Origin: Tubulanus polymorphus
Lineage: Eukaryota > Animalia > Nemertea
Assembly: GCF_964204645.1 (NCBI RefSeq)
Contig: NC_134036.1
Location: 7,788,812 to 7,852,811 of the forward strand
Reading direction: 5' to 3'
DNA length: 64,000 nucleotides
Position numbers and translations under genes: made by a program. Positions 1-64,000 of the stretch are shown in pieces. Positions within the stretch are counted from its first letter, which is position 1. Each line of letters opens with the position of its first letter. The notes below the pieces were generated by a model. The model was given only the letters and a program-made list of their open reading frames with translations. It searched no databases and had not been told where the DNA came from.

Positions 1-850
1 GCTCTATATCAGCCATGAAGTATCCCAATTCCGAAGAAGTACGTATTATCCTAGCACACGGCATCGATTCAGCACCTGAATGAATCGACATACTTGCTAA
101 AATTAGGGAAAGTACGTGTTTCTACACCCAATTAGTTTTTCAAATCCGATTAAGTAGATTGCATTTCTATAGCAGCCACTGAACAACAGAGCGAATGAAA
201 AACACAGCAGCGATAAAGTGCCTGGTAAGCCCCATATTAGTCACGCATTTCGAAGTGGTAAGTATTATCCTGAAATGATTATTTTCAAAGACTTGCATTT
301 ATAAATTGTAAATCTATTGATGATATTGATTTTTGCAGGCCTTCACACATCAGATGCATTGACAGCAGTACGAGTATTGGCACTGATGACGAATCTAGCC
401 AAACACACGGCATCGATTCAACACTTGAATGAATCGACATACTAACTACAAAGAGGGAGATATTGAAAGAAAAGGTATGTTTTTTTCATCTAATTATTAT
501 TTCAAATCCAATTGAGTAGATTGTATTTCTATAGATAGTTTTGTATTCTACAGGCCAGCCCACATAACAGCCACTGAAAAAGGACGAATAAAGCACACAT
601 CAGCGATTAAGCGCCTGGTTAAAGCTACATACCAGTCGAGAAGTATCCGAAATCCGAAATAGTACGTATCATCCTGAAATGATTATTTTCAAAGATTTGC
701 ATCGCAAGTCTATAGGTAAATTTGATTTTTACAGGACATCACACATAGGAGATTTTGGACCACGGTAGGACTACGAATATTTTCAGTACAGTGTTGAAGA
801 AGATACCAGAGAACGAGGGAAAGCTGCAGTTTCGACTGTCACCAAGAAGG
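1..850. repeat. Inverted segmental duplicate of ~45780-46666
   Basis: Window start gctctatatcagccatgaagtatcccaattccgaagaagtacg is the near reverse complement of 46623-46666; similarity continues to ...gcagtttcgactgtcac (~841 vs ~45783). Confidence 0.85.
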
Positions 851-1530
851 TCCTTGCTTGAAGGTAATTGCTTGTAATATCCTCTGGACCTTAGCATGTA
901 TTCATTTTGTATACCATTGACTTGTTTAATAACATTAATTTGTACTAAAAAAAAACCGTCGAAAAATAAAAGAGATGTTACCTAAGCATCCAAGACCTTA
1001 TGGTGGCATTGTTATTGAAAGTCACACGATGCAATGAATTTTGATTTCAAATAGTTTAGTACCATCGTCAACCATTTCAATATCACGCGATGACTGTTAT
1101 AGCACGTATCTGGATATGCTCTTGGTCTCAATACTTTCATAACAGACCCGTAGCCGGGGATTTTGAAATTTTGAAATAGAAAGTTGGCTACAAAAATAGT
1201 TTGATATCAACTACCCAGAGTCTGATAACAACTGGGCCTTTTTTTAAAGATTTAGGCAATAGGTCGAAATACTATTGCTTTGATTAGTCTTAACGCGATT
1301 CGACCATTAAGATTAAACTCATTGGCATCTTATGTCGGTTGTAAACTCATTCCGCATCGTGAAGATGGAAAGGGGAATGAAATATCAAAATCATTTTGGT
1401 AGGTTCCATGTTTGCCTTCAGATAAGCAGGCTTACCTGTTTTGGAAACCATCCTATTTGGGAATGGACTTTGGCTGCAGTTCAAAATATGTTAATAGTAG
1501 ATATATTGATTATAATCAGGGTTCATTAGA

Positions 1531-2090
1531 ATGTCTAAAATGGGCATGATAAATTATCTATATATTTTGATGTTGCGAGCTTATTCACTAATGTTACTTT
1601 TAAACCTTCTATGGATTTTCTTAGGAGAAAGTAACCTACTTCTGATTTTCATTTTGATGAAAACACAAGGGATACCGTAGAAATCGCAGATTACTGATTG
1701 TCTCTTGGATTTAATCGAACTTTGTACAAAACTCATATTTTCTATTTGGTTCTAATTTTTTTTAAACAGACTTTTAGTATGGCTATGGGGTATACAATCG
1801 GCCCTGTTTTAGCTGGGGTTTTTTGGAACACGTTGAAAGCAAAGTTCTTCCTCTTTACACTGAAAGTAGACCCAAACTTCGGTGAAGTTACGTTGATGTT
1901 ATTCTTTGGTTAGTTTCCGCCGATTTCAATTTGATTAGGTTCCTACATTATTTGAACTCCTTGTATATCCTACTCTGAATTTTGTTTTAACTGGAATGAA
2001 AATAAAATCTAACTATTTGATACTATTTTGCTCCTTAGTGAAGGTGTATTTGCTATAGCTATTTTGAAATGTTACCTAAGCATACGGAAC
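1531..2090 (+). pseudogene. Degraded Penelope-like element reverse transcriptase fragment
   Basis: Across frames: FDVASLFTNV, LIELCTKN, SMAMG..I.PVLAG.F, (W)RRYVDD-like motif, as in PLE RTs; many stops and frameshifts. Confidence 0.7.
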
Positions 2091-2849
2091 TTTCAACATA
2101 CGGAATTTCAACATTTTCTTTTATCTGTTTTACTATCGGCAGAGGTGTGCATGTGCACAGTCTGACTGAAGATATTTCTACCAAATAACGACATAAATAC
2201 CTGGAAAAATCAAAGAAACCACACGTTATGAAACTTTCAAGGTCGTGAATATGTATATTAATGGTTTTCATGTATCGCTTATTCAAATTACACTACCGAC
2301 CTCTAGTGGGATCAATACATCACTAATTCTCACACCGCAGACATCAAATTGATTAATCCTATTCTATAAACTTCTGATCGTTTCTCTCATTCAGCCCCAA
2401 CGATCCGTGATGGGGGTACGTTGATCGGGTATTATACTCAAGTTCTGCTTTTGGTCATTAACGGTTGACAAAACCATCATATGCCAATTACCAAATACTT
2501 GTTACGGATAAAAAACCTCTCGTTTGACTTGTCAGGTTTAGCGTTTTTCACCACTCTTCCTTCTGAACTAACCAGACTCTGCTCATACGCAAACTATTCT
2601 AGCTAATTATCTATCTATATGTTTCAACAACAGCACTTACTAACTTCAAACTGTCAAACCAAGTTTTTTAATCTGTGACATGTAGTATTCCATGTTTATA
2701 ATTTAATCATTGATGGATCTATCATAGTTAATTATATTGAGTATAGCAATCAATGACTAATTCCTGGATAGAGATCTGGGAGCAAAATGAGTGACGTGAA
2801 ACGGCCGCAGACAGTGAAACTTAGTGATGGTCGCATTTTGTTGCTTGAA

Positions 2850-4030
2850 TATTTTCCGAATTTCCAACATTTTGTATTATCTGTTTAAATCTCGGGTTCG
2901 GTCGTGTTTTGTTTTTCTCAAGTATTTTAGAATGGTCGAGTCGTGTGTTACTGGGGGATGTTGGACAACGAGGTTTGAGGATGACTTCAGTTTTTTTATG
3001 TGAATATCTCCCGAATTTTTAACATTTTCTTTTATCTGTTTTAATATCGGCTTCGGTCGTGTTTCGTTTTCTCGAGTATTTTCAGAATGGTCGAGTCGTT
3101 TGTTACTGGGGATGTTTGACAAGGAGGATTGAGGATCACTCAAGTTTTAAATCTAAATATTTTCAGAATTTTCAACATTTTCTTTTATTATCTATTTTAA
3201 TGTCGGCTTCAGTCGTGTTTCGTTTTCTTGAGTATTTCCAGAATGACCAATTGGTTTGTTACTGGACGATCTTTGACAAGGAGGATTGACGATGACGTCA
3301 GTTTTTGATGTAAATATCTTCCGAATTTTCAAAATTTTCTTTTATCTGTTTAAATATTGGCTTCGGTCATGTTTTGATTTATCAAGTATATATAGAATGG
3401 TCGATTCGTTTGTTACTGGGGATGATTTACAAGAAGGACTGAGGATGATTTTAGTTTTTAGTGTAAATATTTTCCAAATTATCAACTTTTTGTTTCATGT
3501 GTTTCAATAACGGCGTCGGTCGTGTTTCGTTTTCTCGAGTATTTTCAGAATGGTCGTGTGGTTTGTTACAGGAGGATGTTTGACAAGGAGGATTGAGAAT
3601 AGCTTCAGTTTTTATTGTAAATATTTTCCGAATTTTCAACATTTTCTTTTATCTGTTTCAATATCGGCTTCGGGCGTGTTTCGTTTTCTCGTTTTTGTAA
3701 GGTGTGCATGAGCACAGTCGTTTTTTGTAATGGGGTATGTTTTGGAATGAGAATTGAATATGGCTTCAGTTTGTTATGTGAATATTTTTCGAATTTTCAA
3801 CATTTTCTTTTATCTGTTTCAATCTCGGCTTCGGTTGTGTTTTGTATTTCTCGAGTATTTTCAGAATGGTTAAGTCGTTTGTTACTGGGGGATGTTTGAC
3901 AAGGAGGATTGAGGATGACTTCAGTTTTTATGTAAATATTTTCCTACTTTTCAACATTTTATTTTATTCATACTCAGTCCTCCCTGTCAAATATCCCCAA
4001 TTAATAAAACGAATCGACAATACTAAAAAT
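2850..4030 (-). repeat. ~154-bp satellite array (~7-8 monomers), inverted relative to 19020-21133
   Basis: Recurrent gtttcgttttctcgagtattttcagaatggtc and gtttgacaaggaggattgagg at ~154-bp spacing. Confidence 0.9.
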
Positions 4031-5400
4031 ACTGGTGATAACCAAGACACGACTGAAGTCGAGAATATAAAATACAGATTACAGTAAATTGCCGTAGCCT
4101 CCTAATAAAACTGGGAACACTATTTAGCAAAACAAATGATTTGAAATCATCAAATTTTTGATAACATTTGGCCATCAATTATTTATTCCTGCCTCTTGTT
4201 TCGGTCTTGTAGCCGCGTTCTCAACCCGCTGAAGTTGGTATATTAAACCCGCATATACCATAAAAGAATGAAGCAGACAGTTTAGTAATAGAGTTCGAAT
4301 ATTTTAGTACACGTACTTCATTGTGTCAATTTTGGGTCACGATATGATCGAACTTCCACACAATAGTCGCCGCCCAAATGGTATTGTGGTAACGCTTGGT
4401 TAGAGCTTCATTCGAGAACCAGCCACCACGTCTAGCGCACGTACACCAGTGAAGGGCCTGTATTGAGATATGATTACCCACCAAAGCCAAGTCAGAAAAT
4501 CCCAACATATCTGGTAAGTTTGTTGTAGGTGTATAGTATCATTCTTCAAAAACTGAATTAGTTTTGTATTCAAATCTTCTATCTCAAGCCTAGTTTAATT
4601 TGTCAAGTTCAATTCATTTTATTCTGATAGTTGACCTTTTCGTTCGGAAATCTTACAATCTTTAGTTTTTCTTTGTAGATACCCAAAACGCCCTAGTGAT
4701 AGATATCTCGACAAGTCAGAAACATATTTTCGATTACTTTTAGAATATAACGGTGAGTATTCAACATATTCATTGCTGTTAGTTTCGCCTAAGTGTTAAG
4801 CAATCTTATCTGTTTTAGATTGATAGCACACTGGAAACAAAATCGATTGAATAGTCAACATTAAAACATGGGATCTTTATTTAATATGAATGGTTGAGTA
4901 TGTGTTCATTTCATATAAGAATGAATTAGAATCTTTCGACGATGAATAAAAGTGAAAGAATGAATTGAGTTTTCTAGCAGCAACCGTCAACATAGGAGAG
5001 GCAGCATCCGTCAACATGGGAGCAGCAGCATCCGTCAACATAGGTGCAGCGGCAGCCATCAACACCCAACATAGGAGAGGCAGCATCCGTCAACATAGGA
5101 GCAGCAGCATCCGTCAATATAGGAGCAACAACAGCAGCAGCACAATTTGGTATCAACATAGGATCCAAGCGGCATCAAACAATTAAAAACAAGTAACTTT
5201 AAAGATAATTGTTCACCCCTAAGCTGAAAATACAGAACCGAAAACTGTCAAGGTTTTTCAGAGCTTCATTTTCCCGAGAACTGGAGAAAATATCGGCAAA
5301 CTTTTCGGTACCGGGATTAAGTTCCACGGCGACGTGATACCACCAGGAGCTCCCGACATCCCAAACAGTATTTCATATTTTGATACGTTTGCTTTCAGTT
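4030..5400 (-). repeat. Inverted copy of the block at ~17340-19020 (also 43360-44830)
   Basis: acagtaaattgccgtagcctcctaataaaactgggaac (4081) is the reverse complement of ~18930-18968; the same minisatellite and ORF remnants recur. Confidence 0.85.
4978..5140. repeat. 24-bp minisatellite (gcagcatccgtcaacataggagca)
   Basis: Direct tandem units; source of the spurious AAAPMLTD ORFs. Confidence 0.9.
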
Positions 5401-6116
5401 AAGCAGGTTTACCTGTTTTGGAAACCAACATATTTGGGAATGGACATCTTTGGCTGCGGTTTAAAATCTGTAAATAGTGTATATTGATGATTGAAAATAT
5501 CCTATAATTCTAATTTTAAATGATGAAATTTATCATTTTTATTAACCACGATGTGTTTATGGATATTAAATCACATAATTCTAAATTAAAGATCTCAACA
5601 ACCAACCAAGACGTGTATTCAAAAAACACAAATCAAACCTCTCAGAAATTATGCAAAGCAAATTCAAAGGACTTTCGGACTGCGAATTACAAAAATTACG
5701 ATGTTTCAAAAATGGTTACCGTCGCTTCCTCTTCACTGCGGACTTTCAAACATTATAAGAACGATATTCCGCTATGACCGATTATATCGAATTGCGATTC
5801 AAATTTGGCGAATACTCTGTCATCGGTTCTTGGGCTCATTTTCGAAAGCCTAATTACGTCCATCCTAGCTTGCAAGGCATCCGGTATCGCTCTCCGAACT
5901 CGCATCCACCAGCCTCTTGGCCTCAAGACGCGCGATTTCATTACTGGCGCTTTGCGCATGAATTAAAATATATCGACTTGCGAAATGCTTCCTTGTTCGG
6001 TAAAATGCTCGTTGATTGGTCCATCTAAACGGGAATTCTTAAGGAAGTCTAATGTCGTTTGTTACAAGCGATGTGATTGGCCTGACGTGATTCTAGTCGG
6101 CTTATAACGACAAAAA

Positions 6117-6190
6117 CGACTTATTAGGTCAAGGGGTTCGTTTAAAGGCTTTAGCGTAGTGGGTTCGAATATCTTAACGGGTGAAGATGA
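6117..6190 (+). mobile_element. tRNA-derived (SINE-like) head preceding a Penelope RT fragment
   Basis: A-box-like TAGGTCAAGGGG and B-box GGTTCGAAT; the - strand copy at 15030-15108 reads GGTTCGAATCCC; another copy at 13808-13885 (-). Confidence 0.5.
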
Positions 6191-6227
6191 CTTAGTAATA
6201 ATCAGGGTTTATTAGAATGTCTAAAAA

Positions 6228-6780
6228 TGTTATTCCTGAGCATGATAAATTATATAGATAATTTGATGTTGAGAGCTTATTCACTAATGTTACTTTTAAA
6301 CTTGGTTGTATTTTCTTAGGAGAAAGTTACCTACTTCTGATTTTTATTTTAATAAAAACACAAGGGATACCGTAGAAATCGCATATAGTGATTGTCTCTT
6401 GGATTTAATCGAACTACTCTTATCTTCTATTTGGTTCTAATTTTTTTAAACACACACTTTTAGTTTGGCTATGGGGTAAACAATCATCCCTGTTTTAGAT
6501 GGTTTATTTTTGGAACACGTTGAAAACAAAGTTCTTCCTCTTTACACTGAATGTAGACCCAAACTTTGGCGACGTTACGTTGATGACATTCTTCGGTTAG
6601 TTTCCGCCGATTTCAATTTGATTGGGTTCTTACATTATTTGAACCTTTTTATATATATCCTACTCTAAATTTCGATTTAAGTGGGATGAAAATCAAATCT
6701 AACCATTTGATACTATTTTGCTCCTTAGTGAACGTGTATTTGCTAAAGCAATTTTAAATTTTACCTATGCATACGGAACT
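6228..6780 (+). pseudogene. Degraded Penelope-like RT fragment
   Basis: FDVESLFTNV, AMG, tggcgacgttacgttgatgac = WRRYVDD; a partial repeat follows at ~7153-7410. Confidence 0.75.
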
Positions 6781-8271
6781 TTACGGTGGCAATGTTTTTG
6801 AAAGTCACACGTCGCCATAAATTTTCATTTCAAATAGTTTAGTACCGGCGTCAACCATTTCAATATAATGCGATGACTGGTATAGCACGTATCTGGATGT
6901 GCCCATGGTCCCAATACTTTCATAAAAGACGCGTAGCCGGGGATTTTTATATTTTGAAAAGGAAAGTTGGCTACAAAAAGCGTTTGATATCAACCTCCCA
7001 GAGACTGATAACAGCTAGGTCATATTTCAAAAATTTAGGCAATAGGTCGAAATACTATTGCTTTGATTAGTCTTAACGCGATTCGACAATTAAGATTAAA
7101 CTCATTGGCATCTTATGTCGGTTGTAAACTCTTTCCGCATCATGAAGATAGAAAGCAAAGTTCTTCCTCTTTACAATGAAAGTAGACTCAAACTTTGGCG
7201 ACGTTACGTTGATGATATTCTTCGGTTAGTTTCCTCCGAGTTCAATTTGATTAGGTTCTTACATTGTTTGAACTCTTTATATATCCTACTCTAAATTTCG
7301 ATTTAAGTCGGATGAAAATAAAATCTAACCATTTGATACTATTTTGCTCCTTAGTGAACGCGTATTTCCTATAGTAATTTTGAAATGTTACCCCCTAAGC
7401 ATACGGAACTTTACGGTGGCAATGTTTTTGAAAGTGACACGTCGCCATAAATTGTCAACCATTTCAACCATTTCAATATAACGCGATGACTGGTATAGCA
7501 CGTATCTGGATGTGCCCTCGGTCACAATACTTTTATAACAGACCCGTAGCCGGAGATTTTGAAATTTTGAAAAGGAAAGTTGGCTTCAAAAAGAGTTTGA
7601 TATCAACTACCCAGAGTCTGATAACAACTGGCCCATATTTCATAGATTTAGGCAATAGGTCGAAATACTATTGCAAAAAGTTGAAAATTCAGAAAATATT
7701 TACATTAACAACTGAAGTCATCATCAATCCTCCTTGAAAAACATCCCCGTAACAAACGACTTAAAATTTATAAGTACAGAAAAAAGGAAAAAATGATTTA
7801 TTAAAATCATGTGCTAATCGAATTTAAAGATTAAAAGTTATTATTAAATGTTTTTTCATTAAAAGATAGAATAAAATCATTATTTAAATTAGAAGCTATA
7901 ACAATTATTTCAATTCTAACAGCTTTAACTATGGAATTTACAACAATTAGTTTAGCTATATCAAATTCATTAAATCTATACCAAGACCTAAACTCCCAGA
8001 TAAACCGCCAAATAATGATAATTCTATAATACAAGATAAAGTTAAAGATGGTCTAAAGAAGTTAGCAAAATATTTATGGGAATTATCTAAAAAATCATTA
8101 CCTGGAATTATAGCATCAATTGATAGTTTTATTTTAAAGTCTGCTGGAAATATGATTAGTTTTGCTGCTGAACTTATAATTGTATTTTTAATTACAGTTG
8201 TTAGTGCTATTATTTTCGGATTGGTAAATATGATAAAAGGTAGATAATTAAGTTCTTTTCTTAATAACTGG

Positions 8272-10570
8272 TGAATGGAAAATACATATATCCTTCAAAT
8301 AATTCGAGAATATCTAATGCAAATTAAGCAGAACGTAATCATCATATAATTACTCAATCCTTCAAATACTAATCCAAGTGAAACTTTATATGTTAGAATT
8401 CCTAGATTAAATCAAAATACTTTTCATATTTATCAAACAGTATGTATTTATCAGCTGATATAGAATTAACTAGAAATAATAATAATTATGTTGTAGATAA
8501 TGTTGGTAGATACTTAATACAATAATTTACTATGAAAATTTAACCGGAAACTGTTTTTACAATAGATGATTATAATTTATTTGCACATTATAATGATTTA
8601 TGGTTAACAAAAGAAAATTGAAAAATAAATTGCCCATGGGCAAAGTGTGGTTTACCGTGAAAGCTAGAGGTTGTTTTGAGTAAGGGCATTGCTTGAAAAA
8701 TCTTTTTAACTTGTGACTTCAAAGTTCTAGAAGTTTTTATTGTTTTTCATCTTTCTTAAATGATTATTTTGTCGTCAAATAAGACCAAAGATAAATATTT
8801 GTTTATGGTCTACCTCCAAAAATTCGTAGGGTACAGGTAGGCGCGGCAGGGAAACTATTCTATATTTTCAAAAAAATATTTTTCACGATATGAAAAAATA
8901 TTCGAATAAAATTCATATGATGTCACATGTCAGAGGGTGGCTGAGAGTCTTGGGGACGAAACCTCTTCAATGTACGGCTTAAACACCGGGGCGTAGATCG
9001 TTTTAAATCCTGGAATTTACCACGACAATAATATTCAGACTTCGACCTATACCTATAGTTTGCTGCTTAGTATTTCCAAGTCACAAGAAATTACGATTTG
9101 TTACAATTTCTATCAAACAGAAAACACAGCGCTCATCTTCTGCTACGACGAGCAGCCTGTTGTGTTATCATACCAAGCGTGCACGCGCCAAGCAGCTTTA
9201 CAGCATCGCCATATAGTAGTCTGTATGAGCGTGTGTGCAACAGTCTAGTGTTTAGCACTCCCGTCCCGCGCACATGTGGAGGCCTTGTGTAGCGAACGTT
9301 CGCTTCACTTCAATCTCAATCAACACAATCACTGGGTATTAAAATGAAACAATACCTATGGCGATATGTGAAATAATTTCTCACCGGCAATGAGCATTCA
9401 AAATTCGCACACATCTAGTCCAATGAAACGTTCGCCATAAATGGCTTCCCCATAACTATTTTAGTAGTGCCGTAATTCTCCGTATATCCCAAAAGCAGCC
9501 AATCACATTCGCTCTTAGAGACGTCGCCCCTCAATCGAGTTCATTGCAATTTTATACGCAAGAGCTAAGAATTTTCCCGCACAAGACAGTTTTTCGTCGA
9601 ATTTAAACAAAGTTTATGTCATCGACGGAGGTTTGTCATGTCTTCAATCGAATCGATTATACGTCGTTTAACCCGAGAACCAAAGAAAAAAATGCTCACA
9701 TAAAAAAAGTACCGCGATTTTACATGGATTGGCTCAATGCCAACCTCATACTGCTGACAAAGGTAAACCAAATATGATATTTCTAGGAATTCGAACAGAA
9801 AATGAAAATAAATTAAGATCAAAAGTAAATAATGCTATAGTAACTAATGCTGCAGATAATTTAATTTAAAAAAACATTTATGGAAGTCACTATAAAATTC
9901 CATTAGATTTTGAATTGATTAATAATAATGCACCTTTATATAAATATGCAATTCAAGAAGATATAATATTTGAAATAACTTTTGCTCCTGTAAATGAAAT
10001 AGTATTATCTAGTGTAATTAAAGATATGGGTTATAAATTATCGAATATATGTTAAGAATATGATAACGTAAAACTAGAACTATGCAAGTGATGAAATAAT
10101 AAATGAAAATGTTGACTTTCCTACAAGATCTATTAACTCTTTTAATGCAATTAATGAAATAATGAATGAAAATGTTGTCTTTCCTAGAAGATCTATTAAA
10201 GATATTTTATTATTTATAAGTAAAGTATATGCTAATGGCACAATAGATGTTGATAATTGTTATAATCCCGAAATATTAAAAGTAGAAATTACAATTGAAG
10301 GTACAGCAAATAGAATATTTTGTCAAGGAATGAGAATAATACATCAATGGGTAGAAATTAAAAAAAAAACATTTCATGAATGAAAAAATAAAATCGTCTA
10401 AAGATTGTAATATTAATCAAATTGAATATTATAATGGTAATAAATTTGCATTATGGGTAGATTTTGGAACAACTGAAGATAACTTGTTACATGGTTCGGG
10501 GAAAAAATTACAAAATACAAAAGATGGAATACAGTTAAACATGATCACATTTAGATATTATTCAATATTA
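8272..10570 (+). pseudogene. Polinton major capsid protein pseudogene, split by a ~1.1-kb insertion
   Basis: ETLYVRIPRL, PLDFELINNNAPLYKY and FPRRSIK...DGIQL match 30812-32059. Confidence 0.85.
8628..9769. mobile_element. Unclassified insertion in MCP of fragment A
   Basis: Sister copy C is contiguous (gaaaattgaaaaaatatgatatttctagg, ~38835); here ~1.1 kb of more GC-rich DNA separates the halves; possible aaata TSD. Confidence 0.65.
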
Positions 10571-10603
10571 ATAATATAGAAATAATATTAATGATATATA
10601 TAA

Positions 10604-11694
10604 ATGGGGAATAAAAAATATCTTAATCCTAAAGAACAACATTTAAGAAATTTGTATTACAATCCTAAGAGCTCAGTTCCCTATTCTTCTGTAAAAAATA
10701 TATGGCGCCAAGTAAAACAAGATAAATTAAATAAGATAACCCCACAGAATTTAGTTAGATATAAAGATATAAGATATAACGTTAGAACTACCAACATACA
10801 ACATACAACGCATTAAAAAATTCAAACTCGTAAAACTATGTTTAGTTATATAGATCACATATGGCAGGGAGATTTTATTGATATTAAAAATCTTTAAAAA
10901 GATTTTTTAGTCGTTATGTATGGAGTTTCCCACTATCCAGAAAGATGCTGTACAAACTTCAAAAGTTTTAAGAAAATTGCTTTCAGGTACAGCGAAACCA
11001 GAAAAAAATACAGTTTGATAAAGAATTTGATAATTCATTTGTTCATGGACTCTTGGATTATCATATTAAATATTTTTCAAAAAAAATAAGCAGCAGCAGC
11101 AGAAGAAGCAGCAGCAGCAGCAGCAGAAGAAGCAGCAGCAGCAGATTAAGAACAAGAATGTGGAAATATTTTACAGCAAATAATACTTTTAAATGGATTG
11201 ATATTTTTACCAAGATTTATAGAAGGATATAACAATTATTATCATTCGTCTATTGGGATGAAACCTATTGATGATAGAAAATCCGAAAATGCTGAAATTG
11301 CTTGGAATAATTTATATGGAGCATTTCTTGTAGGTGATTTGGTGAACCTACATATATAAAGCTGGTCAATATGTTAGAATTTCAAAGTATGAAAAAAATA
11401 TTTGATAAAGGGTAAGATCGGAATTTTTTCTAGAGATATATATAGTATAAGACAAGTAATAACAACAAAACCATATGTCTATAAATTAGTAGATTTTGAT
11501 GGTGAAGAATTTGATTGGTAGTATATGAAGACGAATTAAGTTTAACTACTGAAAAACTAGAACAAGAATATAAAATTTAAAAAAAAAATATTAAATAAAA
11601 CTGTTAATAGAAAAAAATATTCTTTAGTAAAATGAGTTGATGGCCAGATAAATTTAATGAATTGATATCATTGAGTGAAATTAAAAATATATAA
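10604..11694 (+). pseudogene. rve integrase-chromodomain pseudogene
   Basis: MGNKKYLNPKEQHLRNLYYNP, WQGD, MWKYFTANNTFKWID match 32090-33216; (GCA/GAA)n expansion at 11089-11143. Confidence 0.85.
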
Positions 11695-11955
11695 ATGAAT
11701 AAGGAATTATTTATATTTGAACCTCATAATATGTTAATTTCTGGTGTAACAAAATGTAATAAAAACTTATTTTTATATTGAATTCATTAGAAACTGTTTA
11801 TAAAAACTATTTTGATATAATAGTATTATTTTGTCCAACATATGAATTTAATCAAACTTATAATAGAACATTACTAGAAATAATAAAATTATTGTGTTAG
11901 ATGCTATAACAGTTAAAGAAAAATTTAGATGATTGTATTAAAATAGCAATTGAAA
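11695..11955 (+). pseudogene. Packaging ATPase 5' fragment
   Basis: MNKELFIFEPHNMLISGVTKC; Walker A degraded, truncated. Confidence 0.8.
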
Positions 11956-13039
11956 ATCCCTAGAAGGTTTAAAAGTAACATTAGTGAATAAGCTCGCAAC
12001 ATCAAAATATACAGATAATCTATCATGCCAGGAATAACATTTTTTGACATTCTAATAAATGCTGATTATGAAGTAAGCGGGCATTCATAAATGAGAAACG
12101 AAACGATGACAGAGTTTCTGCCAAATATTTAGAGAGTCGATAAGATGGTGAATCGCAATATGATATGCTCGGTCGTGGCGGAATATTCTTCATATAATGT
12201 TTGAAAGTCCGCAGAGATAAGGAAGCGACGGTAAGCGTTTTGAAACATCATAATCTGTGTAATTCGCAATAATGTCCGAAAGTCCAATGAATTTGCTTTG
12301 CATAATTTCTGACGGGTTGATTCAGTGTTTTTTTTTTGTATACACGTCTTGGTTGGTTGTTGAGATCTGTACTTCAAAATCATATGATTCAATATGCTCA
12401 AACTCATTGCGGTTTCAAAATAATAAATTTAATCATATAAAATTTGAAGTATAGGATTTATCTAATTATCAGCATATCCACTATTTACAGATTCTACATT
12501 TTGAACTGTAGCCAAAGATCTCCATTCCCAAATAGGGTGGTTTCTTAAGAGGTAAATCTGCTTAACTGGAAAGCAAATATATCGAAACTATCAAAATAAT
12601 TTTGATATTTCATTTCCCTTTCTACCTTCATGATGCGGAAAGAGTTTTCAAAGGACATAAGATGCCAATGAGTTTAATCTTAATTGTCGATCGCGTTAAG
12701 ACTTAGGCAATAGGCCAGAATACTATTGCTTTGATCAGCAATAGTATTCTGGCCTATTGCCTAAATCTTTGAAATATGGCCCAGTTGATATCAAACTCTG
12801 GGTAGTCGATATCAAACTCCAACTTTCCTTTTCAAAACTTGCGGCAAGAATATCAAAATCCCCGGCTACGGGTATGTTATGTAAGTATTGAGACCAACAG
12901 CACAACCAGATACGTGCTATACCAGTCATCGTGTTATATTGAAATGGTTGACGCCGGTACTAAACTATTTGAAATGACAATTTATGGCGACGTGTGACTT
13001 TCAAAAACATTGTCACCGTAAAGTTGCGTATACTTAGGT

Positions 13040-13780
13040 AAGAATTGCTATAGCAAATACACGTTCACTTATGAGCGAAATAGTATCAAATGGTTAGATT
13101 TTATTTTTATCCCACTTAAATCGAAATTTAGAGTAGGTTCCTTCATTATTTGAACTATTTGTATATCCTAATCAAATTGAAATCGGCGGAAACTAACCGA
13201 AGAAAATCATCAACGTAACGTCGCCAAAGTTTGGGTCTACATTCAGTGTGAAGAGGAAGAACTTTGCTTCAACGTGTTCCAAAAATAAACCAGCTAAAAC
13301 AGGGGTAATTGTTAACGTGATAAACTACGCAATAAATCGCGAGACACGAAAATTATCCCACAATCACAAGTTCGAAAAAGATTTTAAAACATCAAAACTA
13401 TAAAGAATTTATCAAAAACTGGAATTTTCGGTTTTATCCTAAAAACCATTCTCAAGAGTGACTAACTATATGATATTTCACAGTATATATATATCAGGGG
13501 TGATTGTATTCCCCATAGCCATGTTAAAAGTCTGTTTAAAAAAATTAGAACCAAATAGAAAATATTAGTTTTTTGTACAAAGCTCAATTAAATCCAAGAG
13601 ACAATCACTATCTGCGATTTCTACGGTATGCCTTGTGTTTTTATCAAAATGAAAATAAGAAGTAGGTAACTTTCTCCTAAGAAAATCCATAGTAGGTTTG
13701 AAAGTAACATAAATGAATAAACTCGCAACATCAAAATATATGAATAATTTATCATGCCCAGGAATAACATTTTTAGACAT
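13040..13780 (-). pseudogene. Degraded Penelope-like RT fragment with a small insertion at ~13315-13495
   Basis: ORF 13565-13780 (FDVASLF...LIELCTKN); WRRYVDD on - strand at ~13208-13228. Confidence 0.7.
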
Positions 13781-16339
13781 TCTAATAAACCTTGATTAAG
13801 ACTAAGTCATCTTCACCCGTCAAGGGAGTCGAACCCACTACGCTAAAGCCGTTACCCGAACCCCTTGACCTAATAAGTCGTTTTTGTCGTGACGACTAGA
13901 ATCACGTCGGGCCAATCACAACGCTTGTAACAAACGACATTAGACTTCCTTAAGAATTCCCATTTAGATGGACCAATCAGCGTGCATTTTACTGAACAAG
14001 GAAGTATTTCGCAAGTCGATATATGATGTCATGCGCAAAGCGCCAGTAAAGAAATCGCGCGTCGTGAGGCTAGAGGGCTGGTGGAAGCGAGTTCGGGGAG
14101 CTATACCGGACGCCTGGCAAGCGAGGATGGACGTAATTTGGCTTTCAAAAATGAGCCAAGAACCGATGACAGAGTTTTCGCCAAATTTGAATCGCAATTC
14201 GATATGATCGGTCATAGCGGAATATCCTTCTTATAATGTTTGAAAGTCCGCAGTGACATTAGTGAATAAGCTCGCAACATCAAAATATATGAATAATTAA
14301 TCATGCCCAGGAATAACATTTTTAGACAATTTCAGACTAATAAACCCTGATTATTCTCAATATATCCACTATTTACAGATTTTGAACTGCAGCCAAAGAT
14401 GTCCATTCCCAAATAGGATGGTTTCCAAAACAGGTAAGTCTGCTTATCTGAAGGCAAACATATCGAACCTACCAAAATGATTTCGATATTTCATTCCCCT
14501 TTCTATCTTCTTCATGATGCGGAAAGAGTTTACAACCGACATAAGATGCCAATGAGTTTAATCTTAATCGTCGAATCGCGTTAAGACTAATCAAAGAAAT
14601 AGTATTCCGACCTATTGCCTAAATCTTTGAAATATGGCCCAGTTGTTATCAGACTCTGGGTAGTTCATATCAAACTCTTTTTGTAGACAACTTTCCTTTT
14701 CAAAATTTCAAAATTTCAAAATCAGTGTTCCGTCTTCAACGTGTTCCAAAAATAAACCAGCTAAAACTGGGGTGATTGTATAACCCATAGCCATACTAAA
14801 AGTCTGTTTAAAAAAAATTAGAACCAAGTAGAAAATATGAGTTTTTTGTACAAAGTTCGAATCAATCCAAGAGACAATCACTATCTGCGATTTCTACGGT
14901 ATCCCTTGTGTTTTTATCAAAATGAAAATCAGAAGTAGGTAACATTAGTGAATAAGCCCGCAACATCAGAAAATATAAATAATTTATCAGAACATTTTCA
15001 GACATTTTAATGAATCCTGATTATGACTAAGTCATTTTCACCCGTCAAGGGATTCGAACCCACTACGCTAAAGCCGTTACCCGAGCCCCTTGACCTAATG
15101 AGTCGTTTTAGTCGTTATTAACCGACTAGAATCATGTCGGGCCAATCACAGCGCTAGTAAGAAACGACATTTGAATTCCCGTTCAGATGGACCAATCAGC
15201 GAGCATTTTACCGAACAAGGAAGTATTTCGCAAGTCGACATATGATGTCATGCGCAAAGCGCCAGTAATGAAATCACGCGTCGTGAGGCCAGGGGGCTGG
15301 TGGAAGCCAGTTCGGGGAGCGATACCGGACCCCTGGCAAGCGAGGATGGACGTATTAAGGCTTTTGAAAATGAGCTAAGAATCGATGACAGAGTTTACAT
15401 TAAATTTGAATAGCAATTCCATATGATCGGTCGTAGCGGAATATCCTTCTTATAATCTTTGAAAGTCTGCAGAGATAAGGAAATGATGGTAACCATTTTT
15501 GAAAATTCGTTATTTTAATTCGCAGTCCGAAAGTCCTTTGAATTTGCTTTGCATAATTTCTGGCAGGTTTGATTTGAGTTTTTTTGTATACACGTCTTGG
15601 TTGGTTGTTGAGATCTTGTATTTTAGAAGGATGTGATTCAATATCCATAAACACATTTTGGTTTCAAAATAATAAATTTTATCTTACAAAATTAGAATTA
15701 TAGAATTTCTTCAATTATCAATATATCCACTATTTACAGGTTTTGAAGTGCAGCCAAAAGATGTCCATTCCCAAATATGATGGTTTCCAAAACAAGTAAA
15801 CCTGCTTAACTGAAAGCAAACGTATCAAAGGCATTTCAATATTGTATTTCCCTTTCTATCTTCATGATGCGGAAAGAGCTTACAACCGACAGAGCCTACA
15901 ACCGACATAGGATGCCAATGAGTTTAATCTTAATTGTCGAATCGCGTTAAGACTATTCAAAGCAATAGTATTTCGACCTATTGCCTAAACCTTTGAAATA
16001 TGGTACTTTTTGTAGCCAACTTTCCTTTTCAAAATTTGTGATCAAAATCCCGGGCTACGGGTCTGTTTTGAAAGTATTGAGACCAAGAGCATATCCAGAT
16101 ACGTGCTATACCAGTCATCGCGTGATATTGAAATGGTTGACGCTGGTACTAAACTATTTGAAATCAAAATTCATTGCATCGTGTGTCTTTCAAAAACCTT
16201 GCCACCGTAAGGTCTTGGATGCTTAGGTAATATCTGTTTAATTTTTCAACGATCGATGCTTTTCTCGTTGCATGATTTCTTTTTTAATCAGATATCAGTG
16301 TTCGGTTCATTCAAGCTCAACACGTTCAAACATTGTACT

Positions 16340-16740
16340 AAGCATACCCTTCAAAGAACTAAACCAATCCCAAACCCAACCACAACCAGACAACCCTACC
16401 CCACCCAGAGACCTTACCCTATCACATCCTGTCCTACTCTATCCTATTACCATACCCCACCTCATCCTCCTACCCGAACCCTACCACCGTCACTTCTGTA
16501 ATGCCTTAACACCAGCCTTTCTATCTCTAATCGCAGACCTACCGAACTACACTACCCTATCCTACCACATACACCACTCACCCCGTGATCAGTTCTACCA
16601 AACTCACCATCCAACCCAACCTCACCAACGCATCCTGCACCATCCAACTCGACCTAACCTTATCATATTGTCCTATCCTACCCTACGTGTGAGCTCCTCT
16701 GTACCCTTCCCTATTCCAAACCACTCCTAATCCACACTAC
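16340..16740. repeat. C/A-rich low-complexity tract (duplicated at ~42400-42810)
   Basis: cctaccc/ccaaccc-type degenerate repeats; near-identical second copy. Confidence 0.8.
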
Positions 16741-17574
16741 AATCAGAGAGGTAGAAATGTCATGATGTCGCGGTTAAACGGATGGAAATTATTCTTATTG
16801 CTAATGAAGATGAGAGAACGAACATTCATCCAAATGAGGAATAAGTGAAATGACTGTGTACACAATCACGGTTACATGTACATCAGTCACAACTTTGTTA
16901 GACTGGAACAATGAGTGAAACTTCTACACTTACAATCTTACACATATCAGACTGCATTCAAAACACTTTACAGCTCCTAGTGATGAATGTAACTCTACTT
17001 ATCTTTTATACTAAGCGATTCATTTTTCCTCCGTTGTTCCTCTGTCGCTCATACTGCTCTTGCTATTCCAATGTTGCTGAAAATGTTTGAATAAATTGAT
17101 TGATTTGAATGGCATTATTGGCAAAAACAGAATAGTACAAGTTTGTGAATCTATGTACCGGCACTGCGCATCAATGAGCTCTGTAGAATTAACATTTGCT
17201 GGAAGAATTCAAGATTTTAAAAGACCAAACAAACTTGTCTTTTTTTCGAAGTCGAACGAAGCGCTTTTTATTTTGTACTGAAAATGTTTTAAAACGTGCT
17301 GTAATGACGAAATAGAAATTAATAATTATATGAAGCACTGTTTGGGATTTCGGGAGCTCCTGGTGGTATCACGTCGCCGTGGAACTTAATCCCGGTACCG
17401 AAGAGTTTACCGATATTTTCTCCAGTTACTATCTCGGGAAAATGAAGCTCTGAAAAACCTTGACAGTTCTGTATTTTCAGCTTAGGGGTGAAAAACTTAT
17501 CTTTAAAGTTACTTGTTTTTAATTTTTTGATGCCGCTTGGATCCTATGTTGATACCAAATTGTGCTGTTGCTGT

Positions 17575-17842
17575 TGCTGCTCCTATATTGATGGATGCTG
17601 CTGCTCCTATGTTGACGGATGCTGCTGCTCCTATGTTGACGGATGCTGCCTCTCCTATGTTGATGGATGCTGCTGCTCCTATGTTGACGGATGCTGCTGC
17701 TCCTATGTTGACGGATGCTGCCTCTCCTATGTTGATGGATGCTGCTGCTCCTATGTTGACGGATGCTGCTGCTCCTATGTTGACGGATGCTGCCTCTCCT
17801 ATGTTGATGGATGCTGCTGCTCCTATGTTGACGGTTGCTGCT
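17575..17842. repeat. 24-bp minisatellite, ~11 units with a 72-bp higher-order period
   Basis: (gatgctgctgctcctatgttgacg)n; variant units recur every third unit. Confidence 0.95.
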
Positions 17843-19019
17843 AGAAAACTCAATTCATTCTTTCACTTTTATTCATCGTTGAAAGATTCTAATTCATTCT
17901 TATATGAAATGAACACATACTCAACCATTCATATTAAATAAAGATCCCATGTTTTGATGTTGACTATTCAATCGATTTTGTTTCCAGTGTGCTATCAATC
18001 TAAAACAGATAAGCAAATTATTCTAAAAAAGAAATCTTCACACTTAGGAGAAACTAACAGCAATGAATATGTTGAATACTCACCGTTATATTCTAAAAGT
18101 AATCAAAAATATGTTTCCGACTTGTCGAGATATCTATCACTAGGGCGTTTTGGGTATCTACAAACGAAAACTAAAGATTGTAAGGTTTCCGAACAAAAAG
18201 GTCAACTATCAGAAAAAAATGAATTGAACTTGAGAAATTAAACTAGGCCTGAAATAAAAGATTTGAATACAAAACTAATTCAGTTTTTGAAGAATGGTAC
18301 TATACACCTACAACAAAACTAACTACAAAATCTTTGATATAAAAGATAGTTTACGAATCCACTGATTTAAATACATTTCATGATCGTAAATCTTAATTAT
18401 AATCTAAATATCTAATATAATCTAAAACTTACCAGATATGTTGGGATTTTCTGACTTGGCTTTGGTGGGTAATCCTCAATACAGGCCCTTCACTGGTGTG
18501 CGTGCGCTAGACGTGGTGGCTGGTTCTCGAATGAAGCTCTAACCAAGCGTTACTACAATACGATTTGGGTGGCGGCTATTGTGTGGAAATTCGATCATAT
18601 CGTGACCCAAAATTGACACAATGAAGTACGTGTACTAGAATATTCGAACTCTATTAACTGTCTGCTTCATTCTTTTATGGTATATGCGGGTTTAATATAC
18701 CAACTTCAGCTGGTTTAGAACGCGGCTACAAGACCGAAGCAAGAGGCAGGAATAAATCATATCACTCCTGTTTTAACTAACAAATACATGTATTCTAAAA
18801 TAAAACGATGTAATTAGTTACTATATGCACCGGCACGAAAATTGATGGCCATCGGATCAATGTCTCTTTAATGGCAAATGTTATCATACAAAAATTTGAT
18901 GATTTCAAATCATTTGTTTTGCTAAATATTGTTCCCAGTTTTATTAGGAGGCTACGGCAATTTACTGTAATCTGTATTTTGTATTCTCGACTTTGGTCGT
19001 GTCTTGGTTATCACAAGTA

Positions 19020-21133
19020 TTTTTAGTATTGTCGATTCGTTTTATTAATTGGGGATATTTGACAGGGTGGACTGAGTATGAATAAAATAAAATGTTGAAA
19101 AGTAGGAAAATATTTACATAAAAACTGAAGTCATCCTCAATCCTCCTTGTCAAACATCCCCCAGTAACAAACGATTTAACCATTCTGAAAATTCTCGAAG
19201 AATACAAAACACGACTGAAGCCGAAATTGAAACAGATAAAAGAAAATGTTGAAAATTCGGAAAATATTCACATAACAAACTGAAGCCATATTCAATCCTT
19301 TTTCAAAAACATACCCCATTACAACAAACGCCTGTGCACATGCACACCTCAGTCGAATGCCACACACGCCACTTTTCACTCCAATATTTTCCACGCAATC
19401 CTCCCTGTCAAACATCCTCGAGTAACAAATGACTCGACCATACTGAATGTATACTTGATATAACAAAATAAGACCAAAGCCGATATTAAAACAGACGAAA
19501 TAAAATGTTGAAAATTCTGAAAATATTTACATAACTGAAGTCATCCTCACACCTCCTTGTCAAACATCCCTCGGTAAAAAACGACTCGACCATTCTGAAA
19601 ATGCTCGATAAAACGAAACACGACCGGAGCCGATATCAAAACAGATAAAAGAAAATAATGATAATTCGGAAAATATTTATATCAACAACTGATGTCATCC
19701 TCAATCCTCCTTGTCAAACATCTCCCAGTAACAAAACACTCGACCATTCTGCAAATACTCTAGAAAACGAAACACGACCGAAGCCGATGATAAAACAGAT
19801 GAAAAAATGTTGAAAATTCGGAAAATATGTTCATTAAAAACTGAAGTCATCCTCACTCCTCCTGGTCAAACATTCCCGAGTAACAAACTACTTATTCATT
19901 CTGAAAATACTCGAGAAAACGAAACATGACCGAAGCCGACTTTAAAACGGCTACGGGAAATTAGTGATAATTTGGAAAATATTTACATTAACAACTGAAG
20001 TCATCATCACTCCTCCTGGTCAAACATCCCCCAGTAACAAACCACTCGACCATTCTGAAAATACTCGAGAAAACGAAAGACGATCGAAGCCGATATTAAA
20101 ACAACTAAAAGACAATTTCGAAAATTTGGAAAATATTTACATTAAAAACTGAAGTCATCCTCACTCCTCCTTGTCAAACATTTCCCAGTAACAATTCAAT
20201 TGGTCATTCTGAAAATACTCTAGAAAACGAAACACAACTGAAGCCGATATCAAAACAGATAAAAGAAAACGTTGAAAATTCGGAAAATATTTACATTAAA
20301 ATCTGAAGTTATTCTCAATCCTCCTTGTCAATCATCCCCAGTAACAAAAGACTCAACCATTCTGAAAATACTCGAGAAAACGAAACACGACCGGAGCCGA
20401 TATCAAAACAGATAAAAGATAATGTTTATAATTCGGATAATATTTACATTAACAACTGATGTCATCCTCAATCCTCCTTGTCAAACATCCCCCGGTAACA
20501 AACGACACGTCCATACTGAAAATACTCGAGAAAACGAAACAGGACCGAAGCCGATATTAAAACAGATAAAATAAAATGTTGAAAATTCGGAAAATACTTA
20601 CATTGACAACTGAATTCATCCTCACTCCTCCTTGTCAAACATCATCCTGTGACAAACCATTTGACCATTCTGAAAATACTCGAGAAAACGAAACACGACC
20701 GAAGCCGTTATTAAAACACATGAAACAAAAGGTTGAAAATATTGAAAATATTTACACTAAAAACTGAAATCATCCGCAGTCCTCCTTGTAAATCATCCCC
20801 AGTAACAAACGAATCGACCATTCTATATAAACTTGATTAATCAAAACATGACCGAAGCCGATATTAAAACAGATAAAAGAAAATTTTGAAAATTCGGAAG
20901 ATATTTACATCAAAAACTGACGTCATCCTCAATCCTCCTTGTCAAAGATCGCCCAGTAACAAACCAATTGGTCATTCTGAAAATACTCAAGAAAACGAAA
21001 CACGACTGAAGCCGATATAAAAATAGATAAAAGAAAATGTTGAAAATTCGGAAAATATTTACATTAACAACTGATGTCATCCTTATCCTCCTTTTCTTAC
21101 ATCCCCGGGTAACAAACGACTCGACCATTCTAA
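19020..21133 (+). repeat. ~154-bp satellite array (~13-14 monomers)
   Basis: gaaaacgaaac anchors at 20223, 20376, 20530, 20684 (spacing 153-154). Confidence 0.95.
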
Positions 21134-24100
21134 AAGTAAAACAATTATCGGGAAAATTGGGCGCAATTAATCAAGAAATAGAAGAATATAATGCTATGAA
21201 TGGTGTAAATGTAAGAAAATATGATTTTAAACTATTAGCTAAAACATCTGAAAATTATATTTCATTTCAATTTGGTTGCATTAGATTTTTAGATTCTTAT
21301 AGATTTCTAGCAAGTTCATTAGATAATTTATCAAAAAGTTTAGTTGATAATGATTTTGTTATAACTCGATATTATTATCCAAATGAACAAGATTTTAAAT
21401 TATTGAGATATAAAGGTGCAATTCCTTATTCATTTTATAAAACACACAATGATTTTAATGTAACAGAATTATTAAAAGATCAATTTTATAATCAATTAAA
21501 AGAGGAGTATGTGAAAGACGAAGTGTTTAATAGAACATTAAATATTTGGAACCATTTTAAGATGAAAAATCATGGTGAATTAGTTGATTTATATTTAAAA
21601 TCAGACGTTATGATATTGGCTGACATATTTGAAAAATTTAGAGAAGTTAATTTGAATCATTTTAATGTTGATCCTTGTTATTGCTACTCTAGCCCTGGTT
21701 TAACCTGGCAATGTGGTTTAAAATATACAAATGTAGAATTAGATTTATTAAAAGAACCAGATATGGTTTTATTATTTGAAAAATCAGTTAGAGGTGGAAT
21801 TAGTGGTGTTATGGGAGATAGGTATTTTAAAGCAAATGATGAATATAAATTATTATATATTGACGCCAATAATTTATATGGTTGGGCAATGATGCAACCT
21901 CAACCACATGAAAATTTTATATTAACAGAAGTTGAAAATGGTGATAAAACTGATTGGGAAAGCGCAATTGCGAGTTTAAAAGATGAAGCACCAATTGGTT
22001 ATTTCTTTGTAGTTGATTTAGAATATCCTGAAAATATAAAGTTTAAAACAAGAAACTTACCTTATTGCCCAGAACATTTAACTGTAGATGATAGTTATTT
22101 AAGTGAATACCAGAAGAAAATAAAACCGAAAGATCATGTTTTTACAGAAAAATTAAAAATTACTCAAAATAATAAATACAATTATATTGTTCATTATAGA
22201 ATGTTAAAATTTTATCTAAAAAAAGGAATGAAATTAAAGAAAGTACATAGATATATTGAATTTAATCAATCGAAGTGGTTAGAAAAATATATAGATTTCA
22301 ATACTCAACAGAGAACAATATCAAATTAATCTTCAAATTAATGAATAATAGTTTTTATGGTAAAACATGTGAAAATATTAGAAATAGAAATGATATTGAA
22401 TTAGTAAGTAATTCTGAAAGATTAAGACATTTACAATCAAGTCCTAGACATTTAGGAAATAAAAGATTTGAAGATTATTTAACAGCAGTTAAATTGAAAA
22501 GAACATCAATGAAATTTAATAAACCTATATTTATTGGTTCGACTGTTTTAGAAGTATCAAAATTATTAATGTATGATTTTTATTATAATGTTTTACAACC
22601 ACTTTTTGGGGAAAAGCATATTGGAATATTATATTTTGATTCTGTAACAGCTGACACCCCAATATTATTAAAATGTAATGATAAAATATTGATAAGAAGA
22701 ATTTCAGAAATAATTCCAAAACAAAATGAATGTTATATTTCATATGGAGAAAAAGAATTAATACAAATAAATGGATTAATGGATGTTTGGACAAGAAATG
22801 GATGGAAAAAATTAAAGAATATTATTAGACATAAAACAAATAATAAAATCTATAGAGTTAGAACTAAATTAGGGTTCGTAGATGTTACAGAAGATCATAG
22901 TTTAATTAAACGAAATGGCGATGAAATAAAACCAACTGATATAAAAATTGGAGATGAATTATTACATAAAAGATTTTTCCAAAGAATGAATCATATGTCA
23001 TTTGATGAAATAATTGATAATATTTATAATATAGAACCCGAAACATTAGAAGAAAAAGAATATTTTATCAAAGGATTTTTCATGGGTGATGGTTCAGCAG
23101 GTGTGTATAATTATGTTAATCGCACTCAATATTGCTGGTATTTATGCAATCAAGACTTAAAATTATTAGAAAGAATTAAGAAATTCTGTGAAGAAGTTCA
23201 TTCACATAAAACATTCAAAATCATAGATGTTATGAAATCATCGCAACGTTATAGAATACATGTGAATAATCATAAAGATTTTGCTATAAAATATAATAAC
23301 GAATTCTATATTCATGCAATAGTGAAAAGTAATACTTCAACTAAAGAAAAGATAGTTCCAGATTATGTATTAAATGCAAAAAATTATTTAAGAAAATGGT
23401 TCTTCATTGGATTCTACGCAGCCGATGGTACTTAAAGTTTCAAAAACCGCAAAACAATATCTTTAGCTCAAAAAGGAAAAGTTGCTATATCAGGATTAAA
23501 TATATTATGCAATTCATTAGGTTTTAATATGAATATTGGATTGATTAAATCTAAACCAAATTGCTTTAATTTAAGCCATGTAGAAAATGAGTTAACTGAA
23601 GAAGTTAAAGATTTATTTGAAATATATAACCCAACAGATTATGTTTATGATTTATCAACTGAAGATGGTACATTTAACTGTGGATTTCCATTAATAGCCA
23701 AAAATACTGACGCCTACATACTAAAAATCAAGACAAATGACATAACAAAAGACTTAAAAACATTAAAACATCATTTTGATTTTAGCAATTATCCCAAAGA
23801 TCATGAACTATTTAGCAATGATAATAAAAAGATTCCTGGTAAATTTAAAGATGAATTAGGGGGTGATGAAATGATTTAATTTGTTGGGATAAGAAGTAAA
23901 ATGTATAGTTACAGAACAAAAGATCATGAAGCTAAAAAGTTAAAAGGAGTAACAAAACATGTGGTTGATAAACATATAGAATTTCAAGATTATATAAAGT
24001 GTTTATATAAATCAATTGTAATGAAACACAAAATGAATTGTTTAAGATCAGAAGATCATGAGATGTACATTAATGAAGTTGAAAAAACTAGTTTAAATCC

Positions 24101-24161
24101 ATTTGATGATAAAAGGCATATTTTAGATGATGGTATAAAAACATTAACTTATGGTCATTAA
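21134..24161 (+). pseudogene. polB: Protein-primed family B DNA polymerase containing an intein; 5' truncated, frameshift ~22320, stops at 23433 and 23877
   Basis: FLDSYRFL, YLKSDV (ExoIII), YIDANNLYGWAM (motif A), KLMNNSFYGK (B), YFD..TD (C, split by intein), GKFKDE, KLKGV, DDKR. Confidence 0.95.
22641..23705 (+). mobile_element. Intein with LAGLIDADG homing endonuclease (355 codons, one in-frame TAA at 23433-23435)
   Basis: Block A SVTADTPILLK right after YFD; block B VTEDHSL; block C FIKGFFMGDGS; block E FFIGFYAADGT; block H-like KGKVAISGLNILCNSLGF; block F YVYDLSTEDGTF; block G LIAKN then +1 Thr. Absent from the second polB (YFDTDS). Confidence 0.95.
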
Positions 24162-24520
24162 AACATAAAATCAATATCATCATACTCGAAATCACTATTG
24201 GCTTCTTCATTTTCATTTAATTGTTCATGTTCTTCTTCCATTCCATTTTTCTCATTTAAATAAAGTTCTATCTTGTTCCACATTTCATCTCGCTCTCTTT
24301 GTTTCTTTTTGTTTGTTAATTCATCAAATGGAATTATAATATCTATGTTTAAATAATTTTCAATCTTATTTAAAAAGAATTCATAATTTATTGAATCTGT
24401 TATTCTATTTTCTAAATGATACATTAATATTTGTTTGAATATTTTTTTTATATTTTCCGTATCTTCTTCTGATAATTTAGGTTTTTCATAATAATCGTTA
24501 AATAATAAATATAAATACAT
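24158..24520 (-). CDS. Hypothetical protein with acidic C-terminus
   Basis: 120-aa ORF convergent with polB. Confidence 0.55.
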   Translation of the reverse strand: MYLYLLFNDYYEKPKLSEEDTENIKKIFKQILMYHLENRITDSINYEFFLNKIENYLNIDIIIPFDELTNKKKQRERDEMWNKIELYLNEKNGMEEEHEQLNENEEANSDFEYDDIDFMF

Positions 24521-24536
24521 TTTCTTTTCTTTTGTG

Positions 24537-25060
24537 TTAATTAAATTTTGACGGAATAATTGTATTTATAATATCTTTTTTAGTTATTTCACCATTTTTA
24601 TTTTCTATTATTTTCATTTTTTCAAGCCATTGCATATATTCTGGTGTATGATCTTCCATAGAAAATATTTCATCTAGATAATTTAATTTTGGATCTATGA
24701 GAAAATCTCTAGTTTTTTCTTCACCCAATAAATTCTTTTGCCATCCACATTCATTACAAAATAACACAGTACCTTCTTGTCTTAAGGTCGCTTAACTACA
24801 TTGTGGACATTTTCGTTTATAATTTATTGGTAATATATCTTCATTAAGCTCCTGGTATTTTCTTACGTTTTCTTTATGTTTTATTGTTCTATTATGTAGA
24901 TTTGAATTACTTGTTGTAATAATCAATTTACAATATTTACAATAATATGTTTTTCTTGTTAATTCATTATATTGTTTTTCTAACTTTTCAACTGTTTCTT
25001 TATTATCTGGTAACGTTTTCTCATATTTTATTTTTTTTTATAAATTATTTTTTCTTTCAT
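24537..25060 (-). pseudogene. Zinc-finger / zinc-ribbon protein, disrupted
   Basis: Reads YYCKYC...HNRTIKH then CPQCS*...CNECG; ATG at 25060. Confidence 0.6.
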
Positions 25061-25064
25061 TGAA

Positions 25065-25469
25065 TTAAGTTTCAAATTTATTAGAAATTTTATCTATATG
25101 TGCTTTACGAAATTGATGATTCTCCCAATCTTCTATATTTTCAGGGCTATATTTTATTCGACAAGGCTCACAGAAATGATCTTTTATATTATCCTTATCA
25201 TAGAATAAGAAAGGTCTTTTCCAAATAACTTCAGGTTCAACTTCGGCAGAATTACTATTACTTTCATTACTATCAACATTAGCCGTTGCGCCATTAATTC
25301 TACACTTCTCTGAATGTTTTTTAACATAATTTCTTGAGAATAATTTATTACATTTTGGGCAGTTTATTTTAGGGGGTTTATAATTTTCATCATGTTTTTT
25401 CATATGTCGAGCCATATTACTTTTTCTTAGAAGTTCACCACAAATTTCGCATGCTATCTTCTCATCCAT
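25065..25469 (-). CDS. C2H2-type zinc-finger protein
   Basis: CEICG..MARHMKKH; CPKC..KKHSEKC; CEPC..H....H. Confidence 0.75.
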   Translation of the reverse strand: MDEKIACEICGELLRKSNMARHMKKHDENYKPPKINCPKCNKLFSRNYVKKHSEKCRINGATANVDSNESNSNSAEVEPEVIWKRPFLFYDKDNIKDHFCEPCRIKYSPENIEDWENHQFRKAHIDKISNKFET

Positions 25470-25537
25470 TTATTTAGGAACAATTTTATTAAAATTAATT
25501 TTTAGTGATGAGCGGTAATTTTTTTATGTTATAAATA

Positions 25538-26294
25538 ATGGTAGAATTAAAAGAATACAGAATATTTGTTGATTCAAGAAAACTTACAAATTATAAATCT
25601 CATAATTTACTAGTACAATTAGATAGAGAATATAAGAATTGTGTAGATTTAAAATTAGTTAATATAAGTTTATGTAATTCTTTTTATAATATATCGAATA
25701 AAACTATTGAACATAATACTTTTTTAATTCATATTAGAAATATAAATAAATGGTTTCATCTATTTCTAAGACCAGGATTATATAATTTAGAAACATTAGC
25801 TCAAGAAATTAATCGTAGAGCACGGTTGAAAATTAGAAAAGATGATAAATTTTTAATAAGATTTATAAAAAGTGATAGCTCAAATAAAATTAAAATAAAG
25901 GTATTTGATGAAAGTCAAAATGCATTTATAGTAAAAAAACCATTAGCTAAATTGCTAGGAATTGCACCAGATGTTGTTACAGTAAACGTAGAAGGCATTT
26001 CAAATATAGTACCTTTAACACACTTATATTTATTGCAATTTAATTGATCCTACAAAAACATTTGAAGCAACTAAAGATACAACATGTAATTCTAGTATAT
26101 TAAATATTTTACCATTGAAGAATGTTAAACAATTTGGAGCGCAAATAAATTATAATTTAACAGAAAGTGATTTCAAACCTTGTATTCCACATTTCAATAA
26201 TTTTAAATTAGAAATAAGAAATCATAATGGTTATTTAATTGATTTGAATAACTTTCCTGTAATATATGAATTAGTTATAAGATGTAGAGAGTAA
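25538..26294 (+). pseudogene. Minor capsid protein (penton-like), frameshift ~26030
   Basis: IFVDSR...LVNISLCNSFYNI...PGLYN; shifted C-terminus YCNLI...LEIRNHNGYLIDLNNFPVIYELVI, resembling Polinton minor capsid proteins. Confidence 0.75.
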
Positions 26295-26310
26295 TTTTTT
26301 CATTATATAA

Positions 26311-26667
26311 ATGAATATAACTGTTGGGCCGAGCATATGTTTTGGATTTGATTTTAAACGTGAGAAAAAAATGAAATTTAACATTACTGATGTAATTACA
26401 CATATTAAAAATATTGCATTTTCTAATGAAACAACATTTGAGTATGAAACAACAATAGATAAAGAAACTTTAAATGTAGAAAAGATTACTAATTTAATTA
26501 GAGAATCTTTAAGATTTTATGAATTAGATGAAGATTTTATCATCGATGATATTAAAAAAAAAATTATTGAAATATATACAAATGAAACTAGTAATGAAAT
26601 AAATGTTGAATTAATCATAAATAAGTTAACTAAATATTTTGATGATAGTAATGTTTTTGATAAATAA
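26311..26667 (+). CDS. Conserved hypothetical protein (homolog at 63190-63550, -)
   Basis: 118-aa ORF with TAAATG start; conserved in the second element. Confidence 0.7.
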   Translation: MNITVGPSICFGFDFKREKKMKFNITDVITHIKNIAFSNETTFEYETTIDKETLNVEKITNLIRESLRFYELDEDFIIDDIKKKIIEIYTNETSNEINVELIINKLTKYFDDSNVFDK

Positions 26668-26889
26668 ATGAGTGATAATAAGTGGATAATAACTGGATTA
26701 TATAATGGCGCATTACTATCAGTTGGAACTGTTGGTTATTCAATGGTATTAAAAAAAGTATTCAAAATGGGAAGTGTTAATGTTGATAGATTTGATATCA
26801 ATGATATCTTAAAATTAACATTAGCAGTTACTTTATCTTATTTAACTATTGATTATTTGGAAAAACAAAAATTTATTCCTCCCATATAA
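26668..26889 (+). CDS. Small hydrophobic protein
   Basis: 73 aa with two hydrophobic segments; homolog split by a HINE at 61712-63189. Confidence 0.7.
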   Translation: MSDNKWIITGLYNGALLSVGTVGYSMVLKKVFKMGSVNVDRFDINDILKLTLAVTLSYLTIDYLEKQKFIPPI

Positions 26890-26913
26890 ATGCATAATTT
26901 TTTTGCTAAATAA

Positions 26914-27336
26914 ATGGCTTCTGCAATTATAACTATTATAGGATCGGCAATTGTTAACGCTTTAGCATTTACTGGTGGTGGATATTTATTTAAACACATT
27001 GATAAAAATAGTTCATTAGGAGAACAAAGAAGACATAATTTAGCATTACAGAAATACAATAAAGCAGCAGAAGAATATAGAGAAAAACGACAAAACTATA
27101 TGGATTACATGAATAAAGAATTATATGATCAGAAGATTTCACATAGAGATTTTCAATCAGTTGATGATGCAATGAGTTTATATAACGCAGTAACAAATGA
27201 AGAAAAATTACATCTATACAAACCTAAATTATCAGATTATTATACCCCAAGTAAAGAACAACAGAAATATGAAATAATTTGGATTTTAGGTGGAACTGTT
27301 ATTGTTATATTTGTTGCTTATAAGTTTACTAATTAG
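26914..27336 (+). CDS. Putative virion membrane protein (N- and C-terminal hydrophobic helices)
   Basis: 140 aa; intact, highly similar homolog at 61265-61687. Confidence 0.8.
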   Translation: MASAIITIIGSAIVNALAFTGGGYLFKHIDKNSSLGEQRRHNLALQKYNKAAEEYREKRQNYMDYMNKELYDQKISHRDFQSVDDAMSLYNAVTNEEKLHLYKPKLSDYYTPSKEQQKYEIIWILGGTVIVIFVAYKFTN

Positions 27337-27356
27337 TAATTTTTTTTTTTAAATAA

Positions 27357-27782
27357 ATGGAAGATAATATTGATATTATTCCTCATGATATAAATAAAAC
27401 TAATTTAAAAATATATTTAGAAAAACAAATATTAGAATTTGAAAGTGATTTAAAAGTTAAAAAGAAAAAATATTTAAAAAGTAAAATTATATATTATTTG
27501 ATTATTAGTGGTTCGGTTACAATTAGTCCTGTAATAACATTTCTAGCAATATTCAGTCCATTAACACCTTTAGCTATATCAATTGGTGTATTAGGATTAA
27601 GTTCAAGTGTTTTAACCGGTATAAGTTCAAAATTAAATATAAAAAGTAATAAAGAAAAAATTAAAACTAATATAAAAGAAATTAATAAATTAAAGAACAC
27701 ACTAGTTTATATAATCAGTTTAAATGGTCATATAACAGTTGAAGAACAAGATAAATTATTAAAAGAATTAATAAATTATTAA
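27357..27782 (+). CDS. Two-TM protein flanked by coiled coils (SLATT-like architecture)
   Basis: IIYYLIISGSVTIS...LAISIGVLGLSSSVLTGIS hydrophobic hairpin. Confidence 0.7.
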   Translation: MEDNIDIIPHDINKTNLKIYLEKQILEFESDLKVKKKKYLKSKIIYYLIISGSVTISPVITFLAIFSPLTPLAISIGVLGLSSSVLTGISSKLNIKSNKEKIKTNIKEINKLKNTLVYIISLNGHITVEEQDKLLKELINY

Positions 27783-27798
27783 TTTTTTAATTATATAA

Positions 27799-29156
27799 AT
27801 GGCAGATAGTTTTCCAAAAGCTTTCCAATATAATAAATCAATTAAATATAATATTCCAGCAATAGATTTTAATAAAGATATTACATATAGAAATGAAGTT
27901 TTAAATTCATTAATTGATTTATATATTTATGTTACTGAAAGTAATAATTTTCATGTAAAGATGGAAAATATATTTCATGTAAAAAATTGAAAGATGAAAA
28001 ACAATGGTTATTAAAATCTAATATGAAGTATTGGCAGAACCAATTAAATATTGCTGTTTATTGTGCAACAACAGGATGTGGAATTAGTTTGAATGATCAT
28101 TTGAATAATTCTAAATATAAATTAATTCAAAGTTTATTTAGATTTCATACATGCTTTCAAATAAGAATAATATTAAATGAATTAGAGTGCGCTTTACCAG
28201 GATCAAGATATTTTAAAGAATTAGATAATAATATTAATTTATCAAAGTTTTATAAAATTTGTAATGAATTTAATATAGATATAAATAATTCTGATTTTAG
28301 AACAAAAATTGGAACAATAAGATCACTTCCTTTCCCTAAAAAGATTGCAGAATATTGTGCACTTCCCATACCATCTAATAGTTTGTATAATATCTATAGT
28401 CATAAATTAGGTTATGGTAAAAATGAAACTAAGGATTTAGAAACATTAAATTTTAATAAATTACCGACATTTTATGATAATTTAATACAAGAAAACAATA
28501 ATGGTTGGGTTTATTTCATTTTAGAAAATAATGAAGGTTTTACTAAATCAGGTATACAAAGAATAAATCAATCTATTAGAACTTATTTGATATGTATTTT
28601 AGGTGCGCAAGTTGAAACAAGATCACCAATAATTGGAAATTTGAATACATCATTCGATACACAGAAACAATTTAAAGTTTTATTTGAAGATTCAATTCAT
28701 AATGATAAAAATAGATCGATTCCAGAAAACATTATAAGATATCAAAATTATTTAGATAAATCACATATTAGATTAAATTATTGTATAGGTCCTAATCTAT
28801 TAATTATTTCTAATGATTTAGTATTAAAGATGGGAAATATAATTGGTTATAATAATCTAATTAAAACTGCAACAATAAATAATTCATTTGGATTAAATGA
28901 TATAAATAAAAAGATTATTACTGCTCCAAAATTAATGGAAGGTGAAAAAAATAAAAAACATATTCAATCAACTAAAAATATTAGATTAAATAATGATTCT
29001 AAACCGGATTATAATACATCAGAAGATATAGAAACTGATATTATTCAACATGATATAATTAAACTAAAAGATGATAATAAATCCCATGAAAATACTAAAT
29101 TAGCTATAACTTGTATAGGAATTGTAATCGGAGGAATATTATATTTTAAATTTTAA
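27799..29156 (+). pseudogene. Conserved hypothetical protein with C-terminal TM, frameshift ~27985
   Basis: Joins ORFs 27799 and 27987; YWQNQLN.AVYCATTGCGI is conserved in the 59642-60806 homolog. Confidence 0.75.
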
Positions 29157-29172
29157 TTTTTTTATTATGTAA

Positions 29173-30787
29173 ATGGCAGAAGGTGAAGGTTTTCCATTGG
29201 ATGACATGGGAAATAATCATGAAGGATATATTGATGATGAACCACAACCTGATTTTAATGAAACTAATATTGATAATGATGATGAATCAGCATATGATTC
29301 TAATTTAGCAGATAGTGGTTCTAAAGTCCCATCAACAGATGAATTTGATAGAAGAACTAGATCGAAAATAAATCCTGAAAATGAAATGCCAGGTTTATCA
29401 AAGGAAGATATAGAAAATAATAAATTTATATATAAGTTTCAAGATGTATTTGTAAGATCTGGATATAATATAAATGATAGAGGCGCCAGACTTTTAGTAC
29501 AAGATTTAAAGTTTTTAGATGGTGAATATTATTATAAATTGAAAGATGATTATTATATTAACATCTCTTATAAAAATCAAAATATAATATTAGCAGAATC
29601 AACTTTGCTTAAGTAAGAACCAGATAGAATTAAGAGAATAATTAATAGTAATGAAATAACTGATGTAACACAAACAGAAATGAAAAAAAAATAGAAAAGA
29701 ATTCAAACAAAGAATTGATGACTTATTTAAAATAATCGATGATAATCCAGAAACGGAAATGGAAGAGAATAGAGATCGATTAGATAAATTAAGATCTTCA
29801 ACACCCGAAACATCTAGAAGAGATATTCAACAAATTGATAATGATTCAAATCAATTACAAGTAGTAAAACATTTTGATAAAATGTTTGATACAATTCATT
29901 CATTTGACGAAGAGATGGATAGTATTTTAGATACACCCGGTACTGAAACTGGAATAAATCGAATACTATCTTTACTAGAAAAAGGAATACTTGATTTAAC
30001 TGATGATGAATTAGAAGCATTTCCTGAACAAGCACGTAGAGAAATTAAAGGTATGCAAGAATCAGCTGGTGAAATTGCTAATATTAAGATGAGATTTTCT
30101 AAAATAACCATGTTAGAAAAAGAATTAACTAATGCAAATGAAGAATTAAAACAATTAGAATTAAATAGAGATCTTCAATTAATCGAGGAAGCTGATTATG
30201 AAAGCAGAAAGTTAGCTTTAGAAAAAGAAATAGATGATTTAAAATATAACAAAGAATTACAGGAAAAAGAAAGAGATACATTTTTAAAATCATATGATCT
30301 TAATCATATTAAAAAATTAAAAGTTATTTTTAAAGATTTGTTGATAAAACCAGATTCTAAAATATCATTGAAAGATAGAATAAAGTTATTATTTAAATTA
30401 GAAGGAATAACAATTCTTTCAATTCTAACAGCTGTAACTATGTTATTTACAACAATTGGTTTAGCAATATCAAATGCTTTGAAATCTACTCCTACTCCCA
30501 ATAAACCAGATAAACCCCCGAATGATAATAATTCTATACAAGATAAAGTTAAGGATGGTTTAAAGAAATTAGCAAAATATTTATGGGAACTATCTAAAAA
30601 ATCTGCTGCAGCTTTACCAGGAGTTATTGCATCAATTGTTGGTTTTATATTGAAATCTGCTGGGAATATTCTTAACTTTGCTGCTGAACATATTATTTTA
30701 TTTTTAATTACAGTTGTAAGTGCTATTATTTTTGGGTTAGTAAATATGATATCAAAAAGATATCAAGAAAAAAATAATAAAAAATAA
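29173..30787 (+). pseudogene. Large acidic/coiled-coil protein with C-terminal hydrophobic helices; stop at 29614 and frameshift ~29690
   Basis: Joins ORFs 29173 and 29759; ITILSILTAVTMLFTTIGLAIS and LPGVIASIVGFILK...IILFLITVVSAIIFGLV. Confidence 0.7.
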
Positions 30788-30811
30788 ATAATTAATTTTT
30801 TTGTTTAATAA

Positions 30812-32059
30812 ATGAGTGGGAGTTATATAAGTCCTTCTAAGATTTCTAGAATATCTAATGCTATTAAAGCAGAAAGATCACATCATATAATTACTCATAA
30901 CCCTTCAAATATTAATCCCGATGAAACTTTATATTTTAGGATTCCTAGATTAACACAAAATACTTTTTATGTTCCAAATAGTATTTATTTATCAGCCGAT
31001 ATAAAAGTAACTGGCCATGATAACAATTACGTTGTTGATAATGTTGGAAGATATTTGATTAAAAAATTAACTATAAAGATTGGTCCGGAAACAGTTTTCT
31101 CATTAGATGATTATAATTTATCTATGCATTATAAAGATTTATGGTTAACTAAAGAAAATAGAAATAATATGATATTTCAGGGTATTCAATCGGAAAACCA
31201 TAATGAATTAAGATCAGGAACTAATGACGCAATAGTAACTCGTGCCACAGATAATTTGATAAAAAAGATTTATGGAAGCAAATATAAAATTCCATTAGAC
31301 TTTGAATTGATAAATAATAATGCACCTTTATATAAATACGCAATTCAAGAAGATATTATATTTGAGATAACATTTGCTCCTGTAAATGAAATTGTATTAT
31401 CTAGCGTTGTTAAAGATATGGGTTATAAATTATCGAATATATGTTTAGAATATAACACAGTAACTGATGAAAATATTGCTAGCACAATTCAAACTCAATA
31501 CAATCAAGGATTTTCATTATTATATGATTATATTGATAAATTTAAAACCGTAACTATTAATGCAAATGATGAAATAATTAATGAGAATATTAACTTCCCA
31601 AGAAGATCTATTAAAGGTATATTAATATATTTCACCATTGCAACATATTCTAATGGTGCAATAAAGGTAGATAATTATTATAATCCTGAAATAACAAAAG
31701 TAGAAATAACTATCGAAGGAATAGCAAATAAAATATTTTGCCAAGGAATGAGAATGATAGATCAGTGGCCAGAAATTAGAAAACATTTTATGAATGAAAA
31801 AGTAAAATCATTTGAAAATTGTAATATTAATCAAATTGATTATTATACCGGCAATAAATATGCATTATGGTTAGATTTTAGAACAACATAGGATAATTCA
31901 TTACATGGTTCAGGAAAAAAATTACAAAACACTAAAGATGGAATACAATTATTCATGGCGAAGAAAAGAGGGGACAAAAATTTCAAAATGCACATTTATA
32001 TTATATCTGACGCGCAATTAAATATTGTAAATTCACAATTAGATAGTATTCAATATTAG
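30812..32059 (+). pseudogene. Major capsid protein (inferred double jelly-roll), 415 codons with one TAG at 31889
   Basis: ITHNPSNINPDETLYFRIPRL, KIPLDFE, LSNICLEY, NFPRRSIKGILI, ALWLDFRTT*DNSLHGSG; the frame continues to TAG 32057-32059. Confidence 0.8.
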
Positions 32060-32089
32060 AAATATAAAGTTAAAATTAAGGATATATAA

Positions 32090-33216
32090 ATGGGTGATAA
32101 AAAAACTCATAATACTAAAGAACAATATTTAAGAAATTTATATTACAACCCTGAGAGTTCAGTTGCTTATTCTTCTACTAAAAATATATGGCGTCAAGTA
32201 AAACAAGATAAATTAGATAAGATAATCCCACAGAATTTAGTTAAATATAAAGATATAAATGAATTTATGTTAGAACAACCAACATATACAACACATAAAA
32301 AAATTGTTAGAAAATATAAAACTCGTAAAACTATGGTAAGTTATGTAGATCAACAGTGGCAAGGAGATTTATTGATATGAAAAATGTTAAGAAAGATAAT
32401 GATGATTATTGGTGGTTATTGAATATAATTGATATTTTTAGTCGTTATGTATGGAGCTTCCCACTTTATAGAAAAGATGCTGTACAAACATCAAATGTTT
32501 TAAGAAAATTTCTTTCGGATGATAAACTAAAACCAGAAAAAATACAATTTGATGATGGAAAAGAGTTTGATAATTCACCTGTTCATGAACTCTTAGATAA
32601 TCATAATATTAAATATTTTTCAACAAAATCAGATAAAAAAGCAGCAGTTGTTGAACGATTTAAAATAGAACATTAAGAACAAGAATGTGGAAATATTTTA
32701 CAGCAAATAATACTTTTAAATGGATTGATTTTTTACCAAAATTGATAGAAGGATATAATAATTCTTATCATTCTTCTATTGGAATGAAACCTATTGATGC
32801 TAGAAAACCTGAAAATACTGCAATTGTTTGGAATAATTTATATGGAGCATTTCTTGTAGGTGATTTTGGTGAACCTAAATTTAAAGTTGGTCAAAATGTT
32901 AGAATTTCTAAGTATAAAAAGATATTTGATAAAGGATACGATCGAAATTTTACTAGAGAAATATATAAAATAAAAAAGGTAATAACAACAAAACCATATG
33001 TCTATAAATTAGAAGATTTAGATGGTGAAGAAGTTGATGGCTACTTTTACGAAGAAGAATTAAGTTTAACTACTGAAAATCTAGAACAAGAATATAAAAT
33101 TGAAAAAGTATTAAAAACAAAAATATAAAAGAAAAAAATATTCTTTAGTAAAATGGGTTGGATGGCCAGATAAATTCAATGAATGGATATTATCAAGTAA
33201 AATTAAAAATATATAA
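32090..33216 (+). pseudogene. int: Retroviral-like (rve) integrase with C-terminal chromodomain; frameshifted
   Basis: QWQGDL (D), QFDDGKEF (D), AAVVERF (E), YNNSYHSSIGMKP; chromo-like YKIEKVL...LVKWVGWPDKFNEWI. Confidence 0.92.
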
Positions 33217-33825
33217 ATGAATAAAGAATTATTTATATTTGAGCCTCATAATATGTTAATATCTGGCGTAACAAATTGTGGAAAAACTTATTTTATATTA
33301 AATTTATTAGAAACTGTTTATGAAAACTATTTTGATAATATAGTATTATTTTGCCCAACGTATGAACTTAATCAAACTTATGATAGAAATAGTACTAGAA
33401 ATAATAAATTTATTATATTAGATCCTAAAACAGTAGAAGAAAATTTAGATAATTGTATAAAAATAGCAATTGATATTTATAAAGGATCAAATACATTATT
33501 CATTATAGATGATTGCGCTAATTTACATGATTCAAAAGTGAGAGAAAGTGAGTTATGTTATCTAGCTTTCTCTGGAAGACATTTCGGGATAACAACATGG
33601 GTTTTAAATCAAAAATATAATTCAATTGTTAAAGACTTTAGAGAAAACATTAGATTTCTAGTTTTATTCTACAATAAAGATAGAAAATCAATGAAAAATG
33701 CACTTGAGGAAAATGATATTATTCCACATGATTTACATAATGAATATATGGATAAGTTGAAAAATATTAAAAGATCAAAATTACTATTTAGATTACAACA
33801 CCCATTTAAATATGAATTTATTTAA
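33217..33825 (+). CDS. Genome-packaging ATPase (A32/FtsK-HerA family)
   Basis: Walker A GVTNCGKT, Walker B FIIDD, GRHFGIT...NQ, FREN. Confidence 0.9.
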   Translation: MNKELFIFEPHNMLISGVTNCGKTYFILNLLETVYENYFDNIVLFCPTYELNQTYDRNSTRNNKFIILDPKTVEENLDNCIKIAIDIYKGSNTLFIIDDCANLHDSKVRESELCYLAFSGRHFGITTWVLNQKYNSIVKDFRENIRFLVLFYNKDRKSMKNALEENDIIPHDLHNEYMDKLKNIKRSKLLFRLQHPFKYEFI

Positions 33826-34100
33826 ATTCAACTAGCTTGTTAATATAGTTGAATTCTAGTTACATTCCAGTTGAATTCTAGTTATTGGTAGTTGTAACAA
33901 AAATCAACTAGATTTAACAATATTTTAACTAGCTTGTTAATCTAGTTTAATTCTAGTTACATTCTAGTTGAATTCTAGTTGTTAGTAGTTGAAACAAAAA
34001 TCAACTAGATTTAACAAGAAATAAACAAAAACAACAATATTTCAACTAGCTTGTTAATCTATTTGAATTCTAGTTACATTCTAGTTGAATTCTAGTTGCA
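33825..34100. repeat. Intergenic tandem repeat (~97-118-bp units) built from aactag/ctagtt inverted motifs and GAATTC
   Basis: Three caactagcttgttaat.tagttgaattctagttacatt units. Confidence 0.85.
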
Positions 34101-34129
34101 ACATCACAACTAATTTCGTTGTTATATAA

Positions 34130-34735
34130 ATGGTAGGTGAAAAGAAAATAAAATCTAAAAATGGTGATGTTCCAATTGAAAAAACTTTAGATGATTTAGG
34201 AATAACAGAAACAAAATTAACTCCAGATGATGGTGCTTTAAATATTGTTACAACAAATAATAATTATGAATATTATCTTTATTGTAAACATCAATTAGAA
34301 ATATTAATAGCATCTGGAAAATGTAAAAATTTTGTCGGTAAAAATTTAACTTATAATGAATTAGATACAATGAAATCAGATGAAATTATTAGATTATTTA
34401 AGATTTATGAAGCCGCGAGAACAGCTAAAATTAATGACGCGATATCAGAAAATGTAGTAAAAGGTTATAGTAAATTATGTAATTATATACTACCAATTGA
34501 AGATGAAAATAGATTATATTCCGATTTAAAAAATGATTATTTAGTTATGACTGAATTAAATAAATGGATTGGATATTTATCGTTTCAATTAGGTGGATTT
34601 ATGACATTATTATCAACTGGGGTTATAACATTTTCAAATATTGAAAGTAAAAATATTTCTATAATAAATGAGCGAGGTGAAAGAAGTGAAGGAATTAACT
34701 GTGAAGAAAAGACCGAGAACTCAGAAACAAATTGA
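34130..34735 (+). CDS. Conserved hypothetical protein (homolog 50782-51323)
   Basis: 201 aa; IEKTLDDLGIT, YCKHQLE and SFQLGG are conserved in the second element. Confidence 0.75.
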   Translation: MVGEKKIKSKNGDVPIEKTLDDLGITETKLTPDDGALNIVTTNNNYEYYLYCKHQLEILIASGKCKNFVGKNLTYNELDTMKSDEIIRLFKIYEAARTAKINDAISENVVKGYSKLCNYILPIEDENRLYSDLKNDYLVMTELNKWIGYLSFQLGGFMTLLSTGVITFSNIESKNISIINERGERSEGINCEEKTENSETN

Positions 34736-35034
34736 ATGGTCTCGGCAATTAGGAATTAAATCACAAGAATATAAAAAAGCTGTAAAAGAAAAAATAAGTA
34801 ATAAAATGTTAATAAAAATGGTGAAAATATTGTTATTTCTACTCCTTCTGATAATAGAATATTTGATAAATATTTATATTTTACAGTTGGATTTGTAATT
34901 GTATTCATTTTGATTGGGTGTAATTGGTATAAGAAATCAAATAAAATTCATGATATTAGTAATTCTGAACCAACTGCTATCAAAAATGAAAGTACTTCTG
35001 AAATTCCAAAATTGATAATAAAAAAATGGATTAA
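34668..35034 (+). pseudogene. Small basic protein with TM segment, frameshifted (homolog 51320-51680)
   Basis: KQIEWSRQLG vs KQIKWARELG; hydrophobic FTVGFVIVFILIG in the shifted frame. Confidence 0.6.
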
Positions 35035-35496
35035 TATTTTAGAAAAAAAGCAAAAAAAAATAATTTTTTTTAATTAATTGAATATCTCACTACTTTTGTC
35101 TATCTATGCGGAGCAATTAAATTGTCCAGATAAGTCATTTCGGATTCTAGATATTCATTATTCTTATCAATTTATTTTGTTTTTACTTGAATATTGTATT
35201 ACAGTCGTTTCTTATTATTAGTTTTTTCTTAAATTGAAAGATGACAACACTGGGTATGGTAAAATGAATATTTGAATTTGAATTTGAATTTGTTTATCAA
35301 TTAACATAGTAATTGATTACTAATTTGATTAAAAATTATATCATAATTAAGTTAAAAATCCATAATTCATTTATCAGTTTTCATTCTTATATTCTTTTCA
35401 TTCGAAATAATTTATAATTTCAAATTTCACATATTTTTTTAGCACCAGCAACATTTACTTAGGTGTTTTAGCTAAGTATATAAGGCAATTCATTCA

Positions 35497-35796
35497 ACCA
35501 CTGGAGTGCCGCCGGGCTTGGCTTGCAGGGGCATTTCGAAAATGCACCTTTGTCCACCCTCCGCGGTTCTCCTTCAGTTTCGACTTTCGATCCTCCTTTC
35601 GGGGGTAAGGGGTTGATAGGAAATGCATTAGGCGCCTTAAATATAATGTGTTTCCTGTCAACCATTGAAGGAGAATTGGTGAGGCGTGGGTCACAGGGGT
35701 GTAAGTAGAAATGCTTGGGGATAGGTATCTCGTGGCGCCTCTCAATAACGGGATGCTTATCCCCTAAAAACTCTGCGAGTCAAGTCGGGTGGTTTT
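35497..35796 (+). ncRNA. Candidate highly structured viral ncRNA
   Basis: Stems 35515-30/35771-86, 35531-37/35708-14, 35543-53/35693-703, 35565-78/35664-77, 35611-30/35644-63, 35717-33/35748-64; all non-WC pairs within them are G.U on the + strand; upstream TATATAAG; ends in TTTT. Confidence 0.7.
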
Positions 35797-36153
35797 GCTA
35801 AAACTTACCGTAAAAACATTGAAATATTCCTTTTAATCACGAGAGAATGATGACTATCCTCCTGTCGTCACGGCCGAGCTAATTTAAATAAACCTCGCTT
35901 TCAGCAACCAATGAAAACGTGGTGGTTCAATGCCGGCTAACTGGCTTGTGTGTGTTGTATGTACTGCGTGCTTAATATATTACTGCTAGCTATCCAATAT
36001 AACAACAACGTTGTGCAACACCTGTTTGATTGATCAATATTCAAATGAAGCACTCTCTCATAATAACATGTAACAGATGTTTGACTGTATGATTGTAGTT
36101 GTTTATAAAACGACTAAGGTCATTTTTAGATATTCATTATTTTTATTTTTTAT

Positions 36154-36480
36154 TTAATCAACAATTTCCAAATCATGATGACCGTCTTCATTTTTCCCAT
36201 GATATATTATTTTAAATCCTACTAAATCTTTCAATTCCTCTGTACTCAATGAAACCCATTTATCGGGTAAAAACACTTTAAATTCTCGTGATGTACTAAC
36301 ATTACAGTAGCTTAAATTAGCTGATACTTTCTCTCCATATTTAGTTTTTATCTTTTCTAATTTCAATATCTTATGTTCAATTTCTTTTGTAACATCAACT
36401 AACTTTTTTATTTCAAATTGTTTTTTTGTTGGTTTAATTCTGTTATTTATTGTTGCTAAGAATGCTTTTCTATTTTCCAT
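36154..36480 (-). CDS. Putative OB-fold ssDNA-binding protein
   Basis: 108 aa; KIKTKYGEKV..L...FKVFLP pattern suggests a small beta-barrel SSB (inference). Confidence 0.5.
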   Translation of the reverse strand: MENRKAFLATINNRIKPTKKQFEIKKLVDVTKEIEHKILKLEKIKTKYGEKVSANLSYCNVSTSREFKVFLPDKWVSLSTEELKDLVGFKIIYHGKNEDGHHDLEIVD

Positions 36481-36779
36481 TTATTAGGAAAAAAAATACT
36501 TGTGGTGATGAGTGGTCGACCTTCGACCTCTGATCTGAAAGCCTACTTTCCCAATTACTAATGTGGTGTGAGAATTAGTGATGTATTGATCCCACTAGAG
36601 GTCGGTAGTGTAATTTGAAAAAGCGATACATGAAAACCATTAATATACATATATACGACCTAGAAAGTTTCATCACGTGTGGTTTCTTTGATTTTCCCCG
36701 GTATTTATGTCGCTATTTGGTAGAAATGCCTTCAGTCAGACTGTGCACATGCACACCACCTCAGTCAATAGTAAACCCG

Positions 36780-37175
36780 ATAAAAGAAAATGTTGAAAAT
36801 TCGGAAAATATATTCATTAAAAACTGAAGTCATCCTCAACCCACCTTATCAATCATCCCCCATCAACAAACGACTTGACCATTCTGAAAATACTCGAGAA
36901 AATGAAACACGACCGAAGCCGATATTAAAACGGGCAAAAGAAATTGTTGATAATTCGGAAAATATTTACATTAACAACTGATGTCATCCTTATCCTCCTT
37001 TTCTTACATCCCCGGGTAACAAACGACTCGACCATTCTGAAAATACTCGAGAAAACCAAACACGACCGAAGCCGTTATTAAAACACATGAAACAGAAGGT
37101 TGAAAATTCGGAAAATTTTTACATTAAAAACTGAAGTCACCCTCACTCATCCTTGTCAACCATCCTCCAGCAACT
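36780..37175 (+). repeat. ~154-bp satellite, ~2.5 monomers
   Basis: Same monomer as 19020-21133. Confidence 0.9.
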
Positions 37176-37199
37176 ACCAGTTACTTTGTAAATATTTCA

Positions 37200-40100
37200 C
37201 CGGATGAACCGCCAAATAATAATAATTCTATACAAGATAAAGTTAAAGATGGTCTAATGAAATATGCAAAATATCTATGAAAATTATCTAAAAAATCTGC
37301 TGCACCATGACCAGGTATTAAATAATTATTTCATATTCAACACGTTCAAGATTGATTATTGAAAATTTAGATCAAGGACTAGAAAAAAAAGAATTCTATT
37401 ATGATGATTTAATTGATAATTTTAAACCAATATAGACAAAATGTGGATTTAATGTAACTAATAAAATGTGGAGTATTTGGCACCAGATTTGAAATATTTA
37501 GATGGTGATTATTATTGGCGTTTCAAAGATGACTGTGATTTTAAGATATCTTCTTATAAATGTCGTGATAAAATAGTAACAAAATCAACTTTGGCTAAAT
37601 TAGGACAATCTAGAATTAAAAGAGTAAGTAATAAGAATGATATAACTGATGTTACAGAACAAGAAATAACTCTAAATAGAAGAGAATTTAATCAAAGAAA
37701 TGATTATATTTCGAAGATGATTCATGAAAATTTAGAACCAGAAACAATCCCTAAAGAAGTTATTAATTCAAAAACCAGTAAACCTAGATCATCGGGATTT
37801 CAAACTGAAAAACTTTTACCGGAAGGAGTAATTGGTTTGACAGATCAATAAATAGAAGCTTTAACTATGTTTCATGAACAATTCCTCTGAGAAATTATTA
37901 GTATAAGAAATGAAGCTGAGAAAATTGTACATGAAAAAATTACGACTTTTGAAGATTAATCATCTAAATCAAATAAAGAATAAGAACAATTAAGATCGGA
38001 TTTAGATCGTCAAGTAATTGAAGAAATGTAATATAGACAAAATGAATTACGTTTAGAATAAGAAATTGATAATTTAAAAGAAAATTCAAAAGTACAGAAA
38101 AAGAAAAAAAAAATGATTAATTCAAATCAGGTGCTAATAGAATTTAAAGATTAAAAGATATTTTTAAATAATTATTAATAAATAAAACCAATTTTTGAAT
38201 TATCATTAAAAGATAGAATAAAATCATTATTTGAATTAAAAGGTATAACAAGATGGTCTAAAGAAATTAGCAAAATATTTATGGGAATTATCTAAAAAAT
38301 CTGCTGCAGCATTACCTGGAATTATGACATTAATTGATCGTTTTATTTTTAAAGTCTGTTGGAAATATTATTAGTTTTACTGCTTAACATATAATTGTAT
38401 TTTTAATTGCAGTTGTTAGTGCTATTATTTTCGGATTTTTAAATATGATAAAAAGTAGATAAGTAAGCTTTTTTATTAATAACTGGTGAATGTTAATTAT
38501 ATAGATCCTTCAAATAATTCGAGAATATCTAATGCAAATCAAGCAGAACGTAATCATCATATAATTTCTCAATCCTTCAAGTAAAATATTAATCCAAATG
38601 AAACTTTATATGTTAGAATTCCTAGATTAAATCAAAATACTTCTTATGCTTATCAAGCAGTATGTATTTATCAGCTGATATAGAATTAACTGGTAATAAT
38701 AATAATTATGTTGTAGATAATGTTGTTAGATACTTGATACAAAATTTAGGATGAAAATTGAACCGGAAACTGTTTTTACATTAGATGATTATAATTTATT
38801 TGCATATTATAAAGATTTATGGTTAACAAAAGAAAATTGAAAAAATATGATATTTCTAGGAATTCAAACAGAAAAATGAAAATAAATTAAGATCAAAAGC
38901 AAATAATGCAATAGTAACTAATGCTGCAGATAATTTAATAAAAAACATTTATGGAAGTAAATATGAAATTCCATTAGATTTTGAATAATAAATAATAATG
39001 CACTTTTATATAAATATGCAATTCAAGAAGATATAACATTTGAAATAACTTTTGCTCCTGTAAATGAAATAGTATTATCTAGTGTAATTAAAGATATGGG
39101 TTATAAATAATCGAATATATGTTAAGAATATGACACAGTAAAACTGTAACTATTAATGCAAGTGATGAAATAATAAATGAAAATGACTTTCCTATAAGAT
39201 CTATTAAAGGTATTTTATTATTTATCACCTAAGTATATGCTAATGGCACAATAGATGTTAATAATCATTATAATCCCGAAATATTAAAAGTAGAATCAAA
39301 TTGATTATTATACTGGTAATAAATTTGCATTATGGGTAGATTTTGGAACAACTGCAGATAACTTGTTACATGGTTCTGGGAAAAAATTACAAAATACAAA
39401 AGATTGAATACAATTAAACATGATAAAGAAAAAAGGAATCGATGATTATAAAATGCATATTTATATTTATTCTGATGCGCAATTAAATATATCAAATTCA
39501 CAATTAGATATTATTCAATATTAATAATATAGAAATAATATTTGTGATATATAAATGGAGAATAAAATATATCGCAATCCTAAAGAACAACATCTAAGAA
39601 ATTTGTATTATAATCCTGAGAGTTCAGTCTAGGCTGAGAGTTCAGCCTATTCTTCTGTAAAACATATATGACGCCAAGTAAAACAAGATAAATTAAATAA
39701 GCTAATCCCACAAAATTTTGTAAAATATAAAGATATGAATGAATTTACGTTAGAACAACGTAATGAAAAATGAAAACCCTTTAAAGCAATGAAAAATCTT
39801 TAAAAAGATAATATTGGTTGATATTGAATATAATTGATTTTTTAGTCGTTATGTATGGAGTTTCCGACTATCCAGAAAAGATGCTGTACAAACATCAAAA
39901 GGTTCCAGAAAATTTCTTTCAGGTCCTGCGAATCCAGAATAAAATAGAATTTGATGATGGAAAAGAATTTGATAATTCATTTGTTCATGGACTCTTAGAT
40001 TTTTTAACAACATTGGATAAGAAAGCAGCTGAAGCAGAGAACAAGAATGTGGAAATATTTTACAGCAAATAATACTTTTAAATGGATTTATATTTAACCA

Positions 40101-40815
40101 AAATTAATAGAAGGATATAATAATTCTTATCATTCGTCTATTGGAATGAAACCTATTGATGTTAGAAAATATGAAAATGCTGAAATTGTTTGCCATAATT
40201 TATATGGAGCATTTCTTGTAGATGATTTTGGTGAACCTATCTATATAAAGTTGGTCAGTAAGTAATAACAACAAAACCATATGTCAATGAATTAGTAGAT
40301 TTTGAAGGTGAAGAAGTTGATTGGTAGTTTATGAAGACGAATTAATTCTAACTACTGAAAAACTAGAACAAGAATATAAAATTGAAAAAAAAAATTAAAA
40401 ACAAAAACTGCTAAAGAAAAAAATATTCTTTAGTAAAATGAGTTGGATGGCTAGATAAATTTAATGAATTGATATCATTAAGTGAAATTAAAAATATGTA
40501 AATCAATGAGGAATTATTTATATTTCAACATCATAATATGTTAATTTCTCGTGTAACAAAATGTGGAAAAACTTATTTTTATATTGAATTCATTAGAAAC
40601 TGTTTATAAAAACTATTTTGATATATTAGTATTATTTTGTCTAAGATATGAATTCAATAAAACTTATAATAGGAACATTACTAGAAATACTAAAATTATT
40701 GTATTAGATCCTAGATTGTATTAGATAACAGTTAAAGAAAAATTAAGATAATTGTATTAAAATAGCAATTGATACATTGATACATCTAATACATTATTTA
40801 ATATAGATAATTGTG
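37200..40815 (+). mobile_element. Decayed Polinton fragment C (coiled-coil gene, MCP ~38487-39520, integrase ~39555-40502, ATPase 5')
   Basis: Colinear with fragment A, shares its lesions (e.g. aaaattga stop in MCP) and the downstream gtaagcgggcattc sequence. Confidence 0.9.
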
Positions 40816-43800
40816 ACGTAAGCGGGCATTCGAAAATGAACCAAGAACCGATGACAGAGTTTCTGCCAAATATTAAGAGAGTCAATAAGATGGTGAATCG
40901 CAATACGATATGATCGGTCGTGGCGGAATATCCTTTCTATAATGTTTGAAAGTTCCCAAATAGGATGGTTTCCAAAACAGGTAAGCCTGCTTATCTGAAG
41001 GCAAACATATCGAACCTACCGAAATGATTTCGATATTTCATTCCCCTTTCTATCTTTATGATGCGGAAAGAGTTTACAACCGACATAAGAAGCCAATGAG
41101 TTTAATTTTAATTGTCGAATTGCGTTAAGACTAATCAAAGCAATAGTATTTCGACCTATTGCCTAAATCTTTGAAATATGGTCCAGTTGTTATCAGACTC
41201 GGGGAAGTTGATATCAAACTCTTTTTGTAGCCAACTTTCCTTTTCAAAATTTAAAAATCCCCGGCTACGGGTTCGTCATGATAGTATTGAGACCGAGGGC
41301 ACATCCAGATACGGGCTATACCAGTCATCGCTTACATTGAAATTGTTGACGCCGGTACTAAACTATTTGAAATGAAAATTTATGGCGACGTGTGACTTTC
41401 AAAAACATTGTCACTGTAAAGTTCGGTATGCTTAGGTAACATTTCAAAATTGCTATAGCAAATACAGGTTCACTAATGAGCAAAATAGTATCAGATGGTT
41501 AGATTTTATTTTCATCCCACTTAAATCGAAATTTAATAGAGTAGGATATATAAAGAGTTCAAATAATGTAAGAACCTAATCAAATTGAAATCGGCGGAAA
41601 CTAACAGTAACATTTTTAGACATTCTAATAAACCCTGATAATCATCAATGTATCCACTATTTACAGATTTTGAACTGCAGCCAAAGATGTCCATTCCAAA
41701 TTGGATGGTTTCCAAAACAGGTAAGCCAGCTTATCTGAAGGCAAACATCGAACCTACCAAAATGATTTCGATATTTCATTCCCATTTATATCCTCATGAT
41801 GCGGAAAGAGCTTACAACCAACATAAGATGCCAATGAGTTTAATCTTAATGGTCGAATCGCGTTTAGACTAATCAAAGCAATAGTATTTCGACCTATTGC
41901 CTAAATCTTTGAAATATGGCCCAGTTGTTATCAGGCTCTGGGAAGTTGATATCAAACTCTTTTTTTGCCAACTTTCCTTTTCAAAATTTCAAAATCCCCG
42001 GCTACGGGTCTGTTATAAAAGTATTGAGACCAAGAGCATATCCAGATACGTGCTATACCAGTCATCGCGTGATATTGAAATGGTTGACAATGGTACTAAA
42101 CTATTTGAAATTAAAATTCATTGCATCGTGTGACTTTCAATAACATTGCCACCGTAAGTCTTGGATGCGTAAGTAACATCTCTTTAATTTTAGTTAGACT
42201 GAAACAATGAGTGAATCTTCTACATTTACAATCTTACACATATCAGACTGCATTCAAAATACTTTACAGCTCCTAGTGATAAACTTAGTGATATCAGTTT
42301 TCGGTTCATTCAAGCTCAACACGTTCTAACCTGCCCCAATTCACATCGGCCCTACAATGCCTACCGACATTTACACTGCCTATTGCAATACACCTATCAA
42401 ACATTGTACTAAGCATACCCTTCCAAGAACTAAACCCATCCCAAACCCAACCACAACCCGACAACCCTACCCCACCCAGAGACCTTACCCTATCACATCC
42501 TGTCCTACCCTATCCTATTACCATACCCCACCTCATCCTCCTACCCGAACCCTACCACCGTCACTTATGTAATGCCCTTACACCAGCCTTTCTATCTCAT
42601 CGCAGACCTACCGAACTACACTACCCTATCCTACCACATACACCACTCACCCCGTGATCAGTTCTACCAAACTCACCATCCAACCCAACCACACCAACGC
42701 ATCCTGCACCATCCAACTCGACCTAACCTTATCACATTGTCCTATTCTACCCTACGTGTGAGCTCCTCTGTACCCTTCCCTATTCCAAACCACTCCTAAT
42801 CCACACTACAATCAGAGAGGTAGAAATGCCACGATGTCGCGGTTTAAATGGATGGGAATGATTCTTATCGCTAATGAAGATGAGAGAATAAAAATTCTTC
42901 CAAATGAGGAGGAATAAATGAAATGACTGTGTACACAATCAGTGTTACATGTACATCAGTCACAACTTAGTTAGACTGAAACAATGAGTGAATCTTCTAC
43001 ATTTACGATCTTACACATATCAGACTGCATTCAAAATACTTTACAGCTCCTAGTGATAAACTCTACTTATCTTTTTTACTAAGCGATTCATTTTTCCTCC
43101 GTTGCTCCTCTGTCGCTCATATTGCTCTTGCAGCTCAAGTTTGTGAATCTATGTACAAGTTTGTGAATCTATGTACCGGCACTGCGCATCAATGAGCTCT
43201 GTAGAATTAACCTTTGCTGGAAGAAATCAAGGTTTTAAAAGACCAAACAAACTAGCCTTTTTTTCGAAGTCGAACGAAGCGCTTTTTTATTTTTTACTGA
43301 AAATGTTTACAAAAAGCGCTGTAATGACTATCGAAATAGAAATTAAGAATTACATGAACCACTGTTTGGGATGTCTGGAGCTCCTGGTGGTATCACGTCG
43401 CCGTGGAAGTTAATCCCGGTACCGAAGAGTTTGCCGATATTTTCTCTAGTTACTAGCTCGGGAAAATGAAGCTCTGAAAAACCTTGACAGTTTCCGGTTC
43501 TGTATTTTCAGCTTAGGGGTGAATCATTATATTTAAACTTACTTGTCTTTAAACTTTTGATACCGTTTCATATTGTGCTGCTGCTGTTGCTGCTCCTATG
43601 TTGATGGATGCTGCTGCTCCTATGTTGACGGTTGCTGCTGCTCCTGTTTTGACGGATGCTGCCTCTCCTATGTTGATGGATGCTGCTGCTGCTGCTATAC
43701 CACTTGTAGATCCTGCTACACACGATGAATACCCCAGCGAAACGATATCAGAAAACTCAATTCATTCTTTCACTTTTATTCATCGTTGAAAGATTCTAAT

Positions 43801-45140
43801 TCATTTTTATATAAAATGAACACTTACTCAACCATTCAGATTAAATAAAGATCCCATGTTTTAATGTTGACTATTCAATCGATTTTGTTTCCAGTGTGCT
43901 ATCAATCTAAAACAGATTGAGAAAACAGAAGGAAATTATTCTAAAAAAGAAATCTTCACACTTAGGAGAAACTAACAACAATGAATATGTTGAATACTCA
44001 CCGTTATATTCTAAAAATTTTCGAAAATCTGATTCTGACTTGTCGAGATATCTAACACTAGGGCGTTTTGGGTATCTACAAACGAAAACTAAAGATTTAA
44101 GGTTTCCGAACGAAAATGTCAACTATAAGAATGAAATAAATTGAACTTGAGAAATTAAACTAGGACTGAATAAAAGATTTGAATACAAAACTAATTCAGT
44201 TTTTGAAGAATGGTACTATACACCTACAACAAAATCGAACTACAAAATCTTTGAAATGAAAGATAGTTCACGAATCCACTGATTTAAATACATTTCATGA
44301 TCGTTAATCTTAATTATAATCTAAAGCTTACCAGATATGTTGGGATTTTCTGACTTGGCTTTGGTGGGTAATCATATCTCAATACCGGCTCTTTCTTCAC
44401 TGGTGTACGTGCGCTATACGTGGTGGCTGGTTCTCGAATGAAGCTCTAACCAAGCGTTACCATAATACGATTTGGGCGGCGACTATTGTGTGGAAATTCG
44501 ATCATACCGTAACCCAAAATTGGCACAATGAAGTAGGTGTACTAAAATATTCTAACTCTACTACTAAACTGTCTGCTTCATTTTTTTATGGTGCATGCGG
44601 GTTTAATACACCAACTTCAGCGGGTTTAGAACGCGGCTACAAGACCGAAACAAGAGGCAGGAATATCCACATCACTCCTGTTTTAACTAATAGATACATG
44701 TATTCTAAAATAAAACGACGTAATTAGTTACTATATGCACCGGCACGAAAATTGACGGCCATCGGATCAATGTCTCCTTAATGGCAAATGTTATCGTACA
44801 AAAATTTGATATATTCAAATCATTTGTTTTGCTAAGTATTTTTAGTAAAGTCGATTCGTTTTATTAATTGGGGACATTTGACAAGGAGGACTGAGTATGA
44901 ATAAAATAAAATGTTGAAAAGTAGGAAAATATTAACATAAAAACTGAAGTCATCCTCAATCCTCCTTGTGAAACATACCCCAGTAACAAACGACCCAGCC
45001 ATTTTGAAAATACTTGATAACACAAAACATGGCCGAAGCCGAGAGATCAAAACAGAAGAAAGAAAATGATAAAAATTCGCCAAAAATATTCACATAAAAA
45101 CTGAACTCATCCTCAATCCTCCTTGTAAACACCCCCGGTA
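40815..45140 (+). repeat. Rearranged direct duplicate of ~12070-19300 (PLE bits, C-rich tract, 24-bp minisatellite 43577-43695, satellite)
   Basis: Same order of recognisable segments and ORF remnants. Confidence 0.8.
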
Positions 45141-46719
45141 TGTGCTATTTTCAGTTAAACAATAAATATTATTTTTCACCGAAACAGGTAAATTAAATCA
45201 ATTTGGGCTTTGGTTTATTCTAGACTTGTCAAAGTGTTGAGACCAAATTACTGTTTCTAAGACTCGTAGTTCATAGTTTTCCCCACATACATAACACCAG
45301 ATCTCGATCCAGCTCCAGACACTATATTATGCATCTTTCCACGGACAAATTCATAAAACCATCACATGAATATACTGATAGATATACATTCTGCCAAGTA
45401 CAGTGCCTCCATCTTTATAAATGTATCGATATATTATTTGTAAAAAACCTATACACCAACGATAAGGTTTAATTGACATACTTTTACAAGTAAAACCAGC
45501 CTACTTGTTTATAGGGCCCTTCAGAAAATTTCACATATTACATAAAATATTGAATTAACCTTGCTTTTACATACTTAAAAAATCGTTTAAATAATAACTG
45601 ACTAATATACATCTTAATTATCAGCCAAAAGATATTCATAAGTGACTTCACTCATTGATTTCGTCAAATATTGTGAATATTAAAGCAATCGTGTTTGGTC
45701 TTTCGGTATCATACATTGTAATTTACATGTACATCAACGTAACTTAAGATTGATGTGTTCAGTGGCGGCTAGGACCTTCTTAGTGACAGTCGAAACTGCA
45801 GCTTTCCCTCGTCCTCTATCTTCTTCAACACTGTACTGACAATATTCGTAGGCCTACTGTCGTCCAATGCCTCCTATGTGTGATGTCCTGTAAAAATCAA
45901 ATTTACCTATAGAGTTGCGATGCATATCTTTGAAAAAAATCATTTCAGGATGATACGTACTATTTCGGATTTTGGATACTTCTCGACTGGTATGTAGCTT
46001 TAACCAGGCGCTTAATCGCTAATGTGCGCTTTATTCGTCCTTATATTCAGTGGCTGCTATGTGGGCTGGCCTGTAGAATACAAAACTATCTATAGAAATA
46101 CAATCTACTCAATTGGATTTGAAAAAAATAATTAGATTAAAAAAACATACCTTTTCTTTCAACATCTCCCTCTTTGTAGTTAGTATGTCGATTCATTCAA
46201 GTGTTGAATCGATGCCGTGTGTTTGGCTAGATTCGTCATCAGTGCCAATACTCGTACTGCTGCCAATGCATCTGATGTGTGATGGCCTGCAAAAATCAAT
46301 ATCATCAATAGATTTACAATTTATAAATGCAAGTCTTTGAAAATAATCATTTCAGGATAATACCTACCACTTCGGAATTCATGACTGATATGGGGCTTAC
46401 CAGGCACTTTATCGCTGCTGTGTTTTTCATTCGCACTGTTGTTCAGTGGCTGCTATGTGGGTTGGCCTGTAGAATACAAAACTATCTATAGAAATGCTAT
46501 CTACTTAATAGGATTTGAAAAACTAATTGGATTTAGAAACACGTACTTTTCGTTGCATCCCTAATTTTAGCAAGTATGTTGATTCATTCAGGTGCTGAAT
46601 CGATGCCGTTTGCTAGGATAATACGTACTTCTTCGGAATTGGGATACTTCATGGCTGATATGGAGCTCGAACACTCGAATTTATTTTCCGACTTTTCAAC
46701 CTTTGACTTGAAACAACTT

Positions 46720-46875
46720 ATCCCCTATTACTCTATCCAATCACAAGTCTCATTATTTACAAGTCTAACACGCTGGGTATTCCCCATTACTCTAGCCAAT
46801 CACAGGCCTCATAATTTACAAGTCTCAACACGCAGCTGGGGATTCCCCACTGTTGCGTAGTATAAATGGGCGGGT
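46720..46875 (+). promoter_or_regulatory. Putative polB promoter: ~60-bp tandem repeat with CCAAT boxes, two kB-like sites, TATA and GC box
   Basis: CCAAT 46737 and 46796; GGGTATTCCCC 46775-85; GGGGATTCCCC 46838-48; TATAAAT 46861; GGGCGGG 46868; ATG 46957. Confidence 0.55.
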
Positions 46876-46956
46876 GTTTGTGGGGTACTCATACGTGGCG
46901 GGACGCGTTGAGAGGTAAGTGTTATGTTCAATTTTAATAAAAAATTTGATGTTATA

Positions 46957-49793
46957 ATGGAAGCAAACAAGAAGTACTACTGTCCAACATGTAAAATAAG
47001 TATAGATAAATCTCAAAAAGCAAGACATAATAAAACTAAATCTCACTTAGAAAATAGATTAAACTTAGAATATAGAGATGATATATTAGAAAATTAATTA
47101 GAGGAATTGAAGAATGTAAAAGAAACATACAAACGTGATACATGTAATCAATCATTCAGTGAAAAAAAATATTATGAACAACGTTTAAAATCTAAAAGTC
47201 ATATTACAAATATCAATAATGATATTTCAGGTAAAGAATATTTTGATAAAGATAATGATAAGAAGCAGAAGACAATTAAAAGAATAAAAAATAAATTAAA
47301 CAATAAAAGACCATACATATATATTAATTCATTAGATAATAAAAAAGAAATAGAAATAACCGAGGCATTCAAAAGTGATATTGGACCAGCATTGAGTTTG
47401 AATTTCATAAAAGATAGGAAAGAAATATATTATAAAAGAAAGAAATCAAATTCTGAAAATGATATAATTGATTATTCAGATCCTCAAATAACAAATACAA
47501 TTAAAAAGATTCATCAAAGTGCTGCAGCTTTTGGATTATATATAAAATCTGATTATCCATAACTAATTGAAAGTGAATATTATCATTATAGAAATGAAAA
47601 TGATACAAATAAAGAAATAATTATGACAGAAGAAGATAAAGAAAAATTTGTGTTTGCAGATAAATGTTATTATTGTGAAAAGATATTTGATTTTAAAGAT
47701 AAAAAAGTTAGGGATCATGATCATTTGAATGGAAAGTTTAGAGGCGCAGCGTATGAGAATTGTAACTTACAAGCTATGAAAATCAATTTTGTTCCAGTAA
47801 TATTTCATAATTTATCAGGATATGATGCACATTTATTTATAAGACAGTTGTGTCATAAAATAAAAGAAATCAATAATGAAATAGAAAGATTAAATTCAAA
47901 TAGATCAAAAGATAAAATAACAACTTATAAATTTAGAATGTTAGCTAAAACATCTGAGAATTATATATCTTTCCAATTTGGGTGTCTAAGATTTATAGAC
48001 TCATATAGATTTTTAAGTACTTCATTAGATAATTCATCAAAATCATTAGTTGATGATGAATTAAAAATATTAAAGCAACACTATCCAAACAATGATCATT
48101 TTTAATTAATGAGATATAAAGGCTCAATTCCATATTGATTTATAAATCGCATAAGGATTTTAATATAACTGAATTATTAAAAGAACAATTCTATGATGAA
48201 TTAAAAAATGAATATGTGAAAGATGAAGTCTATAATAGAACATTGAATATTTGGAATCATTTTGGAATGGAAAATCATGGACAATTAGTAGATTTTTATT
48301 TAAAATCAGATGTATTATTATTAACTGATATATTTGAAAGGTTTAGAGATGTAAATCAAAAATATTTTAATATTGACCCATGTCATTGTCATTCTAGTCA
48401 AGGTTTAACTTGGGATCGTGGTTTAAGATTTACGGATATAAAAATGGATTTGTTAACAAATTTAGACCAATTATTGTTATTCAAAAAATCTATAAGATGA
48501 GGTGTTTCAGGTGTATTAGGTGATATATATTTCAATGTAAATGATAACCCTGGATATAATCTATTGTATATATAGATGCAAATAATCTATATGGTTGGGC
48601 AATGATGGAACTTCAGCGTTATGGAGTATTTGAAATAACTGAAATTTTACGGTATGAAAATAATGATAAATTTGATTGGAAGAAAATAATTCTAGATATT
48701 TCGGATGATTCAATGACTGGTTACTTTTTTGTTGTAGATTTCGAATATCCTGAAAACATTAAATTTAAATCTATAAATCTAGCATACTGCCCCGAACATA
48801 AAACTGTAACGCATGAAGAATTATCAAATTATCAAAACAGAATTAAACCCGATAATCATATTCATACAGAAAAGTTAATGGTAACTCAGGAAGATAAATG
48901 TAATTATGTAGTGCATTATAGAATGTTAAAATTCTATTTGAATCAAGGAATGATCCTAAAAAAGTACATAGATATATTTCATTCAGTCAATCTAAATGGT
49001 TAGAGAAATATATAGATTTTAACACCAAACAGAGAACTAAAGCTAAAACTGATTTTGAGAATGATTTCTTCAAGTTAATGAATAATGCATTCTATGGAAA
49101 AACTTGTGAAAACATCAGAAATAGAAATGATATTGAGTTAGTCAGTAATGGCAAAAGAATTAGACATTTACAAACATATCCTAAGTTCATCGGTAACAGA
49201 ATATTTGATGAAAATTTAGCTGCAGTTGAAAGGAGAACTTCTATGAAATTTAATAAACCAATTCATGTTGGAGCAACAGTTTTAGAAATATCAAAGTTAT
49301 TAATGTATGAATTTTACTATAACGTATTACAACCTCATTTTGGAGAAAAGCATATAGAAATCTTATATTTTGACACTGACAGTTACATATTAAAGATAAA
49401 AACTAATAACATAACAGATGATTTAAAAACATTAAAACATCATTTTGATTTTAGTAATTATCCTAAAGATCATGAATTGTTTAACAATGATAATAAAAAG
49501 GTGCCCGGTAAATTCAAAGATGAATTAGGAGGTGAAGAAATATAAAACTAAAACTCATGAATCAAAGAAATTGAAAGGAATAACCAAAAGCGTTGTTGAA
49601 AGAAAATATTCATTTCGAAGATTACATCAATTGTATATTCAATGAAGAAGTTGGAAAACATAAGATGAAATGTTTAGGATCCGAAGATCATGAAATGTTT
49701 ATTGAAGAGATAGAGAAGATAAGTTTAAACCCATTCGATGATAAAAGATATATTTTAGATGATGGTATACACACAGTTATGGTTGTAATATAG
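46957..49793 (+). pseudogene. polB: Protein-primed PolB, intein-less allele, with N-terminal zinc fingers; multiple stops and frameshifts
   Basis: YYCPTC..H.....H; CYYC..VRDHDHLNGKFRGAA; FHNLSGYDAH; DANNLYGWAM; MNNAFYGK; YFDTDS at 49366-49383; DDKR. Confidence 0.93.
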
Positions 49794-49889
49794 AAGAATG
49801 CTTAAAATTAATAAGAGAAGAAAGAAAAGAGAATTAGATTATGAAAAGGATTCCAGCACGTTAATCAATTAAAAATAAATATATTATAA

Positions 49890-50665
49890 ATGGAGAGTAA
49901 ACAGTCACAAACTAACAATATTCACCATAAAAAATGTTCAAAATGTGAATTGAATAAGCCATTTACAGAATATTACACAAAAAAAACTAAGAAAGATGGT
50001 TTAAGAAACAATCGTAAAAGATGTTGGAAACAGAAGAATAAACTGTATAATAAACAATGTTATATAGATAATATTGAAAAATATAAAGATAGAAGTAAAC
50101 AATATTATCTAAATAATCTAGAAAAATGTAAAGAAACGAAAAAACAATGGAGAGAAAATAATCCAGAATATATTAGAGATTGGAAAAAAGAAAATCGTGA
50201 ACATTATGATGATTACAGTTATAATTATCAAAAAGAAAGGCGTCAAACAGATCTTAATTTTAAAATGAAACAATGTTTGAGAAATAGATCATCAAAATTA
50301 TTCAGTAAAGAAACGCATTTAGAAACGCTAAAAAAATTCCTTGGATTGTTCAGATGAATTTCTCAAATCATGGATTATATATCAGTTCGATGATGAAATG
50401 AATAAAGATAATTATGGAAATTATTTTCATATTGATCACGTGTTACCAATATCTAAATTTAACACGAGTGATGAATACAATAAAAAAACTAATTTGGAAT
50501 TGGAATAATCTAAGACCCATTGAAAAGAAAGAAAATAAAATTAAGTCTTACAAACTTGATATGAAATTATATTTTGATCAATTAGATAAAGCAAAGAAAT
50601 TCATCGAATTATGGAATAGTGATCCAAATAATGAACAATATGTTGAATCTTTATTGAGTGGTTAA
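49890..50665 (+). pseudogene. Zn-finger / helical repeat / HNH-type endonuclease, frameshifted
   Basis: CSKC...DGLRN; shifted frame FHIDHVLPISKF then WNWNNLRPIEKKEN. Confidence 0.65.
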
Positions 50666-50781
50666 AGATTAATATATCTCAAATCTTCAACTAGCTAGTA
50701 TTTAAAATTCTTTTACTTCAAATGGCTAGTATCATTTGAAGAATAAGTATATTATTTTTTCCGCTTTTTTTGCTAAAATAA

Positions 50782-51680
50782 ATGTCAAAGAAATCTAATA
50801 AGAATAACATTAATATTGAAAAGACAATTGAGGATTTAGGTATTACAGATACTAAAGATACAGTTGTTTCTAATTGTGCTCAAAATAAAAATAATATTGA
50901 TTTCGAATTCTACTTATATTGTAAGCACCATCTTGAGTTATAATTGCTGGTGGAAAATCTAAGGATTTCTTGGGTAAAATTATAACTTATCAAGAATTAG
51001 ATGCCATGAAACCAGACAAAGTAATCAAACATTTAAAAATATATGAAGAAGCTAGATTAGCTAGAATAAATGACTCTATTAGTGATGGAATAGTTAAATG
51101 TTAATACCAATTGATGATGAAAATAAATTATATAAAGATTTTAAAAAAATTACTACTTAGTTATGACAGAACTGCAAAAATAGGTTGGGTACGCTTCATT
51201 TCAATTAGGTGGAATAATGACATTAATTTCTACTGGCGTGATAACATTTTCTCATATCAAACCTATAGTATGTAAATCAGATAATAATATCGAAACAGTA
51301 CAAAAATTAACTAAAAGAAATGAGTGATGATGTTAAGAAGAAGCCTGAAAAACAAATTAAATGGGCTAGGGAATTAGGTAAAGATCTTCAGAATTAAAAA
51401 AGCTAAGAAAAAGAAATTAACTGATTTAAACGAATCACAGAAATTATCTGATATTGATTCGAATGATAATCCATTTAATTCTTCTAATACTGGAAGAAAT
51501 AATTACTTATATATTACAATTGGGTTAATTGCAGTTATTATATTCTCCGGCGTAATATATAAATATAAGTATAAATCTGATGATAACAATAATGATTCCG
51601 ATGATAAACATGTTATACCTGAAAATAAGTCAAATGATAAAGTCATTGAAAATAAACCAAGATTATTATTAATGGATTAA
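50782..51680 (+). pseudogene. Homologs of the 34130 and 34668 ORFs
   Basis: IEKTIEDLGITD, YCKHHLE, SFQLGG; then KQIKWARELG. Confidence 0.75.
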
Positions 51681-51686
51681 AATAAG

Positions 51687-52778
51687 ATGAAAAAAAGAAC
51701 AATATTAAAGAGATTTATATTATAACCCAGAGAGTGACGTATCATATTCTAGCGTAACAGAATTATGGGATATAATTAAATCTGATAAAGAAAATATAAA
51801 ATATAGTGAACTGAGATTATGGTTACAAAATCAACCAACATATCAAATCCATAAGAAAATGGATAAAAATTATCTAACAAGAAAAGTTATGGTTTCATAT
51901 ATTGATCAACAATGGCAAGCTGATTTAATTGATATGAAGAACTTAGAAGAATACAACAAAGGATATTTCTGGAATTAAATGTTTATTAAATGTTATAGAC
52001 ATATTCAGTAGATACGCATGGTCAATTCCAATCAAAAATAAAACTGGTATAGAAGTTACTAATGCTTTCAATATGTAAAGAACCTATTCCAGATTAGATA
52101 CAATTTGATGAAGGTAAAGAATTTTATAATAAACATTTTAAAAAATTATTATATAATAATGATGTAGAATATTTTTCAACACACTCAAATAAAAAAGCAT
52201 CTTTTATAGAAAGATTCAATACAACATTGAAAACTAGAATGTGGAAATATTTCACTGCAAAAGAAACATATAAATATATCGATGTGTTAGATGATTTAGT
52301 GAAATGTTATAATAATTCTTAACTTAAGTATTGGTGTGAAACCTATACAAGCTAGAAAAGAAGATAATTCATGAATAGTTTGGAATAATTTATATGGTGC
52401 GTTTGTTACTCACAATTTTGGAGAACCTAAATTTAAAATAGGACAAAATTGTTAGAATATCTAAATATCGAAAAACAATTTATAAAGGTTATAATCCAAA
52501 TTTTACTGAAGAAATATTTAAGATTAAAAAGATAATATTAACTAAAACTTTTGTTTAAAAATTAGAAGATCTAAAAGATGAAAAAATATTAGGTTATTTT
52601 TAGGTTATTTTTATGAACAAGAATTATCACTTGTACCAAATCCAGATGATATAGAATATAAAATAGAGAAGGTATTGAAAAAAAAACTCTTAAAGGAAAA
52701 AAGTATTCTTTACATAAATATAAAGGGTATGATGACAAATTTAATGAATGAATTTTATCTATAAAATTAAAAGAATAA
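51687..52778 (+). pseudogene. int: rve integrase-chromodomain (divergent from element 1)
   Basis: QWQADLIDM, QFDEGKEF, IERFNTTLKTRMWKYF, KYKGYDDKFNE. Confidence 0.9.
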
Positions 52779-53400
52779 ATGAATAAAGATTTATTTATAT
52801 TTGAACCACATAATATGTTAGTTACTGGAGTAACAAATTGTGGTAAAACACATTTTGTATTAGATTTATTAGAAACTATTTATAAAAATCATTTTGATAA
52901 TATAATATTATTGTGCTACTTATTTTCCTACTTATTAAATGAATAAAACATATAATAAGGATATAGTTAAGATAAAAAAGTTTATTATATTAGATCCTAA
53001 AATAGTAAATGAAAATTTAGATAATTGTATTAAAATAGCAATTGATATTTACAAAGGAACAAATACATTATTCATTATAGATGATTGTGCAAATTTACAT
53101 GATTCAAAATTTAGAGAAAGTGAGTTATGTTATTTAGCTTTCTCAAGGAGACATTTTGGGATAACAACTTGGTTTTTAAATCAAAGATATAATTCAATTG
53201 TTAAAGATTTTAGAGAGAATATTATATTCTTAGTTTTATTTTATAACTAAGATAGAAAATCAATGCAACAATCATTGGAAGAAAATCAAATTATACCTAC
53301 TGAATTACATGATGAATATATGAATAAATTAAAAAGTAATGAACGTTCAAAATTATTACTGAGACTGCAATTTCCCTATGAATATAAATGTATAAAATAA
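52779..53400 (+). pseudogene. Packaging ATPase
   Basis: GVTNCGKT, FIIDD; frameshift ~52915 and stop 53248. Confidence 0.88.
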
Positions 53401-53408
53401 GGGGTATG

Positions 53409-53624
53409 AGGCTAAAAAAATGATACCTTGTTTCTCCGCTCTGCTGAGCTTAAATGTTGACCTGGCCGCCTATCTACCCTATACATTACTTTTTTTAAAA
53501 TCGTGATCAATTTTACCATAACAGATCCGGCCGCTATAGAAATGAACTGTTTACAAATTTTATCATATTTTACAAAGATGACCCGGCCGCTGCGGAGAAA
53601 CAAGGTATCATTTTTGTTTAGCCT
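53409..53624. mobile_element. MITE with ~31-bp TIRs
   Basis: aggctaaaaaaatgataccttgtttctccgc ... gcggagaaacaaggtatcatttttgtttagcct. Confidence 0.8.
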
Positions 53625-53719
53625 AACCTTTAAGCATTTATGTATTAGATACGTATTAGATACGTATTAGATACCTTAATACTTAAAATTTGAAATATTA
53701 TAGAATTTTGAATTGTGTA

Positions 53720-53855
53720 TGAATGGATGAGTGGATGAATTGGATGAATTGGAAGAATTGGATGACTCATCCATTCATCCATTCATCCAATTCATCCATT
53801 CATCCATTCATCCATTCATCCAATTCATCCAATTCATCCATTCATCCAATTCATT
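53720..53855. repeat. Inverted microsatellite (tggatgaa)n / (ttcatcca)n
   Basis: Head-to-head arrays with centre at ~53766. Confidence 0.8.
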
Positions 53856-54761
53856 AGAAACAGCTGAAAATGACTAAAAAATGTTTCAATTATTGCCCAC
53901 AACATAGCGTCGCCAGATTTCTGATTTAATGGTCCAAAAACTTATTCGATCGCATTTTTCTCGTTTATTATCTGGTAGATGAGAGCGGGTTAAACAATCG
54001 CGTAGCGATATGTCCGCATTGACATTGGCAGTAAAGAATGGGGAACAGCCTCTTCTCAATAGAAAAACACAAAATTATGTACCTCCGGTTTATAAATATC
54101 ACAGTGTTTGGATATCACTGTTATTCCAACTATCAGTACCCATGGGATTATTTGGGATTAATTCTCAGCGTCAGAATACGTATTTCTAGAACAGTGGAAC
54201 AGCAGCCTACTCGTGACTGAAACCCGTATGTGATCGTGCGGGAACGCCTTTACTAAAGTTAAAACCATTTCCTGATGACACGAAAAGGTAAACGGTAGGC
54301 TACCACCATGATACGATATCACCAATAAAGATAGATAATTTTATTCAATTTTACTAGTGTTGTTTATTGGAGGAAAATATCATTGTTAAGTACGCCGAGA
54401 ACAACTATGTTGTATTATCAATCAGTTGACTGACATTGTAAAATTCGATTGGGCTATATTGTCATATACGTTTTCTTTTTAGGACGTGGCGAGAGTCAAG
54501 TAGCGAAAAACGTCCCCCGGGTCAGCAGGCAGGCAGGGCGGCGCGGCCGGTCGGACGGAGGCGGCGCGCCTGCTGCGCACTCATAAGGCGGTAGCACCCT
54601 CTTACGCACTCGGCAGAGATTCTCTTTGTAATGCGCGCCGGAGAAAAATACCTTTTATTTTCTTTTCCATGCGTTAAACAACAGTGATTGAATTTACGCT
54701 TTGTTTGCAATATTGCGATGGTTATTTGCCGCTGCTGTAGTTTTTTGGAATTGAATCGAGC

Positions 54762-54850
54762 GGCCTTGGTAGCTCAGTGAGATAAGGTGTGATGCTGTTG
54801 AATCCACTATCAATGCTGAGTGACAAGTGGGTTCGAGTCCTGCTGGCTGC
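54762..54850 (+). mobile_element. tRNA-derived SINE head or tRNA pseudogene
   Basis: A box TAGCTCAGTG and B box GGTTCGAGTCC; no clean cloverleaf. Confidence 0.55.
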
Positions 54851-56707
54851 GAACAGTGTGCGGCAACACTTCAAAGGCCGTTCCGTCGTGAGGTTAAATG
54901 AACAATCCAATGGGAATAGTCTTGGGAATCCATGATCCAAACGACGTACGTAAAGCCAAACAAACAAAAAGACAAGCAAACAATCATCAGCCGGCCTCAG
55001 TGACACCAACGCCGGCATCGCTCTCTGCGACGTTTTGCATGCGTACATGCATCAGAGCTTGGAGCTCTACGATCAGAGAGTCTTGCAATTGCATTCTTAA
55101 AAATCGTTCTGTTTTTGTTTTCATTATTCAGTGGAGCCTAACAGTTCATGCGTAAAAATGGGTTTCTGTATCCAAATCTTGATTGATATAAATATCTTGG
55201 CTGGGACATGACGGAAAAGATCAGAATAAACTAGTTTCGTCTTTTTAACAGAATCGCATTAATGAGGTTTAACAGTACAAAGAGCCTAGGCTAAATCGTT
55301 CGGCAGAAAATAAATTCATTTTCAGGAATAGAATCGTACTAGACAAATAGACCTTTTAGTCTGTGGTCCTCCCAATCAACATCGTCATAGAAGATTTGCC
55401 GGCATATATAAAACATTATAACCACTCAACTCTTTCCATGCGACTTCCCTAAAAACCAGATCCTGAGATTTTTTCAAAAAATATTGGGTTCTCAAACTTC
55501 TAGACGGTCTAATACGCTTCGCTACACTAAAATATGATGATTCAGCTTGTTTCTGATGATGTAGCTATTCTGGGGTCGTTAGGGGCCCCCAAAATGTCAA
55601 AAAAAAAATTTGACCTACTTTCGGGTCATTCGGGTACCCCTACCCCTAACTGCAGCTTCATATTCTCTCTATATACCTTCATTATATCCACTGCGTCATG
55701 TATAGACACCGTATGCCAGCCGCTGTGTCTATTTATAAAGCTTTCAATTTTGCCCTTCTTTGTTTACACAACTTGACCTCAATTCACCGATAATGACTTT
55801 CGTGACCTACATAGATTTTATTCATACACCCGCCAGCGAACTCGAACAAAAAAAGTCCCTGGGGTTGCCAGGACTACCAGGCATACATACAAGCCGTATA
55901 AGCTTTATACATTGCCATTTAGACAGTAAGGGGATAAGTAGGTCAAACACCTGTGACGTGGCGCCACACCGCGCAAAAACAAAGCGTTCTTGAGACTGTG
56001 TCGTCCGGTCAGAGTTAGCGTGGAAAGAGTTTTAACTTTATCTTGTATAGAATTATTATTATTTGGAGGTTTATCTGGTTCATAAGGATTTGGTGTAGAT
56101 TCCAACGAATTTGATATTGCTAAACCAATTGTTGTAAAAAACATAGTTACAGCTGTTAGAATTGAAAGAATTGTTATACCTTCTAACTTAAATAATAATC
56201 TTATTCTATCTTTCAATGATATTTTAGAATCTGGTTTTATTATTAAATCTTTAAAAATAACTTTTAATTTTTTAATATGATTAAGATCATATGATTTCAA
56301 TAATATATCTCTTTCTTTTTCCTGCAATTCTTTGGTATATTTTAAATCATCAATTTCTTTTTCTAAAGATGACTTTCTGCTTTAATGTTCAGCTTCATCA
56401 ATTACTTGAAGATCTCTATTTAATTCTAATTGTTTTAATTCTTCGTTAGCATCAGTTAATTCTGTTTCTAACATGGTATTTAAGAAAATCTCATCTTAAT
56501 ATTAGCAATTTCACCAGCTGATTCTTGCATACCTTTAATTTCTCTACGTGCTTGTTGAGGAAATACTTTTAGTTGTTCTTCATTTAAATCAAGTAATCTT
56601 TTTTTTAATGAAGATTGCATTCGATTTGTTCCAGTTTCAGTACCAGGTGTATCTAAAATACTAATCATATCTTCTTCAAATGAATTCATTGTATCCAGTA
56701 AGTTATC

Positions 56708-58612
56708 TGTAATTGGCTGGTTGTTGTATCGGCAGGCTGGCTGGGGAACTAGCATTTACAGCAGCGGTACAGGATTCCATCCATCAGGAACAACAAGGCA
56801 GTTAAACCTTATATGTACAATCTTTATTGCATCCCGGAATGAGAATGATTATCATAGCCTTACATAGTCTTTATATACAGAATCATGAGTATAATGTGAG
56901 AACTAGGTGTCAGACAAGTTGTAGATATCGGGACTCACAAACAAACACCTAGTGACATGTTTGAGAGACATTAATTAATTATCGATGAGCACTGACTATA
57001 GCTAATTATCGTTAAAACATGTTGAGTAATGTCACATGTTGATTACGACCTTAAAGCACATATTGACATTATAGTCATAAGTTATATTATATTACTGTTG
57101 CTATCGCTATCGCTATCGCTATCGCTATCGCTATCGCTATCGCTTTCGCTATCGCTATAGTTATCGCTATCGCTATCGCTATCGCTATCGCTATCGCTTT
57201 CGCTATCGCTATTACTATTATTATTATCATTATTAAATATGTAATAGAGCTATGAAATATTATGAACTGTTCGATATGACATCGTAGATCTATATGATTA
57301 TGAAATATGCAAATTATATCAGGGTGACAGATGCCCCCTTGTCCAATTGAATTTGGTCCTCCAAATTTCGGAAAGCGCAGATGCTATAAGTTCATTAAAA
57401 CTCCTTCCACTGCGAGAACGTGTAAAATTGAGTTCCACCGTGCGAAAATGTGCAAACGTTGGATAGAAACATCCGGATTCTCAGTCATTCACGAAAGAGT
57501 CACATGTTGTCGTTATATACGGACGATGCAATGATACGTTAACTGTAATTATCTGCAAAGGATCCCCGAATTCTGGCTGATTCTGCGACGAAGGAACAGA
57601 AGTAACGACGTGTTGTGTAGTTATAGCGTCCTGAAGTCCAGTTGGTGGTTGCAAGTAGTACTGGTACGCATTTCTCCGTTTTGAAGATCTTCCGATTACT
57701 GACTGGAAATAACTTCATGACACAATGATAGTAACATGCAACATCTGACATGAGAGCAGTGTTCAGGCAATGACACAACACAAATACAGTTACCCTTGTC
57801 AACCAAAAGGAAAAAATTATCATCATCCAAAATAAGTGGCCAGGTGTAACTGAGATTATATATTTGTCCACATAAAAATTCAACCAATTCATCTTCATGT
57901 TTTGGTTATACTAACAAAATATGAACCTATGAAAATGAAAATTGCCGATTAAACCTTTAGTATAGTCGAAATAGTTTGTTGCGAAAAAAGTATAGATACG
58001 CACTGTACTGTAAGTAGATGAATTTGACTTATTAACCTTAGACATATCCCCTGAGAAGTGTTCCGTAATCTAATACTTATAGTACGAAATGAAACTAAAA
58101 TTATTTATGCTGATTGGAACTAGATGCGTAGAAAAAAAGAATTGTGAATCATACTATTTAAACCGGCGATAACTTTTTTGATCGTACGGTAGTATCTTAT
58201 ATCCAAATTCCTATGATTTTCTATCATGTTCATCTGACCACTAATTCGAGACAAAGAAGCAACTATATTACCTTCGGCTGACAAAAAGTTACCGTAATGC
58301 ATTGTTCCCACTGAAGCAGCAGCAACGTTCACGATCAGTACGGCCATCTTGTCACAGGTGTAGTTGAATACGATCTTCTCGTGAGGTCAACGTTCCAGTC
58401 ACAACCAATAGTTTAACAGCTTCATCTGTACTTGTGTAAGTCACGAGGACTAAATTTTGGATTCTCCACCATCTGTAACCGTCCATCTGTGAAGGCAAAT
58501 CCGGTTCTCCGCCATCATAAGGTATTACATAATATATATCTGATATCATTTCACTTGGACTTTGTATTTCATATATTCCTCCTTCCATTTGACACTATAG
58601 TCATAAGTTATA

Positions 58613-58660
<48 letters not shown>

Positions 58661-58782
58661 CATTATTATTATTATTATTATTATCATTAATATGTAGTAG
58701 AGCTATGAAATATTATGAACTGTTCGATTTGACATTGTAGATCTATATGATTATGAAATATGCAAATTATATCAGGGTGACA
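56708..58782 (-). mobile_element. Internally deleted Gypsy-like LTR retrotransposon
   Basis: TG..CA ends; 4-bp TSD tatc/tagc; 3' LTR 56708-57329, partial 5' LTR 58590-58782; PPT-like aagggggc next to the 3' LTR; integrase C-terminal-like remnant at 58352-58588. Confidence 0.75.
57100..57212. repeat. (GCTATC)n microsatellite in LTR; (ATT)n at the equivalent position 58613-58690
   Basis: Seen directly. Confidence 0.95.
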
Positions 58783-59641
58783 TAGCTAAATGTTTTCCTA
58801 ATTGTAATTGACTTGGATCAATATCAATTTGTTGAATAACTCTTCTCGATGTTTCTGGTGTTGAAGTTCTTAATTTATCTAATCGATCTCCATACTCTTC
58901 CATTTCTGGATCAACATAAGTAGGATTTAAATTTGGATTTTTAAATGGTGTATATTTGTTAATATCAATACCAACATTTGGTTCTTCTTCATTTATTCTA
59001 TCGAGTGCATTCCATATAATTCTGAAAAATTCTGTACCACCTTTTGAATGTTCAATTGAAGATCCTGCTCGCATTTCAGGATGGTACAGATCTTCTTGTC
59101 CCATTTTAGATAATTGAATTGATAGTTTTGTTATTTAATTCAACATTACAGTACCATGAATCATTTTTAAATTCTAAATTATTCATGAAATGTATGTCAT
59201 CTTTTCTAATTTGTTCTGAAATATCTTCTGGTTCAATGTTATCTGTTACATTTTTTTGGTAATAATTCTTCAATAACTGTATTTGTTACACTATGTTTTA
59301 TGCATAATAATTCTTTTTTCAATTCAGGGTTTTGTGTTCTTTCTAATCTATTAATTAAATCTTTTCTTTCTGGTCTAGTTTTAATTATTATCTCATCGCG
59401 GGTTCTTACATAATCTATTAATGTTTCACTTGTTTCAGTATAATCTTTGAATTCATCATAATCATATAATATAGGCCCACTAGAATCATCTTCTTCATTA
59501 TTTAAAATTATTATTATGTGCTGATCCATCATCATTATCAATATTAGTTTCATTAAAATCAGGTTGTGGTTCATCACTTATACCAGGGGTGTCACCAAAA
59601 GTATCCAGTGGAATATCTACTTCCATTTATATAATAAAAAA

Positions 59642-60806
59642 TTAAAATTTAAAATACAATATTCCTCCTATTACAATCCTATACAAGTTATAGCTAATTT
59701 AGCATTTTCATGTGATTTATTATCATTAATTATATCATGTTTAATAATATCAGTTTTTATATTTTCTGTAGTATTGTAATCTTTTATTTTAGAATCATTA
59801 TTCAATTTGATATTTTTAGTTTTAGTTTCAGTTGATTGAATATGTTTTTTAATTTTTTTACCTTCCATTAGTTTTGGGGCAGTGATAAATTTTTTATTTA
59901 TATTATTTAATCCAAACTTATTATGTATTGTTGCAGTCTTAATTAAATTATTATGACCAATTATATTTCCCATTTTTAATATCAAATCATCAGAAATGAT
60001 TAATAAATTAGGCCCTTTACAATGATTTAATCTGACATGAGATATATCTAGATAATTTTGGTACCTGACTATATTTTCTGAAATCGATCTATTTTTATCA
60101 TTATGAATAGAATCTTCAAATAATACTTTGAATTGTTTCTGCGCGTCAAATGAAGTATTATTATTTCCAACTATTGGTGATCTTGTTTCAACTTGTGCAC
60201 CTACCATACAAATTAAATATATTCTAATAGATTGATTTATTTTTGTATACCTGATTAACTAACACCATGTAATTTACCATGCGCTCTAAAATCGGAATTA
60301 ATATTTATATTACATATTTTATAAAACTTAGATAGATTAATATTATTATCCAATTCTTTAAAATATTTCGATCCAGGTAAAGGGCATTCTAATTCATTTA
60401 ATATAGTTCTGATTTGAAAATATGTGTGAAATCTAAATATTGCATGAATGAATTTTAAATCTGAATAAGACAAATTTTTATCTAAGTCATTAAGATGATT
60501 GTTCCAACCTATACCACACCCTGTTGTTGCACAATAAACAGCAAAATTCAATTGGTTCTGCCAATATTCCATATTAGATTTTATTTTATATATATATTAT
60601 ATTCATCTCGAGTAAAAGTAACTTCATATGTATAAAATATGTTTTCCATTTTAGAAATAAAATAATTTTGTTTCGGCTACATAAATTTCTATATTAACTA
60701 ATGAGTTCAAAACTAAATCTTTATATGAAAGATTTCTATCAAAATCTATTGCAGGAATATGATATTTAATTGATTTATTATGTTGAAAAGCTTTTGGAAA
60801 CCCCAT
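59642..60806 (-). pseudogene. Homolog of 27799-29156
   Basis: YWQNQLNFAVYCATTGCGI; GAQVETRSPI. Confidence 0.85.
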
Positions 60807-60822
60807 TAATATAATAAGAAAA

Positions 60823-61246
60823 TTAATTAATTCTTTTAATAATTTATCTTGTTCTTCAATTGTTATATAACCATTTAAACTTATTACGTAATCTAATGTA
60901 TTTTAATTTATTAATTTCTTTTATATTACATTTTATTTTTTCTTTATTACCTTTTATATTTAATTTTGAACGTATTCCAGTTAAAACACTTGAACTTAAT
61001 CCTAACACGCCGATTTATATAGCTAAAGGTGTTCATGGCGAAAATATTGTTAAAAATGTTATTACAGAACTTATTGTAACTGAACCGCTAATAATAAAAT
61101 AATATATAATTCTCGATTTTAAATATTTTTTCTGTTTTATCTTTAAATCATTTTCAAATTATGATTTTAATTTAGTTATTAGTTATTTATATTTAGTTAT
61201 TTATATCATGAGGAATAATATCATTATTATCAACTTCATCATCCAT
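60823..61246 (-). pseudogene. Homolog of the two-TM protein 27357-27782
   Basis: IIPHDIN...GVLGLSSSVLTGI. Confidence 0.75.
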
Positions 61247-61264
61247 TTATTTAGAAAAAAATTA

Positions 61265-61687
61265 CTAATTAGTAAATTTATATGCTACAAATATAACAAT
61301 AACAGTACCGCCTAAAATCCAAATTATTTCATATTTCTTCTGTTCATTACTTGGGGTATAATAATCTGATAATTTAGGTTTATATAGATGTAATCTTTCT
61401 GTATTTGTTAATGCGTTATATAAACTCATTGCATCATCAACTGATTGAAAATCTCTATGTGTAATTTGCTGATTATATAATTCTTTATTGATGTAATCCA
61501 TATAATTTTGTCTTTTTTCTCTATATTCTTCTGCTGCTTTATTGTATTTCTCTAATGCTAAATTATGTCTTCTTTGTTCTGCTAATGAACTATTTTTATC
61601 AACATGCTTAAATAAATACCCACCACCAGTAAATGCTAAAGCGTTAACAATTGCTGATCCTATAATAGTTATAATTGCAGATGTCAT
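61265..61687 (-). CDS. Intact homolog of the 26914-27336 membrane protein
   Basis: 140 aa, same length, mostly synonymous or conservative changes. Confidence 0.85.
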   Translation of the reverse strand: MTSAIITIIGSAIVNALAFTGGGYLFKHVDKNSSLAEQRRHNLALEKYNKAAEEYREKRQNYMDYINKELYNQQITHRDFQSVDDAMSLYNALTNTERLHLYKPKLSDYYTPSNEQKKYEIIWILGGTVIVIFVAYKFTN

Positions 61688-61844
61688 TTATTTAACAAAA
61701 AAATTACGCATTTATATAGGAGGAATATATTTTTGTTTTTCTAAATAATCAATAGTTAAATGAGATAAAGTAACTGCTTACGTTAATTTTAAAATATCAT
61801 TGATATCAAATCTATCAACATTAATACTTCCCATTTTGATTACT

Positions 61845-63104
61845 TTTTAGCCCACTTGGGACTTTAGTCCCAGCGGGCTATTGCGTTCACTTTTCGTCCG
61901 TCGTCCGTCCGTCCGTCCGTTCGTCCGTCCGTAGACGGAATCCAGTTATTTTGGGAAGTTTTGAAGACGCTTCAAGGTAACGTCTTGATATTTGGGTTAC
62001 ACGTGTATCTACCCTAGACACATCTTCAGCCAAAAAACTGGCCCTGTCAGAATCAAGATGGCTGACTGGCAGCCATTGTTGTTCGCCAAAATCGGCACTT
62101 TTTACACATTTTTGAACTTTTTGAGGGAAATTTTGAAGACGCTTCGATCAATTACCTTGATCTTTCGGATATATATGAATCCCCCCAGGGCCCGTCAACG
62201 AAACAAAAATTGGGTCGGTCGGACTCAAGATGGTCGTCCTATGACCTTTTTAGTGCCCAAAAATGTTAATTTTTGCCCGAATTCTGAGTCCTGTAGCTTC
62301 CTACTGGTTTACCATTTCTCATTGCAATTTGTGATGGGTATTCTTTGGAAAGGGATGTTTTATACCTCAGACAGGTATTTTTCATCAGCCAATTATGACG
62401 CAATTGGCGGTCATCTTGGTGTCACCAGTACTCATTCGTAAGTGGGAAAAAGTTTTTCCACATTATCTTGATACCTAAGCGTATTTTTTGCTACCACAAT
62501 CAATTAGAAAGTTGTAGCTCATAACGTTTTATATGATTGTGGTGAGTTTCAAGGTAATTGGATTTCGTATATGGCCACCAGGGGGCGTTGAATAATACAA
62601 TATCTTAGCAATTCTTTATTGTATTCGTACCTATGCATATTTTGTAACCACAATCAATTGGAAAGTTGTAGCTCATGACATCATCTATGATTGTTGTGAG
62701 TTTTAAGGACATTAGTTTTTCTATATTACAATAACTTAGTATTTCCTTATTATATTGGTACCTAGGCATATTTTGTTACCATGATCAATTGCAAAGTTGT
62801 AGTGCATGACATGTTCTATGATTGTGGTGAGTTTCGAGGTCATTGGGTTTTGAATATGGTCACCAGGGGGCGTTGAATAGTAGAATGACTTAGTATTTCC
62901 ATATTAAATTGGTAACGAGGCATATTTTGTTATCACAATCAATAACAAAATCGTAGCTGCTGACATGTTCTATGATTTTGGTGAGTTTCAAGGTCGTTGG
63001 TTTTTATAAATGGTCACCAGGGCGCGTTAAATATTGAAATTGTTAGATTGTTGAGCATTTGAAACCATTTCCCAGGTGGGCATGGTGTCCCTGGACCCCT
63101 AGTT
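61845..63104 (+). mobile_element. Helentron-associated non-autonomous element (HINE/DINE-like) inserted in the 73-aa gene
   Basis: Inserted in a T-run; subTIRs gcccacttggg / cccaggtgggc; 5' hairpin; (CGTC)n; internal tandem repeats ~62470-63030; short 3' stem-loop. Confidence 0.8.
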
Positions 63105-63189
63105 TTAATAACATTGTATAACCAACAGTTCCAACTGATAGTAATGCGCCGTTATATCACACATTTATTATCCACTTCTAATCCGCCAT

Positions 63190-63550
63190 TTATTAAACAA
63201 AGAAATTACCATCTTCAAAATATTTAGTTATCTTATTCATAATTATTTCAACATGTATTTCATTACTACTTTTATGATTATGATATATTTCAGTTATTAT
63301 TTTCTTAATATCATCAATAATGAAATCTTCATCCAATTCATAAAATCTTAAAGACTCTCTTACTAAATCAGTGATCTTTTCTACATTAAAAGTTTCTTAA
63401 TTTATTGTTTTTTTCATGTTCAAATGTTATTTCATTAGTAAATACAATATTTTTAATATGTGTTACTACATCATTAATGTTAAATTTCATTTCTTTCTCG
63501 CGTTTCAAATCAAATCCAAAACATATACTCGGTCCAACAGTTATATTCAT
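63190..63550 (-). pseudogene. Homolog of 26311-26667
   Basis: MNITVGPSICFGFDLKREK start. Confidence 0.8.
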
Positions 63551-63566
63551 TTATATACTGAAAAAA

Positions 63567-64000
63567 TTATTCTTTACATCTTATAACTAATTCATAAATT
63601 ACAGGAAAGTTATTCAAATCAATTAAGTATCCATTATGATTTCTTATTTCTGATTTAAAATTATTGAAATGTGGAATGCATGGTTTGAAATTACATTCTG
63701 TTAAATTATAATTCATTTGGGTTCCAAATTGTTTAACATTTTTAATGGTAAAATATTTAATATACTAGAATTACAAATTGTATCTTTAGTTGCTTCAAAT
63801 GTTTTTGTCGGATCAATTAAATTTCAATAAATATAAAAGTGTGTTAAAGGCATTAAATTTGAATTACCGTCTACGTTTCCTGTAACAGTATATGGTTTAA
63901 TTCATAACATTTTAGCTATTGGTTTCTGTACCATAAATGCGTGTTTGGTTTCATCATCTAACTTTATTTTAATTTTATCAGAACTATCACTTTTTATAAA
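63567..64000 (-). pseudogene. Minor capsid protein 3' part
   Basis: LIDPTKTFEATKDT...IRNHNGYLIDLNNFPVIYELVI matches 26040-26294. Confidence 0.8.

Follow-up and report, generated by a model that had tools for sequence, protein, structure and literature searches.

A Polinton polymerase interrupted at motif C

The window, that is, the whole 64-kb stretch of DNA analysed, contains the remnant of a Polinton protein-primed PolB (pPolB) on the + strand (21137..24161; Pfam PF03175, 43.5 bits), which matches the pPolB P0377 at 79%. The 5' part of the gene is missing, its truncated end abutting a 154-bp tandem array (satellite, 19396..21135), and a frameshift near 22320-22340 and a stop at 23877-23879 disrupt what is left. 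Catalytic motif C is split by an intein of 355 codons (1065 nt; 22641..23705, + strand) with a single internal stop, recognised from profiles, predicted fold and an empty allele. Beyond the polymerase lie a VLTF3-like ORF of the Polinton (24158..24520, - strand; PF04947, 27.8 bits), a C2H2 zinc-finger ORF (25065..25469, - strand; PF00096, E 5e-5, below cut-off), a probable double jelly-roll major capsid protein (30812..31891, + strand), a retroviral-type integrase in three ORF pieces (32090..33128, + strand; rve, PF00665, 36.4 bits) and an A32-like packaging ATPase (33217..33825, + strand; Pox_A32, PF04665, 46.1 bits). The capsid assignment is based on a weak Pfam Capsid_N match (E 0.076) and on Atlas features, whose values reach 0.96-0.98 for viral clusters (several of which include capsid families), at a recognition score below threshold; no PDB match was found by sequence for this ORF.

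The pPolB, integrase and ATPase profiles, PF03175, PF00665 and PF04665, are all above their cut-offs, as expected of a Polinton/Maverick. Judged by this gene content, the intein-bearing element is a Polinton, as the first-pass annotation had proposed for the host gene. The copy is without its left part; no cysteine protease was found among the 18 ORFs scanned, and no pair of terminal repeats was seen. A second, degraded pPolB remnant (47563..49778, + strand), about 73% identical in DNA to the first, carries the uninterrupted site YFD/TDSY at 49374/49375. Four more Polinton segments, all in decay, together with satellites and the remains of retroelements, take up the rest of the window.

The reading frame of 22641-23705 is continuous with motif C (...ILYFD/SVTADTP...GFPLIAKN/TDAY). 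Matches of the second remnant stop at 49374 and restart at 49375, fixing the intein boundaries exactly to the base, and precise in-frame insertion, with an intact motif where the intein is absent, is seen against this empty allele and those of P0142 and P0131. The 1065-nt in-frame insert reported at first pass is thus confirmed, and so is its site, YFD/TD, which is that of the PolB pol-c inteins (YGD/TDS) and is shared by giant-virus PolB inteins; pol-c denotes insertion at PolB motif C, YxD/TD, as described in PMC549080.

The N-terminal splicing region spans residues 1 to about 112 (22641..22976, + strand), corresponding to TIGR01445 over residues 2-88 and to the beta-strand Hint region of the model, and includes Ser1 and block B VTEDH (T83-E-D-H86). 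It is followed by a homing endonuclease domain with two LAGLIDADG motifs (approximately residues 121-313; 23001..23579, + strand), supported by PF14528 and by fold matches to I-DmoI and PI-type enzymes. Its motifs, YFIKGFFMGDG and WFFIGFYAADG, belong to helices 136-150 and 248-262, both of which end acidic (GFFMGDG, GFYAADG). The C-terminal splicing region (23601..23705, + strand) holds block F YVYDL with Asp337, from which the usual His is absent, and block G GFPLIAKN, with a penultimate Lys and the terminal Asn355, followed by Thr at +1. In a 100-row alignment D85, H86, D337 and N355 are invariant. Class 1 inteins were defined by Ser or Cys at position 1, a C-terminal Asn and Ser, Thr or Cys at +1 (PMC4031507, in the part available); Ser1, Asn355 and Thr+1 agree with this definition, as do the block B Thr/His and the block F Asp. 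All the splicing blocks and both LAGLIDADG motifs listed in the first-pass annotation were found, and the window insert is classed as a LAGLIDADG intein of class 1 type, which occupies the pol-c site (YFD/TD) of a Polinton protein-primed PolB.

The description of this intein as full-length holds for its span of 355 codons only. Translation reveals a stop at codon 265 (23433..23435, + strand), directly past the second LAGLIDADG motif, and the host gene is broken too. Because of the 5' loss, the frameshift, the intein stop and the second stop, neither polymerase nor intein product can come from the window copy; both genes are decayed, and the precursor cannot be made.

Profile and fold comparisons agree with the motifs. 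When the proposed check with Hint and LAGLIDADG profiles was made, LAGLIDADG_3 (PF14528) scored 31.6 bits (cut-off 22.5) and the intein N-terminal profile TIGR01445 30.1 (cut-off 24.5), both above threshold, and Pfam Intein_splicing scored 26.1 (E 8e-6), under its cut-off of 35.8. The latter cut-off is passed by the relative P0003 (37.7), three of the five occupied pPolB relatives scanned fall below it, and P0139 gave no match to this profile at E 0.001. The AlphaFold2 model from the 100-row alignment reached a pLDDT of 94.5 and a pTM of 0.93; an alignment was required, a single-sequence prediction giving an unusable pLDDT of 35. In this model the N- and C-terminal parts together are predicted to build a Hint fold. 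Among PDB structures, Foldseek ranks the homing endonucleases of inteins highest (7qsu, E 9e-17; 2cw7, E 3e-16), and the best folds in BFVD are NCLDV PolB inteins. These profile, fold and intein-endonuclease matches argue that the insert is an intein and not a chance likeness. A Hint domain of Hedgehog or BIL type was ruled out by the endonuclease, the +1 Thr and the empty alleles. An Atlas search with the P0003 intein returned only LAGLIDADG/intein clusters below 0.9 and no host taxa.

Relatives of the intein and its predicted splicing

Among the best 120 of 253 long matches, nine are pPolBs occupied at the same site, all within the top 14 and 39-62% identical. Five of them are uninterrupted polymerases of 1504-1693 aa (P0002, P0003, P0006, P0013 and P0015) and four are partial (P0004, P0005, P0007 and P0012); P0058 is one more partial copy. 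The other long matches listed are RNA-primed PolBs and type II topoisomerases, 30-41% identical over the full length. Pol-type flanks of the protein-primed kind, as judged by eye, accompany 19 of the 42 short matches. The cluster of P0003 has 136 members, on contigs of up to 1 Mb, and the 15 listed comprise seven occupied, four empty and four partial, unscored copies. Searched by pattern, the first LAGLIDADG motif is present with its Asp in all 11 pPolB inteins and the second in 10 of the 11. A HMMER scan of 1.84 billion representatives gave 2035 matches, the best 150 being mostly RNA-primed PolBs. No related loci were found in the viral contigs searched with P0002, and no intein match was obtained at 39 loci with distant pPolBs (17 MAG, 22 IMG/VR). 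Presence of the intein varies within and among many Polinton lineages, and its entry into a pPolB is not a one-off event.

The penultimate Lys in place of His, pointed out at first pass, is present and is not peculiar to the window copy, being a trait of the family found in 110 of the 187 RNA-primed PolB inteins extracted. The usual assisting His is absent at both of its places, position G:6 being Lys and position F:13 Gly (the F:13 numbering is a pattern-based estimate). This Lys/no-His state occurs in 94 of the 196 distinct inteins scored, mostly from giant-virus-type PolBs, and a penultimate Lys is never paired with a block F His in these 196. It has been reported that about 5% of functional inteins are without His G:6 and that the assisting His is not obligatory (PMC4031507, in the part available).

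Class 1 splicing is predicted from the uninterrupted polymerases. Splicing would be needed, since in uninterrupted polymerases of 1500-1700 aa the catalytic motif is divided by the insert; it is put forward as a prediction because both histidines are missing, yet this state is common to 94 of the 196 inteins scored. In the mechanism envisaged, the N-O shift at Ser1 would be aided by Thr83 and His86, transfer to Thr+1 would be aided by Asp337, and Asn355 would cyclise without the two usual histidines, with Lys at G:6. It could be argued, from the absence of His both at G:6 and in block F and from the pseudogene state of the window copy, that the insert is an intein-derived domain that no longer splices and that inactivates the polymerase or is merely tolerated by it. 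This seems scarcely probable at all: the Lys/no-His state is found in 88 distinct RNA-primed PolB inteins, which sit in a normally essential viral gene, the known functional inteins without His G:6 speak against it, in uninterrupted ORFs the positions of the two catalytic aspartates of motif C lie on either side of the insert, and the splice residues are conserved throughout the pPolB intein clade. If splicing occurs as predicted, the many natural inteins of this variant would allow Asn cyclisation to be studied where both histidines are missing.

Origin and movement among polymerases

The block-G pattern of the window intein (FNxGFPL..N/TD, hereafter GFPL) leads to giant viruses. The pattern picked out 15 loci in IMG/VR, every one an RNA-primed PolB and 13 named GVMAG; metagenomes yielded 42 loci, one of which (L049) is a pPolB, and GTDB genomes yielded none. 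For the trees, inteins were excised by pattern, giving 223 sequences that were dereplicated; the 76-row tree took 35 of the 121 non-GFPL PolB inteins and 6 of the 12 topoisomerase inteins, and in the 50-row tree two long branches and more outgroups were left out. The 11 pPolB inteins form a single clade (100/100), placed within the wider radiation of PolB inteins. This clade groups with the GFPL inteins, with which it shares the block-G motif, at 96 SH-aLRT when 76 rows are used and at 77/94 when 50 are, a moderately supported link (77 UFBoot) in which it is sister to the GFPL inteins and not within them; the donor is therefore unsampled. Since the pPolB inteins lie inside the wider PolB intein radiation, the simplest direction of transfer is from giant virus to Polinton.

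The pPolB intein clade likely entered once from a giant-virus PolB. The first-pass annotation had named an NCLDV- or archaeal-type PolB as donor; the giant-virus type is upheld by the tree and by the 30-41% identity. An archaeal donor was rejected, the archaeal PI-PkoII reaching only E 4e-8 against NCLDV-type PolB inteins that are 30-41% identical. The GC and GC3 of the window intein (0.254 and 0.149) match those of its extein (0.249 and 0.137), hence its arrival in the window lineage was not recent. It is proposed that a Nucleocytoviricota GFPL PolB intein may have recognised the YxD/TD codons common to RNA-primed and protein-primed PolBs when both DNAs were in one cell.

The presence of the intein is scattered over the polymerases. 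Among the best 120 listed of the pPolBs nearest to the window copy, 2 are occupied, 70 are empty and 48 are unscored, and the four nearest exteins are all empty. On an extein tree with 13 occupied and 32 empty rows, seven state changes are required, all of them forced by well-supported branches (29 of the 70 empty matches were kept after dereplication, and 48 of 118 were unscored). At the protein level, only 2 of 742 extein columns separate the occupied P0139 from the empty P0142. In the P0003 family, also compared at the protein level, all 10 fixed differences between seven occupied and four empty alleles fall at -6 to +44 residues of the site, within 1193 columns, the pattern expected of co-conversion. 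Variation close to the site is seen in the empty allele P0130 too, and such flank differences could stem from ordinary recombination.

The intein is also shared by polymerases that cannot be aligned. P0006, which we take to belong to the second (Beta/pPolB2) group of pPolBs, carries an intein 47% identical to that of the window, although its polymerase is unalignable with the group-1 pPolBs (best 21%, E 0.003), and the P0006 intein nests among the group-1 inteins (99/95). Monophyly of the group-1 inteins without P0006 was not rejected by an AU test (p 0.286), so transfer between the two groups may have run in either direction.

The monophyly of the pPolB inteins, the fully ameliorated composition and the partial agreement of intein sub-clades with extein lineages might be explained if an ancestral Polinton had acquired the intein once, long ago, and its descendants had inherited it vertically and lost it precisely many times, without ongoing homing. 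This account is considered highly unlikely, given an intein 47% identical between groups with unalignable exteins, a change of occupancy at 2 differences in 742 columns, fixed differences clustered at the site, and the excess of empty over occupied copies among the nearest pPolBs listed. From the scattered presence, the site-clustered differences and the occurrence in both pPolB groups, it appears instead likely that the intein spreads among Polintons by homing into empty sites. Either among free viral genomes or among integrated copies, the endonuclease would cut the empty site of another Polinton genome, repair would copy the intein together with some tens of flanking codons, and this copying by repair may have reached the second pPolB group. 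Because occupied and empty alleles can be nearly identical, the range of homing, its conversion tracts and any resistance alleles are open to direct test.

Host and comparison with known systems

Reads from the same species label carry both states of the site. In run X5, two reads join 22640 to 23715 over an empty site. A second study supplied an independent run under this species label, of which 1934 Mb were read at 88% likeness; the depth is 109-254 over the intein and 231-402 over the exteins. Most of the intein reads are 90-99% alike, and many diverged copies must therefore bear the intein. We infer that it is multi-copy in the species, with at least 10-25 copies for a genome of 200 Mb or more, a size itself derived from 219 Mb of contigs in X1. 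A chimera of the assembly at the joint of intein and extein was ruled out by contigs of X1, X2 and X4 that cross the 5' junction and one X1 contig that crosses the 3' junction. Five other runs under the same species label contain next to none of the words of the family, an observation that carries no weight.

The host of the element is very probably an animal. Decayed reverse transcriptase (RT) fragments fill the flanks, with motifs that presumably place them in the Penelope/Poseidon-like clade, and the window contains satellites and a tRNA-like SINE head. Canonical EN+ Penelope-like elements were reported from animals and conifers only (PMC8557442), and adintovirus virion genes were reported as animal-restricted (PMC8502044), both in the parts of these papers available. 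The capsid and accessory genes are unmatched at the 39 IMG/VR and MAG loci with related pPolBs, the intein family is present in three samples of two studies under one species label, and its relative P0012 is filed, on a 2.5-kb contig, under a MAG of a clam gill symbiont. All this stands against a scaffold from a non-animal eukaryote (protist, fungus or alga) or an associate co-assembled with the animal, under which everything else reported here would hold. Such an origin is considered unlikely, even though no host gene, tRNA or Rfam match was found within the 64 kb, the retroelement fragments have neither a Pfam match nor a GIY-YIG motif, adintovirus-like PolBs occur in non-animal eukaryotes too (PMC8502044, in part) and viral-type polymerase inteins are known from algal and protist nuclear scaffolds (PMC10710043, in part). 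Searches of the window with ARAGORN and for Rfam families, telomere repeats and GIY-YIG motifs returned nothing bearing on the host, and no Pfam RT match was found in the flank frames (18 frames at 1-2.8, 4.1-7.9 and 12-17.5 kb, and 10 short ORFs). Residence of the element in the germ line is likewise inferred.

As a whole, the reading regarded as probable is that the window holds a dead copy of a pol-c LAGLIDADG intein in a Polinton pPolB, belonging to one clade that likely derives from a single entry from a giant-virus PolB, with predicted class 1 splicing, likely homing and probably an animal host. A bolder version is offered tentatively: it is quite possible that a giant-virus intein is homing today among Polinton copies in animal germ-line chromosomes, which would make it the first mobile intein family of metazoans, able to cross between both polymerase groups. 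If true, this would be a gene drive acting on a transposon and a fossil record of animal Polintons and giant viruses sharing the cells in which the Polintons replicate.

Inteins are absent from metazoan genomes according to reviews (PMC8529194), a claim also used in presenting inteins as drug targets, and eukaryotic inteins are described from fungi, algae and NCLDV (PMC12220804, PMC3671162, PMC5784728), as far as the available parts of these papers go. This absence is to be qualified in view of an intein family with many copies in chromosomes that are probably those of an animal, although its host gene is viral and not cellular. A giant-virus origin would imply DNA contact between Nucleocytoviricota and Polintons, and bears on the virophage-like action of Polintons. 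Direct homing between distant PolBs was judged implausible by Ogata et al. (PMC549080, in the part available); in contrast, a single intein clade here spans unalignable polymerases.

In the openly readable literature searched, leaving aside annotations in Repbase, supplements on bioRxiv and supplementary sequence data, no intein was found to be described from a Polinton pPolB; the word "intein" does not occur in the accessible text of 10.64898/2026.10.13.758929. Within that literature, no earlier complete intein is on record for a Polinton or a protein-primed PolB. The absence of earlier descriptions assumed at first pass therefore stands for inteins proper, and intein invasions as such had already been speculated upon: HNH and VSR nuclease insertions were described in Polinton pPolBs (Jeong et al., 2023, PMC10748475), and it was suggested that they stem from such invasions (Krupovic et al., 2024, PMC11071308). 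These insertions likewise place nuclease domains within Polinton polymerases, but at other positions. Neither a Hint domain nor splice motifs are mentioned for them in the parts of both papers available, and "intein" and "LAGLIDADG" are absent from the accessible main text of Jeong et al.; the window element, by contrast, has a complete splicing domain in motif C with exact empty alleles.

The closest known systems are the pol-c inteins of Nucleocytoviricota PolBs (site III, YGD/TDS), represented by Mimivirus PolB (PMC549080, in part) and by the GFPL loci L001-L015. They share with the window intein the insertion site, a length of 330-365 aa, Ser1, the terminal Asn and Thr+1, and a two-motif LAGLIDADG domain, and L001-L015 also share the block-G motif and the penultimate Lys, at 31-43% identity. 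They differ in their host, an RNA-primed PolB (PF00136) there and the protein-primed PolB (PF03175) of an integrating Polinton here, whose target reads YFD, YMD, YSD, ASD or YLD, not YGD, and which is present in many chromosomal copies. The archaeal PI-PkoII (2cw7), TliVMA (7qsu) and PI-PfuI and the yeast PI-SceI have the same Hint and LAGLIDADG architecture (Foldseek E 9e-17 to 2e-10), but these endonucleases are only 11-18% identical to the window intein and are not its proximate donor. The viral-like polymerase inteins of Klebsormidium, Tetrabaena and Hondaea (PMC10710043) are similarly virus-borne inteins in nuclear genomes, in algal and protist hosts; Polintons, Mavericks, animals and metazoans are unmentioned in the accessible text of that paper. 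With the Polinton/Maverick elements known as Alpha-type adintoviruses (PMC8502044, in the part available), the window element has in common the pPolB, the rve integrase, the A32 ATPase, a probable double jelly-roll capsid and degraded multi-copy integrants, and it differs from them in being without its left part and in carrying an intein.

Degraded Polintons and other repeats in the window

Besides the intein-bearing Polinton, the window holds four degraded Polinton segments, at 7.8-12.0, 37.2-40.8 and 47.1-53.4 kb on the forward strand and at 55.9-64.0 kb on the reverse strand, with 68-91% identity to the intein-bearing copy. The window is thus a Polinton graveyard. Gene content 3' of the protein-primed polymerase gene (pPolB) differs between copies: the occupied copy carries VLTF3-like and zinc-finger genes, whereas the empty-site copy carries a 155-aa ORF (49890-50357) with a Cys pair close to its N-terminus and without a match in a Pfam scan.

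Frameshifted reverse-transcriptase fragments, with the Penelope-like motifs DVASLFTNV, LFLEHVE and RRYVDD, occur at about 1.5-1.75, 6.3-7.3, 11.9-14.9 and 40.9-41.0 kb; they may thus belong to the Penelope-like clade, and a Pfam scan of 18 flank frames (from 1-2.8, 4.1-7.9 and 12-17.5 kb) and 10 short ORFs gave no reverse-transcriptase match. 154-bp tandem arrays (2848-3967, 19396-21135 and 36782-37174) and 24-bp tandem arrays (4977-5126, 17575-17842 and 43588-43690) are repeatedly paired, in either orientation, and adjoin the retroelement fragments; the two kinds of array may be pieces of a single composite repeat. tRNA-like A and B boxes at about 54765-54850, where ARAGORN called no tRNA, are perhaps the head of a SINE.

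Polinton-type polymerases outside the window

Polinton-type pPolBs were also found on 17 contigs of GTDB genomes (L058-L074), which are probably of eukaryotic or viral origin and misplaced by binning into prokaryotic MAGs. Within the pPolB family P0003, the empty allele P0130 has divergent residues surrounding the insertion site (YTD|CD), possibly allowing it to evade cutting by the endonuclease.

Intein variants and their host genes

Among 196 inteins scored, penultimate Lys and the block F His never occurred together, the usual His being missing in all 94 Lys inteins; judged from these sequences, the combination represents a coupled active-site variant. The giant-virus GFPL intein is reduced to 251-277 aa at five loci (L007, L012, L026, L028 and L052), where the endonuclease has probably been partly lost.

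The window intein's family also occupies further PolB sites and, in type II topoisomerases, the look-alike D|TD site (TDQD|TDG) (P0008, P0071, P0080, P0085 and other proteins), so the family has moved between genes repeatedly. A related intein lies at YGD|TD, the same site as that of the window intein, in a Chloropicon primus protein (P0078; NCBI UPQ97335.1) annotated as the catalytic subunit of DNA polymerase delta and encoded on a 1.86-Mb contig; if this is the true nuclear polymerase delta, it would be an unusual intein host.

Follow-up and report, generated by a model that had tools for sequence, protein, structure and literature searches.

A structured RNA with twin palindromic loops in an optional Polinton cassette of Tubulanus polymorphus, predicted to be a U6-type Pol III gene

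Introduction

Adenoviruses, the carriers of the VA RNAs, belong to a lineage of viruses with a protein-primed PolB that is kin to the Polintons, and the bocavirus BocaSR is reportedly a structured viral Pol III RNA. Structural elements of a comparable kind are the three-way junction of the phi29 pRNA and the retroviral dimerisation loops, in which a self-complementary hexamer lies within a hairpin loop. VA-I is described in passages of PMC6599070 as a wobble-rich RNA with a loop-loop pseudoknot that targets PKR and Dicer, and sections of PMC4378190 report both that certain viral RNAs (HSURs and EBERs) have host miRNAs or proteins as binding partners and that Dicer cuts VA RNAs and a number of viral hairpins made by Pol III. 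Three signals, a TATA box, a PSE and a T-run terminator, are used for calling Pol III genes (PMC4287351, in excerpt), the TATA box of type-3 (U6) promoters lying at -31 to -24 according to an extract of PMC3958870, with further promoter background in portions of PMC2582628 and PMC9652321. Polintons have been treated as protein-only elements; judged by titles and the starts of abstracts, literature searches listed no description of a Polinton-borne structured, Pol III or VA-type RNA, and the terms 'noncoding', 'RNA gene' and 'VA RNA' do not occur in the adintovirus paper PMC8502044.

Here, an analysis is presented of a 64,000-nt stretch of the Tubulanus polymorphus genome (contig NC_134036.1, positions 7,788,812 to 7,852,811; hereafter the window), within which a preliminary description, made from the letters alone, had proposed an RNA of about 300 nt.

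Results

The preliminary description had placed in a Polinton an undescribed RNA forming a GC-rich island in an AT-rich element, with no credible ORF, six stems that pair without mismatch once G.U is allowed, twin GGCGCC loops, two three-way junctions and a G.U bias that it read as selection on the plus-strand RNA, and all of these points except the second of the junctions were borne out (Table 1). The GC content of the RNA is 0.51 versus 0.18 in its 5' flank, and the only frame of at least 90 aa in the region is a stop-to-stop frame of 103 aa on the minus strand, for which neither a Pfam match nor, in proteins of 56-181 aa, a homologue was found. All 85 positions of the claimed helices are canonical (69 Watson-Crick and 16 G.U, with no mismatches), and both hairpin loops carry the hexamer as quoted and are unpaired with a probability of at least 0.91. 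The proximal junction is three-way, whereas the distal junction is four-way in the minimum free energy (MFE) structure, where it includes two small hairpins (35580-90 and 35592-605), and an extra terminal helix (35508-13/35788-93) closes the molecule.

Table 1. Features of the predicted RNA gene, its cassette and the surrounding Polinton, in window positions
Feature	Position	Strand	Remarks
Degraded Polinton core	21031..33825	+	Broken pPolB with intein-like insertion, VLTF3-like, zinc finger, truncated capsid, split integrase, A32-type ATPase; from Pfam
Truncated capsid ORF	30812..31891	+	Matched to double-jelly-roll proteins by a low-confidence model (pLDDT 49.7)
Two conserved Polinton ORFs upstream of cassette	34130..35077	+	76% to sibling locus L001 9403-10228
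Direct repeat, left copy	35146..35162	+	336 reads leave reference at 35153; empty-site joints start at 35155-35182
PSE-like box	35443..35458	+	Weak match; near -65, 18 nt before TATA box
TATA box	35477..35483	+	TATATAA; starts 31 nt before G35508 (predicted start site)
Predicted Pol III transcript	35508..35796	+	289 nt, first paired G to first TTTT; read families part from 35508 on, agree again at T run
Terminal stem, 5' arm	35508..35530	+	22 bp; partner 35771-35793
Trunk, 5' strand	35531..35578	+	41 bp; partner 35664-35714
GAA(AA) strand of putative sarcin-ricin/loop E-type internal loop	35538..35542	+	Unpaired opposite AGUA
Four-way junction with two small hairpins	35579..35610	+	B-box-like 9-mer with one mismatch at 35585
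Long hairpin 1	35611..35663	+	20 bp; loop 35631-43, GGCGCC at loop start
AGUA strand of putative sarcin-ricin/loop E-type loop	35704..35707	+	Faces GAA 35538-40
Long hairpin 2	35717..35764	+	17 bp; loop 35734-47, GGCGCC at loop start
TTTT terminator	35793..35796	+	Only T4 run in unit, directly after terminal stem
Direct repeat, right copy	36125..36141	+	Empty-site joints have their right ends at 36146-36152
Conserved Polinton ORF downstream of cassette	36154..36480	-	74% amino-acid identity to L001 125-469
Claimed helix, 16 bp	35515-30/35771-86	+	
Claimed helix, 7 bp	35531-37/35708-14	+	
Claimed helix, 11 bp	35543-53/35693-703	+	
Claimed helix, 14 bp	35565-78/35664-77	+	
Claimed helix, 20 bp	35611-30/35644-63	+	
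Claimed helix, 17 bp	35717-33/35748-64	+	

The plus strand folds with an MFE of -159.9 kcal/mol (z -12.33, equalled by 0 of 200 shuffles) versus -95.2 kcal/mol (z -4.08) for the minus strand, and the plus-strand structure holds 109 pairs, 19 of them G.U, at a mean pair probability of 0.967, with 108 of the 109 retained when 60-200 nt of flank is added. In a folding scan of 638 windows of 300 nt, the RNA was the top outlier on the plus strand (robust z -11.4), the next being a satellite (robust z -7.0), and was ordinary on the minus strand (robust z -2.2); fold-back repeats elsewhere in the window have folding scores that are alike on both strands. Folding as DNA gave z -7.8 for the plus strand and -3.7 for the minus strand.

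Variation among copies was drawn from genomic reads of four runs of one study and of a raw WGS run from another study with the same species label (X5, of which 12% was read; the kind of run is unrecorded for X4); no RNA run was among those listed as containing the stretch. Depth over the RNA was 470-720 in X5, and in X4, among many rare contigs at a depth of 40-47, two RNA families at ~1650 and 920-1360 suggest tens of copies each. There is at least one diverged RNA family among the many genomic copies: a second family accounts for ~40% of X5 reads over hairpin 2, one contig piece, aligned gap-free, has 25 differences from the reference in 131 nt, and the loose ends listed at the RNA are high-agreement families rather than scattered flanks. 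Among the variants listed (40 of 98 rows), 17 substitutions lie in the unit, at 6 unpaired and 11 paired sites. Ten of the 11 listed at paired sites keep a canonical pair when scored with the reference partner, compared with 58.7% of random transitions (P ~0.025); no compensatory change on both sides of a pair was seen, the partners in diverged families being under the 80% limit. Three of these ten (35776-78) sit beside indels, leaving 7 of 8 without them, most of the ten come from one family, and the listed substitution at 35714 breaks the pair with its reference partner. In the stem of hairpin 2, pairing is kept by all five listed substitutions. None of those listed falls in either GGCGCC, though each hexamer holds a CpG (a listed change affects 4 of the unit's 15 CpG sites), and two in the loops, at 35639 and 35741, increase the likeness between them. 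Across the whole stretch, the substitutions show no strand asymmetry (A>G 16, C>T 20, G>A 18, T>C 16), and mutation bias therefore does not explain the G.U excess. Because of the G.U pairs, the strand asymmetry and the structure-keeping substitutions between copies, it is very probable that the RNA structure, as read on the plus strand, is under selection.

Two GGCGCC hexamers occurred by chance in 0.34% of 5000 shuffles. Any pairing of the two loops, in which both hexamers are self-complementary and exposed, is worth -14.1 kcal/mol, and among the other unpaired segments of the RNA there was no pairing below -4 kcal/mol. The trunk between the junctions consists of 41 bp with two small internal loops, against which the kissing side, made up of hairpin 2 (17 bp), the kiss (6 bp) and hairpin 1 (20 bp), would measure 43 bp. 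The loops would meet were hairpin 1 to fold back at the four-way junction, and the helix lengths favour an internal kiss; on this geometry, a GGCGCC-GGCGCC contact within one molecule is the preferred arrangement, held at about even odds, and partner swapping between molecules may also occur. AGUA facing GAA is given as a sarcin-ricin sequence in a portion of PMC1865062, and the corresponding internal loop of the trunk is, as judged by its letters, a putative sarcin-ricin/loop E-type motif.

The signals flanking the fold predict that the RNA is probably a type-3 (U6-type) Pol III gene. The chance of a TATA start falling in the 5-nt slot in this element is ~2%, the predicted +1 is a purine, and 17% of shuffles are without an internal TTTT. 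A PSE in a type-3 gene was sought at about -66 to -46 and 18-22 nt before the TATA box, and the PSE-like box agrees at 9 of 15 positions with the human H1 PSE (as printed in an excerpt of PMC1790723), a human sequence and not that of the host, which 0.9% of window positions match as well. Of the genomic reads, 170 agree with the reference as far as 35507 and depart from it there; within the 3' arm, groups of 78 and 52 reads depart and agree again from the T run. The promoter and terminator are thus common to the read families, and the sequence of the terminal stem varies. Right after the terminator there is a second PSE-like box (35804-35822) that agrees with the human U6 PSE at 12 of 19 positions and is the window's only exact match to its first 10 nt; it has no TATA, and is followed after 66 nt by an A and, near 36101, by a partial motif resembling a 3' box. 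In this 3' part of the cassette, which folds weakly (z -1.9), 109 reads delete 35847-35946, and the box together with 35870-36110 is possibly a decaying second unit of Pol II snRNA type.

In the 64 kb, no Rfam family was matched at gathering score (one chance match lay outside the unit, and there were two chance matches at E<=10), no tRNA was found, no miRNA family scored in the Rfam search, and there was no credible match to the VA covariance model at E<=10. A scan for motifs of RNase P, SRP, Sm and telomerase templates found none, with a single GAUC, and 7SK, SRP, RNase P/MRP and telomerase RNA were rejected on the blank Rfam search and this negative scan, leaving some room for a very diverged host RNA. 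A search for a VA-type internal promoter found no A box and no exact B box, only one B-like 9-mer with a mismatch; the hammerhead core CUGANGA was not found, nor was any Rfam ribozyme matched. A SINE or MITE was rejected in view of the lack of an internal promoter and of terminal inverted repeats, and of the loose ends listed, which are families.

Queries with the capsid, the ATPase and the ORF at 34130 had no match in the viral or genome contig collections. A metagenome scan gave 27 related loci, of which only L001 reaches the RNA site; the RNA was found in none of the 27 by blastn or by twin-loop pattern, and when 12 of these loci were scanned for folding, over windows with a GC of at least 0.30, none scored below robust z -3.4. 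The twin-loop patterns had 6 and 13 matches in viral contigs, none of them with the fold, and none in genome contigs or phages. Across the metagenome loci, viral contigs, genome contigs and phages, no homologue outside the source species was found, and from these sequence searches the RNA is best classed as a candidate new family with no known relatives.

The Polinton that carries the RNA at its right end is degraded and was recognised by its Pfam domains and by the capsid model of ORF 30812, which at a pLDDT of 49.7 matches the capsid folds of vaccinia D13 and PBCV-1; this capsid has 402 relatives, the named ones including a bivalve protein at 38%. Within the pPolB (22266-23879) there is an intein-like insertion, with PF14890 at E 4e-4, under the cut-off. 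A 17-nt direct repeat bounds a cassette of ~1 kb, at whose ends there is no inverted repeat of more than 8 nt. Joints that skip the cassette are carried by 6, 13 and 13 reads (reads and contigs), and at the right repeat 194 of 354 reads cross with a shared 6-nt insertion that lengthens the repeat. In X5, depth was 250-555 over the upstream ORFs (one bin at 955) and 680-1414 over the downstream ORF, that over the RNA being similar, and in X4 the cassette, at 2600-9800, was well below the ORFs at 14000-79000. The promoter and 3' part of the cassette have a host-like GC content of 0.37.

Sibling L001 is 73-82% identical over the shared genes, has a deoxynucleoside kinase gene (10340-10981) at the cassette site, where the RNA is absent, and contains no scanned segment with a GC of at least 0.30; as this contig is without pPolB and ends, an RNA elsewhere in the element is conceivable. 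The RNA is also absent from a further copy within the window (47918-53393), in which the same ORFs run straight into the integrase; none of the three remaining fragments extends over this place. Because some copies and both of the siblings that cover the site are without it, the RNA is accessory cargo of some Polinton copies, not core packaging machinery. Absence from sibling elements had been named in the preliminary description as a point against its proposal; that point applies in part, the RNA being absent from 2 of 2 covering siblings.

Several further observations concern the organisation of these elements. Four extra Polinton fragments (7772-11953, 37476-40813, 47918-53393 and 56032-64000), 68-91% identical to the main one, degraded and with shuffled gene order, sit among satellite arrays of 153-154 bp, and into the minus-strand Polinton fragment a host repeat of 1.25 kb is inserted at 61848-63103, with a minus-strand folding bias at 61801-62100. 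A 68-bp intergenic motif is 88% identical between 35081-35148 and L001 2451-2517, at different gene junctions and in opposite orientation; an inverted repeat encloses the L001 copy, reads in the window often switch neighbours just after the motif, which may mark the border of a module or a place of recombination. About three tandem units of 97 bp that contain imperfect palindromes around GAATTC separate the ATPase from ORF 34130 (33827-34100) and resemble the hr origins/enhancers of baculoviruses. In metagenome loci L002, L003 and L005, the integrase-ATPase block is inverted relative to the capsid gene.

Discussion

The RNA family appears to be real and new, a variant of viral Pol III RNAs, whose gene and fold are well supported and whose function is inferred. 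The reading put forward here by analogy, at a rough probability of 0.4, is that of an optional Polinton gene of U6 type, transcribed by Pol III, whose RNA is locked by an internal GGCGCC kiss and acts as a VA-RNA-like decoy against host dsRNA defences. Host SNAPc/TBP would start Pol III at G35508 and transcription would stop at TTTT; hairpin 1 would then fold back at the four-way junction and its loop pair with that of hairpin 2, the side of 17+6+20 bp lying aligned beside the trunk to give a compact, wobble-rich particle. In the last and weakest step, this abundant, nuclease-resistant mimic of dsRNA would occupy Dicer or another dsRNA sensor, helping the active element.

The conserved loops and free stem sequence fit a protein- or RNA-binding role equally well, and the RNA of the same Pol III gene might present one motif twice, without a kiss, and act as a sponge for a dimeric protein or a host RNA. 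The likeness of the loops extends into their 3' parts, further than a kiss would require, the listed substitutions at 35639 and 35741 make the loops more alike, and viral RNAs binding host miRNAs or proteins do exist (HSURs and EBERs, in the same sections of PMC4378190); however, the shared hexamer is an all-GC palindrome, palindromes making up 1 in 64 of all hexamers, and a closed kiss agrees with the helix lengths, so that a binding platform of this kind is judged unlikely. A similarly low probability is given to an RNA gene with a U6 promoter, selfish or of host origin, that rides along on Polintons, and perhaps on other elements, with no benefit to the virus. A host origin of the cassette is conceivable, and its optional nature, its bounding direct repeats, the host-like GC of its promoter and 3' part and the second PSE-like box at 35804 are all in keeping with such a passenger, but reads join the cassette to Polinton sequence at both ends, the loose ends listed at the RNA are high-agreement families and the structure is kept across families.

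An oligomer-forming RNA, with loops that kiss between molecules into rings or cages and that works with the ATPase or capsid in structure or packaging, would draw on the self-complementarity of both loops, by which any two molecules can pair, on the three-way junction and on the ATPase and capsid genes nearby. It is nevertheless quite improbable, given the absence of the RNA at the site in L001 and in copy 47918-53393, the empty-site reads, a geometry that fits an internal kiss and identical palindromes that give a ring no direction. Long near-perfect stems of 17-22 bp and predicted Pol III ends would equally suit a Dicer-processed precursor, from whose stems small RNAs silence host or element genes, a fate described for VA RNAs and a number of viral hairpins made by Pol III (PMC4378190, same sections); such a precursor is very unlikely here, as the stems vary between families and the loops are kept, the reverse of a guide precursor, and no miRNA family scored. 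A decayed DNA fold-back (a palindrome or MITE), a SINE or a retroelement with a ribozyme is already largely refuted and extremely unlikely: the unit is multicopy and its plus strand folds as DNA at z -7.8, but it is multibranched and not one inverted repeat, the minus strand reaches only z -3.7, true fold-backs in the window are strand-symmetric, the cassette ends have no inverted repeat of more than 8 nt, the upstream promoter is kept in copies and there is no hammerhead core.

With a Pol III RNA borne by Polintons, the range of viral decoy-type RNAs would reach beyond adenoviruses to endogenous relatives of these in invertebrates, under another type of promoter, and the twin palindromic loops with a loop E would constitute a new RNA fold. 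A bolder and rather unlikely extension is that invertebrate Polintons have VA-like RNA genes of their own via a borrowed U6 promoter, and that this one is a new 'RNA origami tile' fold, closing as a monomer or swapping loop partners into rings or cages used by the virus.

Of the analogies drawn in the preliminary description, that with phi29 pRNA and packaging is weakened by the missing RNA in both siblings covering the site and by the Polinton copies without the cassette in reads. The three-way junction and the self-complementary hexamer in an exposed hairpin loop are shared with phi29 pRNA and the retroviral dimerisation loops respectively, from which the present RNA differs in having two identical palindromes in one small RNA, in its absence from siblings and in not being part of a genomic RNA. 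The likeness to sarcin-ricin/loop E lies in AGUA opposite GAA in an internal loop, a recurrent motif only, in an RNA that is not rRNA. EBERs and BocaSR are likewise structured viral Pol III RNAs, EBER1 being wobble-rich, but come from different virus groups, and no sequence or fold match to them was found. With type-3 Pol III genes (U6, 7SK, RNase P/MRP and Y RNA) the locus shares a TATA box at -31, a PSE-like box and a T4 terminator, and with 7SK and RNase P RNA a length of ~300 nt, and it is set apart from them by the lack of an Rfam match, its single GAUC and its carriage in a mobile element. The VA analogy is strengthened by the Pol III layout. At 289 nt versus ~160 nt, the RNA is longer than VA RNA and has an upstream TATA box and PSE-like box in place of internal A and B boxes; a four-way junction, loop E, 6-bp palindromic loops and an optional cassette are found here, with no Rfam match, and the tetrastem belongs to VA. 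In common with adenovirus VA RNA I/II (as described in the cited passages of PMC6599070), it has, as predicted here, a Pol III-type unit, paired ends with a U tail, many wobble pairs and a loop-loop contact.
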